A stretch of 63,569 bases of DNA, filler included, from Folioceros fuciformis (taxonomy: Eukaryota): assembly GCA_049999805.1 (NCBI GenBank). It is 10 parts of 10 records of this genome, joined end to end, with 100 filler letters (N's around TTAATTAATTAA, not from the genome) between each part and the next. Parts side by side here need not be neighbours in the genome. Positions count along the whole stretch, not along the records: positions 15,320 to 20,690 come from JBNGIO010003370.1; 9 more parts are not named here. One strand, given 5' to 3'. Every line of letters starts with the position of its first letter. The stretch's first letter is position 1. The position numbers were made by a program, and so were the translations under genes. Below the pieces are notes generated by a model. That model was not told where the DNA came from. It saw only the letters and a list, made by a program, of their open reading frames with translations, and made no database searches. Shown piece after piece: positions 1 through 63,569 of the stretch.

Positions 1-99
1 CTAGGAGGTCGGGGCTCGATGAAGAGGGGCCAGGAGCTTGAAGTGTTGGGCTATTTGGGGCAGTCCGTTCGCCGGAGGGAGGGTCTAGGCCATCATGGC

Positions 100-2318
100 G
101 GCTTTGTACTCCACAATCTCGCTTAGGACTCAGAGTACCTCGCTGTGGAAGAAAGCGTGGCTGTCATCCAATTGTTGAATGACATCCACCACCATTCTTC
201 GGAGGAACCTGTACTCTAGTTGCCACCTGGCTTCTAGCACGTCAGCATGCTAGGTTGCCGCCGCTGCTACGTACCGCCGGAGCTCCTTGGGAGCCATCGA
301 GGCAATCATAGGATTCCAGTAGCCGGAGGTTAGCGACTGCCTTCGTCTGCGCTTGGAGTAATGCCACCTCCCTATGTTTTCCCTGAGCCCTGTAGTTCAC
401 CAACTGCGCTTCCAAGCCCTCAATCTTGGCGCACAGGTCGTTAGTTTGCTTCACCCATAAAGGGATTCGGATCCAAAATCAAGTTCCTACGAGTGGGAAA
501 AACTCAAAAACTAAATGACTCTAGGAAAACGGCTATTGCAGGCCTTCTAGTGGAGAGAACAACCAGCTTGTTCTCTCCACCAGAAACAAGCCAATCAGTC
601 CCACTATGGACTCGTTTCGTCCGAGGAAGATCACCACCTGTGGCTTCGAACGGGAGCCTGGATGAAGCTTCTCGGATGCAAAAGTGCAGCGTTGGACCGG
701 TTGGTAGAGAGCGAGGAGTGGTGAGCAGAGAAAGGGTGGGTTATTTCTGGTAGGTGCGAGACGGAGTGGGAGATTGAAACGGAGGAGGTGCGGTGGAATG
801 GTGAGCGGAACAAGCTTTAGGCGGTGGAGTGAATCTTGTGGACTAGTGGAGATCCTACAACATAGCGCAAGAGAGTATTGTACTCTGATTCTAGATACTT
901 GATAGGGTCATTATATGTAGATTGCTGGGCTCGTTCCTTAAACACCATGGTCCTTCGACGTCTTCCAGGCATGGGCTCCCCTAAGGACTCCTGAGCGCAT
1001 TACCCCCCATCATGGTACCGGCCCTATCTTGGGGAGTGCTTGGAAGGGGCCGCGCGCGGACCTAAGAGTTCCTGTGTGTGGCTACGTGGAGTGGAGAGGA
1101 GGCACGAAAATGAGAGGAAGGTGATTAGAATGACGAGAGCAGGAGTTCGGCGAAAGAAAGAGGTGGAACTCGAGACCCGTTCTTGTTAAACCAGTTAACA
1201 TTTATACAAGGCCAAACCTCATGTCCAGACAACATTCATACCAGTAAAAAGAAACTAAGTCTTATTTGGGCGCAACTACCTAGGGAGTAGCGGGTGCCAG
1301 TTAGGACCTGTCACAGAGTCTTAACGGGAAGGCGACAGAGTGGGCAAGGTGGGGTCCAGGGAAGGAGCAGCACCCACAGATCCTTCGGGCGAGGTGGGTC
1401 CAGGAGAGGATTCCGCTCCACCAATGGGGATGGTCAGCTTTGCGGAACCAGTTTGGGGAGAGCAGACCACCTTCTGCAGATCCGGGTTTGGCGAGAGGGG
1501 TTGGGAGATCGGGACATTGGGTGACTCCGGGTGGTCTACTCGTCGAGGGCTGGGTTTGGTTCAGTCACGACGGCCGCGGTTTCCGCTGTCTTGTTTAGGA
1601 CCTGGAGTACCTCACTATGGAAAAAGGTGTGGCTATCGTCCTCCTGCTGGATAGCGTCCACCACCATCCTCCAGAGTATTCGATACTCTGGACACCACCT
1701 GGCTTTTGAAAGGTCTGTGTGTTGTGCCGTGGCAGTAGCTACATAGTGCCGAAGCTCTTCAAGAGTCACCGAAGTGGCTGTGGCAAATTCTCGCGGTCGG
1801 AGGTTGGTGACGGCTTTCGTCTATGCCCGGAGTAGGGTTACATCTCGATGCTCTTCCCGGGCTCCAAAGTGCACAAGTTGTAGCTCCAAGTCCTGAACTT
1901 TGATCCGCAAAGCATCGCACTTGTTTAGAAGTGCCTTTTATTCTCCATCCCATAGATCACCATGGGTCTTCATCCTCTCTTGCATCTAAGCTAGATTTGC
2001 CTTGAGGGTCTGGATTTCTTGTTGAGCTGTCTTCTCCTCGGCCTACACCGCTCGAAGTCTTCCTCTCATTTCTTCTTGCTGTTGTGACGACTTTTTCAAT
2101 TTTTGAACCCCTTCCTTCTTAGCCTCCAAGGCTCGGTTTTGTTCCTTTCGCTACCTGTCGTGATCCGCCGTATGTCATCTACAGGCTTCTTGGGTGTTTA
2201 GTTGTTGCTCCTCCATGCTTGCTGCTCCTCCAAATGAATGGCCTCCATCGCCACCTGAGCCCGAATGTTTTCTTCTTGCACCTCTCCCCATTGTCTCTCC
2301 AATTCGGTCGTCTGGTTA
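100..2318 (-). mobile_element. Degenerate retroelement-like repeat carrying two copies of an uncharacterised accessory ORF domain
   Basis: Minus-strand peptides ARWQLEYRFLRRMVVDVIQQLDDSHAFFHSEVL (~130-235) and ARWCPEYRILWRMVVDAIQQEDDSHTFFHSEVL (~1605-1705) are clear paralogues, both in frames broken by stops. 1316-1412 also matches 4450-4546 in inverted orientation. No RT or integrase motif seen, so the class is inferred. Confidence 0.45.
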
Positions 2319-2799
2319 NNNNNNNNNNNNNNNNNNNNNNNNNNNNNNNNNNNNNNNNNNNNNNNNNNNNNNNNNNNNNNNNNNNNNNNNNNNNNNNNNN
2401 NNNNNNNNNNNNNNNNNNGGCAACCCTGAATTCTTCGGAGTAGAAGGCATGCTAGACCTTCAAACGGCCACTGAGTGAACGGACTAACAACAAGGACAAT
2501 CCATTCAAGATCTGGTTATCATGCATGAAGGGAGGCGTAACCGTTCTCGGACGGTTGCAAGCGCACTAGAGCCACCTAGCGTAAGTTCTTACGATGGCGT
2601 ATGCTCGTCACTATGCCCCGACTCCCTCCTCTCCCTCCTACCACTCCATCTGAGACCCATTCCGAGGGTCTCGTGCCCCGTCATCTTCCCGTTCCCTCCA
2701 CTTTGTCTTTCTACTCACTTTCTCGTTCCTTGCTTCTCGTACCCGACAGCGATTTTGCTCTTTCAATGCATTGCTATTGGTGCCCTCCTTCTTCCTCCT

Positions 2800-5100
2800 T
2801 TTCCATCTCCCAGAGCCCCCCCCACCATGGCGCCATGACAGTTCCTTGAGACCGGCAACGCCTCGAAACTCAACGAGGAGTAAATACAGACGCGCTCCTA
2901 CCCCAACTTTGCACCTTGGATAGCAGTGATAGACGATCTCATGGAACAGTGGTAGATGGGGATTTTTCAGTTCCCTTGGGGCATCCACTCAACGGTGATT
3001 TTTCGGGAATTTGCCAGGACCATGTTGCGCTGCGCCTAGGGCAAGCTAGTATCCTCCAAAGTCAGGGATAACCCCACGCTGGCGGAGGAACGCAGAGAGC
3101 TCTCCCTCAATTCGTAGCGAAACAAGGAGCCAGTGAAGGAGGTAGTAGTAGCACTTCTGACAACAAACTCCACCAAGACCACCAACGGGTGGCTAATTCA
3201 TGATATTGCAGACTTGAGACTCAGGAGAGTGGCCCGTCTCATAGTCAACTCGCTACTGGTGACCAAGATTGTCCATGTAGCAGAGGACTTTTGCTATTCC
3301 TCTACGGACTGGCACAAGGGACCTCAATGGATTGGGGGTAGGTAGTTGTGCATTGGATACAATCCGATGTTAGAAAGCTTAGGCAAGAGAAGCCTCCTGC
3401 CTCAAGCCTCTCCCCTTTCTTGCTCCATATATGGGACCACTATAAGGTTCTTAGGGATTTAGAGAAAGCAGCACTTTCTCGATTGCCTCCTGCTCCGGCC
3501 TCCTCCTGTGCTGCCACGACACCGGCCCCCAAGAAGAAGACCACGGCGATGGCCACTCAGCCCAAGGCATTGCATTGGTACCCCTACTGGTTTCGGATAC
3601 TTCAGAGGACAATCGCGGAGTAGCACCGGAGTCGCCATCCATGGCCACAATACCCAACTCCCTGACCAGCTCGCCTCCGAAATGGAAAGTAGGAGCGCCA
3701 CCGGCCCAGGTACCTCTGCCCAAGTGGCGAAACATCAGGGCGATGTCCATAGCGGGCAATTGGATCACACTCCAAAGTGCCGCGCTACCTACTAGTTTGG
3801 AGCCGGAAGACTTCTTGGCTTTAATCCAAGGAAACGGACCCAGGAGGAGGCAAACCACATGGAACTAGTATGCTTGGCCGTACACCTAGACTACAACGAA
3901 TGGCATGGAATTAGGCTGCCAAGATTTTGACAACCTCCCTCACCTCATGGGAGGAAGAAGGGGCAAGGACCCCGCTCTCCTAGTTTGCCACCCACCGGAG
4001 TAATCCCGACTCCGTCTCCTAGACCAACTCACGAGGAGACCGACTACCGCAAGGCTCTATTGCGATCTATAGTTCTCAAGGACCTCATTGACGGAGGTGT
4101 TTTGGACCTGGAGGCCATGAGAAAAGCCATCAGGACATCCTTTGGGAGAACCAAGTTACCTCCTAAGTACCAGTTTTACATAGGAGCTATTGCAAAAGGA
4201 GCGGCGCAAGCACTAGGGTATTTTCACAAGCATGGCGGAGGGGCTAGCATGTTCCTTTGGGTAGGTCGCAGTACAGGAGGGTGAGAACATTGCCCTTTGG
4301 AGAAGGATGACTGAGTGAGCCACTAAGTTGTTCGCCCTAAAAGAACAGGCAGCCGAACATACAACTGAGCTTGAGGAGGAGTTCGGTAAGTATCGGGAGG
4401 AATGGGACAGGTGCCAGCGAGAGGAGCTAAGGGCCAATCGGCAAAGTAGAATCTCTGCCCGGGCCCACCTCACCCACAGGATCTATGCAGGCGGCGCCTT
4501 TCCCCGGACCCACTTCGTCCACACTGCTGCCTTCCTATTAAGGCTCGTTGCCAGTCACTAGCTGGTCCTTCGCAGATCCGGTCTGCCAACTACTTAGAAT
4601 AGGACTTAGAATCTTTTTTTTTATTTATGACCATTGCCCGGACCACGAGTCCAGGTTTGTAAAAATCCCCTATGTGATAATTGAAAGAGGCCTCAGAGCT
4701 CTCATTCCGTCTCCACTCCTGCACCTCGTGTTCTCCTTTAGCTCCCCGTGCTCCGCAGGTAGATTGTCCTCTTGGACTTTCTCCTCCCAGCGAGGTGTCC
4801 CCCCCCTGGCCATGTCGGGGTCAGATACATTAGGTCTCGGAGAATCCTAAAGCCCTTCCTTAAGAGCAAAGAAGATCAACAATGCTTAGGAGACGTGCTC
4901 GGCAACCCTGGTGACCCTTGGCTACAACGATTAGTCCTTTCGACGAATCACAGGCGGTAAGGACTTGGCACCCTAGGTCTAGCACCTCCGTCTCTAGTCC
5001 GTATCACTGCCCAACTTTCACCTCTTCCTCTCCTCACCTCCCGAGTAGCTGCATTCCACAAAGTTTAGGGTGGACGTTGTTCTCACCTGGGATCAGACAC
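2800..5100 (+). mobile_element. Degenerate retroelement-like copy with a fragmented accessory ORF
   Basis: Chain of broken + frames (3133-3345, 3348-3623 with SLSPFLLHIW, 3985-4284, coiled-coil 4328-4561). Shares ~97 bp of diverged sequence with the copy at 1316-1412. Confidence 0.4.
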
Positions 5101-5565
5101 ATTAGTCTCTCTCTCTCTCTTCCACTCCATACCAATGTTCACCACGATTTCTTTGTGCAAATACCTCCTGCATCTATCTGAAATACATCAAGAAACTCCA
5201 AATTAGACCGCAATTTCTTATTATTAATATGCTGATGTATAGATGGTTTCTTCAATTTCTGATTTTTGGTCATTTGTTTTGAATGGCTTCTACAAGCCTC
5301 AATTTCTTGATGTCTATCCATTCTTTGCTCCCGTTTCAAATTGTGGAGTCTTCTTTATTCTTGCAATTGCCTCTTCCAAAACTGTGGTATCAAAACTCGA
5401 TAATTATCAAGTGTCTCATCGGTCCATGGCAGTTTGGGAGTGGGTGGGGGAATGTGTGATTCACCCTGGTGCCTTGAAGGAAATTCAGCACACGAAAAAG
5501 GAGGTTCTCCACGACCACGTGACATTGCAAGATACAAAGGATTCAGACACCATCAAGATGCTTTG

Positions 5566-5723
5566 ATACCATGTGCAAATACCTCACGCATCTAGCTAAG
5601 CAAGCGAGCATACCATGTGCAAATACCTCGTGCATCTAGCTAAGCAAGCGAGCATACCATGTGCAAATACTTTGTGCATCTAGCTAAGCAAGCGAGCATA
5701 CCACGTGCAAATACCTCGTGCAT
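5566..5723. repeat. 44-bp tandem repeat, ~3.6 copies
   Basis: Unit ATACCATGTGCAAATACCTCGTGCATCTAGCTAAGCAAGCGAGC starts at 5566, 5610, 5654 and 5698. A 23-bp piece recurs at 5154-5176. Confidence 0.95.
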
Positions 5724-6180
5724 GTATGTGGACTCCACATGCTGAACAGACCCCTGGGAAATGATAGGTTTTCTTTTTTTTTGAGTGAGTGTTGTAGAAG
5801 AAAGGTTGGAAGGTTAGGTTAGAATAGTAGCTTAGAGTGAGGGTGAGTCGATAGGGTAGGTAGGTTGTGTGGTAGATAGGACACGGGCTCTGGTTCCTCG
5901 GGGTAAGGAATAGGAAACCTGGACGTCGTGGAAAGAGGGCTGGGGGTCCTCTGGCTGTTGCTGGTGGAAGTTGGGACAGAGATGGAGGTGTCGGGACGCT
6001 GCCCTAGTGCATCGGGTGGATAGGGATCACCAGAGCACAGGTGGCCAAATTAGCAGACCGGTGGGATTAGGGCGGTGGCCTAGATCTGGCCAGATTCAGA
6101 AGGCAGGAGCCAGGTTGCGGCCTCTGGGCAAGCGGCCAGCAGTAGGCTGCCAGGAGGGTGGGCTGGCAGATCTAGCCGGC

Positions 6181-6280
6181 NNNNNNNNNNNNNNNNNNNN
6201 NNNNNNNNNNNNNNNNNNNNNNNNTTAATTAATTAANNNNNNNNNNNNNNNNNNNNNNNNNNNNNNNNNNNNNNNNNNNN
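6181..6280. other. Artificial contig-joining linker N44-TTAATTAATTAA-N44 (also at 10729, 15220, 20691, 27382, 39302, 48694, 54325, 57212)
   Basis: Identical 100-nt structure nine times. TTAATTAATTAA places stops in all six frames. Confidence 0.98.
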
Positions 6281-6295
6281 TTTTGTGGAGCAACC

Positions 6296-9123
6296 ATGTT
6301 GGATCAGCTGCTCATCTTCACCCGGGGGGGCTTGGTGCTGTGGACATGCCGGGCATTCGGAAATGCTTTGAGAGGCACACCCATCGAGGCCCTCATCCGC
6401 ACCTGCTTGCTTGAGGAGCGGGCGGGTTCATCTGCGTTCCAGTATGATGCACCAGGACAGGCGGCAGCCTACACGCTGAAATGGACCTTCCACAACGAGC
6501 TTGGTCTGGTGTTTGTTGCAGTCTATCAACGATTTCTACAACTGCTCTACGTGGACGAGCTGTTGAGCAGGGTGAAGAAGGAATTCTGCGAGATCTACAA
6601 CCCCAAGCTTACCAGGTACGAGGGGTTTGATGAAACGTTCCGGCAGCTCCTCATGGAAGCGGAAGCCAGAGCGGAGGAGCTTCGGAGGCCCAAGCATATT
6701 GCAGAGGTCAAGCGGCAGGTCAATGGACCGCATGGCAAGGTTTTGAAAGGGTCGAGCAAGAAGGAAGCCGGCGGAGATGACGAGGAAGGAGATGCGGATG
6801 CCAAGGCTGCGAGCGTTACTAATACGGTGGGGAAGCCTAGTTCGCTTGTAAATGGCATGACTACTAACAAACCTGCCAGCAATGGCAATGTAACATCGAA
6901 TGGGAGTGGGAAAGCCCTTGGAAGAAGCGGCGGTAGCGATGAGGAAGTAGAGAAGCCGGCCACCGAGGTGGCCTTTAATGTAAACAAATTACAGAAACTG
7001 AGAGCCGCCGGGAAGGGGGGCAAGAAGGGCAGTGCAAATGCAACCAAGGCTGCGAAGGAGGAGCAGGGTAAAAAGATCAAGCAAAATAGGGTTTGGAACA
7101 ATGCGTCTGCTCCATCCAAGCTGGATTTCACGGACCAGTCCGGGGACCCGGAGGGATATGAGAAGATTGTTCCGCTGACTGATCAAGGTGCGAGTTTGAT
7201 GGACAAGGATGACTATGTGGCTGAGTCCGATGATGACAAAGAGAATGAGGGAGAGGACTCTGGTGCTAAAGGTGGCCCAGCAAAGAAGGGATGGTTTTCT
7301 TCCATTGTTCAGAGGTATGGGTTCTGCGTTACGGGGCAACTTATGTGCCAGTGGCTTAGATTGGTTCCGTCCTGGACCTTATAAGAATTAGCTTGGGCAC
7401 ATCGACGACAAGCTATCTATTGTCTGGGTGTCGTCAGGAGATCTGACGATGATTCATGGGAAAATGTTTGGGTTTGCAGTGTTGCCGGGAAGCCGTGCTT
7501 GGAATTGGCGGNNNNNNNNNNNNNNNNNNNNNNNNNNNNNNNNNNNNNNNNNNNNNNNNNNNNNNNNNNNNNNNNNNNNNNNNNNNNNNNNNNNNNNNNN
7601 NNNNNNNNNNNGGTGATGTTTGGCCCCCTCTTTCAATTTCTCTCTTTTGATCTAGCATAACGAATCTTCAGGCAGAGGAAATAGCTGAGAAGCTATGTGA
7701 TTCCGTGGCCGCTAGCCTCGTTGGGAAGAAGCTTGGAACCTTCTCTCGTGTGTCATCAACAGTCCAGGTTGGTTGTGTCTCCAGTATGTGAAGATTCATG
7801 GACCCCTTTCTGCCATTCTTAAAGGTATTAATATGTCTGGTGGATGCAGGCTGCGATGGAAGAGGCTTTGCTCCGCATTCTCACACCTAAGAGATCGGTG
7901 GACATACTTCGAAGTGTCCATGCTGCTAAAGACGAAGGACGGCCATATGTCATTGTTTTTGTTGGGGTCAACGGCGTTGGCAAGTCGACAAATCTCGCCA
8001 AGGTTTGAGGCATACGTGGTTCAGACTCAGGTTACACTTGGCAACGTAGGTTTGATGCTTGCTAAACTGGTAATGACGTGCCACGATGTTACTGCAGGTT
8101 GCTTACTGGCTTCTACAGCATGATGTGAGTGTGATGCTGGCAGCATGTGACACCTTCAGGTCAGGAGCTGTTGAGCAACTGCGAACACATGCCCGTCGCC
8201 TGCAGGTTAGTTACCTTATACTGGAGCGAAGGAAGACGTCCTTTTAGACTTGAATCGAAGAAAAATGGGCAAAGTTTCCTGCCTATGTTGTTTCGAGTTT
8301 CGGAGCGCCTCCCTAAAGCAGTTGATGTTCTGTGCTCTTTCAGATACCAATTTTCGAGAAAGGTTATGAGAAGGATCCAGCCGCCGTTGCAAAAGAAGCT
8401 ATCCATGAAGCCGTGCGGACAAAACAAAACGTTGTTCTTGTGGATACTGCGGGTCGCATGCAGGTAGAAAGTTGTATCTTAAGGTACTTGTGCTCACATG
8501 GAACACGACGTTTTCTAGCATGATATGAGTGTGTAACGGTCTTGCATTCTGACGCAGGATAATGAACCATTGATGCGGGCTTTGTCTAAACTCATCAATC
8601 TCAATGAACCAGACCTGGTTCTGTTTGTCGGGGAGGCACTGGTTGGAAATGATGCAGTGGATCAGCTCACTAAATTCAATCAGGTCAGGTGGCAGTTAGT
8701 GGTGACTTTAGTGAGACGCACTTGCGTTGTTGACGCCGTCTAACAGATTATATATGTGCAGAAACTGGCTGATCTGGCTACTAAGGCAAATCCTCGTTTG
8801 ATTGATGGTATACTGCTTACCAAATTCGACACTATAGACGACAAGGTTTGCACTTGACGGCTTTCACAGTGACCCTTGTTCTTGTCCCGCATATAGTTTA
8901 TTTGTAGATATGGGAGTGAGGTTCGGACGCCAGTTCTGCCCGTTGATGACAGTGTGTGGTTGTCTGTCTATTCGCCGGCTGACTTCCTTTTATTCAGGTG
9001 GGAGCAGCGTTGTCTATGGTGTATATCTCTGGAGCGCCGGTGATGTTTGTCGGATGCGGGCAGACTTACACGGATTTGAAGAAGCTGAATGCGAAGTCGA
9101 TCATCAAATCTTTGATTACGTAG
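6296..9123 (+). CDS. SRPRA: Signal recognition particle receptor alpha subunit (SRX domain + NG GTPase)
   Basis: Exons 6296-7314, 7480-(gap), 7672-7767, 7850-8002, 8098-8205, 8344-8463, 8558-8683, 8762-8845, 8998-9123, with GT-AG introns. N-terminus [16 protein letters not shown]; GTPase motifs [25 protein letters not shown] and GCGQ. Confidence 0.97.
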
Positions 9124-9601
9124 CTGGGCACTGCGGATTCTGCGTTGTGTGGTGTTTACCCTATACTATAGGTCTTGGAGTCTGTCATAATGTTGTGACT
9201 GGGATCTTGGAACTTTGTGAGTTTCTCACTAAGCATAGACGGTTTAATGTTATGACGATGGAGGGCCTGAACGTCCACCTCTTGGAGGAAAGACGTAAAA
9301 TCTTGGCACAGTGAGGACAGACTTACAATGTGACATTGAACCCAGAACAACTGCAGTAGTCTGTTTACGCTTAACAGGAATGCTAACCGTATAATATCAT
9401 TCACCTTCACCGTGAACCCTGCAACAAAAAAGGCAATAGAAAGAAAAGTTGCAGGTTACCTGCAACTCGCAAGCGCTGGCATGAGTTCTACAAGAGCATG
9501 GCCAACTTAATCTTCAGCCATCTTATCTATTCTACCTAAACCTTTGTAGAGCTAGGAAGAGTTACATGCCGTGTAGCTGGACCTGCAACAAGGAGAGGGA
9601 G

Positions 9602-10642
9602 TCAGGCTTTCCCGTTGCCCCATATAGGTTGGATATCCTCCTTAACCTTGATCAAAGGATCAACCTCCTCACTGTCCACAAGAGGGACATCCTTGGTCGA
9701 CAGCGGAAGTGGGACAGAAGACTCCACCAATTTCTGTTGGCTCTCTCGAACGTTAACATACGAGTAAATTCCCATGCCCAGCACAGCAACAACGATGCCG
9801 AAGATATTCCTCCAACTGAAAGGATTACTCAGCAGTATGTAACCAAATGCCAAGACCAAGCACGTCTTGAGGTGACCGAGCACCTGGTACGTTACCGGAG
9901 ATGTCTTGCCAATAACAAGAAAGGTGCTGAAGTTGACAGAAACTGAAATGAGGCATGAGAGCAAGATGACGAAGACAACCAGAGGGCTATAGTGAAAGGC
10001 AAACACGTTCTTCGATGTCAGCGCAGCATCCAGAAACGGGCCGGTCAAGAACAGAGTGGTGGTTTGATAAGGACAAGACTGGTACAGCAGTTGAGTAGAC
10101 GACACCTTGAATCTCTTCTGGATGGTATTGGTCATGATCTGTGCCACACAGGTGGTGAGGATGGCCAACACAGAAAGGATTAGCCCTAACAAGTTGAGCT
10201 GCAAGTCCGTGACGGTCGCAATGCCGACTCCCAGTAAGAGGACGAAGAGTGCCAGCTGCACATTTCGGCTAAAGCGCTTGTCGAGGAAAACAGTTTCCAG
10301 CAATACTGTGCAGGGAATGATGGCCAGCTTCGTCATCTGGTAAAATCCTACAGAGTTGAACCCCAAGCTGAGGTTGAGCAAGCCAATTGAGATGCCGTTG
10401 AGAATGCCGAACCCCATGACAGTCCGTGCGTCAAACGGCTTATGCTCAAATAACTTCACCGATCTGGCAATATGCAGGCCGCAGAAGGTGACCAACAAAT
10501 GCCAGCTCGTCAGCGTGGTGGCGAACTGAAAGTAGAGGCCACTGATCAAATACTTGTTGCAGATCACAATAGCCACCGACGATATGACGGACAAGGCGAG
10601 TGCGCCCGTCGTCCCGAGCTGTATCCCTGCAGTCTCCGTCAT
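9602..10642 (-). CDS. UXT: Golgi nucleotide-sugar transporter, UDP-xylose transporter (UXT)-like; single coding exon
   Basis: Uninterrupted multi-TM ORF from MTETAGIQLGTTGALALS. Contains VICNKYL, FATTLTSWHL, NSVGFYQMTKLAIIP and KTSPVTYQVLGHLKT, typical of the UXT clade of the NST/TPT family. Confidence 0.92.
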   Translation of the reverse strand: MTETAGIQLGTTGALALSVISSVAIVICNKYLISGLYFQFATTLTSWHLLVTFCGLHIARSVKLFEHKPFDARTVMGFGILNGISIGLLNLSLGFNSVGFYQMTKLAIIPCTVLLETVFLDKRFSRNVQLALFVLLLGVGIATVTDLQLNLLGLILSVLAILTTCVAQIMTNTIQKRFKVSSTQLLYQSCPYQTTTLFLTGPFLDAALTSKNVFAFHYSPLVVFVILLSCLISVSVNFSTFLVIGKTSPVTYQVLGHLKTCLVLAFGYILLSNPFSWRNIFGIVVAVLGMGIYSYVNVRESQQKLVESSVPLPLSTKDVPLVDSEEVDPLIKVKEDIQPIWGNGKA

Positions 10643-11140
10643 CCTGGCCGCGCGTGGCTGCACCAGCCACGCGAGCGGGAGGGTGATGGAAGCCGCAAGT
10701 ACTCCACAACACCACCGGCCGGCCGAAGNNNNNNNNNNNNNNNNNNNNNNNNNNNNNNNNNNNNNNNNNNNNTTAATTAATTAANNNNNNNNNNNNNNNN
10801 NNNNNNNNNNNNNNNNNNNNNNNNNNNNTGCTAGATGTAGCCCATTCATCATACAACAGATACTCTCTCTTTTCCAAAATGAAATCAATGACCACAACAT
10901 CTTTTCCTCAATTCATCACTGAACCTGTTGGCGCTGTTCTGGAGTCCGGCACTGTGGACTATCACATCTGCTGAACCTTGAGTCACAAGCCGGGATTTCC
11001 AAATGGGCAAGGAGCAAATATGAGGCTGGAGCAAATGTTCAAGTTCAAGTTGGTGGTAAACATAAGCATCTTCAATGTGACTTACAGACCTCTCGGATGA
11101 ATTGCAACTGTGGTCCATATTTTAAAATTAAAAGCAACAT

Positions 11141-11385
11141 CACGAAATAAATTCAGTCGCAGCACGAAATAAATTCAGTCGCAGCAGAAAGAGATTAATA
11201 AGAGATACATTCAGTCGTAGCAGAAAGAGATTAATAAGAGATACATTCAGTCGCAGCAGAAAGAGNNNNNNNNNNAGAGATACATTCAGTCGCAGCAGAA
11301 AGAGATTAATAAGAGATACATTTAGTCGCAGCAGAAAGAGATTAATAAGAGATAAACTCAGTCGGAGCAGAAAGAGATTAATAAC
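11141..11385. repeat. 36-bp tandem repeat (~6 copies) directly upstream of the LINE ORF1-like frame
   Basis: Unit TTCAGTCGCAGCAGAAAGAGATTAATAAGAGATACA at 11174, 11210, 11246 and onward. Contains a 10-N gap. Confidence 0.93.
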
Positions 11386-13096
11386 TTGAGGCAAGTGCAG
11401 ACAGTGGAATTCCCAATAATACAGGGTGATATCACGCAACATAGGTGCCAGATTAAGTCTATCCAGAAGCAGTTGCCAACATTTGTTCTCAAGCTTCATC
11501 TCCCTCAACTTCACTTGAATCTACAGAAACATCACCAAGAACAAATGGATTGCCTTCAAAACGACTTGTCCACAACTTATATGCCCAAGACGGACATCCC
11601 AAAATTGTGGGAGGGCATTATGCACTCTGTGAAGAAGGAGTTGTTGGCTGAGTGTATGCTCAACAAGGATGTCCTCATGTTACGGGATGATACCATGCAA
11701 AGAGCCTCCACCTCTGTGGATGCCAAATGTGCAACTTTGAAGCAATTTGTGTGCGAAGAACTCAAGACAATGACTAGCAAATTGGCGGTCTTAGAGCTTC
11801 AAGTTGCAGATCACATCTCCACGACAAAAGTGATTATGCAACAGGAGGTCAGCAAGTTCATTAAGGAACAAGTCCAGCCCTCAACTCCGCCTAACATATC
11901 TAATTCTCAAGAATTGCTTGCCTCGCCTTCTGATACAGTTAATGCAACTGTCATGGAATCCCAAAAGCGATTGAGGTGCTCACTTAACCTTCGAATAATA
12001 GGCTTGCAAGGTTCAGGAACTCCACGACTGGTTGTATCTGACTTCCTTGCCACAAAGCTTCATCTCCCTGGGGTTCCTTTTCAGAATGCTTGGTTAGTTG
12101 GAAGGATCCAGATCGCCTCTTGGTTTTTCTAATTCATTTCCACTCTGTTCAAGATAGGCTCCATGTGTTAAAGGCTTGTTACAAGCCTTTAACACATGGA
12201 GCCTATCTTGAACAGAGTTACCGAGCATGGGTTAGACACCTTCCCACTTTTCCCAATTTTCTTTCTACTTCTTTATTTAGGGAATATGTTTCACCAAACA
12301 TGCCTAAAACTGCATGTGGTGTGGCTTGTTTCTTTCGGTCCTCTCTCTCAAATTTTGTAACTGTGGCAAAGAAAGACCCCTTTGCGAGAGTTTTGTGGAT
12401 CAAGGTTTCTGCATCGATTCTTCCTTCTAACCGTCATCTATTCATTGCTTGCTGTTATTTTCCACCTCAAGGTTCTCTTTATGCTAGAGGCCAGCCTCTT
12501 CTGACATTTCAAGACCTCTCTGATGACTTGATGCATTTCATGCCTTTGGGTGATATCCTTTTGGTTGGAGATTCCAATGCGTGGACTTCATCCGCGCAGT
12601 CCCCTGTTTATGCACTAGATGATCAACAATAAATATTCCCGCTTGATCTAGTTGATCTTGCCTTCCAGAGAAGGACAGAGGATCCACACCAAGTCAATAT
12701 CTTTGGCAAGGCGCTTCTCAACCTTGTGGAGTCACATGGCCTACTCATCTACAATGGCCTTCCTCAATGGCACGGGAGTGAGAGAATTACGCATTGTGCA
12801 CCTTCAGGTCAACTTTCTGCTATCCTTGACTATGTCATTGGGCAACCCTCCTTTGTTTCTTCTATTCGTCAATTTTCTGTTTTTGACGTCAAGCCTTTTG
12901 AGTCTTACCATGCCTTCCTTTCTTGGCATATCCTTTTTGATAGACTTGACCCCATGCTTCAGTCCTATAAGTCTTCTAGAATTTGCTTTTCCCTTCACCA
13001 TGGCCTAGCTCCCCAATACTCCTCCTTTTTGAAAAAGTCAATTGTCGCCATCCCTCCTAACCTTCCGTTTCCCCAACAGGCCAAGGCTTTCACTTC
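11386..13096 (+). mobile_element. Decayed LINE: ORF1-like coiled coil/RRM region plus APE-type endonuclease fragments
   Basis: NLRIIGL...DFLATKLHL (ORF1 RRM-like), then VLWIKV, FIACCYFPP, ILLVGDSNA, LLIYNG, ILDYVI and SYH (endonuclease motifs) across frameshifts. Cut off at the Copia LTR. Confidence 0.8.
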
Positions 13097-15219
13097 AGTT
13101 GGAAGACTACATGCGGAAGCGTGTCTTCAATACAAAAGATAAATTTAGAATGATCAAAAATACAAACAGTTGTCTTTTTATAGGTTTCACCCCAAAGGGT
13201 GTGACCTTTCGCTAGCCTAGCTAACTAACCTAACTCTTAGGTAGATAAGCTAACATAACCTATGGTTAAATAACTCTAGTGGACTGGTACTCCTTCTAAC
13301 TCTCCCTCTCAGTCACGTAGAGGTTATGAGAGCTCTACTAGAGATCAGTGCTTAGCAAGTTTGTACTCTAGAGCTATCTACTTTAGCTCGGCTGTCAGAT
13401 CTTCCAGTCGCTGACACTGTCAAGAAGTCTGTCGATGGCGACAACCTCTACAGTAGCGCACCGGTCATGACCAGAGTAGAAGTAATACTCCAGGTACAGC
13501 TGCCCTTGCACTAGATGGAGCAAGAAGGAATATCATTACCACGTCTTCAAATTCTCTTGAGTTACATAACCACTACAATCTACAAGACCAAGTCCTTCCC
13601 TATGAAAACAGTGTCGAAACTTAGGAAGTGACTTTGTCAGAACATCAGCTACATTAAGGTCTGTAGACACATACTGAATCTTCACTAAACCTCGCTCAGC
13701 AGCATCCCTCACATAATGATGTTGGATCTCGATGTGCTTAGTGCGAGCATGGAAAACAAGATTAGCCACCATAGCAATGGCTGACATATTATCACAGTTG
13801 AGGATGGTAGGGCCCTTTTGGAGCATTCCCAGATCCTCACATAGTTTCCTTTTCCACTCAGCTTCCTTTGTGGCTTCTGTCAATGCCTTATACTCTGATT
13901 CTGTAGAAGACAGAGAGATGGAGGCTTGTTTCCTGCAAGACCAGTTAATTACTGTGGAACCAGCCAGAAAACAATAAGCAGAAAGGCTTTTGCGGGTATC
14001 AGCATCAGAAGCCCAATCTGCATCTACATAACAGCTGAGCTGCAAATGCTTCTTCCCGCTAGGTTTGTAGCAGAGACCAAAGTTAGGAGTGCCCTTAAGG
14101 TATCGCATTATCCTTTTAACTGCAACCCAGTGGTCTCTACTTGGATTCTCAGAGAATTGCGCAACTGCATTCACAGTGTTAGATATGTCTGGTCTCGTCC
14201 AGTTGCTAAGGAACATGAGAGTGCCCACTGCCATTCTGTAAGGCACACTTTCCATTTCCTTATCCTCTTCAGACTGAGAACATGACGACGAGGACAGCTT
14301 AATACCAACAGCACCTGGAGTCGCAGCTGCACGAGCATTCTTCAAATTAATTTTCTTCAGCATGCCTGCTACATATCTCCCTTGATGAAGATACATTGCT
14401 CCTGTGGATCTATCTTTATGTATGTGCATTCCTAATATATACTTAACTTGACCAAGATCTTTCATCTCAAATTCTTTACTGAGATCAGTCTTGATCTGGT
14501 TAACCAGCTCTACATTATTACCAAGAATGACTAAGTCATCCACATACAAAGCTATTAACACAAGCGAACTATCTTTTCGCAGTACATAAAGATTAGTGTC
14601 AGCTTCACTTTGCACAAAGCCAATCTTCTTGAGATATGTATCAATCCGCTTGTACCAAAGACGTGGGCTTTGTTTAAGCCCGTATATGGAACGTAGAAGT
14701 TTACACACCTTATGAGGATATTTCTTATCTTCGTAATCCTCAGGCTGATCCATATAGATTTCTTCTTCTAAATGACCATACAGAAAGGCTGTGCAAACAT
14801 CTAATTGGTAGATGGTAAGGTTAAGTTCTGCACACAGGGCCAGTAGCATCCTTATAGACGCGGCTTTGACTACAGGTGAATAAACCTGGTCACCCTGATA
14901 GTCGACTCCCTCTCGTTGACTATAACCCTTAGCGACCAACCTTGCTTTGTGTCTTATGCGGGGCTCTACCTCTTGAAACTTGGTTTTCAACACCCACTTA
15001 CATTTGACAGTAGTCCTTCCTGGAGGAAGATCCACTAACTGCCAAGTATTATTTTTAACTAAGGAATTGTACTCATCGTCAACAGCTAACCTCCACTTGT
15101 CAGCATCCGGCCTAGAGTAGGCTTCTCGGAGAGTTAGCGGATCTCCCTCTGAAAGAGCAGAGGATACCGCTAGAGAATACATAGTGGGATCAACACCAAT
15201 ATATCCAGCTTGATTAAAC
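13097..15219 (-). mobile_element. Ty1/Copia retrotransposon 3' half: RT-RNase H ORF (13536-15182), PPT and 3' LTR (13097-13301)
   Basis: KARLVAKGY, QLDVCTAFL, IYGLKQSPR, LYVDDL, YVDADWA and RTKHIEI in one open 548-aa frame. PPT GAGAGGGAG on minus at 13302-13310 abuts a 205-bp segment with inverted ends. Confidence 0.95.
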
Positions 15220-15319
15220 NNNNNNNNNNNNNNNNNNNNNNNNNNNNNNNNNNNNNNNNNNNNTTAATTAATTAANNNNNNNNNNNNNNNNNNNNNNNNN
15301 NNNNNNNNNNNNNNNNNNN

Positions 15320-18300
15320 TATTCTAGCTAATAAGATTAGAATTAGTAAATTAGATATAATAGCTCTATATTATCTTATAGTAAGTAAGCTCTAAGAGAA
15401 GAGAATTAGAATAAGAGAACTAGTTTTCTTTTTTTAAACTTTCTCTCTCTATCTCTTTTAATATCTATTTTAGCTATAAACTATACTAACTCTATATTAT
15501 AGGTAATTAATAAATATAAGTAAGAGCTTTAGTAACTCTATAATAAAGGTAATATTAAAGTATTTAAAGTATATTCTCTACTAAAGCTACTTTTTATTAA
15601 TATATAGCTTTACCTTATATACTAGTTTACTTATATATTTATTAAGTTCTCTAGTATATTTAATATATTTATCTATAGCTCGAGTATAAAAAGTAACTCT
15701 TTAGATATTAGCTATATTACTAAGTTACTTACTTATAATTACCTTCTCTTTAATTATACTAATAAACTAAACTATTAGGCTATTATTATTAAATTCTATT
15801 AGGTAATAGTAACTTAATATAGACTTAACTAGACTAAGAATTTCTAGTATAATATATATAATATACTATATAATAAAGTATATAATAATTAGTTTAAAGC
15901 TATTTAGTTTCTAAATAACTTTAAGTAGTAAGCTTTCTTTAATCTAGATAAACTTTTTAATAAAAACTATCTAGATAAAGTATAGNNNNNNNNNNNNNNN
16001 NNNNNNNNNNNNNNNNNNNNNNNNNNNNNNNNNNNNNNNNNNNNNNNNNNNNNNNNNNNNNNNNNNNNNNNNNNNNNNNNNNNNNCTCTAAAGATATATT
16101 TTATTACTAGAGAAAGACTTTAAATTTAGAGAAGAAGAGAAAACTTTTAAATAAAAAGAACTATTTCTATATTCTAACTTTCTTTTCTTTCTTTCTACCT
16201 TTATTACTACTTATATCTTTTAGATATTATCTAGTTTTTATTTTCTAATCTCTTCTCTTCTTCTCTTCTCTAATATATATTATTACTATTAGCTATATTT
16301 TCTAACTAATTTATCTAGGTATTAACTTATACTTATTCTATACTATTTATTAGTTTAATTATAAATAGATAATTATTATTATAGCTACGCCTATACTATA
16401 CTTATTCTATAACTTTACTAGTATTCTCTTCTTTATCTACTTACTATTTAATAATAACGTTACTTAGTCTTATATTAAGTAATAATATAGTAATTTACTT
16501 AAAAACTAGAAAAGCTATAATTTTCTACTTAATCTATATAAGCTAGATTATAATAGAAATCTAGTATAATCTAAGAAAGAATAATTTATATATACTATAA
16601 GTACTTTTAAATACTATAGATACTTATCTATAATAAATATAGACTAATATAGTCTAATTCTTACTTACTTTTAAATAAAGTTTATAATTTAACGTAACTA
16701 TAATTCTAACTATATTATTAGTTCTATTAGTAAATTCTATACTATTAGGTCTTCTATATTAAAGGTTTATAAGGTAAATATTATAATAGAGAATAATTAT
16801 AGCTAGTAGAATATCTATAATAATATAGTTACTAAGTATACTTTAAAGAACTCTATTATAAATAGTACTAGTAATACTAGGTTTTTAAATAGTTATAGCT
16901 TCTATATCTTAAATCTTAGAGCTATTAGTCCTATACTCTACTTTACTAGAGATATCTATACTACTAAGGTTAATATTCTTCTAAATACTATATAGTATTT
17001 ATATAATAGTCTTTATTATAGTTCTAGATATAGCTTAGCTAATAAAGAGTCTAGCTTAGCTAGTAGTATAGACTTAAATAATAAAGAAGATAACTATACT
17101 ACTAAAGAAGAATAGAAGTATTAGAAAAAGAAGTTACTTAAGTTACTTCTATACTATACTTATTTTAGAAAATAAGAATATAAGAAATAGCTATATAAGC
17201 TAATAGAAAATATCTAAAAAAACTTCTCTCTTATTTACTTAGCTACTTATAAGAAGATTTTCTAGAATAAGATAGTTTTTAATCTTAGTACTATTAAGCT
17301 AGTCTATATATTTATCTTATTCTCTAAGCGGATTTAAGCTATATTCGCTTTAATTACTAATTAAGTAGATAGCTATAATAAAAAGATATTAGTATTTATA
17401 TAGAATCTATAGAAATAGTAGCTTTATATTATTCTTCTTTACCTATTAAACTATAATACTAATACTATATTAGCTACTATAAAATTAATAGAGAAAGATA
17501 AGGCTATTACTAAGTTTTAGAAGCTTCTAAAGTACTAAATTTAACTTAGATATTATAACTAGTTAAAGATAAATTTAGAGATATTAGTTTTATCTTACTA
17601 TATAAACTTTAGTTTAAATCTCTATATAATATATTATAATATTTACGTACTATCTTCTCTACTATTATACTTTATCTAGGTTTAGTCTATTAGATAGATT
17701 ACCTAGTTTAGATAGGCCTTTAACTATCTAGTAATTATATATATTATTAAGCGAATATTTAATATAGTATAATATAGCTTTCTAGCTAGTAATATATTAT
17801 TTATAATTATAGTACTAACTTATAATATTAAGATACTAGACCTAAATACTATAGATATAGTAGATTTACTATTTATCTTATTTATAGAGCTTACTTATTT
17901 CTATAGCTATAAAAATACTTTTATTAATAACTATAGCCTAAGCTACTTTAAGATAGATATAGTAGAGCTTATTATCTATAATCTCTTTATTAATAATAAG
18001 TTTATTTTTATTCTTAATATTATTCTTAGTTTATTTAAGTTTATTACTAAGAAAACTATAAGTATAAATTTCTACTAAGTTTTAAAAGTATAGCTATTAT
18101 AGACTAGATTTAAAGTAGTAGTTATTTTACTTAGTATACTTAAGAAAAGTAGTATAAGTAAGATAGACTCTAGTATATTAATATCTAGCTTATATATAAT
18201 ACTATTAGGTTATTAGAGAAAGAAACCTATATTATAGAATACTACTTTAGATAGTAGTTTACTAGCTAGCTTATTCTTATTTATAAGTTCTATAGTTTCT

Positions 18301-20690
18301 AATATTAGTAATAATTTTATTAAGAAGTATAAGTTAAAAGCTTTAGATAAAGTAGATAATAATATTAAGAGTAAAGATAATAATAGTAGTAAGAAGAAGA
18401 AAAAATAGAAGTAGAACTAGAAAATAAGTAGAGAATATTAGTAGAAGAATCTTTCTAGAGAACGTAAGTCTAGCTATATTAAATAGTAAGAGAAGAAAAA
18501 AAATATAGATATATCTAAAGCTATAGATAATAAGAGAGCTTAATTTCTAGATATATCTTTAGAAACTTATATAAGTATATAGAATAGAAAAGTAGTTAAA
18601 TAAAAAGAATCTATTTCTATTTATTAAAGCCTTCTCTTTTTTCTCTATTATACTATATAAGTTAGAATTAAAGTAGACTAGAGAATAAAATAGATTATAG
18701 CTATAGCTATATAGCTTAGGATATAAAATTATATTATAAGTATATTATAAAACTATTCTTATTTCTTCTATATTATATATAACTTAATATAAATATTTTA
18801 TATCTTAAGTTTTATTTATATAGATATATATACTTTATATATTACTAGTTTAGTATTTATACTCTACTTTTATAATTATAGTTTATAGTCTTAGAAGATA
18901 AATATTTTCTAAAACTTCTAAATTTAAAGTAGAGTAAATTATAGTATAAAGTATAAGAATATACTTTATAACTATTAATTAGATTATAGTATTTTAATAT
19001 ACTTTTATTTTATATAGTCTAAAAGATATATATTATTACTATTTAATATATATTAAAATTATAATATTATTAAAGTTTTACTATAAGTAGAGTAATATTT
19101 CTTTAAGACCTAAAAGTTACTAATATATTAAAATATTATATTCTCTTCTATTAAAAATTACCTAGTATATTAAGTAAATAAGAAAGAGAAAAGAAGTTTT
19201 AAGATAAGAAAACTATTACTATATCTAAACTTCTCTTTTTCTTTTTCTAGTCTTTTCTTTTCTTCTAATAGTTTATAAAAGAGTAGCTATATTATTAATA
19301 AATAAAGTTTATATTATAAGTAAAAGTAGCTACTTTTTATAGTAGTAAATAAGTAATAAACTATAGTAGTACTTCTTTACTTTACTTTCTAATTATAGAG
19401 AAGACCTATATAGATAACTATATTCTTCTCTACTAAGTTAACTAGAATATCTTATAATAACTAATATAGAGACTTTTAATTTTTATCTTATAGCTATTTT
19501 ATAAGCTAATATATAAACTATAGATACTATATTTAATATTAAAATTAAAGAGTATTTATCTTTATACTATATACTTTTACTTCTATATTATTAAGAATAT
19601 AAAAGTATAATATAATAAGAGCTAGCTTATTAAGAGTATTAGTATACTTTTATTACTATCTAGTACTAGTCTAACTTAGTAGATAGACTTTAAGATAGAT
19701 ATTAGAGTATTTCTTCTTATATATTTCTTTCTAAGAAAGGTAAGATTTACTAATAAATATATAATTAATATATTTAGATATTATATTTAAAAATTATATA
19801 GTTACTTTCTAAGTTATAAGTATATATCTTTATAGATATCTATTCTAACTAGCTATTATTCTATATTAATATAGTAGTATAGAAGTAGAATATATATTTT
19901 ATTTTTAAGTTCTTTATACTAGATAATAAGTTATACTTAAATAGAGAGTAGATAGTAGTAGAGTATCTACTAAAAATTATAGAGTAGTCTTACTATAAAG
20001 AATAAGACCTAAAGTATATATAGCTAAATATATATTATATAATAGGTCTAGATATATACTAGGTATTTATATCTATATAGTACTATATTACTAAGTTTAT
20101 ATTATATCTTAATCTAGAGAATATAACTAACTTATTATTTCTAGATAAAGATTATTAAAGTATATTAAATAAGATAAAAAGTCTATAAAAAGTAGTATAA
20201 TATATAATATTTATCTATAAGTAAGAGTAACTATATTATATACTATTTTTAATATAGGTATTTAGAAGCGTAGTTAGAACTATATAGGTAGAGTTATTCT
20301 AGTAGTTAAGAGAAGTTATAGAGCTAGTATAGCTATACTAGGTTAGATTAATATTAACTATCTTCGTATATAATATACTATAGAAGTTAAGTAGAAAGTA
20401 TATTCTAGTACCTAAAGAGCTAAAGAAGAGTATTACTAAAGTACTATAATTAGAGTAGTATACTAACTATAGAGATACGTAGATAAAGTATATATAGCTC
20501 TAGATAGAATATATATCGTAGTATAATATATCGTTTAATATTAACTAAGACCTTAAGACTATATAGTAAGAGATTATTATAGATAAGGTAGTAGTAATAA
20601 TAGATTACTTATAGAGTAGATTCTTATATAAATTTACAATAAATAAAAGTCCTATTCTTTACTATAGCTAGTAAAATAGTAGTATATATA
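15320..20690. other. RIP-mutated AT-rich contig, probably of ascomycete fungal origin
   Basis: By eye, no TG and only one CA (20637) in ~5.2 kb. CG and CC are rare, C survives mainly as CpT (G as ApG), TA is everywhere, and the ORF track is empty here. Confidence 0.9.
15321..17790 (+). pseudogene. RIP-inactivated SNF2-family (SF2) helicase/ATPase gene with introns
   Basis: Reversing transitions gives ordered motifs: ILADExGIGK (att cta gct aat aag att aga att agt aaa, 15321-15350), LDEAQ (cta gat aaa gta tag, 15971-15985), TATP (ata gct acg cct, 16381-16392), KILVF (17383-17397), GLNL (agt tta aat ctc, 17611-17622), QSIGRITRFGQ (17683-17715). The 3' end is approximate. Confidence 0.8.
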
Positions 20691-21344
20691 NNNNNNNNNN
20701 NNNNNNNNNNNNNNNNNNNNNNNNNNNNNNNNNNTTAATTAATTAANNNNNNNNNNNNNNNNNNNNNNNNNNNNNNNNNNNNNNNNNNNNGGGGGTCCCG
20801 TCCCCGCACTTCCACGGCCGATAGCCGGGAACCGGTAACGAAGCGCTTGGGGCCCGATTCGGCTGCGTTTTCTCGTATCTCGCATCATCGACTCCAGCAA
20901 GACGTCCATTTGATTCCCGTTTCAGGAAACGGGTACCCGGAAATAAAGGCAGCTTTCTCCCGCCAGACGCGAGATGAGATGCTCACACCATGCTCAGTCT
21001 CCGGAGTCACCCCAAAGGTGTTGCTCCGTCGATTCAATGTACCGGAGACCTTTCAAGGCCAGGCTATGGCATGCCAAAGCGGACGCATCCTACGACCCAT
21101 TCAAGCTAACAGTATTACAAACCATCACAAAAGTGTTAGAATTTTTACACAAGAGCGCTCACATTGAAGCTTACTCTTCAAGATTCCTAGTAACGGACGG
21201 AGTCGGCAACGGGAATTCGTAAGATGGAGGGACTGAGGGCGCCGGGCAGGGGCTAGCTCGGTGGCTCGATGGAGGCGATGAGCTTCCCATGGGGACTCAA
21301 CAGTTTGCACATGGGCGGCAGTGGTCGGTTTGTGTGCTAATAAA

Positions 21345-21654
21345 CAGAAGGTGCGGGGGGAAAACGCGGTGGTGAAGGAAGCTAATCCTCCNNNNNNNNN
21401 NNNNNNNNNNNNNNNNNNNNNNNNNNNNNNNNNNNNNNNNNNNNNNNNNNNNNNNNNNNNNNNNNNNNNNNNNNNNNNNNNNNNNNNNNNNCAGAAGGTG
21501 CGGGGGGAAAACGCGGTGGTGAAGGAAGCTAATCCTCCTGATGCGGGCCGGACAAAAGCCGAGACAGACCCAGAAGGTGCGGGGGGAAAACGCGGTGGTG
21601 AAGGAAGCTAATCCTCCTGATGCGGGCCGGACAAAAGCCGAGACAGACCCAGAC
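21345..21654. repeat. 79-bp GC-rich tandem repeat spanning a gap
   Basis: Unit CAGAAGGTGCGGGGGGAAAACGCGG...GAGACAGACC at 21492 and 21571, with a partial copy at 21345. A separate 31-bp duplication lies at 21921/21952. Confidence 0.9.
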
Positions 21655-22192
21655 TCGCAAGTACGGACACCTGAGGTGGATTTTGCACGAGAACAAGTAC
21701 ATTACACCAGCTGCATTCAGGACAGGAGAGGATCTTTGCCATCTTATCGTCCGGAGGGGTTCTAACGAGTAAAGACGATAAGGAGGTAGAGTTCTTCAGT
21801 GGTGTCTACTAGAAGGAGAGGCAGTATTATACTGAAGTCCGTCTAAAACATGTCGATGGGCCAACCATGCCGCTTATCCCCGAGTGGAGGTGGACTTTGG
21901 ATGTGCCTTGGACGAAGGTCAGGATGGGGACTCCAGAGGCGACGGGGGGTGAGGATGGGGACTCCAGAGGCGACGGGGGGTGATTCTGTTAGGCTCACAG
22001 GAGGTTACGACAGGAAAGGTGCACTGGCCATTCGTTAGTCTGAAAGACTTCAAAGAGGGTCCCGTGAGCCTAAAAATATTGATCAGCTGGTGCGATCCAA
22101 GTTCAAGTCTGGGGCTAGGATGACCAAATCATCTGCTGTTCAGAATCTCTCAAGCAAACCCCGTTAAATGGGTATTGACACACTGAAAGACT

Positions 22193-24809
22193 ATGAAAGG
22201 GGGACGCACCTACGGATCATTTCCTAGAACGTTAGAGGTTTGGGGATGGTCGAAGACGACGTCGAAGTGAAAAAGATTGAAGCATCTGTTTGTCGAGGAG
22301 GTCACTTGGGATGTTGTGTGCTTGCAGGAACATAAGCTTTGTGCTTGCAGGAACATAAGCTTTGTGCTTGCAGGAACATAAGCTTTCAATGGAGCATATC
22401 CAGAAAGTGAAGAAAATCTTCCTCCCAGGTAGAATAGAATGGGTGGCGGTTAGAGCAGAGGTTGCAAGAGGGGGAGAATGGTCGACCCAGCATGTGTCTG
22501 CGACCCATGGAGGAGTGTCCATTACTGTTCACCCAGAACAAGCTCACAACATCCTAGAATCGGAGCAGGATGAGGGTGGAAGGTTTGTGTGGTTGGTGTT
22601 GTAGACACTGCAAGGCCCCATCGGAATCTGCAACATTTATGCGCCTAATGCTGCCTCTGAAAGGAGTAGTCTTTGGCGTAGACTGGGAGAGTAGTTGGAT
22701 GATCAGATCCTGTGGATGCTGACTGGTGACTTCAACTTTGTGGAAAGACGAGAAGACATTAGAGGAGATAGCCCAATTGATGTTCGGGCGGTGCCCATGT
22801 CTTGGCAGGAGTTGAGAGATACGGTTTTGGCGGTGCAGGACCCGTGGTTGGCCCTCCTAGCGCACCGCCATCCACAATCCTTGATGTTCAGGTGGTCCAA
22901 CCAACAACACCAGAGTTTGGGAGCGCGTAGATTGGACAGGTTCTATATTCCCTCAGGATGGCTATCCTTTGTGTAGCCGTATAGTATTCTCGCTGGTACG
23001 ATTCTATCCCATCACCACCCAAGCAGTTTGCATTTGAGTCTTGCTCCGAACTCTCAGCTTCAAAGGAGACATGCAAGATTTTCGGATGAACACATCCTTA
23101 CTAAAGGTAAAAGGTGTACTTGATGATATCAAGAACATCTGGCAAGGAGTCAAACAGGGACCAGAACATGCGGCGCTTAAATTGATCTGTACTGACAATA
23201 AAGCAACTAGGTACTTGAGGAGGCGCGGGGTTCAACGGGCAAAACAGCAATGCCAACAAGAATGTTTCTTGAGGGAGCAGCTTTGCTGGTTACAAAGAGC
23301 TTGTGAAGACCGGTACTTCACAAATGAAGAAGAAGCCAGAAAGATTGAGGTGCAATGTGCTCTAGCCAAGTTGGAAGAGGATAGGGCCAGAGGCTGGTTC
23401 AAACGGGCTAAGGTTAAGTGAGTAAGGGAAGGAGACGGCCCTTCTAAATTCTTCTTCGATAAGGTGGCTTCTAACCGGCATAGGACGCGAATTCCTGCCC
23501 TTCCTGATGTGCAAGGTGTGATGCAGGATTCGCTACAAGGTTTTAAAAAAACCTCATTACCTTATTCTTTGTGGAAATTTTCTCCAGTGTGGGGAAGATG
23601 GCTGGGTGGGAGCAGCTTTGGTCAGCTACATATGGTTCGCTCTCGGCTAAGGTTTCCGATGACCAATGCAAGATAAGGATAAGCCAATAACTGCAGAGGA
23701 GGTGTTTCAGGCTCTCAAGGGGATGCCGAGGGGTAAATCCCTAGGTCATGATGGTATCCCACCCGAGTTCTTGCTTTGGGGGTGGGAGTTTATGGAACCT
23801 TTATTCATGGAGGCGGTGAACATGATCTAGGAAGATGGTAGCATGAGACATTGGTTCAATATGAGGGTCTTCTCCTTGCTCCCTAAGCAAGATGCCAGTC
23901 TGTCTATATCCAACTAGCGCCAAATCACCTTGCTCACTCCACTTATAAGGTAATTGCTAAAGTTCTGGCCAATCGCATCAAACCCTTTCTGGATGACTGG
24001 ATAGAGAAGGAGCAGCAAGGGTTCATTCAAAATAGGTCCATACTGGACAACCTTCTTCTCCTACGAGAAGCTAAGTACAATATTAAGGTACAGAAGAAAG
24101 CTGCCATCTTCATTTCCCTTGATTTTTACAAGGCGTACGACTCCATTGAGTGGCACTTCTTATGGAGATGCCTACGTAGTTTTGGTTTCGGGAATAATTT
24201 CTTTAGATGGATAGCCATTATGTGTGAAGACGCAGGGGCCAAGGTGGTTGTCAAAGGGTCTTTTACGGAGCGTTTTGGCATTCATTGTTCGGTACGTCAG
24301 GGGTGCCCCCTAGCTCCGTTCTTATTTATTATTGTTACTGACTTCTTTCTCCGAACAATTAAGCAAGACCCAGCAGTGGAAGGTATTCGGAATCCAGACG
24401 GAACGTAGCTAAGGGTATCTGCGTTTGCAAATGATACTCTCCTCTTTTCCTCGGCTGAGGAGGCTTCATTGAAGGTTTTGTTCTAGCAGGTTAAGGTATT
24501 TGGGGAGTTATGGGGTTGCCAAGTTAATTGGAACAAGACTTGCATGATGTGTCTGCACATGGAAGGGGAGCTTCCGCAATGCATCAACCGCATTAGGCGT
24601 GTGACTTTGGGTTCCACCCAGAAGTACTTGGGGCTTCCCTTTCAAGAGGGGGAGGAGAATGGTGAGATAGGAAAATATGTGTGCCTTAGATTCCTTCGAA
24701 AAGCGTCGAGGTTGCAGCTATTGGAGCTTAACCTGGCAGGGAGGCTGGTGGTGATTAACCATATCCTTACAGCCTCGCTTTGGTATTACTTGTTCTTGTG
24801 GTCCCCCTC
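22193..24809 (+). mobile_element. Decayed L1-clade LINE ORF2 (endonuclease + reverse transcriptase)
   Basis: IIS*NVRG, CLQEHKL, NIYAP, TGDFN, RLDRFY (endonuclease); GHDGIP, LLPK, YKVIAKVLANR, QQGF, LDFYKAYD, RQGCPLAP, AFAND, KYLGLP (RT). Many stops and frameshifts. Confidence 0.93.
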
Positions 24810-27381
24810 TGTAAATAAATAAGCGGAAGCTATTCTACTATGAACATACGAGTGCACAAAAATGATAAATTAAATCAAAGGCAATGTGTGTTTATATACA
24901 AAATTATCTGTGTAATCCTAAGTTACGAAAAGGTATATTACCCTAAATTATTTAACCCAAGGGCAGGGTAAAAAGACCCTATTTACTAACACTCCCTCTT
25001 AACCCATCCGTAGGGTTAAACAGCAGAGCATCTAATAAAAATGGGCTGTGCGGACACAACGTTCAGGCGCAAAGCAAGCTCCTCGCGGCAGTCTCTTCAT
25101 ATACCTCTGTATGCATCATGGAAGCCACGCCTGCGACCTGGTGCCTACTTATGGAGCTGATGGCGACCATCGCCCTAACCATCTTCGTGGTGATAGTGGT
25201 AGAGAGCACGATGGCTCGTAGATAACGATAGATATGCTTAACAGCACCCCAGTGTACTCGTCCAGGTGCCTTCAAGAATTGTGACACAATGCTGACAGAG
25301 TAGCTAATGTCAAGACGTGTCCAATTGGCAAGAAAAATTAAGCACCCTACAGGCTGCATACGGAACTCCAGCCATTGACTCCTCATCAATAGCATTTTGC
25401 GGAGACTGCTCACAGGTCAGCTTTTCCCCCACTGCTGTTGGTGTAGACACGAGCTTTGCAGAGTCAAGATGGAATCGCTTCAAAATCTCTTTGATGTACT
25501 TTGTCTGATGCAGAATCATGGTGCCTTGTGCCCTGTCTCGTAGAATCTGGATGCCGAGACAGAAGGCAAGGGGACCCTGATTTGTCATCTCAAATTCTGA
25601 TCGGAGGAGAACTTTGACTTTGTCCATCTGATCAGGGTGATTACTCAACAAGATCGCATCATCAACATAAAGTGCCAGAATGACGAAGAAGCCATCAGAA
25701 GCAAGGTAAAAAACATTGGAATCTACTGGGGACTGTACAAAGCCGTGCTTCTTGAGAAATTTCATGATCCTTTTATACAATGCACGAGGGCTCTGCTTGA
25801 GCCCATAAATCGTTTTTAACAGTTTACAGACCTTGTCAGGAAACTGCTTGTCGACGAACCCTTCAGGCTGGACCATGTACAAAACTTCTTCAAGCTCACC
25901 GTGAAGAAAGGCCGTACACACATCCATCTGATGCAATTCGAGATCAAATTGGGCAGCTATAGCAAGTAAAATCCTTACAGAAGGCGGCTTCACGACAGGC
26001 GAAAAAGTGTCTCCATAATCAATGCCAGGTATCTATGAAAACCTCGGGCTACTAAGCGTGATTTGTATCTTGCTATGGTGCCATTTGCCTTTAATTTCGT
26101 CTTGAAAACCCACTTACACGTGATGGGTTTCCTACTAGGTGGCAGGTCGGTCAACTCCCAAGTGTTGTTCTTTACAAGGGAGTTGTACTCGTCATTGATA
26201 AATTTCGCCAATGCTTGCCATCAGGTCTCTCAAGTGCTTCCTTATAGCTCTGAGGATCAGGTCGAACATCTGGAACATGAACGTCGGCAACATGTGCGGA
26301 GGATCTGCGAAAATCAATTGACTGATAGGGAGGTTCCTGCCAATCTGCCCGTGCTCGTCTTTCACGAACAGGATATCTAGGGGATGTATCCCCCACTGCA
26401 GGGGTAGGAGGTGCTCCCTCTTCATCTGGATGATCTGATTTTGGATGCAAATCAGCAGAACCAGCAGACTCATGAGCACTGTCACTGTCCATGCTTGCAG
26501 AATCCTCAAAGATGTGACTATCCACATCTGATCCAGGGTAAGCCCTTTCAGCACCATGGTCTGAATTATTATCATCATGTCCTACAGGTGCTGCATCAGC
26601 AGCAAAATGATCATGTGCTGTTGCATGCAAATTGGGATGCTGGGGGTTTGGAGGATTAAGAATCTCATCCACAGCTGCGGAATCACCAGCATCTGGTGCC
26701 TCACCATCTGACTGAGGATATGAAACAGGTACCTCTAGAGAACTGGGGTCAACCAAACTGCTGTCAGTGGAACTACTATCAGCATTGCCCGTTATATCCT
26801 TATCTGAATGTGGGAAGGTGAGCTCCTTGAATACAGCACTACGTGATGATGTTATCTTGGAGGTAACTGGATCATAAAGCTTGTACGCCTTAGACTCTTC
26901 TGAGTATCCAACAAACACCAGCTGTCTAGAGCGATTATCTAACTTCTTCCTCTTTGCTTCAGGTATGAACGCAAAAGCAGGAGATCCAAACACCTTCAAG
27001 TGCAGAAGACTAGGCTTTCGTCCCCAAAAGGCCTCATAAGGGGTTTTCCCTGGCAGAGCTGTCGTCACCACTCGATTCAACAGATAAGTTGCAGTGACAG
27101 CGGCCTCTGCCCAATATGTTTTTGGTAAACCTGAATAGGACAGCATGCTCCTGAACATACCCATGATGGTCTGGTTCTTACGTTCAGCGACCCCGTTTTG
27201 CTGCTGCGTGTAGGGGACTGAAAGTTGGCGGATTATTCCATACTGTTTGAATAGCTCATCAAAATTGTTACCAATGAACTCTCCACCGTTATCAGTCCTG
27301 CAGCACTTGACCAGGTGACCCGTCTGACGTTGAACCATAGGGATCCAGGCAGCAATCTGCTCATATGCATCACTCTTGTAT
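24810..27381 (-). mobile_element. Ty1/Copia retrotransposon: integrase, frameshifted RT, PPT and canonical TG...CA 3' LTR (24810-24991)
   Basis: RTDNGGEF and QQNGVAERKN (integrase); QMDVCTAFL, YGLKQSPR and LYVDDA (RT). LTR TGTAAATAAAT...TTTACTAACA followed by CTCCCTCTT (PPT on minus). Confidence 0.95.
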
Positions 27382-28611
27382 NNNNNNNNNNNNNNNNNNN
27401 NNNNNNNNNNNNNNNNNNNNNNNNNTTAATTAATTAANNNNNNNNNNNNNNNNNNNNNNNNNNNNNNNNNNNNNNNNNNNNCCTCCAGCACCCCTCCAGC
27501 CCAAACGCTTAGCCCAAATGATCCAACCCCAATCTCACGCTTCCGCCTCAATCCTGCCCGGGTTGCACACGCCTCTGCGCTCCCATCCACAGTACCCTAA
27601 GCTGTCGCCGGGGTATAAGAAGCGTCGTGTTACTACCAGACAAAGGTAGCCGACACATCCGCGGCCGCCGGAGCTAAGGCCTGGCAGGGACCAATTAGAA
27701 ACCCTTGCCTGGTCGGACAGAGATCCTCCTCCCTTTCCCTTTCCTTTTTCCTTTCCGTTTCCCTTTCCCTCCAGGTAGACAGAAAGGCGTGGTCGCATAG
27801 GACAGCAAGTGCCTTGTGACAAGCGCACAGCCACGGCAGCAGGCGCAGGAGCAGCAGCAGCTCAGCAAAATCTCCCAACCACCAGAAAGGAAACCGGACC
27901 ACTAGGTCAGCCAAGCCCGCGTTCTTGCCACTTCTGCAGTTCCCATCTCTGCGTGTCCCTACTCCCGACCCCGCCAGCTGCAGTAGTCAAATCCCTCGTG
28001 CTGCCTTGAATGCCTCCCAGACCTGGTCCCAGATTCCGCCGGACATGCAGCGGGCACACGCGCGCGCTTCCCACAGGGCGGGCTGTACCAGCAGCAGCGC
28101 GCGGGCGAGAATGATTCCCGAGCCTGCCTCCGACCCTAGCCCGGCGGGGCCGGCCGAGGCTCGGCACGGGCAGCTGGCACCTCGGGCAGGCCGAGGCAAT
28201 AATAAAACAAAACCCCGACGCCCACTGGAAGTGTGACTCCAGTTGTAGATCTGAAGGACTATCTGATGACTGATGAGAGCGTGTTTAACAAGAGTTGTTT
28301 GTGACTGGATGTGAGTGAAAAGAACGAGAGGTTGTGACGAGAGCGTGTTGGTTTGTGTGAGAAGAGAGGGTTTGGGGANNNNNNNNNNNNNNNNNNNNNN
28401 NNNNNNNNNNNNNNNNNNNNNNNNNNNNNNNNNNNNNNNNNNNNNNNNNNNNNNNNNNNNNNNNNNNNNNNNNNNNNNGAGCGCGGGGGGTACCTAGGGT
28501 TAGACGCATGTGTAGGATGTGGTATGTGATAGAGTCACGCTAGTCGCGGCGCGGCAGGCCAGGCTAGGCCACACCGACGACTGACCACCCATGCCCGCCC
28601 CAGCCCCATCC

Positions 28612-31600
28612 ATGGCGGACAAGGACAAGGACAAGAAGAAGCTGAAGCTCATTCTGAAGCTCCCGCGTTCCGCCTCCTCTTCCTCCTCTCCCGCCGCCGC
28701 GGCGGCAGCGGCAGCGGCGGCTCCACCCGCCCCCGCTTCGCGGCAGGCGCCCGCCGCATCCTCCAGGCCGGTGCCATCCACTCCCGGCGCCGGGGCCAGG
28801 GCTGGGGCTGGGGCCTTGCATTCGGGCAGGCGGGACGGCGGGCCCCTGGCCGCGCCTGCGCCCGCGCCTGCCCCGACCCCGGCCCTATCCGGCAGGCTGA
28901 CCAGGGGTTACGGGTCTCCGCCGCCGCAGCAGCAGCAACACCAGCCGCAGCCACCGCCACAGCCACCACAGCAGCATGGTGGGTTGGGATGGCAGAGGAC
29001 GGGATCCGGGCTGAGGACGGACCCGGGGGCTGCGGCAGCGGGGCTGCGGTTTGCCCCGGGCTCGGAGAATGAACATGCGGATGAGGACGGCGACGTGGAC
29101 GGGGACGGGTTGCCCACGCCGCCCAAGAAGCGCAAGTTCAAGACGGTGGCGGAGAGCAGCGCCAGATCGGGACCCGCGAGCTCCCCAGGCTCGCCGGATG
29201 AGTGGGCCAAGCCGCTGGGGCTGCCGCCTACGGCCGGATCCTCTCTGCCTCCTCTTGCCAAGAAGCCGGCGCTGCTGACTAGAGTGAGTGAGTTGGACGC
29301 TTCCGAGTGTGATCTGCAGCTGCCGCGGCCAAGGCCAGTCCCAGAATGTCCTTAGCATGCTTTGAAGCCATGTGGGTCGTTCGGGCTGGGTGTGTGGAGG
29401 TCGTGGGTTGGTTTCTTGACCTGGCTCACGATGGTTTCTGTCTCGGCTTGGTTTGCTGCAGAAGGGCGACAAGCCGGCTGAAGGGTCGGAGACGGAATCG
29501 CTACCTGCTTCCAGTACGTTGCCGAATTTGCTGCCTTCATCGTCGTCGCATGTGTCTGTTCTCCGAGTTCGAGGGAAAGTGTTCCCAATAGGGTTGTCTG
29601 GCTGATCTCGCTGACGACTTTCACCTCGCGTCTGCAGGCGGGCACGCATTTGATCCCCTGCCTGTCAAGGCTGTTTTGGAGGGTCTCCTCGACAAGTTGC
29701 AGAAGTCCGTCCCTCCTCTTGTCTTCTCTTTTCTTATCCTTTCTCTCCACCATCTGGCTTGTGGGCATGCTCCACTGGCTGGCATTTCTTTGTGTGGCTT
29801 GGCTTCTGTGCCGATCTGTTACCTGTCTCTCATCTCAATATGCGTGGCTTATCAGGAAGGATACGTATGGAGTGTTTGCCGAGCCCGTGGATCCCAGGAT
29901 GGTATGACAGCAGCATCCATCTAGTTCACGTTTGATTAGCCAGCGTCTGCGCGATTTGGAGGTGGCATGCCGTCCTTGAGTATTCAAGTACCACGTCGCT
30001 CACGTTTACTGCTTTCGTCAGGTACCAGACTATTATGACGTCATTAAGAAACCGATGGACTTCGGGACCATTCGAAAGAAAGTATCCAAGGGAACCTACT
30101 CAGCCCTCGAGCAGTTTGAGGTGGGTGACTGGATATTCTCATGGCGCTGGTTGGTGAAAGTGCTTCACGTTTGGACGGCAATTACTTAAGGAGGCCGTCT
30201 TGTTGCAGGCGGACATTTTGTTGATCTGCAATAACGCGATGCGGTATAATGCACCCAATACGGTCTACTACAAGCAGGTTAGGTGTCTCCTCTGTCCCTA
30301 CTCGTATGCGTTGGTTTTAAATCATCGTCGCTGTTAGCCATTTGTGAATAATTTGTGCCTGGATTTGCGTAACACTCGTCCGTTGGTCTGATCAGAACCG
30401 TCATTGTTGTTAGCCGTTTGTGAACAACCTGTGCCTCAATATGCGTGCTTGACACTTCTGCATTGTTAATTCCTCAGGCAAGGGCGATCCAGGACATGGC
30501 GCGCAAGTCGATTCCTGCGTTAAGGCTACCTGGGAGTGATGGTGAGCGGAAGGTGCTAGCCAAGTCAAAGTCCAGCTCTGCAGCGAAGAAGTCTGGGAAA
30601 AAAGCTCCTATTGGGAAATCTCGTTTCGACCCTGCTGGATCTGATTACACCTCTGGGGCCACCTTAGCGTCTGATGGAGATGCCAGAGTGGCCTCTGAAC
30701 GCTCTGGCAGTGCTGGTGGGGAAGATTCAGAAGCTCAAGTCGGAGCATGGGGAGGTGTGTCTCAGGGTGGAACTTTGGATACTGGAGGCACTTGGACACA
30801 AGAAGAGCTAGCAGGTATTCTGTCAGACCATCAAGCTTGGCTTATCGTATGCCTGGACGGAATAACGCAGGACTTGTCAGTTCATGTTTTTCCCGTCAGT
30901 TTCCGCCACGGACCAAGCCCGTACTGTTGCCAGCAGCTGTTCGTGAATTTATAGGAAGATTGGTTTGCAGGAACAGCTCTTAGGCCAATGTCCATGAAAG
31001 ATGGGAGGCGTCCCTTGTCCACTGAGGAGTATCATCGGAGCTCCTACAAGTCCCGAAAGCTTCCGGCTCATGGGCAGGGTCCAGTGCTAGCTGCAGTTGG
31101 TGGGGAACTTCAGCAGCTTATATCTGTAAGTTGTGGGGACAATCATTCAAAGACTTCAGCACAAATCAGTGAACCTGTGCAGTGTTTAACTGGGGTCATC
31201 TGGCATACAGGTTGGACCTCAACAAGAGCACGCTTATGCTCGGAGTATTGCTTCCTTTAGTGCTGATTTGGGTCCTGGTGCTTGGAAGTTTGTTGCAAGG
31301 AAGATGCAAAAGGTTTTGGCACCACAGATCTCATTCGGACCGGGATGGGTAGAGCAACCAAATGGGTTCCATCGCCCTTCTTCAGTGTCTACTGGGTATG
31401 GTCAAGGTGCATTGTTGGCAAAGACGGTGGTCGCAGAACAGCATAAGCCTCCTGTTCAGTCAGCCCCAACAACAAGGTTGTCTCATATTGCACCCGTAGG
31501 ACCTTCTGGTCAAGGTCTACCTGCTTTGAGTGTACCACCGCCTGCTGTGAGTGGTCCGTCTCCATCCGGTCCTGTCCCATCCAGTGCTGTCCCATTTGAT

Positions 31601-33307
31601 CATCTTAAAGCTGTTGTTCCACTAAAGCCGGCGGAACCTTCGGTAAGGTCGGGCACTACTTCAGTTTCAGGGAATTATGGCTCTGCGAAGCCTCAAGCGG
31701 ACCCATCCTTGAGACCAAGGGATGGGAAGGTTTTCATTCCACCCCAGGGTTTCGGCACGTTCCCGATGGCCGCCCCGACAGCCATGTCGGAGAAGAATGC
31801 AGTGGTGCCTCAAGTTATGAGTAAACAGCTACCTAGCTCTGTGGGTGCAGATATGCATCGGCCAACTTTTTCTGGTGACAGTGGAGCTGAGGAATCCAAA
31901 AGTGTGTCTGGTGGGTTTGGTCATTTCGATCTTAGTCTAGATGCTGCAGCTGTCCCGTTGAAGGGTTTAACCACTGTGTTTTCCAAGGATGGACTTATTG
32001 CTGCCCCTAGCTCTACGGGCAAGTCTTCTGATGACAAAAACAGCAAGGGAGGGAGTAGATCCTCCACCCAATCAAGATCCAGCAGCAGTTTAGATGGCCA
32101 GGCTGGCCCATCTGGTATGGATGGAGTGATATCTGGCCCAGATGTATCAGTTATGCAGGCAGGTGTAGACAAGGGGTGCAAAGAGGACAGTCAGCCTAAA
32201 CCCAAAATGCAAATCTCTGCGAAGCAGAGTTTGAGCCAGACTTCAGATGAACCAGGTGGTACCGCAGTTGGCGTTGGGCCCCTCCAACCTGAGGATAAGC
32301 TTATTGCTGGAAGCAGGGGCGCTGGTTCTTGGGTGAAACTACAACCTGGTCCCTCCATGCAAGACCAGGTCACTTCCAGGGATCGAGCTACTGCTGTGCT
32401 TGCAACAGGAACACCAGGTGTTGAAAATGGTTTCACCGGGGCACACGTCGTTCCTCTATCTCTGTTGCCAACCATCATGGGTGTTCCCAATGGTGCTGCT
32501 CCGGGTGTGGATGAGTATGCCCTCAAGGCTTGGGCCCAAGCGCAAGCTCAAGTTCATGCAATGAATCTACTGCAGCAAGCAGACCCAAAGACGCGAGCTG
32601 CCATTCAGGCACAATTGGCAGCTGGATGGCAACCGCTGCCTGTGAATTTACAGTCTCATTATGTTCAACAACAATTGAATGGTGCACCCTCATTTGCGCA
32701 ACCTCCTCAACCTAACCGGACATACCCACTTCCAGCTCCTAACGTGGGGCCGTCTCAGTTAGGACATACAGTTGGGCCTGTCCCTCAGTCTTCAGATTCA
32801 AGAGAGCTCCCTGTCGGAAGCGGTCGGCAGGGGAATGCGTCTCAATTAGGTTACACTGGGAATGGCAGATCTAATGTTTCCATGATGGTCCTTAGCAATG
32901 TTCCCCAGCAGACAGGACAGTTAGTCACCGGCAGACCATCTGATTTGCCTCGAAACCCTGATATTAACACCCCTTTCCTAGGAACGAGGTCTGTGACATC
33001 GCAGTCCTTGCCTCACATGCAGGTTTCTAACCCCTACTCCTCTAGTCCACATCCATCAGGCAGAAATCTTATGCCTCTCCAACAACAGCCTCCAGTACAG
33101 AATTCAGGTAACACGAACGCCACCCCATCTCAACGTTATGCTCCAACTCACAGTTCAAGTAGCAACTCGGGTACCTCCTCTCGGCCTATGCCGCCTGACT
33201 TGAATATTTGCTTTCAGCCTCCTCAATCTCCAACAACTCCCAAGACATCTCCAGGTCCAAGGATGCTGGTTGATTCCCAACAGCCAGACTTAGCTCTGCA
33301 GTTGTAA
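28612..33307 (+). CDS. Plant bromodomain protein, BRD1/BRD2/BRD13-type (BRD7/9-like SWI/SNF subunit)
   Basis: Spliced bromodomain LLDKLQK-KDTYGVFAEPVD-PDYYDVIKKPMDFGTIRKK-ICNNAMRYNAPNTVYYKQARAIQ (exons between ~29640 and 30500). N-terminal KKLKLILKLP, GPGAWKF...FGPGWV and C-terminal QQPDLALQL are family hallmarks. Confidence 0.93.
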
Positions 33308-33487
33308 AATAGTGCTATCCACCTAGCCTTCTGGAAAAATTTTGCTGTAATATGAAGTTCGTGAGCGTTTTACCAGTAAGAACATTCTAAGTACAAACCT
33401 TTGCCGCTTTGTAGCTGAAGTTTCCGTAGGATGTCACAACCAATATCTAAGAAAATTTATAGTCAACATAAGAAACACTAAACTGGT

Positions 33488-35691
33488 CTATGAACTTTTG
33501 TCATAACCATCAAATGAACCTCGCTCTCTAAGCAGTTGTTTGGCCCTCTCCAACACTGCGAAAAATATGGAGCCTCCAATACCAATCCACATGACTCTCG
33601 GGCCAATTCCCTGCGCGAAAACCTTAGCGTTTTCAAACCAACAAGGCAGAGGACGCAAATGAACCTTGAAACTCAAAAGTCACCTTAAGTAAAGCACCCG
33701 CTCCCTCTTCTTTCACAATCTCCGACACGCAATGCTGAATTCCCCGGTAGTACCCTCGAGATCCCTGTATGAACCATAATCGTGACATCAGCACTGGTAT
33801 GCACAGAGTCCCTGAACCCCACCTATCAAAGAAAACACTATCCGACGAAATCTCTCTGACCTGAACCATCAATCGAGTCTTAATAACGTCAAGAGGCGTT
33901 GTGACTGCACCGGTTATAGCTCCTGCAAGACAATAGGACCTCGAATCATTGAAACGGGCAATATATACCCATTTCTTATGTGGCCGGATCTACATTCTGC
34001 TTCTGCACAGACGACAAGATTGCAGCCGAACTTGCTATAATGCACCTGACAGAGCGCCAACAACTGCCACTTCTGGATCCCTTAGTTCCCTTTTGACCTG
34101 CGTGCCACCATGGTTTTCAAGCCTCACAAAAGCTTGACGGAACAAATAGGTACTCAACATTGCATGCCGTTGTTGTTTGTACTTACCGTTCTGTTCAGTG
34201 CTAGTTTCATCTGCTCGTAAATGCAGAATTGTAAGGCGTCAAATGGCAAGTCCCTCAACAGAAAGGCACCAAATCCCTGGAGGCAAGTACATATCAACGA
34301 GCTGAAACCAAACCCATGGCACATTAACCCTTGCTTGCCTAGCTTCCACAGGCACATACCGCATATAGACCTCGAACCCCCTCCCTTTTAATAATCTGCT
34401 GAACTGCTGTAACAGCCGAGTTGAACTGTCCAGTTTGAATTCTTTGCTTGATGACCTACAGGAGGTAAACTATGGCCGTCTTACGGCAGGATTTCGGAGT
34501 CTGGAAACAGATAAGGACTTCCAAAAAGTGATATCTAACCTCTGTGGGTACCCGGACAAGGGAGGCTGCGGCACCGCCTGCTGCTCCAGCAGCCTACGTA
34601 TTAGAGGATGGATCAGTAGAAGTCACCCGAAGACTGAAATAAGAATCTAATGCAACTCCCCAACCTTAGCTCATTTTGATACTCAAGAGCATCACGGACA
34701 TAGATTATCGTACCAGATGGGCAAGAGGTGTCAGGTGATCTGGAACAATCTCCAAAAATTTACGCTTCAGAGGCTCGTAAACACCAACGAAAATGGCTGA
34801 AGCTCTGTTATCACAGGCAGGGCTGGCTGTTAGTCACTGGGCAAGTTTTCAGAAACTGCAGGCAGACGGAACTTTCACAAGGTTGACATCATTTAGCAAG
34901 GTAATCGGATGCACTCAGGCACGCTATTTTTCTGCAGCAGGAATAAAAATGAGATGCACAGAAACGAGCTTTGAAGAGATACACACGGAAGGACTCCAGC
35001 AAGATTGCCTTGAAGACCAGAGTACAATCCCTTGAATTGAATTTTTCCTCCAGCACGAGCCGCCTGCACAACATCAAGGCTTTCCAAATCCAACACCCCC
35101 TGAAACGGAGAAGGACCACACTGCGATATCGTCAACCTTTTACAGACCTGCAGGCGTGTCTTGATTGTATCAATAGGGTAAAGAGCTGTCTCGACTACAA
35201 CACCAGCAGTAGCTCCTGCAACCGCTCCCTCTGATGATATGAAGCGAGATCTCATGTATCAAAACATGCAATATTGCCATGACACATTACCAGTGACACA
35301 GCAAGAGCTCGCCTAGTCCCAGGTCACGCAATGCAAGCTCACCCAAGACAAGCCTAAAGAAGTTGGGGGGCTTCTGCTGCTCTTCAGCAACAGTCAGTGA
35401 AACGAGTTGCACACAGGACCCCACTTGCCGTGTATTTTTCCGCCGTCTCGTAACGTACCCATTTCTATCCGTCTACAAGACAACACCTCAAAAAATGCAT
35501 CAGGACAGGGACACGAACACTGACAGAGCCCCGTGAGCTCAACAGCGAGAACACAGACTGTCGGTCGCGCTCACATCACCGGGGGAGCTCGAAACAGCCA
35601 TGGGATGCGTCTGATGCATCCCAAAGTGGAAATCCCCCAACTTCCCGTCTCGGCCACGGGAGTGCGAGATTCTGAGTAGTGAAGCCGCCAT
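33488..35691 (-). CDS. SAMC: Mitochondrial carrier family protein, S-adenosylmethionine carrier (SAMC1/2)-like
   Basis: Multi-exon: ALYPIDTIKTRLQ, KGLYSGLQGNLAGVLP, RVPTEV, FLLRDLPFDALQFCIYEQ, TTPLDVIKTRLM, GIGPRVMWIGIGGSIFF. Start codon (MAASLLR..., transit-peptide-like) is uncertain. Confidence 0.9.
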
Positions 35692-35870
35692 GAGCGCTGC
35701 GAAGCGAACTGTAAAGTGGTAAGCGCAAAGTGGATCTCCAGCCGAGGCTACCCTGTCAACTGCGGGATTCAAGGCACCGAGCTCTGCGCAGGCAGCCCTG
35801 TTCGGTGCGCGGGAAGGGCGAAACCCGGCGAAACCTCGTCCTGCTAGGAGGACAGCGACAGAGCTCCGCT

Positions 35871-36253
35871 ATGGCACCCCATTCCGGAGCGGCTCCCTTG
35901 CGCCTGCCGTCGTTCGTCAGCTACAAGTCGGCGTCGCCTCCCTCACCGCTGCGGGTTCTACTGTGGGGAGCGGCGCTCATTCTTTCAGGATTTCTGCTCT
36001 TGGCGCTCTTCCTGTACGCCGCAATAATCTCTAAGCTTCTGCCACCGTCGAGGATCTTCATTCTGGACTCCATCCGTACTGACCGGTGCGTTTGCGTCTG
36101 CTGTCGCCCTCCATACCTTTGTTTGCATCCCTCACAGGCTCTTGCTTTTCTTGCTGCAGCTACTATTACCTGCTGGTTCCCTGTACCCTGCCGGTTCTCA
36201 TGGTTGCCATCTATTTCCACTGGTTGAGCATGAAGTTCTTCAAACATTCTTAG
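35871..36253 (+). CDS. PIG-Y: GPI-GlcNAc transferase subunit Y (PIG-Y)-like two-TM protein
   Basis: Exons 35871-36085 and 36160-36253 give ...FLYAAIISKLLPPS...IRTDRYYYLLVPCTLPVLMVAIYFHWLSMKFFKHS*, matching the plant PIG-Y pattern. Confidence 0.88.
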
Positions 36254-37742
36254 CTGGCCTGTGAGAAGAAGGTGATTACTCACGGCTGGTGGTGATTATC
36301 CAAGGCTGGTGGTGCAAAGGAGCAGTCCATGATATGACGCAGCCTTTTCCTCGCATCAATCTGCGGACGCCTTGTGCACGAAGAGCATGTTGCTTTCAAC
36401 AGGCTGGTGAGGTTCTTCGTCAGGAGCCAATCTTCCATCCTGCAATTGCTGGATTTGCTTCCTGATTTGGTACGTGCCTATTCCTTGTTTGTACTTAGAG
36501 CATCGATACATCACCTCTGCTTTTCTTGCCGAAACAAGGGTGGATTTCGTGAATGCACTGCCAGTGCCTCGGAGTCTAGCTTGCGATTTAGAACGCGTAC
36601 GTGTAGTGCCGGACGGCCATCTTCTGTGTCAGAGTCTGCGTGATTCGGAGCATAGCAGCAAGCAAGCGTTTTTCTGTTGTGTAGGGCTTATTTTTTCGAG
36701 CACCTCTCTTCGGTTCGTGCCCTTCTCGGCTCTTACCTTTGCTGAACTGAAGGCCAAGAATTTTTCATCCAGCACGTATTGGTATGTGCCTACATTCTGA
36801 TGCTGTAGCTACAGTAGTACCTCGATTCCTGACACCCAGAAACGTCATGCGCTATTTCTGAGGTGTTTTATCCCCCTCATCAGGACAACAGAGACCGTCG
36901 CCTTGGCAAGCTCGACATGGCGGCCCCACTAGCCCGTGGGGACCACCGTTTGTTAATTTGCCAGCGGCTGGCGCCGTCTGGTGCCGATGTCCTTCATGGT
37001 ATGTAAGTAAAAATTCCCTAAATGGTAAGTATGATCCGTTTCAAAATATACGTTGTTCTTAGTTATACTTTTATATATATTATTTTATTTTATTTATTAA
37101 AATTTCTGCATGCACGTAAATGGGACTTTATTCTATTTTTTATTTAAAATACTGCATGTTCATAAAGAGGATTTTATTTTTATGTTTGAACTAAAACAAT
37201 GCTGCATGCAAAAGAAGAGAAATGACTTCAAATCTTATGTGAGATACGAGAAGTATGAAGTAAGGAGAAGGCATTGTCATTTACAAAATCAAACCTTAAA
37301 ATATGGATTTGCTTCAAGTAATTGAAGCTCTCACTATCTAGATGGATCATCCAAGTTTCCTCCAATTACTATTAACACATATGTTAGACCTCGCACATTT
37401 GTGCACATGAACCTTTAAATCCCAAACAACTTGGGCACTCTGTAGGCATATAATGGAAAAGCTTAGATGACAACAAGAGTTGTTTGACCAGTTCTTAAGA
37501 GACTCTGAATGCAGGATGGTTGCAACAAGAGTATTAACAATTAAGAAACAATTATGTGTTACAATGTGTTAGTTTGTAACAACCATTGGATAAGGAAAAA
37601 GATTATGATTTTTTTCTGGTGTCAAGCACTCATAAATAATGCAAATCCTAGTATCATTGTCTATCAATTGTTATGTTAGTGAAAGCATGGAGGGATCGTA
37701 TTAGTCCACACACAATATGCATTTCTTTGAGGCAGAGTACTC

Positions 37743-37804
37743 GCGTAGAACTCAATTGAGCTAAGCTAGGCTTGCGTAGAACTCAATTGAGCTAAGCTAG
37801 GCTT
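37743..37804. repeat. 31-bp direct duplication
   Basis: GCGTAGAACTCAATTGAGCTAAGCTAGGCTT occurs twice in tandem. Confidence 0.85.
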
Positions 37805-38513
37805 GTCCTCAGTTCTTGTGTGTGAGCTTTAGCCCCTGCTACAAAGCAGATAAGGTTATGCAGACAAGGCATTCTTCACGTTTCCTTGTATTGGGAAGCC
37901 CAACCCAGCTCACCGTCGAACATCATAGCATGGAGGGAGTAGAGGAGCCTATACCTGCTGGGTAGCCTGGATCCCTTCGGCTTCCTCACCAATTTTGGGG
38001 ACCTAGATGTGTCCATCATTGGAACCATGTCCTCATGATCATTATCGGAGCAACTGGGGGTACCAAAAATAGCGCCAACTTCAACCCCTTCTTCAACCTC
38101 CACAAATCTGACAATCTCCGCTCCCAATGGCTTCAGCTATTCCTCCAAACTCTCCTTGCAGCCATTTGAGCTAAAATCATCCCAAGACACCCAATGCACA
38201 TCACCGCGGGAGCTATTGATGCCATCCCTAACCCTATCCCCATTTAGCCAGCTGCCAAGGAGGCCGCCTGCTCGTGTCCTTCCTTGTAGGGACAGGAGAG
38301 CTGGGCGGAGCAAAAAAAGGCATGTTGGCATCTCTCCCAACTTCAAGCCATCAGTCTCCATCAAAACTTCTTGAGTGAGCTTTCAAAGTAATGGATTGTG
38401 CTAGGGCCTAGGGGTTGTTTGATGTCTCACAACAAGAACCTGGAGGCTGGATAGAAGCCCCTTGATGGCGGGAGAAGTAGTCTGCTGCTCTTCACAAATT
38501 CCCGCGCACTCAC

Positions 38514-38916
38514 TGTACCTATGGCATACCGAAGGGGACACGCCCCCTCTCTCTAGGTTTTTTTACAAACACACGGGTTATGCATCCGCTTTGGCGTGTC
38601 CGCGAGTTTGAGAGTCAAAACCAAACCGGACATGCTTGCACTTTGCAAGCATGTCTTGCCCAAGCACGGGCACGCCCCCACCTATGGTTAAGGGGGGTGT
38701 TTAGGCTTCTGCCCTAAGGCTGCCTGCCATTAAGCCCAAAACGGGTTGTAGCGGTTGAGCCATGTCCCCTTTGGTGCGGCGTCTGGTTTCGTTGGTTTAC
38801 AAAAAGGAACAGGAAAAATATAGGCATCAAAAGGATATATTCGACTAGATACCCCATGGGAAACCATTAAAAAATGTATAGTGAGAGAGTGTCCCCTTTG
38901 GTATGCCATATGTACA
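38514..38916. mobile_element. MITE, ~400 bp, with 28-bp terminal inverted repeats
   Basis: Left end TGTACCTATGGCATACCGAAGGGGACAC; reverse complement of right end TGTACATATGGCATACCAAAGGGGACAC (2 mismatches). No internal ORF. Confidence 0.85.
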
Positions 38917-39159
38917 ACGTCATCAGGCTTTCAAACGTTTACGCTAAATCTCGTGCCCCCGATGTGAGGGCTTGTGTAGGCACCGTAAACCCTCCTTAGC
39001 TTAACGCCTCACGAGGACGAACAGCCAAGGCATGCCAGTGTCGGAGCCGAATACTGTACCAACTATGGAGAAAATCCAAACCCAAAGACGAATCTCTAAA
39101 CGAAACCTATCACCAATGCATGATCTGACATTGTATCGAGATATATCTTATCATGTCTA

Positions 39160-39301
39160 CTGTCGTTGCCGCCAGATTGTGTACTCTGTCTGATGTCGTT
39201 GCAGCCAGATTGCCAGGAAAGTCTACCCCGTCTGATTTCGTTGCAGCCAGATTGTAAGGAAAGTCTACCCCGTCTGATTTTGTTGTTGCCAGATTGTCAA
39301 G
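39160..39301. repeat. ~42-bp degenerate tandem repeat at contig end
   Basis: GTTGCAGCCAGATTGTAAGGAAAGTCTACCCCGTCTGATTT-like units recur 3-4 times. Confidence 0.85.
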
Positions 39302-39632
39302 NNNNNNNNNNNNNNNNNNNNNNNNNNNNNNNNNNNNNNNNNNNNTTAATTAATTAANNNNNNNNNNNNNNNNNNNNNNNNNNNNNNNNNNNNNNNNNNN
39401 NGCCCTACACTGACCATCGCCGTACACACCATCACCACCGCCCTATGCTCACGCAGATGAAGCAGCATGAAGTAGGGTGAAGAAGCATGCCTCGAAATCA
39501 ATCTTCAATGTATAATTGTAAAATATGTAAATATATGTAAAAAAATAAACGTACGTAATATATTTATAATATATAAAATATTCTATATATGCAAAATATT
39601 ATAATTTCAAGTAAAGATCCAAGAAAATTAAC

Positions 39633-41860
39633 TTATAAGCTCAAAATAGAGACACCTTCTTCTTCATAGTTTTCACTCTCCTTCCGAGATCTAGATTCTN
39701 NNNNNNNNNNNNNNNNNNNNNNNNNNNNNNNNNNNNNNNNNNNNNNNNNNNNNNNNNNNNNNNNNNNNNNNNNNNNNNNNNNNNNNNNNNNNNNNNNNNT
39801 ATTCTCCTCCATTTCACCATGGCGGATGTCTTCTACACCACTTTCTGCAACCACTTGTATTGGGTCAAGACTTTCTAAGTACGCCACCCAATCCTCCCAA
39901 TCTGTTGCTTCAATAGTAGCATTGTGTCGTGTTAACACTCTACTTTTATAGTAAACATAGACAAGCATACCAACCTTGTCCACCATGGCTCTAGCTCTAT
40001 TATCATGCCAAACCTGTTTCCAAGCACTCGAGTTTCTTTCCCCTCCTGTTATAGTTGGAGGAATGCTCAACAACTTCTTTGCTATTTTTGCAAGTTGTGG
40101 ACATTCCTCTTCATATGTTTCCTACCACTCCACACTGTTATACATCAACCCTTATTGAAAATGTAGCTCTTCATCAATGCATAACTTACCAAGTCTAAGG
40201 CGATAGTGATTGAACTACAACAAAACACAATGAGCTTCCCTGGTATTAGACGCCAATGCCTTCATAATACGCTCACCTTTCAACCTATCGGCTGTAGAAA
40301 TGCTGGGCAGCAATTTCCTATGCTTTGGATCTACTATTGCTGCAGCAATGAAGCAATCATGCCAACCAAACTCCTTCCGTGCACTCCACAAATCTCGCAA
40401 GTGTAGAACTAGTTCAGAAAACATAGCAGAGTTACTCCCTTGTTGCCTAGGATCACTATCTTGTGTTAGCAATTGACCAAAAGTGATAGTACTTTGCTCA
40501 TTAAAATGCACCTCAAGCTTCTCTAACATCCAATAAGCATCTCCTAAAGTAATCATTTTCCCCTCTAGTTGATGTAAGACATCACATATAGGTTGAAATA
40601 CAGAAATCAAATACTTCACGTCCAGCCAAAATGTTCCAGCACTATCTATCACCTTCCAAGTAATCCCAAAACTTTCATCACCGTTTTGAAAGGCTGAATC
40701 ATCCACGACTGTGAGAATGGCTTGCTTGTTAGCTATCTAGCTATTCATACTTAAAAGGAAGCTAGCAAACCTGGTTTTCACATCCTTCTGTAACTCTCGT
40801 TTGATCTTTAGTCTCCGTTGAGCCTTTTTCAACAAACCATGTGGAGCTGTCTTTGCTGTGAAGAAATGCACCACCTCCTTAGCTCCTACTATTGTTGTCT
40901 GGCACTGCCTCTGATGCACCAATATCTTTCAACAATAAGTTCAACACATGTGCTAAACACCCAAATGTTATAAGACTTGGTTGATGTTCTTGCATATGCT
41001 CCCATGTTGCTTTTATGTTGTTGGCATTATCACTAACCACTGCAATAACTTAATTTTCTAATCCATGTTTCTTAATAATCTCCACAAATCTCTCCTCAAT
41101 GTAAAGGTCAGTAACATTATCTGCCTTCGTACTGACTAGTTCTAAAAGAATACTTGCACCAACAGAACATGCTTGAAAGTTCAAAATATGATTAGAACCC
41201 CTCTTGCGTGACCAGCCATCACTAGTAAGAGTAGCCACGTTCCTACGTTTCATATGCTTTACAGCACCAGCTGACACTTCCTTATATATCTGTTTCAAGT
41301 ATATATTTACCAATTGCCAACAAGATGGTAATTGAAAGGAAGGCCTCAACAACTTAAAAAACTCCTTACAACTCTCACTTTCCACAATATTAAAAGGCAA
41401 TGCCATCTCATATAAAGCTTTAGCAAAAGAAACTTGTAACTTTGCATTTTCCTCATGGGACATAATATCTACAAAGGCATTTGGTGTTGTTTTCTTCCCA
41501 CTCTTGGAGGCACCTATGGAAATAGTAGTCATAGTACGTTGTTCAGATTTTGGTTGCACACCGGCCTTCATTATAGTATTTTTCACCTCCGCCACCACAT
41601 TTTGTAACTCCTGGCCTGGTCACTTGCTAAAAAACTAGGACATGAACCAAGTAAATGGAACTTTAAGCGAGAAACGTTTTCATTTGATAGGACTTGGGAG
41701 CAAAAGTTGCATTGTCGTTTAACTTCATTGCCAACCTGGATTGTCCGAAACAAGTCTGTAGCCCAACTTTTCTTTGTATTACATGGCCTTTTGCCAGAAA
41801 CAAGACTTAGTAGAAGGGCACTAAGTCCCCTTTTAGCAGGTCGTCTACTATGCTCCATGT
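39633..41860 (-). pseudogene. hAT-superfamily transposase pseudogene (BED zinc finger, DUF659/RNase H-like core, dimerisation domain)
   Basis: CNFC...RLKFHLLGSC, LPFNIVES, TLTSDGWS, VVSDNA, CLAHVLNLL, KTRFAS, LLSIPPT..GGERN, LVYVYY in successive frames broken by stops and frameshifts. Confidence 0.92.
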
Positions 41861-42909
41861 TTAGCAACTTGGACTTGACACGTCACAAAACAAAGTATTC
41901 AGATACCTTCAGATATCTTCAGATAAAACATCACAAAACAAAGCATCCAGATAGCATGTGTGTGAACAGCATGGCTGCTGTTCTTTCAGCAGCATGCAGA
42001 ACAACACTGTGTGAGAACAGCATGCATGCAAGAAAACTATGAACAACATGCTTGCGAGAAAATCTGCAAGAAAACTACGAACAACATGCATGCGTGAAAA
42101 CTTGCGAGAAAACTGCAAACAGAATGCTTGTGAGAAAACCTGCAAGAAAAGCGCGAAAAGCATGCCTACGAGAAAACATGTGAGAAAACTGCAAATAGCA
42201 GCAGGTTGGTCTGTGCATTGTAGGTACTCCAGGGAGGGTTTGTAGACGGGCGATGCTTCTTCAAGCTTAAAGCTGAAAATTACCATAAATTGTATTTTTT
42301 TTATTTTACGTACATATATAATTTTACAATATACAGTGTAATTACATGATATGTAATTATATTTTTTACTATAAAATAAAATAAAAATAAATGTAAAATA
42401 AGATTTTACTTTATAATAATTATTATAATAGTAATTACTCATAATTAGTAATTATAATAGTAATTACTAAAATGGGTCTCACCCGTAATACCCATAAGCC
42501 GAAGAGGATCCAAGGTCGAAGATCCCATTTAGGGAATTCCCATTTAGGGAGGGCTGACAATACTTGGCTCGGTAGAAGCCCTTTGCCCTCCGCCCGCTCC
42601 GTGTACCTTCTATATATATATATTAGTCGAATCCTGCTATCTATTCGTCTTTTTCATGACAAGAGCCCAGGAAAAGGAAAATACCATAATAGCAACCAAA
42701 GAAAGACTTTGGAGTGCCCTTATAGCTAAAACTTTTCTTTCTTTCTTATATCTCTGTCTATATATATGGTGAAGTTCATGTACGAGGAGAGCACTTAGTA
42801 AGTCAGCTTCGAGGCCATGGAGCGTGGATGGATGGAGCATGACAGATGTCTGGGATGGACCGGCTGACTTGCGATTAATGCTCGTGAATGCAATTGAAAG
42901 ATTGCGGAG

Positions 42910-45900
42910 ATGGCGATGCAAGGTTTGTTGCATGCCCTTGCTTGATCCCTGCCTGCCTGTGTGTAATGTAATATTCCATTTGGGCTGGTGGCAGGGCAGG
43001 CTGAAAATGCTCTTGGGTGTGCAGGTAAAGGCGTTGCCAAGCGCCACAAGCATGGTAGAGACAAGGCTCGGCGAGCCAAGAAGCAGAAAAGCCTCCACCA
43101 ATGGGCCATTAAGCAGGCAGGCAAGATGCGAAGAGGGGAGAGTCTCGTGCCACAGCGTTCAGGCGAAGAAGAAGTGGATGACCATGGCCAAGACCATCAC
43201 CATGACCCTGACCGTGCCCAGCCAGCTGCTGCTGCTGACTCCAGGCAGGGTGGTCGTAAGCGGGGCCGTGTGTGGGGTAAGGCGGGGAAGGGGAAGAGGA
43301 CTCGGACCAAATTTGAGGAGTATTTGGAACGGGACATGAAGATTACAGGAGAAGCTGATCTGGAGGCAGAGAGACGGCTTGCCAAGATGCTGAAGGTTAG
43401 GAAAGGCAAGCTTAGGGATGAAAATGACGGGCTTGTGGAGCTGTTGGAGGGGATCAGTCCCGTGGCTGATTGTTCTGAGGATGAGGTCTGTGCTGATGGG
43501 GGGGAGGAGGAGGAGCAGGAGCAGAAGGACGAAGAGGAACTGGCTAGACCTGTTAAGCTTGGAAGGAAGAGGGAGGGAGACAGCGCAGTCAAGCGTGGGG
43601 GAAGTAAGAAAAAACGACGGACTGGTTTGGATGACTCCAATGCTCAGGAAGTGATGCTGCACAACGGAGCTGATGGGTCGGAGGAGATGGCTGTGCGGGA
43701 GGACTCTAATGGAGTCGAGGATGGTGAAATGGCTTCACCGGAGGTCGATGAGGATGTCACCGACGAGGTGGTGGCGACTGAGGATGGGGCTGTGGCTGAA
43801 GCAGTGAAGAGTCCGGAGGGGGCTAAGTCAGCTTTGGCTGTGAAGTATGTCGCACCCCATCTGCGACAGTCTGTAGAAAAGAAATCCGAGGATACGATCC
43901 GGTTACAGAATCATGTCAGAGGTGGGTTTCTGTTACAACGGTGGCCATTTCCTGGGAGCCCACTGACCAAACCGTTCTGACAAAGTTTTGGCGATTTCGT
44001 GGTGAAGGGCTGCTGAATCGGCTGACTGAGTCTAATGTGGAACCCATTGTCTCGGAGCTGACATCCATGTTCCAGGTTCCCTCGATTTTTGCCATGCAGC
44101 TAGTTCATTCATCTTTTGCCGTGGCTTACCTGTTTTTCCCTCTAGCTGAGACAAACAGTAGCGGGGTTGTAGGTGCATGGTCGGCGGGTCATTGGGGACT
44201 TTATCATCCGGGAGATTTTGGGGGCATGTTGTAGTGGACCACGAGGGAATCAGCTGTGAGTATCTCATCCTTCCTCTTTACATGTGGTTGATGGTAGGTC
44301 AAGGGTGATGATAAGGCCCTCACTGACGGCTCTTCTGTGAAGAGCTACTAACTTGCCTGGTTTGATGCTTGTAGGTATGCGGCAGTATTTGCTGCATCTG
44401 TAGGAGGAGTTGCAGCGATTGTGGGGATCGATTTTGGAGCGAAATTCATGGCATCCTTGTCTGTGGCTTTCGAGGTTCAGGATTGTTGTGCTCTAGTCAT
44501 AATCTTTGATGCATCTGCGCATACTGGATGGTTGCTGCCATAGACATGATGTTGGTCCTTTTACCAATGTATGAAGGCAATGCCAGTGTATTGCACTGCA
44601 TCTTACCGTCAGTATGCTCATCTTGCAGGAGCAGTATCAAAAGGAGGACAGTCTCGGTTTGAGGAATCTTTCCCTCCTCCTTTCCAATCTATTCCTGTTC
44701 CACTTGCTTCACAGGTATCTGCTCATGTTCATTAAATGCTTACTATGTGGCTTACCCCTAAGGGCATCCTCATTTTCCACTGACCTTGAGTTTTGTTTGG
44801 GCTAGTGATCTGGTGTTTGACCTTCTAGGAGTTCTTTGCAAGAGATTTGAGGAGCTTGACGTGGCAACCATTCTATGGCTTGTACAATGTGAGAACTCGC
44901 TAGAACCGATTAGAATTGTCTCTTGATACGCTGCAATTCTGACAGAGAAGTAGGCTGAAATGATTTGTGCAACTTGGGGTTTTGTTATCGTTTCACCAGC
45001 ATGCGGCATGCAGCTCAGAGGAGATGATCCAAGCGCCATGAAGGATTTCATTTTGTCCGTCCAGCAACGCACAGCAGATCTAAAGGCCGTTCTTTCAAAG
45101 GATAATGCATCCATTGGGAAGAGGGTAATCACCGTCAAGAGTCTCTGCACCACAGTGATATCTGAGTATGGAATCGCTGACAGAAATATGGTGCCGCTGA
45201 TGATGTAGGTTGGATTTATGTTGGACACCATCTGTGACATAAAAAACAATAAGAGGCGACCGAAGGAGGATTCGATACACAACTCTCGTTTGAAGAAGTG
45301 GTTGCAAAAGGTGTGCTACATGTAGCTCTACTACTCTGATTTTGTTTCACTTTCTTAAGCCTTCTTCAAATACTAATAAGGGTCAACTCGGTCAGCTAAG
45401 GATCGAGGATGTTCAGCTGAGAGCTGTCACTTGGAGTAAGTTACTGGACCCAAGTAAGACGGGTCAGTGGTGGCTTCCCGGCGGAGATGGACAAGAACGT
45501 CACGAAGCTGATCCAAGAGCTGAAGTTGCCGAGGCAACGGATATCGGTGCAGTGGGGGCCGAGATGATGATTCAGCTGGCAGCTTCCCAGCGCATGAACA
45601 CCGATGCACGCCGTGCAGCTTTCTGTATCATCATGAGTAGTGAAGATTACTTGGACGCATTTGAGAAACTTCTCAGGCTGAAGCTGCCTGGGAAACAGGT
45701 GGGGTTCTCTTTCATTTGCTCAACCCACCACTGTGGACACAGGAGGTGTTGGTGCAGACGTAACTCTAAACATGGTGTTCCATTGTGCAGGATCGGGAGG
45801 TGTTACGGATCGTTGTGGATTGCTGTCTGCAGGAGAAGATCTTTAACAAGTACTATGCGCTACTGGCCTCTAAGTTGTGCCATCACGACAAGAACCACAA

Positions 45901-46442
45901 GTTCACCCTGCAGGTTGGCACTCTTAGCCATCAGACGTCGTCCCGGATTGAACTTTAAAATCGCTCGTGGATGGTTGTCGGAGCACATCATTGCTGTTGT
46001 CACTAAACATGTGGATTGCTGTCTGTAGTACTGTCTCTGGGATCACTTCAAGGAGCTGTCGTCCATGGACATCCAACGAAGCGCCAATCTGGCTAGACTT
46101 GTAGCTTACTTGATCAGTTCCTTTTCTCTCTCCATGACGGTTTTGAAAGCCGTAGATTTCTCAGATGCCAGGACGCTGACGCCGAAGGTAGTGATGCACT
46201 TTCGCATTTTCTTCAAGGTGCTTCTGACAGAGTACCCAGAAAACGTCGTCTGGGCCGTCTTTTCTCGGATTGCTGCTCCCCCAGAGCTGTCGATCCTACG
46301 GGACGGCCTTGCTCTGTTTCTCCACCAGCACGTTAGTGTTGCGGCGAAAAAGAACGACGGAGATAGCATGACCTTAGTTCAAAGATGTAAATTAGCCAAA
46401 AAGGCATTGTCAAATGTAATTGGAGTACAGATGAGCTCATAG
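42910..46442 (+). CDS. NOM1: Nucleolar MIF4G domain-containing protein 1 (NOM1/Sgd1; MIF4G + MA3 domains)
   Basis: Acidic/basic N-terminus, KYVAPHLR, GLLNRLTESN, GMQLRGDDP, FMLDTICDIKNNK, GQWW, AASQRMNTDARRAAFCIIMSSEDYLDAFEKLLRL, CCLQEKIFNKYY, LWDHFK. Start (MAMQG at 42910, intron to 42994) is a best guess. Confidence 0.93.
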
Positions 46443-47666
46443 CTCAGATTGACGCTGATTGCGATTTTGTTGTGGGGAACACCACGAGGTTCGCGACTTT
46501 GCCACCGACTTGGCTGCCGCTCAGGAGAGTGTTGCTTACCTTCATATACGTGATTCCTGTGTTACGAATTTTGGTGCAAATACTGCACACCTGCCTGCAG
46601 CTAGCAATCTTTTATCTTCCAGGGCCACCACCTCGAGCAGCATCTACCGCAATTTGTATGTAGTCACCACCGTAATCGAGCGAGGGACGCCTCAAGGCGT
46701 CTTACCCTAAATCTGTAGAGAATTCGTCCACCTTGGTTGCTCCTGTCGACGTCTCCGCACCGGCCCAACCTCGAGGATGCTGATAAAAGTGTCGCTGCTG
46801 CCTGCCTGCCCGGAATAGGAATCTGGCCCCGCAGCAACGACCCTCTAATCAGCACTCTAGAGTTCAGGATGAGGCATACGCTGGCGTTTAGGGGAGCAGA
46901 TCGGAGCAGACGCTCCGAGGGCGGTGCCGGCTTCGCTACAGTCCGAGGTGAGAGCCTCGTCAAAGATGGGAGCGCGCAGGAAGTGGCCGTTCAGGCTCTT
47001 GGCGGGGACTACGAGGTGGGGACGAAGCGTATGTGTGTAAATGACCGGCGAAAATGGTCACGAGCTTTACTTGTGCCACGTGCTGCTTTCGCCAGACGTG
47101 GCCTGGACTACGAGGTCAGCGAGTTGGGACAGACTGTGGCGCCAGACCCTGGAGTTTAGTGAAAATCAGGAGCGAGGGAGAGGAGACTCATTCCACGAGT
47201 CGGACAGTGACCGACCAGACCGCCGCCCATACCAGGGGCTCACAGCTGGGCTCAACGAGCCGTATTTGCGACGTAAGGAGCCTGGTGGTACATATCGATT
47301 AGGGCAGAACAAAACATGGCGAAGACGTGTAGTCTCTACCCCGATGGTAACGACTACTACACGCTACTATGTCGTGAGTGAGAGACCTTTGAATGCCGCT
47401 TCTCGAAAAATAAGACATCCGATCCGCACCCTTTGAGTTCTGGATGCATCCACGGAATGCTTGAAATGCTTAGAAACATATGCAGCTTCACTTGCGACCG
47501 GGCGGGAAGCTGCGATCACAATGGACAGTGAGACACGCCACCGACAGCACCCTCTTCCTTGTCAAGTGAGGAAACCCTCCACAAAAAGATGTGACCAAAA
47601 ATTGACAGTTCACCTCGTTAATTCCGCACAGACCCGACGTCCCTGCTACCATTGAGACAGAAAGCC

Positions 47667-48101
47667 TCAGTTGTCAACCTCCATAGTCTGAGCTACCTTT
47701 AATTTATCAGCAGCTGAAGGATTCACTTTCATCCCCTTCTTCAACTTGAAGCGTGTCTTCCTAATTTTCTTATCAACCTGCAACCCGCCGCGAGCAGGTG
47801 ATGTATAGGTCAGATTCTGCCTCATGTGCCAGAGAATACAGCACCGTGACAGGCCCGATAACCAACCCTACAGTACCTGCATCTTCCCGTACTTGGCCTC
47901 CCTCCGCTTGGCTCGTTTTTCTTGCTCCTCCTTCTCCCCTGCAACCATGGATGGTCAGGTCAGGTCAGCACGCGCCTGCAAGCTACAGGAACAAAACTTC
48001 GTAGACCAAGCTGGCGCGCGCAGCCAGGACTGCAGGAACATACGCTTGAGATCGAAGGCGTGAGCCTTCACCCGTGTGCTCAGCTTATTCTTCTTGGACA
48101 T
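47667..48101 (-). CDS. Small basic 76-aa uncharacterised plant protein
   Basis: Phase-consistent exons 48044-48101, 47877-47938 and 47667-47777 give MSKKNKLSTRVKAHAFDLKREKEEQEKRAKRREAKYGKMQVDKKIRKTRFKLKKGMKVNPSAADKLKVAQTMEVDN*. Confidence 0.8.
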
Positions 48102-48975
48102 CGCGACGCTTGATCTGCAGAAGCTGCAGCGACAATGTTCCAGGCCCGAGAGCGGAAGAAACCTCACAAACCCTAATCCAGGAGGCCTAGTAGGTGGTCG
48201 ACCAGGACCGGGAGCAGCACGATCCCACTGCCGGTCAGCCCGTCGCCAGCAAATAGAAATGTAGCCGCGACCTCGTCTGACGACCCGTGGCCCTGGATCT
48301 CTTTTACTTCTCTCCCTGCTGCGACACACGGCTGGTGCGCTGTTAGTTCCGGGCCGGCTGACGAGGCTTCAGATGCGCCGATGACACGGCAGGGATTCAA
48401 GATGTTTTCACTGAATCTGTTATTTCATAACAACACTGAATCTGTTATTTCATGACAACACACGCACAACAAGGGATATTTTCTATTATTAAAAAAGAAT
48501 TAAAAAGTTCCATCTATTCCAAAGATTGAAGATCATTATTTACATACTTACTTCATAGATATTTTTTATCCCTTGTATGCGGGATAATAAAATATTTCAG
48601 ATTTATATATAAATTTTATATCATGATATATTGGGAGCAATAAGTAGGTTTTAAGAACATCCCATGTTCTAAGTATCTTTTGGGTTTAAGCATNNNNNNN
48701 NNNNNNNNNNNNNNNNNNNNNNNNNNNNNNNNNNNNNTTAATTAATTAANNNNNNNNNNNNNNNNNNNNNNNNNNNNNNNNNNNNNNNNNNNNTTCAGGG
48801 GACGGTACGTTCGTTTTCTTAGGTGCGAGCTTTGCGTGTGGCATGCAGACTTGATTGTGAGGGGAGCGGGGAACAATGCATGTCGGCAGTCAGGGAACGG
48901 GGGGGGGGGGGTGGCTGGGTTGTTTCCCCCGCTGGATTGTCAAGATCCAGGGTACTGTTAGCCGGGATGTAGTTC

Positions 48976-51900
48976 ATGGGCGTTAGCATTCTGATGTATC
49001 TGGCTGGATGGATGAGGTATTCTTGCGGACTAGAAGCTGCTTCTGGTTTTGGCTGGCGAACAGGAGCGCGCTTCTTGAATTGAAGCGCACTGGTTGAGGT
49101 TTTCTGACGTTGGTGAGATGAACGTCGTGGCGTGATTGCAGTTCAGGGACTGATCATGCTCTACAACACCTTGAGCTTGTCCTCGAATCTGACTAACTGG
49201 AGTACGGATAGCAATTCCGATCCATGCAACTCGAACCCCGGTCAAGCATGGAAGGGAGTCTTTTGCGAAGGTCCAGCTGTCACCCAGATGTGAGAACTCC
49301 GCACCGTGTGATTTATGTGGCTTGTGCGACGTTGATGGACTGGACACTTCGGCCGTATCGCTGCTGACACTGCTGTCTCTAGTGTGATACCCAACTTGAA
49401 CTTGGCAGGGAACCTACAAAATGCCGGCCCCGCGCTGCAAGGCATGTCTGCCCTGCTCAATTTGTAAGCTACCTCGAAACTTGTCATACATTGGTCAACC
49501 GCGGGTATGCACTTCTGAGGTGTCGGGGCCGTTCGCCCTGTACTGACTGGTGATGGAGTGGGTTTGCAGGGACCTGAGCTTGAACTCCATCTCGTCATCC
49601 TTTCCGAACCAACTTCCTGCAAGTCTTCAGAATCTGTACTGTTCTCTGGACACCCTTAATACTCGGGAGTGTGTGGTTCGGAATTTGATGCCTGAATTTG
49701 AGTACGTGAGGCTTCCCTGCGCACTACTGTAGGATTTCTCTCATCCGTTGGCTTGTTGCGACTGCAGGAACCTTGCCTTCAACAGCTTGTATGGGAGCCT
49801 GCCTTCCAGTTTGTCGACTCTTGGGTTTTTGGTCACCTTGTCAGTACCACCATGCGACGCCTAGTAATGCCTTTAGTATTCGAGTTCTGCTTGATTAGTC
49901 TCTGAGTCCTGCCTACTCCTTGTGGTAGGAATGTGAGTCACAATGACCTCTCTGGCGGAATACCAGATGTTTTCCAGTCCTTGCCGGCTTTAAACTCCTT
50001 GTGAGTGTGTCCTTGTAACTCCTGCGTTCGTCTCCTTGTACTTTTTCAAACCTTGTATTCTTGATTGATAAAAGCTTACTTGCTTCTTTTATGGCGTTGG
50101 GAACAGGGATTTCTCCTCCAACGCCTTAACTGGGCCGCTTCCCGCCTCAATGGGCGCCCTCACAAATCTAGTTACTTTGTAAGTATTTGGTCCTTGTGTA
50201 TCCTCATTAGCTATTCCTTGTGCTGTCCTTGACCGTGGAAGCAGCTCGTCTTGCTTGTGCAATGACGTCAGTTGTGCGTTCTTGAGTGAGCAGGGACCTG
50301 CAAAACAATAACCTGAACACCCAGCTCCCAGATTTCCTTGCGACTCTTCCTGCGCTGACACTTCTGTAAGGCCTGGCCTCCACATTAGTTGGTTTGCAGC
50401 GGCTTGACTTTTGTTTGGGGAGTCCTTATGTGCGTGAGGAAGCTGATTACTTTCGCTGACTGCATATCAGGAATGTCTCGACCAACGACTTCACCGGCTT
50501 GATTCCTCCAGGGCTCTTGACTAAGCCAGGGCTCACCTTTGTGTATGTGTCCATGCCTTTTCGTCTAAAGCAATGGTTTCTGTGCTAAGGGGCGAATTTT
50601 GCTATCAGGGTATGGCACGTATGGGCACTATATTTGGCTTGTTGCTGTTTGCAGGTACGACAACAATCAGTTCACCTTCTCCCCACCTCCGCCNNNNNNN
50701 NNNNNNNNNNNNNNNNNNNNNNNNNNNNNNNNNNNNNNNNNNNNNNNNNNNNNNNNNNNNNNNNNNNNNNNNNNNNNNNNNNNNNNNNNNNNNGCTTTGG
50801 CAGCCATCGCAGTTGTGGTTCTGGTAATACTTCTCCTGTTGAAGAGAAAGCAAGAGAAGAAGGGGGATGAAGAGAAGCAGAGCGAGTCCTCTACTTGGTT
50901 TGGACCGCTCAACCCTTCACAAGGTTTGTCTCGTATAACTCATCAAGACTCGTGCTCACTATACTTGCCCTGAGTGCATGAATCGTTAGGCCTCCCTTCG
51001 TAGACTCTTGATTGATGGCACAGCAGGTGACATCTAGCAGCGTTTCTGTTGGTTATCTGGCTCTTCGTTTATGGGTAGTTTGCTCTGTGGAGACAGAAAG
51101 GTCAACTGGAAGCAGTTCCAAGTTTGCACCCTGGAAAGCAGGTGAGATGAAACATGGTTGAGCGCCCCGCGTCGTGTAGCGCTTCTACCCTAGTGTGCTA
51201 AGTGCAAGGAACGGGCGTGGCAGGAACGGCAGCTGCTGCTGAGGAGACACCAGTGGTTGAGCTTGTGAAGACATCTCCTCCTGAAAAGTCCAACTTCAGA
51301 CCTGTTCCTCCTGAGAAGCTGAAGGCTCCAGTTGAAACGCCGTCCGTGCGATCTGCTTCAAGTAAGGGTAATGGTCACAAGGTCCCTATCTCAGCTACAG
51401 CCTACTCCGTTGCAGACCTTCAAGCTGCCACGAACAGCTTCGGTCAGGAAAGTCTCATCGGTGAAGGGGCATTGGGCCGTGTTTATCGGGGCGAATTCCC
51501 CAATGGGAAGGTACTTCCGTCTGCACGAAGCTCCTGTTGAATTTTGTCATGCCTAAACTGGATAAGTCCGTGAGTCTACCATGTCCTCCGTTTGGGCTAA
51601 AGTTTTCTCACCGTTTTTGTGTTTCCTCAGGTATACGCAGTGAAGAAACTGGATACCACTGCCCCTCTCGTACAGAATGAAGACGATTTCCTGAGCATCG
51701 TGGCCAGCATTTCACGCCTTCGGCACTCAAACATCACAGAACTTGTCGGCTATTGTGCGGAGCATGGGCAGCGTCTCCTGGTGTACGAATACGTTAGCAG
51801 AGGCACTCTGAATGAGACTTTGCACGCAGCGGAGGAGAATATCAAGAGGCTGTCTTGGAACCAACGTGTGAAAATTGCACTGGGTGCAGCACGAGCTTTG

Positions 51901-52871
51901 GAGTGAGTGGGATGCAGCTTCTCGCTTGAAGGCTTCTTGCTTTCCATCCTTTAGGACTTCGACGCCTAACTCGCTCTTTGTTTGCTTTCAGGTATCTGCA
52001 TGAGGTGTGCCTGCCTGCAGTGGTTCATCGTAATTTTAAGTCAGCCAACATTTTGTTGGATGAGGAGCTCAATCCACACCTGTCGGATTGTGGAATTGCA
52101 GCTCTTACGCCCTTCGGTTCAGAACGTCAGGTAATTGTGCTTCATTCACTGGTGTGATTGGTCTTCGGCCTTCCAGACTTCGCCGTGCAGGAATGCGGGT
52201 CAATTGGTGAGCTTGATGTTGTGGTGGGCTGTCTGTCTGAATGTAGGTCTCTGCTCAAATGTTGGGCTCATTTGGGTACAGTGCACCCGAGTACGCAATG
52301 TCAGGGATTTACACAGTGAAGAGTGATGTTTACAGCTTCGGTGTAGTGATGCTTGAACTCTTGACTGGACGGAAGCCCCTAGACAGGTACCTCTAGTCCC
52401 ACTACTGGTGTCCTGATTCGTAAGTCTTGCAGCGCTGTGTACGTGGTAACGCTGACATTGTATGCGTGTGGTCTCCTCAGCACAAGGACCAGAAGCGAGC
52501 AGTCACTGGTAAGATGGGCAACTCCTCAGCTCCACGACATCGATGCACTTGCCAAGATGGTGGATCCAGCCTTGAAAGGAATCTACCCTGCCAAGTCTCT
52601 CTCGCGCTTCGCTGATGTGGTCGCCCTCTGCGTCCAGGTCCGTCTCTTGCCGTGTCCCCGTTCCAGTTCCAAGATTCCCTTGTGTCTGACATTCTGTGTC
52701 CGCATTGTGTGGCAGCCGGAACCGGAATTCCGACCTCCTATGTCCGAGGTCGTTCAAGCTTTGGTACGGCTGATGCAACGCGCAAGCCTGAGTAAACGGA
52801 GGTCTGGTGACGACTTGGGGTCCTCACAGCGTAGTCTGGATCGTCACGACATCTCGGATTCTTCGGCATGA
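48976..52871 (+). CDS. SRF: STRUBBELIG-receptor family (LRR-V) receptor-like kinase, SRF6-8-like
   Basis: NW...DPC...WKGVFC exon from 49142, several one-LRR exons, TM segment at ~50800, kinase with [49 protein letters not shown] and [15 protein letters not shown]. Start codon is uncertain. Confidence 0.95.
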
Positions 52872-53600
52872 TGACACGCGTGCCCACGGGTCAGCAAGTT
52901 GTTTGAGAACTCGCGAATTCCGGATCGTCTTCGGGAGGCCTCGGTCAAACGCGATTCGTCTCTGAGGATACAGCATCTGCAGCAATAAGCATTTGCTCGC
53001 TGTATCCAGCTGGTCGGCCATCGGAGGCCGATATCTATTGGAATCTCTACCATTTGTTTGTTGTTGTACATCATCCCTGTGTAAAGCTGATGTGTCCGCG
53101 CAGCATTGGGCTATCTGAAACCACTTTTGTGAAACTCCACCCCCTTGGGAACTGTCTTAATTTCTGCACGTGTCCTTTTCCTTATATATCGAATCATACA
53201 TTAAAAACAATTATAAAATTCAAAAAAGAAAGTCACGGTCTTCCAACTACGAAGTCACGGAATCCAAACCAGAAAGCCATGGACAAAAAGGTCATAAAAT
53301 TCAAATAAGAAAGCTCCAGAATTCCATCCGAAAAGTCAAGTCTAAAAAACCACCGGGTTCAAATAAAAAACCATAAAATTAAAAACCTACGTAGGAATCG
53401 ATAAACAAAAAATTTAAAAAGTCCATGTAAAGGTCCTACTTCATTTGATGAACAAGAGGTTTAGTAAAAAAAACAAAATTAGACTTTTACTGTTCACTAG
53501 CAACGTCAAAAATTCTGGACCAAGCCAACGGGTCTTTATTTCCAATAATTATAAGGATAAAAGAATGTTAGTAGAACGTACCGACGAAGAGGAATCGACA

Positions 53601-54171
53601 TCAGGGAACCTTGTCGAAAGGCAGTGTGTCCTTGTAGCACGTGGACCACACTCTACGTAGTGCTGCTTCGGCATCTCGTTGGGGGCAATGAGGGTTTTGA
53701 GTTACCGAGAACAAAGCTCTCCGCTTTACACAGACCTGCCACAGTGGGGGGACCTTACAATCCAAGCTGTTGTGAAGCCAGCAGGAAACACATAAGAAGT
53801 GCAATTACCTGATGTTGGGCTTGAAGGCCTGTGTTTCCTCGTAGAAGCTCCCGATTCCAATGACAGTCTCCACTGAGGTTTGCGGCTCGAATCTAAGAAT
53901 CCGGGAGCAACAACGTTGTCTTTGTTGAGATTTAGAAGCGGGGAAGGAGTTGGAAATATTGTGAATGACGTGGTCAGTGAAACACGAAGGCGGACGATCC
54001 AACACCATGGAGCCATCGTAGAATGAAAGCTACCTCACTGCACGCGTGATGCTCGCAGTTGGACCAGTCCAGATTTGCGCTCCGACAGTGATCATAGGCA
54101 TGGATGAGTTCATGTGTCAAGGCCACGTCCACTTCATCCTGATACGCAACGTGGTTGCTGCAAATGACAAT
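53601..54171 (-). CDS. ATP23: Mitochondrial inner-membrane protease ATP23 (peptidase M76), last three exons; 5' part beyond the contig end
   Basis: Exons 54034-54171, 53809-53892 and 53601-53735 give [43 protein letters not shown]...CYKDTLPFDKVP*. Confidence 0.93.
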
Positions 54172-57100
54172 CTGAGATCACAAGAATCGGCAGTCACGTT
54201 GAACAGTGGTGGTGTGGTTCACAAGCTCCTCAGCAGACTCCACCAGAGCAAGCCAGACAAGAAGTAACAGGGCTGTAATGCCTTCTCTGTATACATGCAT
54301 GCATAGATACATACCCCGCTATTCNNNNNNNNNNNNNNNNNNNNNNNNNNNNNNNNNNNNNNNNNNNNTTAATTAATTAANNNNNNNNNNNNNNNNNNNN
54401 NNNNNNNNNNNNNNNNNNNNNNNNGGGGCGGGGGCAGGTACAAAGGCAGGCGCGGGGAGAGAGAGTGGCAGGGACAGGGGCAGTAGCCGGGGCCGAGGCC
54501 AGACCTGGAAGAGGCAGGCGCAGGGGCGCGGGCGCGGCCCTGGCCACGAGAGAGTGGTCGAGAAGCAAACAGGTAACAGGAGCGGCACTGCAGCCTGGCA
54601 ATGGCAGGCGACTGAATGTACATCGAGAGATGTAGTATACGTATACTCCAGTGTGCGGCAGGCGCGCGCTAGCGCCTGTCTCGGCCTCTTCCCACTGCCT
54701 CTGAGTGGCACATTCATTCCCCATGAGCTCCCTCCCCTCCGCTGCAACACCGTGCCACTGACTGGTCCAACGAGACTGAGAGACTGGGAGTGGAGTGTCT
54801 TGTCACGGCTCTCGACTTGCACTTGCACTCGCACTCGCACACTTGTCTTTCAGCCCCAAACTCGGCCTCAGATACTCATGAAATCGGTGTGCAGCAGCCG
54901 AGTGTGATTTGATTGAGATGAGAGACCTGTCGCCAGTGCGTGGCCTGCAGCAGCAGTCTCTCATCACGCCGGCCTGCTACTGCTGCGGCTGCTTGCCTGG
55001 TACACGTTGTACGCCTCCACCCGGCCCCGCCCCCCCCGCGCCTGGCCGAGGGGAGGCAGGGCGGGGGAGGGAAGGAAAGGGAGGCGAGGGTCGCAAGCCG
55101 GATGATGACAAATCCGCCACTCATCACCAAATCTTACCAAGATCCCACACTCACTACAATTCAAGTTCCAGCCGGTGATGTTCCCAGTCCCAATGTTAAC
55201 TTGCAAAGCTCCAGCTGGGCGTCTGATGCTGCTGAAGCTGGCGTCTGTGTCTGTGTCTGTGGCTGGGCCTGGGCCTGGCTCTGGCTGGCCCTGCCCACTG
55301 CCACGCCTGAGCCTGAAGCCCGAGCCTGAGCCCTGCCCATCACTGTTGCCAGACTCGGCCACCCATGTTGCTATTTGCTGGGCCCTCTGCCCTGATGGGA
55401 GTCCTGACTCAACTCCAGGGGGCTGGCCGCTCCGCTGCTTGCTGGACCTTGGCAAGGGCTGAGAGATGCCTCTGTGGAGGCTCTCGTCCCACTCTCCACA
55501 CATTGCCATTCACGTGATCGCATCCTCCATCCTCCTTCCTCCGCAGCCCCCGTGACTTCCTCACCCCACCCCACCCCACTCTGTGTGCCCACTCCGCACT
55601 GCCCGGCCCCTGCCAAACCCCCTTTCACCTTTCGTCCCGTTGACCCATTTTTCAAATCTCCTCATCCCAACGTTATGTGACCTAACAAAGCATGACTTGT
55701 CACTCAGCCACCACGGTGGCCCTTCTAATTCTTTACCTTGTTCAATTCTGTTCCCACACTACTACATTCTTCCTCAACGTCCAATTCTGCTCCCACATTA
55801 CCAGATACCTCCCCGTGCCCCAAACCCTGCCAGGCCCCATGCCCTCCTGCGCAAGTGCGGAATTCTCTTAAAGGAACGGAACACGGAATTTCAACCACTC
55901 TCCTCTCAACTCCTCTGCTGGGTTTTGCCAACTTGAAAATTAAGAAGGCAATGCTACAACCCAACAACTTAGCTTTTCAATGGACGTATTTGCTCAAACT
56001 AGGAACGTACTTCATGTTTTTTTGGGAAACCAAGATCTCCTCAGACTTAGAATGCTTCTAACTACAAGATGAGGAATCTCTAGGAGAGTGTCTTAAAGTT
56101 TAAATTATTTAGCTTTTCGTATCTTTAAAAATCAAGACATAAGTCAAGTCATTTTTGAAATTTAACTTGAGTTTGCTTTAAGCTGAGATGTAGAGAAATA
56201 TTCAAGTATGTCTTATGATTTTTTAAAAAATGCAAGGGTAAGAACATGATACAAAATCTAACACATGATGAATATAATTTAACTTGCATACAAGCAAGTC
56301 TATGTCATTAAGGAGCCACTATCAACCTTACCCATGTCTATAATGCTTACTTATGTTACTCTACAAACTCACTTGAGACATACTCTTGGTCTTTTGAATA
56401 TTTTATCATTTTTGAATAATCTATGATTATGTCTCATATATGGTTCCATGTATTGGGCATATTGACCTTCCTAGCATGAGGTCTTGATGTAGGATCATTA
56501 GCAAAGTAAAGTCCAATTTTTTGTTAACAAAAGTTGGACAATCCCTTGTTGAATTCCACGTAAGAGATCTTAATGTTCTCATGTAGAAAATCTTAAACTA
56601 AATCCTAAACCTCTTTCATATCTAAATATGTCATAGAGAAACATAAATTGATGTGTGTTGATGACCNNNNNNNNNNNNNNNNNNNNNNNNNNNNNNNNNN
56701 NNNNNNNNNNNNNNNNNNNNNNNNNNNNNNNNNNNNNNNNNNNNNNNNNNNNNNNNNNNNNNNNNNGGGTGGAAGTACGAGGAATTACATTACAGTTCAA
56801 ACAATCTCATGTGTAAATTATTTTTCTTATGGTAGAAAGTACTACTTGAGATTGTGGTGTGTGGGAACAACTTCAATGGACACATCTTATGTGCTTTGGT
56901 GGTACAATGCAATTGAATCATGAATGTAGGACACCACGAAGTAGATATGTACATGGAGGATTGAGTACAAACATGATACATGTCATTCCAAGGCTCCAAT
57001 ATAACCTATGAATATGTGTAAGTAGTCTGGTTGAGAGAGGAACCTACTAATAAATAAATGGGCTCCAACTGAGAAGCCTTAAAGGGCGACCTACAATAAA

Positions 57101-57411
57101 GGCTTGGTTGGATTGTGGAAGGAAGGGGGATATGCAGGAAACCCAAGGCCCAAGGAAACGGAAACTGAAAACAGTGTATGGATAGTACGAAGAAGCGAAG
57201 GGAAAGGTACGNNNNNNNNNNNNNNNNNNNNNNNNNNNNNNNNNNNNNNNNNNNNTTAATTAATTAANNNNNNNNNNNNNNNNNNNNNNNNNNNNNNNNN
57301 NNNNNNNNNNNATCGAGACCTATGGACATCTAATCCCGGGTAGCCTAAGTCAGGTGTGTGTAAGAAGCTCCACCGAAAACAAGGAAACAAAAAAACACTC
57401 CCCACGGCTGT

Positions 57412-58934
57412 TCAAGTCCGCTGGGGAAGCTTACTAAACGCAGCATGAATCCGAGCATCGGGAGTGGCTCGAAAGTTCTCATAATAATCAAGAATGTCCA
57501 TAGTTATGTCCTTCACCTGCCAAGAAACCACGACGTCTTCAGGTTGGCGACAAGAAAGCCAACCCTCCAAGCCAAGCCAAAGATGTGATGGCACGCACCA
57601 CATTCATATCCACGCGCAAATCCTCAAACCACGTTCGAGTGTCCCTGTCCTTCATGACGCAGGCGAGTAAAATGCATGCCAGCGCGATCATGTGTGGTGG
57701 ATATATGAGAATGAGGTCCGTCCTGTACGAGTCGTTCACAAGGGACCTACAAAGACGAGGCAGTTTAGCCATGATGGTTCTACACGTCGCATGCAGCATC
57801 CCCTGAGTTCCAAACGGCAACCAGAATACTAACCAGCAATGTTGGGTGAGATCTGTCAAGCCCGCGTCTCTCAGCATCCTGCAGGTTGGGCACACGAGTC
57901 AGTACACACACGTTCAACGTTGTAAGAGTGACTTGCGCAGTGCCACAGTACTTACAACACGAGGGGACGATAAGGATGATAGATCACAAGGTAAAAGTCC
58001 AGGGCTTCCAGCAGCCTCATTTCCATTTCCAAAACGTCCTTTATTTCAAACCGGAATCCTTTGTCGTCTGGAGCTACTCCTGCTCATGTCCAGTCAGTCA
58101 CCCGACACTATCTCAACTTCGTCCACACACACAAACAATGCGAATAAAACTACGAAGCAGACACAAGATAACGGACAGGAAAGATACTCACTGATCTTTT
58201 TCATGTAGAAAACCAAAAGCTTCGCTTGTATAGTACTTTCTTCGGCCTTCGAAGCTAGATACAGGCACGTTGGGGCAACCAGTCTAGGATCTAACTCCGA
58301 AAAACACTTCCTGCCATGACCCAAAATACTATGCTTAACCTCGCCTCCTTAATCACGGGCTGATACGAAACCAACCCCTGCACAACAATACTTTACCTTG
58401 TGTACACACGTCTGAAGTAAGCAACTGCTGTCGCTACAACTCTGCCGTCAACAGTTTGGACCACATTCAGAACTTACAAAGCTCGGTATGAGGACGAAAA
58501 CAAGAGGGTGCACTACAGCAAACAGCCTCACCGCTGCCTTACTTTGGCTTGCGTTGCTAGTTGCCTAATATCTGTCATCAAATGCACAAAACCGCATACC
58601 GTACTTCAGCATGCGTGAGACCATAAAAAGTAGCAGGGCAGCATACAATACGAACCCTAAACACGGGTCCGGCAATGCTCTAGCATACTAACAGCATGAT
58701 AAGTGGATTTTGATCAGTTTCACATCCTCTGCCGTCAGACCACGTTCTTGATCCGCAGGCAGAACCTTCCCAACTTCAGCCCGGTCCATGAGCATTTTGC
58801 TGTGACACAAGCAACAAGTCATATCACTGCAGCTTGAATCCCACACCCTTCAGAACCCAAGAAAAGCCTTTCGGCTCCCAAGTTTACAACCAGGCAGCTC
58901 ACCAGTGCGAGGAGGTCCAATAATTTGCCGCCAT
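57412..58934 (-). CDS. CYCC1: Cyclin C (Mediator CDK8 module)
   Basis: Multi-exon: MAANYWTSSHC, KVRQRVVATAVAYFRRVY, DPRLVAPTCLYLASKAEES, NDSYRTDLILIYPPHMIALACI, WFEDLRVDMN. Confidence 0.96.
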
Positions 58935-60512
58935 TTAGCTGCACTGTCACACTCCTGCCAGTGCCCAGCTTGGGGTCATAAAAACTATGCCTCACCTTGG
59001 ACCACCTGCGTCCGACTCCTTACAGGACCGCAGCTTCCACTACCAAGGCACCAAGACAAAAACCCTAGACACAGCCAGAACCCACAAACTATACACACTT
59101 AACGCCCGAAGAAGACGAAACAAAATCCTCAAGGCACAAGCAGACTAGCAGACATTCAGACACCAAGCAAACTACCGATTGAAGCAAGGAAAAGCCCACC
59201 GTCGCACCATCGCTCAACTAGGAGCTTGCATGGCGGGCTGTCATCATAGTGCTGCGTGACACCATCCCTCTGCCACCAGCCTGGTCGGCATCCAGCACGC
59301 ATAACAAGAACGTATCGAACGCACGACCCAGCAGCGGCAAGGACAACCTCCTTCTCCTCCAGTCGGAATAAACCGAGGAAGAAAAGCAGGCGAGAGATGG
59401 AAACAGCACTCCGATAAGATCAAGTAGTGTGACCTAAATCAGTCTACCGTCCGTTTATATGCAGACCCACACAAGACTTTAGGGCCAGGTGAACTGAGAG
59501 ACGGTGTCGAATCTTTGCCGTCGTTCATCCAACATTCATGGCAGGCGGNNNNNNNNNNNNNNNNNNNNNNNNNNNNNNNNNNNNNNNNNNNNNNNNNNNN
59601 NNNNNNNNNNNNNNNNNNNNNNNNNNNNNNNNNNNNNNNNNNNNNNNNAAGTAATACTTATCACACATTTTTTAGCTAAACATAAAAGTAAACTTAAATA
59701 AAGCTTAGAATGAATATATAGAATTAAATTTAAGTCATTAAATTAATACAAGTAACGGAAAAGCCTCGGTTTTCTGTGGCACTGCAAAACAACACGTGCG
59801 ATGTGTGGGTTCAAGCTGGTTTGCATTACGACCAAAAAATAAAAAAATTGCGGTGCCCGAGATCAAGCTGGTTTGCACTACTACAAGGAGTCCATTTACT
59901 TGAATGGAATCTGCCATTTATCCACAATAAGCGGTAGCTGAACCGGGCTTGTAAAAAATGGTTACAGATTTCCCGGTCTCGTAAGAGAGGACAGTGATAT
60001 CACGTGCCCGAGGTCAGGCGGGGAGTCGAAACCGACTGCGTTCGAGCGAGCGCAAGTGGTGGCCATGGAAAGTGCAATTGATGTGCCGACCGTTTGTCAC
60101 CATGTTCGAGGCCGTGCAATGCCCTAGATCTCGGGGCTACCTCTGATGCTGGAAGCGAGGTGTTCATCTGCGGAGCCATGGTCTGCATAGTCGCAAGCAG
60201 GGGCTGCGGATGAGCTTTTTCCGGGGCGTGGAAATGATCTGCTCCGGGAGTACCTAATCGAGCTGGAGGCGAGCAGGAAGTGCGTAGACTGGTGAAGGTG
60301 CGTAGTTTTGTTGGTGGAGAAGGCTTGTGTGGTTTGGTTTGGGGGAGCTGGGGACCGGGACGAAGAATATACGGGTTGGGGTTGTGGTTGTGTTTGAGAT
60401 GTTGGATGCTTGGCCTAGCTCTGTGGATGTGGTGTGCATGCTGTGCGGGTGGCTGCGGAGCTCGCTGACAGTCTGGTAGCGGCTGCAGAACGGTGAGAGG
60501 GAGGTGAGGGGA

Positions 60513-61622
60513 ATGGGGCGAGCTACTGCGCCATTTCTGGTGGTGGTGGCCTTTTCGGTCTTTGTGGCGACTTACAACACCGTGAGCATGATCTCGAACT
60601 ACTATCAGCATGCGGTCTTGGAGTCTGATGACGCGGATGTGTGGTCGGGGAGGAGGATGAATTCCTTTTTTGACCCGGTGGTGAAGATCCCTGAGAATGT
60701 ACTGAATGCTGGGAAGAAGAAACGGTTGTTTCATGTGGCTGTGACGGCCAATGACTCGCCTTACAACCGATGGCAGTGTCGGATCATGTATTATTGGTAC
60801 AAGAAGTTTAAGGACCATCCGGACTCTGAAATGGGAGGCTTTACAAGGATATTGCATGATGGAAAGCCCGACGGAGTGATGGAGGAGATCCCCACGGTTG
60901 TGGTGAACCCTCTTCCCCCGGGGGAGGACCGAGGGTATGTGGTGCTCAACAGGCCGTGGGCGTTTGTTCAGTGGCTCGAACAGTACCCTATTGAGGAAGA
61001 GTATATCTTGATGGCCGAGCCTGACCACATCTTTGTTAGGCCTTTGCCGAATCTGGCCACAGAGGAGATGCCTGTTGCTTTTCCCTTTTTCTACATTGCA
61101 CCGGAGAAGAATGAGGAGATTCTGCGCAAGTTTTTTCCAAAGTCCAGAGGCCCTATCACTAAGATAGACCCCATTGGTAACTCCCCTGTTATCATCAAGA
61201 AGAGTCAGCTGCAGAAGATTGCTCCTACCTGGAAGACTGTGTCCATGGCCATGAAGGATGACAAAGAAGCAGATAAGGTGTTCGGGTGGGTTTTGGAGAT
61301 GTACGGCTATGCCACCGCTTCTGCCCTGCACAATGTGTCCCATGTTTTGCGAAAGGATTTCATGCTGCAGCCCCCTTGGGATACCGAACTCGGCGACGCC
61401 TACATAATCCACTACACGTATGGCTGTGACTACGACCTGAAGGGCAAGCTGACCTACGGAACAATTGGAGAGTGGCGATTTGACAAGCGTTCATTTACTG
61501 GCGGGGCTCCCCCCAAGAACCTGCCTCTGCCACCCCCTGGCGTTCCTGAGACTGTGGTAACTCTTGTCCGGGCGGTGAATGAGGCAACAGCTAACATTCC
61601 AGGATGGCAGGAAGGAGCATGA
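60513..61622 (+). CDS. HPAT: Hydroxyproline O-arabinosyltransferase (GT95, HPAT/RDN1-like); single coding exon
   Basis: Type II signal anchor, then FHVAVTA, WQCRIMYYWY, MGGFTRILH, YVVLNRPWAFVQWL, LMAEPDH, IDPIGNSP, FGWVLEMY, IIHYTYGCD and WRFDKR. Confidence 0.96.
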   Translation: MGRATAPFLVVVAFSVFVATYNTVSMISNYYQHAVLESDDADVWSGRRMNSFFDPVVKIPENVLNAGKKKRLFHVAVTANDSPYNRWQCRIMYYWYKKFKDHPDSEMGGFTRILHDGKPDGVMEEIPTVVVNPLPPGEDRGYVVLNRPWAFVQWLEQYPIEEEYILMAEPDHIFVRPLPNLATEEMPVAFPFFYIAPEKNEEILRKFFPKSRGPITKIDPIGNSPVIIKKSQLQKIAPTWKTVSMAMKDDKEADKVFGWVLEMYGYATASALHNVSHVLRKDFMLQPPWDTELGDAYIIHYTYGCDYDLKGKLTYGTIGEWRFDKRSFTGGAPPKNLPLPPPGVPETVVTLVRAVNEATANIPGWQEGA

Positions 61623-62317
61623 TGTATAGCCTCTACAAAATATGGTGAGCTCCCTGCTCGTGGGGACCCTGAAGACAGCGAGGGTACGCATCCTCATCGG
61701 AGTCAGAGGAGATAAAACACTTTGCCAGGGCTTTGCACACTGACGAAATTGTTGGGTCTTTGTAAAGGTCCTGAAGATCTTGAAAATGCTGGTGTTGCTA
61801 TCAGATTGCTCTTAACGAGAGGTTGCAAGGTTGGGCCCTTTGGTACTGTCGTGTAGGCAGGTACTTATGGGCCCGATATCCTCTTTCTGTACCAACACGC
61901 TTTATTTAAGCTCTCTGAGCATTCTATATGTGATTTCAGGAGGCTGCTTCATGTACATACATACAAGAACTTGAAGACCCCTTTTGGATTATCGGAGATC
62001 TAAATGCTTTCCTGTATGTGTTAGCAGGAAAGTTCAGCCCCGTTATCCTCACCATCGTCCTTTATCTCAAGCTACACCTGGCGATTGTCCGCCCTACTGC
62101 TGCCACACAAACGAGTCCACACCTTTCCACGTCCTCAACTTGGGTGGGACTTCAAGGTTGTAGTGCTTTGTTTTTTTGTCTAGATCCAATGCACGGGCAA
62201 GTATAGTTACATCACCAGCCGTTCTGGCTTCAGCAACAATGTTGACACCCTCGGAACTCCCTTTCGGATCGCCTTCAATGGGCCTCCGAATGAACATCAA
62301 TTCTTCAGTGGTCGTGG

Positions 62318-63569
62318 GCAGAGGTCGGGAAACAATTTTTTAGTCAGGGGCTTTAGAAGTTTTTAAATCGGCTTAAACGGGCTCGAAAAGGCTCAAACGG
62401 GCTCGAATCGGCTCAAAAGGGGCTCCAAAAGGTTCAAAATGGGCCCGAAGTTTTTCTTTATCGAGAGGAGCGCCACCAGCAACTTTCAATGCCAAAACAA
62501 AATTTGCAAACCTAATATCTTTGATACACAACTGGGTAGATGTCTTGGTTCCGAAACGCACTTGTGTATGAGTTTTGAGCATTTTTATGATGTTTTCTAA
62601 GTTTTGGCATTCAGCATCAATGTGGGCATGGTAACTATATGTACTTTCCACCAAACCCTAGAGGCATGAGAATCGATGTATATATCTGTGTACTACTTGG
62701 AATCATGTGGTCTTACCGTGAGAAGATCCTCGCTTCTCTACAACTTTTCTAGTTAACAAAGCTGCGTGCCGATGCGGCCACAAGGGCGTCCCGATGGGGA
62801 CAATGAGTGATATACACAAAACATTATGTGCCACACACGTTTAGGGTTTTCAATTTAGGGTTTGGCAGGTTGGGGCCTTGCAGGGTTTCAAGGCGGCCAT
62901 GCTTTCATGGCTACTTGTACTTGCCACACTTCATGGGTTCTACAATTTAGTGCCTCAGCACTGCGTAGGTTAAATGTTGAGCTTGTGAAGCCACAAGGGT
63001 TTAGGGTACTCTAGGGTTCCAAATTGACAATTGTTCGTCCTATGTGCTATGCCAAAGGGACTGATATCACCTTTCGTTATTGCACAGCCCATGAGGGCAA
63101 GCCAAAGAGTTCCAGGGTTTCTATCAAAACACAATGTAGGTCTCCGCCAAAAGGGTCACAGGGTTTCTTCCAATCACAGGGTTTCTTCCAAAGCACAATG
63201 CAGGTGGAGACCGCAGACGACCACCCCCACGGGTGCAGGAAACGGGTGAGGGGTGAGGAGGCAATCCTGATCCATGGCTGGAAGGGACACCTGTTGGTTG
63301 TGGGAACTGAGGTTGCAGCGGGGCTAATGGCTTGTAATTGTGTAAAGGGCGACCACGTCTACAGCTTGCCTGCCTACATGACCAGCCCTGATTGTCTTAA
63401 TATGTGTGCCAAAAACTTTACATACTTTGTCCATTGGGACGATTCAAACTTTACACACTCTGTCCATTGGGACGATTCTTTGGTTCTTTAAAGACTCCGT
63501 CTTTTTCTGTCCACAAAGAGTTTATAATATAATTAAAAAAATTAGTTATACGATATATACTTAGGATTG
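62318..63569. mobile_element. Probable DNA-transposon debris
   Basis: CAGAGGTCGGGAAAC (hAT-like end) followed by clustered GGGCTCGAA/GGCTCAAA motifs (62370-62450), scattered TTTAGGG, and short duplications at ~63156-63192 and ~63415-63478. No matching second terminus seen. Confidence 0.3.

What the first reader, a model, noticed from the sequence alone, without database searches (positions are those of the whole stretch)
15320..20690. Extreme RIP signature inside a plant assembly
Seen: ~5.2 kb with no TG and one CA by eye, few CG/CC, and C retained almost only before T, on both strands. Established: RIP in filamentous ascomycetes converts CpA to TpA (and in some lineages CpG) in duplicated DNA, and plants are not known to do this. 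The plant Copia, LINE and hAT relics in this window keep normal CA/TG. The contig is linker-bounded on both sides. Most likely source is a co-sequenced fungal endophyte or contaminant. The exciting alternatives are fungal DNA integrated in the plant genome or a RIP-like process in this plant.
Basis: partly seen in the sequence, partly recalled or inferred. Interest (0 to 1): 0.8.

Follow-up and report, generated by a model that had tools for sequence, protein, structure and literature searches.

The report
RIP-destroyed fungal helicase gene relic
This 5.4 kb unplaced scaffold in a green-plant assembly is the wreck of a fungal helicase-like gene, mutated as far as the fungal genome defence RIP can take it, and it most likely comes from a fungus sequenced along with the plant.

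Summary
Scaffold 15320-20690 has 0 TG, 1 CA, 14 CG, 19 CC, GC 19.2%, TpA/ApT 1.60 and (CpA+TpG)/(ApC+GpT) 0.002. The other nine scaffolds score 1.22-1.40 on that last index.

Transitions leave the purine/pyrimidine pattern intact. That pattern keeps strong codon periodicity in one + frame from 16086 to about 18500. A translation of that frame with X at stops finds real homologues, best E 2.5e-47. All four named ones are Pleosporales fungi.

At 67 conserved family columns, 66 codons derive from the conserved residue by C-to-T or G-to-A changes alone. Permutation gives a mean of 13 and a maximum of 25.

The composition matches the end point of a mutator that hits C before A, G or C and spares C before T.

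Neighbouring scaffolds carry green-plant genes and un-RIPed transposon relics.

Verdict: a saturated RIP relic of a fungal SNF2-like gene, almost certainly from a co-sequenced ascomycete. Integration into the plant genome is untested, because the scaffold ends in linkers. This is an ordinary phenomenon and a clean example of it.

The parts
15220..15319 (.). Left assembly linker (N44, 12-base six-frame stop spacer, N44). It separates this scaffold from an unrelated Copia-bearing scaffold.
   Evidence: linker table; sequence read.
15320..20690 (.). Whole RIP-saturated scaffold. It consists of two contigs joined by an N100 gap at 15986-16085. GC is 19.2%, with no TG and one CA.
   Evidence: There is no ORF of 110 aa or more. 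Pfam gave no match in six frames at E up to 1. No Rfam match is better than E 0.45.
15500..15982 (+). Relic of the upstream coding part (SNF2-like N-terminal lobe) of the ancestral helicase-like gene, in the frame that starts at 15323.
   Evidence: The RIP-aware profile alignment scores 169 against L001 ORF1 residues 193-349 (shuffles 28-33), 138 against L002 ORF residues 4-162 (shuffles 38-41), and 109 against P0067 residues 1-120. L001 ORF1 has a sub-threshold SNF2-rel_dom match of 17 bits against a cut-off of 24.9.
15983..16311 (+). Unaligned interval between the two coding relics, containing the N100 gap. It is probably an intron or insertion. L001 has an interruption at the same place, whereas the L002 ORF is continuous there.
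   Evidence: L002 residue 162 maps to 15982 and residue 165 to 16312. L001 ORF1 ends at 1111 and ORF2 starts at 1301. This part is an inference.
16312..18657 (+). Main relic of the ancestral helicase-like ORF, in the frame that starts at 16087. It covers the helicase C-terminal lobe and a lysine/serine-rich tail. About 8.5% of codons are now TAA or TAG, and alignment needs no frameshift.
   Evidence: R/Y period-3 power is 9-18 in this stretch. Phase is constant and this frame has the fewest stops. phmmer gave E 2.5e-47, 1.6e-38 and 1.4e-30. RIP-aware alignment scores are 281-830 against shuffles of 64 or less for 15 of 15 family proteins. 66 of 67 conserved columns are transition-compatible.
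18658..20690 (.). RIP-saturated DNA downstream of the relic, with no surviving codon periodicity and no similarity to the helicase family. Its ancestry is unknown (non-coding or too degraded).
   Evidence: Period-3 power is 0-1.7. Stops are evenly spread over all six frames. Profile alignments are at the shuffle level.
20637..20638 (+). The only CA dinucleotide of the scaffold. It lies in the right-end zone where unconverted sites are slightly denser.
20691..20790 (.). Right assembly linker.

Best explanation
The scaffold is a piece of the nuclear genome of a RIP-competent filamentous ascomycete. The relatives of the destroyed gene point to Pleosporales or at least Dothideomycetes.

It once carried a gene of roughly 3 kb or more for a divergent SNF2-like (superfamily 2) helicase-like protein, followed by about 2 kb of other DNA. 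Repeat-induced point mutation is the premeiotic fungal defence that deaminates cytosines in duplicated DNA and its surroundings. It converted essentially every C followed by A, G or C to T, and on the other strand every G preceded by T, C or G to A. C before T was left untouched.

This drove the DNA to the end point of that rule. GC fell to 19% and CA and TG disappeared. Glutamine, tryptophan and some arginine codons became TAA or TAG.

The relic codes for nothing now. In its home genome it would be part of an AT-rich heterochromatic block. It sits in this record because unplaced scaffolds were strung together with linkers, and one of them came from a fungus living in or on the sequenced plant material.

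- Shown: the composition, the ancestral frame, the homology, the pure transition spectrum, and the plant nature of the neighbouring scaffolds.
- Inferred: that the target was duplicated or lay beside repeats, the fungal order, and contamination rather than integration.
For: **Signature**
- Product index 1.60, substrate index 0.002, composite index 1.60, over 5.27 kb.
- This passes the published thresholds (product above 1.15, substrate at most 0.75, composite above 0, at least 4 kb). I read these as passages of PMC7882544.

**End point of the mutation rule**
- I saturated the window's own plant DNA in silico under the rule 'C to T unless followed by T'.
- Per 5270 bases this gives GC 0.180, CT 473, AG 473, TA 1223 and AT 830. 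Observed values are 0.192, 453, 488, 1265 and 789.
- A CpA-only rule gives GC 0.341. CpA plus CpG gives 0.264. CpA plus CpT gives 0.105 with no CT left.

**Ancestral ORF**
- Purine/pyrimidine period-3 power is 9-18 across 16086 to about 18500. Real ORFs of the window give 8-15, 141 host windows of 900 bases have a median of 1.2, and the 95th percentile of shuffles is 3.6.
- The purine-rich phase is constant, and the same + frame has the fewest stops.

**Homology found without any RIP assumption**
- phmmer of the X-at-stop translation against 1.84 billion representative proteins gave 16 hits at E up to 0.001. The best are 2.5e-47, 1.6e-38 and 1.4e-30.

**Taxonomy**
- The named members are from Coniothyrium glycines, Dendryphion nanum, Kalmusia sp. 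and Epicoccum nigrum. All are Pleosporales.

**Mutation spectrum**
- At 67 invariant or at least 90% conserved family columns, 33 codons still encode the conserved residue.
- 33 of the remaining 34 derive from it by C-to-T or G-to-A alone, 66 of 67 in all.
- 2000 permutations give a mean of 13.2 and a maximum of 25. A T/A transversion control gives 33.

**Host context**
- Neighbouring scaffolds carry SRP-alpha_N, TPT and HPAT genes plus Copia, RVT_1 and hAT relics, all with normal indices.
- The named SRP-alpha relatives are all green plants or green algae.

**Literature, read as passages only**
- Fungal AT-rich components range from 12.3% to 48% GC (PMC4943192).
- Large RIP-affected regions average 14.9-33% GC (PMC7882544).
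Against: - No junction, read depth or whole assembly could be examined, so contamination versus integration rests on parsimony.
- Only one sample of one study holds the sequence. It may be the source of the assembly, so it is not independent support.
- No duplicate of the scaffold was seen. There are no long internal repeats, even in the transition-collapsed alphabet. The source genome is not available, so the defining requirement of RIP, a repeated target, is not shown.
- The Pleosporales attribution rests on 4 named proteins. At least 12 further relatives from metagenomes and unnamed assemblies have no taxon.
- My rough estimate of ancestral identity to the best named protein is only about 40%. 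That is no closer than family members are to each other, at 25-50%.
- Published large RIP-affected regions or AT-blocks of two Pleosporales (Leptosphaeria maculans 32-33.9% GC, Pyrenophora teres 33%) are much less AT-rich than this scaffold.
- The RIP-aware alignment used itself assumes transitions, which favours compatibility. The permutation control and the independent phmmer result limit this bias but do not remove it.
Confidence: 0.85

Rival explanations
1. Already RIP-mutated fungal DNA is physically integrated in the plant nuclear genome (fungus-to-plant transfer), and the scaffold is unplaced only because it is AT-rich and hard to anchor.
For: Nothing positive. The fungal origin of the DNA fits this reading as well as contamination. 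Two runs of one sample hold it, with shares 0.94 and 0.83.
Against: The scaffold ends in artificial linkers on both sides, so no plant junction exists in the data. There is no transition-collapsed similarity to the other 58 kb of the window. 66 of 67 conserved codons remain explicable by transitions alone, so there is little sign of later decay in a foreign genome. Unplaced small scaffolds are where contaminants usually collect (general knowledge).
Confidence: 0.04
2. The DNA is fungal and RIP-mutated, but the source is a filamentous ascomycete outside Pleosporales. The helicase family would then be wider than its four named members suggest.
For: Most relatives are unnamed. The scaffold's ancestor is not especially close to any named protein. 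GC of 19% resembles the large RIP-affected regions reported for Zymoseptoria tritici (15.2%), Fusarium (14.9-23.2%) or Trichoderma reesei (15.6%) more than those of L. maculans or P. teres (32-33%).
Against: 4 of 4 named relatives are Pleosporales, from four different families. [quoted passage not shown]
Confidence: 0.2
3. A RIP-like cytosine-to-thymine process operates in this plant itself on its own repeated DNA.
For: Only the location of the scaffold in a plant record.
Against: The destroyed gene belongs to a family whose named members are all fungal. The plant's own repeat families in the window are untouched: a Copia with an open 560-codon frame, a second Copia RT, an RVT_1 fragment and a hAT fragment, on scaffolds with substrate indices of 1.35-1.40. 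The RIP-aware comparison with these elements is at the shuffle level, while its positive control works.
Confidence: 0.005
4. The signature is an artefact: chemical or enzymatic deamination (bisulfite-like), a sequencing or assembly error, or simply DNA of a naturally AT-rich organism or organelle.
For: GC of 19% is also seen in some organelles and protists (general knowledge).
Against: Deamination artefacts do not spare C specifically before T. They also do not mix C-to-T and G-to-A within single codons of one strand, as seen for arginine codons now read as TAA or TAG. The sequence is held by two separate runs. Naturally AT-rich coding DNA needs ATG, TGG and CAN codons, whereas TG is absent and every frame is closed. 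The homology and the 66 of 67 result show a normal gene as the starting point.
Confidence: 0.01

Closest known systems
RIP-degenerated AT-rich blocks and large RIP-affected regions of Dothideomycetes (Leptosphaeria maculans AT-blocks; Stagonospora/Parastagonospora nodorum repeat families)
   Same: Both consist of C:G-to-T:A transitions concentrated on CpA/TpG with TpA excess. Both are kilobase-scale, gene-dead, AT-rich DNA. [quoted passage not shown] The scaffold meets the product, substrate and composite thresholds and the 4 kb length.
   Different: This scaffold is far more complete. Its substrate index is 0.002 and its GC 19%, against 33.9% GC for L. maculans AT-blocks (PMC3105345 passage). 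That figure is what my CpA-only saturation predicts, 34.1%. Here CpG and CpC are also exhausted. The wrecked sequence is a helicase-like gene, not one of the LTR retrotransposons or DNA transposons that make up most L. maculans blocks.
Neurospora crassa RIP (the experimentally defined system, needing RID)
   Same: The outcome is the same kind: transitions only, CpA preferred, and stop codons created from Gln and Trp codons.
   Different: In N. crassa Tad1 copies, RIPCAL found a major rise in CpT-to-TpT changes besides CpA (PMC2621366 passage). Here CpT is essentially untouched, with CT+AG at 941 against 946 expected with no CpT loss at all. Dependence on RID or DIM-2 cannot be tested without the source genome.
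Aspergillus nidulans MATE-type RIP with dual CpG and CpA preference
   Same: CpG is removed as thoroughly as CpA (14 CG left). Dual CpG/CpA targeting is described for MATE elements (PMC2621366 passage).
   Different: CpC is also nearly exhausted here (19 CC and 23 GG). The relatives of the destroyed gene are Dothideomycetes, not Eurotiomycetes.
Divergent SNF2-like / superfamily 2 helicase proteins of Pleosporales (such as KAL6702419.1, a hypothetical protein of Coniothyrium glycines)
   Same: The ancestral ORF aligns over nearly the full length of these 650-890 aa proteins. It shares their conserved columns once transitions are allowed for.
   Different: The scaffold copy is dead. The family itself is uncharacterised. 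Pfam gives only weak Helicase_C matches, 7 of 16 hits at E up to 0.01 and 2 of 16 above the curated cut-off. A profile of 12 members finds no solved structure at E up to 0.01.

Membership tests
[quoted passage not shown] | Differences from the un-mutated sequence are C:G-to-T:A transitions only | tested here: met
   66 of 67 conserved family columns are compatible by C-to-T or G-to-A alone. 33 are unchanged and 33 are changed but compatible. Permutation gives a mean of 13.2 and a maximum of 25 in 2000. The transversion control gives 33. Alignment of 731 residue pairs needs no frameshift.
[quoted passage not shown] | Dinucleotide bias: CpA/TpG depleted and TpA raised (product above 1.15, substrate at most 0.75, composite above 0) | tested here: met
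   Searches give 1.60, 0.002 and 1.60. The thresholds come from PMC7882544 passages.
[quoted passage not shown] | Extends over a gene-sized or larger tract (large RIP-affected region, at least 4 kb) | tested here: met
   5271 called bases are uniformly affected in 300-base windows. One N100 gap lies inside the tract.
[quoted passage not shown] | The target was duplicated in the genome, or adjoined a duplicated tract (leakage) | not testable with these tools
   No source genome is held. No long internal repeat was found. One unnamed relative (P0059) has a RIP-like amino-acid make-up, which hints that the family is a recurrent target. That is an inference.
[quoted passage not shown] | The source organism is a filamentous ascomycete with RID (and DIM-2) | not testable with these tools
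   Only indirect evidence: 4 of 4 named relatives of the wrecked gene are Pleosporales.
SNF2-like / superfamily 2 helicase (the ancestral gene) | Helicase C-terminal domain | tested here: inconclusive
   The scaffold's own translation has no Pfam match. Among its 16 homologues, 7 match Helicase_C at E up to 0.01 and 2 exceed the 23.5-bit cut-off.
SNF2-like / superfamily 2 helicase (the ancestral gene) | SNF2-type N-terminal ATPase lobe | tested here: inconclusive
   ORF1 of relative L001 gives SNF2-rel_dom at 17 bits, below the 24.9 cut-off. The scaffold's left piece aligns to that ORF with a score of 169 against shuffles of 33 or less.
Plant nuclear DNA of the assembled host | Physical continuity with host sequence | not testable with these tools
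   Both ends are artificial linkers. Read laying could not be done.
Plant nuclear DNA of the assembled host | Composition and gene content like the other scaffolds | tested here: not met
   GC is 0.19 against 0.43-0.52, and the substrate index is 0.002 against 1.22-1.40. The gene relic has fungal relatives. Transition-collapsed k-mer sharing with the other 58 kb is at control level.
Copia, LINE or hAT transposon relic (the usual RIP target) | Similarity of the ancestral frame to transposon proteins | tested here: not met
   The RIP-aware profile against the window's Copia, RVT_1 and hAT proteins is at the shuffle level. The positive control, an in-silico saturated Copia against a 51%-identical Copia RT, scored 340 against shuffles of 36 or less. 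Gypsy elements and other DNA transposons were not tested, for want of reference proteins.

The most novel reading that the evidence does not exclude
The RIP-saturated fungal fragment is not a contaminant but is integrated in the nuclear genome of this deep-branching green plant. That would be a recent fungus-to-plant transfer of heterochromatic DNA, kept as an unplaced AT-rich scaffold.
Probability: 0.04. Interest if true: 0.7.

Novelty: new member of a known kind. Interest (0 to 1): 0.28.

Why it matters
For the assembly, this is a hygiene flag. At least one unplaced scaffold is fungal, so the record probably holds more DNA of the same fungus, and gene or repeat censuses of the plant should screen for it.

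For fungal biology, it is an unusually clean example of RIP run to completion.
- The composition sits on the calculated end point of a rule that hits C before A, G or C and fully spares C before T.
- The victim is a helicase-like gene of an uncharacterised Pleosporales family rather than a classical transposon.

Methodologically, the purine/pyrimidine channel survives RIP. It can recover the frame, the extent and even the homologues of a gene that ordinary domain searches no longer see.

Tried and rejected
**Searches on the scaffold that found nothing**
- Pfam on all six frames with X at stops: 0 families at E up to 1.
- Rfam at E up to 1: one chance-level row, E 0.45.
- Repeats: only arms or copies of 45 nt or less at 68-85% identity, and eight small tandem rows with scores of 95 or less. 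It is not a satellite.
- Transition-collapsed self comparison: no long direct or inverted repeat. My reversed-sequence control was flawed, because it shares palindromic words.

**Comparisons with the rest of the window**
- Plain BLASTN among the ten scaffolds: no shared segments between scaffolds. A pairwise test of host duplicates for RIP was therefore impossible.
I replaced it with k-mer counts: k=24 gave 41 and 23 against controls of 39 and 28, k=28 gave 2 and 0 against 0 and 0, and k of 32 or more gave none.
- RIP-aware profile against 11 window ORFs: at the shuffle level. The two highest were the SRP negative control (78 against shuffles of 37-49) and a Copia gag/SH3 ORF (61 against 40-53). 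I take both as lysine-rich low-complexity noise.

**Searches on the helicase family**
- PDB sequence search with the family profile: 0 hits.
- The metagenome scan gave only 2 related loci. Neither is RIP-affected (GC 0.44-0.62), and neither shares collapsed k-mers with the scaffold above control.

**Reads, runs and earlier notes**
- Public runs: one sample of one study holds the stretch. That gives no independent occurrence and no habitat inference.
- Read laying: one request failed on short pieces between Ns. The second was stopped by a filter and used the cap. No depth or end information was obtained.
- No whole genome is held.
- Earlier notes of this scan: nothing found by place, words or sequence.

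**Other checks**
- Atlas look-up of the 705-aa ORF at 31190-33307: best score 0.87 with Streptophyta clusters. This is a lead only.
- Copia relatives include plants but also a pseudoscorpion and Microbotryum, so the Copia alone does not prove plant origin.

**Readings considered and dropped:** organelle or protist AT-rich DNA, bisulfite-like artefact, and APOBEC-type editing. The contexts and coding evidence do not fit.


Full report
**1. The observation**

The window is a chain of ten scaffolds. They are joined by nine identical 100-base linkers (N44, a 12-base spacer with stops in all frames, N44), and each scaffold also carries an inner N gap. The finding is one whole scaffold, 15320-20690, made of a 666-base and a 4605-base contig around an N100 gap.

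Its dinucleotide counts are TG 0, CA 1 (at 20637), CG 14, CC 19, GG 23, CT 453, AG 488 and TA 1265. GC is 19.2%. CT is 453 against 487 C, and AG is 488 against 525 G. All 19 CC are CCT.

TpA/ApT is 1.60 and (CpA+TpG)/(ApC+GpT) is 0.002. The other nine scaffolds give 0.69-0.89 and 1.22-1.40, at GC 0.43-0.52. Base composition alone predicts about 200 each of CA and TG, so this is not chance. The effect is uniform along the scaffold, with slightly more unconverted sites at the right end.

**2. What the scaffold is not**

- It has no ORF of 110 codons or more. Every frame is 8.5-15% stops.
- It has no Pfam match in six frames read with X at stops.
- It has no credible Rfam match.
- It has no tandem array or long repeat.
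- It shares nothing with the other 58 kb of the window, either directly or after collapsing C with T and G with A.

**3. The surroundings are green-plant DNA**

Neighbouring scaffolds encode these proteins and relics:
- an SRP receptor alpha N-terminal domain
- a TPT-family transporter
- mitochondrial carrier exons
- a full-length hydroxyproline O-arabinosyltransferase domain
- Copia RVT_2 (two scaffolds), an RVT_1 fragment and a hAT dimerisation fragment

The 57 relatives of the SRP-alpha fragment that were scored include only green plants and green algae among the named ones. The best is an unnamed transcriptome protein at 69%, followed by liverworts and angiosperms at 48-49%.

Relatives of the Copia are mostly plant proteins but include a few animal and fungal ones, so the Copia is not diagnostic on its own. 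CpG in the nine host scaffolds stands at 202 per 5270 bases against 320-341 for CC, GG and GC. Such depletion is typical of methylated plant DNA (general knowledge).

The record is therefore a plant assembly, and this scaffold is the odd one out.

**4. The mutation rule**

I took the window's own plant DNA as a stand-in for ordinary DNA and applied C-to-T (and G-to-A on the other strand) to saturation under different context rules. All dinucleotide counts are per 5270 bases.

| Rule | GC | CT | AG | TA | AT |
|---|---|---|---|---|---|
| CpA only | 0.341 | 469 | 467 | 1021 | 530 |
| CpA + CpG | 0.264 | 521 | 522 | 1223 | 665 |
| CpA + CpG + CpC (CpT spared) | 0.180 | 473 | 473 | 1223 | 830 |
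| CpA + CpT | 0.105 | 0 | 0 | 1021 | 976 |
| Observed scaffold | 0.192 | 453 | 488 | 1265 | 789 |

The scaffold sits on the end point of 'every C except C before T'. CpT looks not merely less preferred but practically untouched.

As an aside, the CpA-only end point (34.1%) equals the 33.9% GC reported for Leptosphaeria maculans AT-blocks (PMC3105345 passage).

**5. Recovering the ancestor**

Transitions cannot change whether a base is a purine or a pyrimidine, so that channel keeps pre-mutation information.
- Period-3 power of the purine indicator is 9-18 in 900-1500-base windows from 16086 to about 18500.
- From about 18800 to the end it is 0-1.7.
- Genuine ORFs of the window give 8-15. 141 host windows have a median of 1.2. 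The 95th percentile of shuffles is 3.6.
- The purine-rich position keeps one phase throughout. The + frame starting at 16087 has 9-19 stops per 200 codons, where the other + frames have 18-46.

Two independent signals thus point to one long ancestral ORF on the + strand.

**6. Homologues**

I searched the translation of 16087-18798, with X at stops, by phmmer against 1.84 billion representative proteins. It found 16 proteins at E up to 0.001. The best are 2.5e-47 (query 98-653 against residues 2-576 of a 779-aa protein), 1.6e-38 and 1.4e-30.

Pfam sees only weak Helicase_C in them. Seven of 16 match at E up to 0.01, and two exceed the cut-off. A profile of 12 members finds no solved structure.

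Named members are hypothetical proteins of Coniothyrium glycines, Dendryphion nanum, Kalmusia sp. and Epicoccum nigrum. These belong to four families of Pleosporales, Dothideomycetes. The rest are unnamed metagenome or assembly proteins. One of them (P0059) itself has a RIP-like amino-acid make-up.

I then built a RIP-aware profile, in which each T may have been C and each A may have been G, scored with BLOSUM62.
- Control: an in-silico saturated copy of the window's Copia (GC 0.427 falling to 0.185) still found a 51%-identical Copia RT at 340, against shuffles of 36 or less.
- The same kind of profile built from the scaffold does not find the window's Copia, RVT_1 or hAT proteins.
- It aligns to 15 of 15 family proteins at 281-830, against shuffles of 64 or less. 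For example, residues 1-765 of the Coniothyrium protein align with 16375-18603.

The left contig continues the gene upstream.
- 15500-15982 aligns to the part of two metagenome relatives that precedes this region, with scores of 169 and 138 against shuffles of 41 or less.
- One of those relatives carries a sub-threshold SNF2-related match.
- The unaligned interval 15983-16311, which contains the gap, coincides with an interruption between two ORFs in relative L001. It is probably an intron (inference).
- The order and orientation of the two contigs are therefore supported.

**7. The spectrum**

At the 67 columns that are invariant or at least 90% conserved in the family alignment, 33 scaffold codons still encode the conserved residue. 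A further 33 are reachable from a codon of that residue by C-to-T or G-to-A alone. Examples are Arg and Gln codons now reading TAA or TAG, Gly now AGA or AGT, His and Cys now TAC or TAT, and Pro now CTA. One column is incompatible.

Permuting residues among the same codons gives a mean of 13.2 and a maximum of 25 in 2000 trials. Allowing T/A transversions instead gives 33. Over all 731 aligned positions, 167 are identical and 384 are transition-compatible. From this I estimate roughly 40% ancestral identity to that protein, similar to the identity among family members.

The gene was killed almost purely by transitions, without frameshifts and with little later decay. This is what RIP does. Slow pseudogene erosion would not produce this pattern.

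**8. Mechanism and placement**

The best reading is a saturated RIP relic of a divergent SNF2-like helicase gene, plus about 2 kb of downstream DNA. It comes from a RIP-competent ascomycete, probably a Pleosporales relative, that was present in the sequenced plant material.

It passes the published criteria for a large RIP-affected region (PMC7882544 passages). Its GC lies within the ranges reported for fungal AT-rich components, 12.3-48% (PMC4943192 passage), and for large RIP-affected regions, 14.9-33%. Its depleted dinucleotides are those listed for Stagonospora nodorum repeats (PMC2621366 passage).

Three things are not shown:
- That the target was repeated, because no source genome is available.
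- That the source has RID or DIM-2.
- That the DNA is free of the plant genome. The scaffold ends in linkers. The only public sample holding it may be the assembly's own. Read laying failed.

**9. Verdict**

A plant RIP-like process is effectively excluded. Integration remains possible, at about 4%. The phenomenon is known, so this is a new and very clean instance of it, and a contamination flag for the assembly. Interest is low to moderate.

All papers were read as search listings and passages only. No supplements were opened.

Noticed in passing
window 6181-6280, 10729-10828, 15220-15319 and six more linkers: The window is not one chromosome stretch but ten independent scaffolds. They are strung together with identical 100-base linkers (N44, a 12-base all-frame stop spacer, N44). 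Adjacency of features across linkers therefore means nothing.
   Followed up: yes
window 6281-7384 (+), 9602-10726 (-), 60480-61622 (+): Three host genes are readable as long uninterrupted frames of 367-380 codons: SRP receptor alpha N-domain, a TPT transporter and a hydroxyproline O-arabinosyltransferase. The SRP fragment is only 48-49% identical to land-plant proteins and 69% to one unnamed transcriptome protein. The host therefore seems to be a green-plant lineage without close sequenced relatives.
   Followed up: partly
protein P0059 (unnamed ENA contig of 1308 bases): This relative of the helicase family has a RIP-like amino-acid make-up. Conserved His, Met, Gly and Pro positions read Tyr, Ile, Ser and Leu, yet the frame is still open. 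It matches the scaffold translation better (40%) than intact relatives do (23-26%). Other RIP-hit copies of this family therefore exist in public data.
   Followed up: partly
locus L001 1-1111 and 1301-3832; L002 126-2915: In one metagenome relative the gene is split into two ORFs with a gap of about 190 bases, at the place where the scaffold has its unaligned interval. In the other relative the ORF is continuous. This suggests an intron that is present in only some family members.
   Followed up: partly
window 12142-12218: A 77-base, 98.7% identical palindromic match lies inside the Copia-bearing scaffold (scaffold coordinates 1314-1390). Tandem repeats of about 100 bases at 93% identity lie near 11166-11376.
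   Followed up: no
window 31190-33307 (+): This 705-codon open frame has no Pfam match. It lies on the scaffold that also carries mitochondrial-carrier exons on the other strand. The Atlas look-up gave only weak leads (0.87) to uncharacterised Streptophyta clusters.
   Followed up: partly
calculation on window scaffolds: Saturating ordinary 49% GC DNA under a CpA-only rule ends at 34.1% GC, the value published for L. maculans AT-blocks. Adding CpG gives 26%, and adding CpC gives 18%. The GC of a fully RIPed block may therefore reveal the context range of the mutator.
   Followed up: partly

Follow-up and report, generated by a model that had tools for sequence, protein, structure and literature searches.

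The 5.4-kb scaffold at positions 15320–20690 of the window (the whole 63,569-nucleotide stretch of DNA that was analysed, a chain of 10 small scaffolds) very probably carries a dead copy of a Pleosporales-type gene for a divergent SNF2-like ATPase, with at least three exons and two spliceosomal introns, which was truncated at its 5' end and inactivated by RIP. RIP is a premeiotic fungal defence that changes C to T on both strands of duplicated DNA. Below, we describe the damage, the structure of the gene beneath it, the protein family to which the gene belongs, and the ways in which the copy might have come to be mutated.

Results

Composition of the scaffold

The scaffold has a GC content of 0.19 and displays the complete RIP signature, namely an excess of TpA, a loss of CpA and TpG, and damage of the C>T/G>A type only. 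TpA/ApT is 1.60 and (CpA+TpG)/(ApC+GpT) is 0.00, as against normal values of 0.69–0.89 and 1.22–1.40 in the other nine scaffolds of the window. Dinucleotide counts were CA 1, TG 0, CG 14, CC 19, GG 23, CT 453, AG 488, and TA 1265, and across the whole 5.4 kb a surviving C was nearly always followed by T (453 of 487). Each of four sub-blocks contained 0–1 CpA and no TpG, and thus the damage is complete and uniform. The longest open stretch in a six-frame reading was 101 amino acids.

The other nine scaffolds look non-fungal, and they and the scaffold at 15320–20690 probably come from different genomes; the latter may therefore be a fungal contaminant, and its foreign look next to the rest of the window may flag fungal contamination in another organism's assembly. 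Seven ORFs from the other scaffolds had no exact match in the protein collection, and Rfam gave no match in the whole window. Three sequencing runs, from one sample of one study, contain the stretch wholly or partly (shares 0.94, 0.83, and 0.06); they may represent the source sample and do not count as independent support, and no RNA run was listed among them.

Exon–intron structure of the relic

The helicase relic comprises three exons and two canonical introns between 15321 and about 18600, its 5' end having been lost at the scaffold edge. The features of the scaffold are as follows (stops in translated motifs appear as *).

15320–20690, no strand: scaffold, 5.4 kb, RIP-mutated to saturation from end to end, with N44+TTAATTAATTAA+N44 linkers as bounds
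15321–15380, plus strand: exon A (5' part lost at the scaffold edge), Walker A/motif I, reads ILANKIRISKL
15381–15502, plus strand: intron 1, 122 nt, phase 0, GTAAGT ... ACTAAC (15485–15490) ... TAG, read from the sequence
15503–15985, plus strand: exon B, N-lobe from behind motif I through motif II (LDKV* at 15971–15985)
15986–16085, no strand: 100-N assembly gap, in which the 5' splice site of intron 2 and the final 2–3 exon B codons are masked
16086–16318, plus strand: remaining 3' portion of intron 2 (233 nt or more), with branch CTAAC at 16302–16306, AG at 16317–16318, phase 1
16319–18600 (end approximate), plus strand: exon C, motifs III–VI and C-terminal region, in one frame
16381, 17383, 17611, and 17683, plus strand: exon C motifs III (IATP), IV (KILVF), V (SLNL), and VI (*SIR*IT*FR*), with an SNF2-type long insert between III and IV
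18601–20690, no strand: 3' flank, RIP-mutated, without recognisable content

The relic contains 65 in-frame stops, distributed over exon A (0 of 20 codons), exon B (15 of 161), and exon C (50 of 761), and no frameshift between 16319 and about 18600. The original prediction had placed the gene at 15321–17790, but coding sequence continues to about 18600.

Exon A aligned with residues 172–189 of exon 1 of the homologue L005 (LLCDDVGVGKS...). Motif I lies in a different frame because the 122-nt intron comes after it, and with intron 1 spliced out exons A and B formed one 180-residue alignment with a single one-residue gap, which scored 83.4 bits as compared with 14.2 ± 2.1 for shuffles. At the corresponding position, L005 has an uninterrupted ORF and no intron. 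Exon B scored 69.6 bits against L005 exon 1 (shuffles 17.8 ± 2.1) and 44 bits against residues 1–121 of P0010, another family member. Its LDKV* corresponds to LDEVQ in P0010 and LDEGQ in L005, and the earlier reading of motif II as LDEAQ is corrected accordingly. We placed the end of exon B inside the 100-N gap because only then does the number of residues between motifs II and III equal that of L005. Intron 2 is identical in position and phase to the L005 intron at 1065–1370 (GTATGT..TACTAAC..CAG), and in the relic and L005 alike the split codon is separated from ATP by 22 residues. Exon C aligned with P0001 (16375–18480; 331 bits) and P0025 (to 18516; 329 bits), and more distant ends were reached with P0023 (to 18561; 324 bits) and P0026 (to 18600; 237 bits). 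Purine periodicity in the exon C frame dies away past about 18800.

The flank at 18601–20690 had no match to the helicase family on either strand by RIP-aware alignment and showed weak purine periodicity at 20000–20400; read-throughs of 18601–20688 (stops as X, frames with periodicity) gave no Pfam family. A repeat search of the scaffold found short AT-rich matches at chance level and neither terminal nor long inverted repeats, and no second copy of the helicase was found within the window.

Homology beneath the stop codons

Six helicase motifs in order had been proposed, and all six occur at the places given, allowing that a T may once have been C and an A may once have been G: motif I (ILANKIRISK) starts at 15321, motif II at 15971, and motifs III–VI at the positions listed above. 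By themselves, such short motifs would be weak evidence. The minus strand has one LDKV* as well, and the two strands of the scaffold contain 15 and 17 sites compatible with TATP and 70 and 67 compatible with RxGQ. The proof lies in homology, and four sequence comparisons bear on it.

First, a phmmer search of 1.84e9 proteins with the read-through of 16087–17901, in which stops were read as X and zero reversal was applied, returned 16 matches at E ≤ 1e-3, the best at 2e-43. Second, a RIP-aware alignment to an un-mutated homologue scored 261.6 bits; 40 codon shuffles scored 19.3 ± 1.9 with a maximum of 23.0 (z about 126), and ten other combinations of frame and target scored 15.6–21.6 bits. Third, 166 of 693 codons aligned with P0001 were identical as read, and 370 were identical when C>T/G>A reversal was allowed, compared with 125 ± 9 for shuffled codons. 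In the same comparison, 21 of 43 aligned stops fell on Q, W, or R, and stops were TAG (33) or TAA (19) and never TGA. Finally, all 25 invariant columns of the family (random codons 4.5 ± 1.9) and all 17 near-invariant columns (random 3.0 ± 1.5) were identical or RIP-compatible, so that each of 42 conserved columns could be reached by C>T/G>A reversal where it was not already identical. Such reversals thus suffice, as predicted, to recover an SNF2-type helicase by de-RIPping. A tally of the sequence context of inferred reversions, which was mildly enriched (70% versus 59% background), pools four non-independent alignments and was left out of the evidence. Judged by these comparisons, the helicase gene hidden under RIP is real.

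Ordinary tools did miss the gene, as had been claimed. Three X-read-throughs of the scaffold gave no Pfam family; phmmer of the read-through against the PDB gave no helicase and only an unrelated IF1 chain (E 0.34); and word-indexed protein searches retained 0 of 8000 candidates at E ≤ 10 with the read-through and only a self-match with P0010.

Escherichia coli RapA was tried as a relative and rejected, since its RIP-aware alignments in the plus-strand frames were at shuffle level. A minus-strand RapA match at 20581–20180 (27.6 bits) was judged to be chance because 2 of 300 shuffles reached that score and its frame was not favoured by purine periodicity.

An SNF2-like family

Intact homologues carry motifs I–VI in order over two RecA-like lobes (GVGKS, LDEGQ/LDEVQ, TATP, EKA.IF, NSGLNL, and Q..GR..RFGQ), and the relic has RIP-compatible forms of all six. 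The family is one of divergent SNF2-like predicted ATPases; it lies below the Pfam SNF2 threshold, but has a fold matching that of SNF2 remodellers.

SNF2-rel_dom (PF00176) scored 17.0 bits (E 0.0033) on exon 1 of L005, which encodes the N-lobe, against a cut-off of 24.9; it was still the best Pfam match of this exon, and the gathering score was not reached by the family. The relic itself matched neither SNF2-rel_dom nor Helicase_C. Among homologues, Helicase_C (PF00271) was present at E ≤ 0.1 in 12 of 15 aligned family members and SNF2-rel_dom in none of the 15, 13 of which start at or after motif III and so lack motifs I–II. Among the 16 first phmmer matches, Helicase_C was found in seven at E ≤ 0.01, and only two exceeded its 23.5-bit cut-off. 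A family profile retrieved no SNF2 chain and no helicase from PDB sequences, and single exons retrieved nothing. Comparison by hhalign with 18 SF2 helicases from E. coli did not discriminate between them, with RecQ first (66% probability, C-lobe only) and RapA at 6%; we read the RecQ result as reflecting the shared SF2 core.

Structural comparisons pointed to SNF2 proteins. All 10 rows of an ESM Atlas structure search were SNF2-rel_dom clusters (TM by query 0.52–0.60). In a Foldseek search of the PDB with an AlphaFold2 model of P0010, ranks 1–31 (30 rows) were all SNF2 remodeller entries, led by Fun30 (E 5e-10), and no other family came before Dicer at rank 34; TM by query was low for this model (0.15–0.26), which has a mean pLDDT of 54.5, is confident only for about residues 270–590, and models the N-lobe poorly. 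As in SNF2 proteins, motifs III and IV are separated by a long helical insert, and the nearest structures are those of SNF2 remodellers; in P0010 the III–IV span extends from TATP at about 153 to EKALLF at about 441.

The family thus resembles SNF2 remodellers (Fun30/SMARCAD1, Chd1, CHD4, SMARCA4, ISWI, INO80, and SWR1) in the order of its motifs, the long III–IV span, motif VI (Q..GR..RFGQ), and its nearest solved and nearest predicted folds. It differs from them in its sub-threshold SNF2-rel_dom score, and no accessory domain was found in its members. A further likeness is the MIRRD block of the family, at the place of LRR.K in SNF2 proteins; a further difference is motif V (NSGLNL), which is followed by SPPPS and not by the D..WNP of SNF2 proteins.

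Six named proteins, from five organisms, belong to the family, and all are from Pleosporales; beyond this order, the family has so far been found only in metagenome and run contigs. It is patchy and fast-evolving, with 23–31% identity to P0010. In the sources searched the family is nameless, its public label being just "hypothetical protein", and the relic brings this small SNF2-like family to light.

Discussion

Origin and fate of the gene copy

Homology, exon–intron structure, and damage by transitions only were established in this analysis, as was a fold of SNF2 type for the family; a multi-copy past of the relic is plausible. By its sequence and modelled fold, the source gene would have encoded a two-lobed, ATP-driven DNA translocase, and the intact protein may have moved along DNA. 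The copy had kept every conserved residue of the family and acquired no frameshift before RIP, and therefore the gene was intact when hit. As RIP acts on duplicated DNA, a past duplication is implied; the copy may have been a segmental duplicate, a product of gene-family amplification, or a piece of a larger repeat. Two relatives from other data sets were RIP-mutated likewise, with one-way transition damage: from P0001 to P0003 there were 65 forward versus 7 reverse transitions, and from P0001 to P0013 there were 41 versus 4, compared with 58/49, 65/51, and 59/64 forward/reverse changes in intact family pairs.

A large mobile element had been proposed, of which the helicase would be the core or a cargo gene. 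In this view, a mobile or amplifying element (a Starship-type giant transposon, an AcademH-type helicase transposon, or a repeated X3X3R8-like gene cluster) would have multiplied, and the gene would have been RIPed for that reason. Repeats typically show up as small unplaced scaffolds with saturated RIP, and the one-way damage in two family ORFs elsewhere, the patchy distribution and rapid evolution of the family, the presence of two family fragments on two contigs of one Didymella genome, and a metagenome contig on which a HET-domain gene adjoins two inverted partial copies all fit such an origin, as does the precedent of amplified SNF2-like helicases in Pleosporales (PMC3017866). In the 5.4 kb, however, neither a transposase nor a tyrosine recombinase nor a reverse transcriptase is present, and terminal repeats and long inverted repeats are likewise absent. 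The spliceosomal introns of the gene, one of them conserved in a distant homologue, are those expected of a cellular gene with vertical inheritance; intact homologues form small clusters (1–3 members on 1–6 contigs); and SNF2 is not mentioned in any of 14 Starship papers. Read-throughs contained no captain tyrosine recombinase (DUF3435) or transposase, and the scaffold had no defined termini, which is a weak test in a saturated 5.4-kb relic where Pfam was blind even to the helicase. On balance we consider an origin within such an element unlikely. A subtelomeric repeat, the other setting proposed, is not supported: TTAGGG/CCCTAA repeats are absent from the scaffold, and the fold is of SNF2 rather than RecQ type.

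On the metagenome contig (L006, 77 kb, fungal), an ALAD gene and the HET-domain gene flank the two inverted partial copies, which are of the C-lobe only; the contig yielded no element structure. A search for related loci with nine sequences found no conserved stretch, and one with five sequences found two loci.

A bolder proposal, which strikes us as distinctly unlikely, is that the Pleosporales family marks, as its signature gene, a selfish or amplifying element not yet described, or else an X3X3R8-like helicase gene cluster, that has been recopied and RIPed repeatedly. If true, it would explain why RIP-mutated ORFs, fragments, and inverted partial copies of the family occur in several genomes, and a family tied to an amplifying element would represent a new class of helicase-bearing repeat in Dothideomycete genomes.

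In Neurospora and Leptosphaeria, RIP is also known to spread beyond repeats into the single-copy DNA next to them, and the gene might have been hit in this way within an AT-rich block, without ever having been duplicated. The lack of a second copy in the window and the equal damage to a flank without recognisable content agree with leakage. Leakage is expected to fade with distance from the repeat, but the damage here stays complete and even across 5.4 kb or more, and relatives elsewhere are RIP-mutated as well; we thus regard an unduplicated gene as very doubtful. A scaffold with no gene at all, in which free choice of reversions conjured motifs from AT-rich junk, draws on the chance occurrence of short motifs counted above but is vanishingly improbable, being already refuted at the sequence level by the phmmer match at 2e-43 without any reversal, the RIP-aware alignment at z of about 126, the codon comparison, and the 42 of 42 compatible columns.

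The relic shows that a gene which all standard annotation tools miss was still recoverable with full statistical support, and its recovery needed just read-through of stops and scoring of codons by their possible RIP ancestors.

Comparison with known systems

Three groups of published systems invite comparison. Fungal mobile elements that bear helicases or arbitrary cargo include AcademH, KolobokH, Helitron, and Starship (PMC10799480); the relic scaffold differs from all four in that it lacks termini and any signal of a transposase, a Rep, or a tyrosine recombinase. Telomere-linked RecQ helicase repeats, such as X26 in Stagonospora nodorum (PMC3017866) and the RecQ telomere-linked helicase of Leptosphaeria maculans (PMC3105345), are likewise repeated, RIP-mutated helicase genes of Pleosporales. 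They are, however, RecQ-type and subtelomeric, whereas the relic has an SNF2-type fold and lies on a scaffold without telomere repeats.

The closest precedent is X3X3R8 of Stagonospora (Parastagonospora) nodorum SN15 (Hane & Oliver 2010, PMC3017866). Table 2 of PMC2621366 gives X3 as "Helicase" with a length of 10,673 nt, and the 26-kb X3X3R8 contains three helicase genes, a Rad6-like ubiquitin-conjugating enzyme gene, and two unknown genes, with several copies intact (PMC3017866). None of the 16 + 9 matches is a SNOG protein of S. nodorum. Only one gene is visible on the 5.4-kb scaffold, which is too short for a 26-kb unit, and the RIP index of X3 is 0.74 as against 0.00 here. Since RIP-hidden, SNF2-like helicase repeats of Pleosporales were published in 2010, the suggestion of something possibly undescribed is half right: it fails for the phenomenon and holds for the family, nameless in the sources searched. 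In S. nodorum, Rad5/SNF2-like helicase genes were amplified and turned by RIP into pseudogenes that came to light only once RIP was reversed in silico (PMC3017866). With its RIP-killed SNF2-like gene of a Pleosporales type, the relic is genuine yet not especially remarkable, and presumably adds one case to the RIP-inactivated gene duplicates that have been known in this form since 2010.

A RIP-saturated scaffold

The relic scaffold (15320-20690; 5371 nt) had a GC content of 0.19, a TpA/ApT index of 1.60, and a (CpA+TpG)/(ApC+GpT) index of 0.00, compared with 0.43-0.52, 0.69-0.89, and 1.22-1.40, respectively, for the other nine scaffolds. Its dinucleotide counts were CA 1, TG 0, CG 14, CC 19, GG 23, CT 453, AG 488, and TA 1265, with C kept almost only 5′ of T and G almost only 3′ of A. 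Repeat-induced point mutation (RIP; C>T/G>A on duplicated DNA) has run to saturation here, evenly over four sub-blocks. The final 2 kb were mutated to the same degree, and Pfam searches of read-throughs and a repeat search found no recognisable content in them. Weak purine periodicity of the RNY type, which RIP leaves unaltered, was seen at the 3′ end of the scaffold (20000-20650). A minus-strand alignment of this stretch to the N-lobe of E. coli RapA scored 27.6 bits, a value reached by 2 of 300 shuffles, and is probably a chance match; a second coding relic in this stretch is conceivable but less probable than chance.

Homology of the relic to a helicase family

The gene escapes standard tools. 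Pfam searches of three read-throughs of the scaffold gave no family, a PDB search with a read-through returned a single unrelated chain (E 0.34), and a word-indexed protein search with a read-through gave no matches from 8000 candidates. All six predicted helicase motifs are in place once a T is allowed to stand for an original C and an A for an original G. Motif hunting alone is weak: the minus strand has an LDKV* too, and compatible sites for four-residue motifs number 10-70.

Multiple results support the reading of these motifs as a gene. First, an exhaustive phmmer search of 1.84 billion proteins with frame 16087-17901, in which stops were replaced by X and zero reversals were made, found 16 proteins at E<=1e-3 and seven at E<=1e-10 (top E 2e-43), in an alignment colinear from motif III to past motif VI. 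At the level of sequence homology, this search settles the reality of a coding relic. Second, we used a RIP-aware local aligner, in which a codon's score is the summed probability of its C>T/G>A descent from codons of target-like residues. Against the second and first ORFs of L005, an un-mutated homologue on a metagenome contig, the relic scored 261.6 bits (40 codon shuffles, 19.3 +/- 1.9, maximum 23.0) and 69.6 bits (shuffles, 17.8 +/- 2.1), with 15.6-21.6 bits for the remaining ten frame/target combinations. In one single frame, scores against the database proteins P0001, P0025, and P0023 were 331, 329, and 324 bits. Third, 166 of 693 aligned codons were identical to P0001 as read and 370 when RIP reversal was allowed (shuffled codons, 125 +/- 9), and 21 of 43 aligned stops fell on Q, W, or R. 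Stops within 16318-18650 were TAG (33) or TAA (19) and never TGA, the pattern expected because TpG was always mutated and ApG spared. Finally, the relic was identical or RIP-compatible at 42 of 42 conserved family columns (25 invariant, 17 near-invariant), where random codons gave 4.5/25 and 3.0/17; therefore every conserved residue was still present in the copy when RIP struck. The predicted reading, a gene for an SNF2-type helicase inactivated by RIP, is correct, confirmed and extended by homology, RIP-aware scores, and the fold discussed below.

Gene anatomy

Features of the relic gene (positions in the window)
15321-15380, plus strand: exon A, with motif I, extending off the 5′ edge of the scaffold
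15381-15502, plus strand: intron 1, 122 nt, phase 0, with GTAAGT, an ACTAAC branch site, and a TAG end
15503-15985, plus strand: exon B, 3′ end LDKV* (LDEVQ in the database relative P0010, LDEGQ in L005)
15986-16085: assembly gap, covering the intron 2 donor site and the final two or three exon B codons
16302-16306 (CTAAC) and 16317-16318 (AG), plus strand: acceptor side of intron 2
16319 to ~18600, plus strand: exon C, no frameshift

With intron 1 spliced in silico, exons A and B gave one 180-residue alignment to L005 with a lone one-residue gap (83.4 bits; 200 shuffles, 14.2 +/- 2.1); this intron accounts for the frame change assumed in the original prediction. An intron of L005 (1065-1370) lies at exactly the same place and in the same phase as intron 2 of the relic, and 22 residues separate the split codon from ATP in both. 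This common intron separates motifs II and III; its length, 306 nt in L005 and no less than 233 nt in the relic (window 15986-16318), is high for fungal introns. Purine periodicity in the exon C frame fades near 18800, and the three exons together contain 65 stops in 942 codons.

A SNF2-like family

Intact relatives carry GVGKS, LDEGQ/LDEVQ, TATP, MIRRD, EKA.IF, NSGLNL, and Q..GR..RFGQ motifs. Judged by profile thresholds, the family is an outlier. The top Pfam match of the N-lobe exon was SNF2-rel_dom at 17.0 bits, under the cut-off of 24.9; Helicase_C matched 12 of 15 family members at E<=0.1, and only 2 of the 16 first phmmer matches passed its cut-off. A family profile found no helicase in the PDB, and hhalign against 18 E. 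coli SF2 helicases was uninformative (RecQ 66%, RapA 6%).

Language-model features of the N-lobe exon resembled ResIII and SNF2-rel_dom clusters, and all ten structural neighbours of an ESM Atlas model of P0010 were SNF2-rel_dom clusters (TM by query 0.52-0.60). An AlphaFold2 model of P0010 had a mean pLDDT of 54.5 and was confident at about residues 270-590. In a Foldseek search of the PDB with this model, the first 30 listed matches (ranks 1-31) were all SNF2 remodeller entries, led by Fun30 (E 5e-10) and then SMARCA4, CHD4, Chd1, ISW1, SMARCAD1, INO80, and SWR1; one was a chain of a TC-NER complex that we take to be CSB. Dicer, at rank 34, was the first non-SNF2 family. By architecture and modelled fold the family is SNF2-like and, given its sub-threshold Pfam scores, we use that label rather than Pfam-defined SNF2 member.

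Distribution and damaged relatives

Six family proteins have named sources, five organisms that are all Pleosporales: Coniothyrium glycines, Dendryphion nanum, Kalmusia sp., Didymella sp. (two fragments, on two contigs), and Phaeosphaeriaceae sp. Metagenomes or run assemblies are the source of all other members, and protein clusters are small (1-3 members, 1-6 contigs). Two database proteins of the family, P0003 and P0013, are ORFs read from copies that also underwent RIP. Compared with P0001, they show 65 and 41 changes that only C>T/G>A in the forward direction can account for, and 7 and 4 reverse changes, whereas three pairs of intact members gave 58/49, 65/51, and 59/64; F, L, I, Y, N, and K make up 52% and 60% of their residues (28-35% in intact members). 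Such open frames add pseudogene products to protein collections and swell them. In L006, a fungal metagenome contig of 77 kb, two inverted partial C-lobe copies sit 1.5 kb apart (9990-10520, plus strand; 12060-12490, minus strand), with a delta-aminolevulinate dehydratase gene on one side and a HET-domain gene on the other. Damaged members of the family are therefore a recurrent finding, which fits, but does not prove, a tendency to duplicate.

Source of the scaffold

The ten small scaffolds of the window (1-63569), most with an internal 100-N gap, are joined artificially by N44 + TTAATTAATTAA + N44 linkers, and adjacency in the window therefore says nothing about adjacency in the genome. The remaining nine seem not to be fungal. 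At 60513-61619 (plus strand), a 369-aa ORF matched the hydroxyproline O-arabinosyltransferase family over its full length (PF23452, E 1.4e-127), a family not known from fungi. This family is described as a plant enzyme (PMC5371791), and the plant-type ORF suggests that the main genome is not fungal.

Open retrotransposon frames
13539-15182, minus strand
25313-25927, minus strand
26175-27338, minus strand
23887-24405, plus strand

These frames matched RVT_2 (E 3e-71 and 6e-38), a retroviral SH3-like integrase part, and RVT_1 (E 6e-25). The reverse-transcriptase ORFs, Copia-type among others, have remained open with normal RIP indices, unlike the saturated scaffold beside them in the chain. Two mitochondrial-carrier exons (33636-33989 and 34896-35258, minus strand) are separated by ~900 nt, which would be long for an intron of a filamentous fungus. 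An SR-alpha N-domain ORF scored higher against the mammalian receptor (63 bits) than against chain 5ck3 (46.5 bits), presumably a Chaetomium protein. The RIP-mutated scaffold is therefore probably that of a fungus associated with, or contaminating, a non-fungal sample. It is present in three sequencing runs of one sample, which may be the source sample itself.

Relation to known repeats

The further proposal that the helicase belonged to a mobile element or subtelomeric repeat is unsupported: the 5.4-kb scaffold has no terminal repeats or telomere repeat, and Pfam read-throughs gave no transposase, recombinase, or reverse transcriptase signal, a weak negative because even the helicase escapes Pfam in its RIP-mutated state. 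The introns, one common to a ~50%-identical homologue, suggest genomic-DNA copying of a cellular-type gene and not a retrocopy. The word SNF2 is absent from a set of 14 papers on Starship transposons. Judged by its description, the nearest parallel in print is the X3/X3R8 repeat of Stagonospora nodorum. This 26-kb unit carries a Rad6-like gene and three genes for Rad5/SNF2-like helicases (PMC3017866; PMC2621366, Table 2), and it too is RIP-mutated and was recognised by in-silico reversal of RIP (PMC3017866). By that published description, a close precedent for the relic has been in print since 2010.
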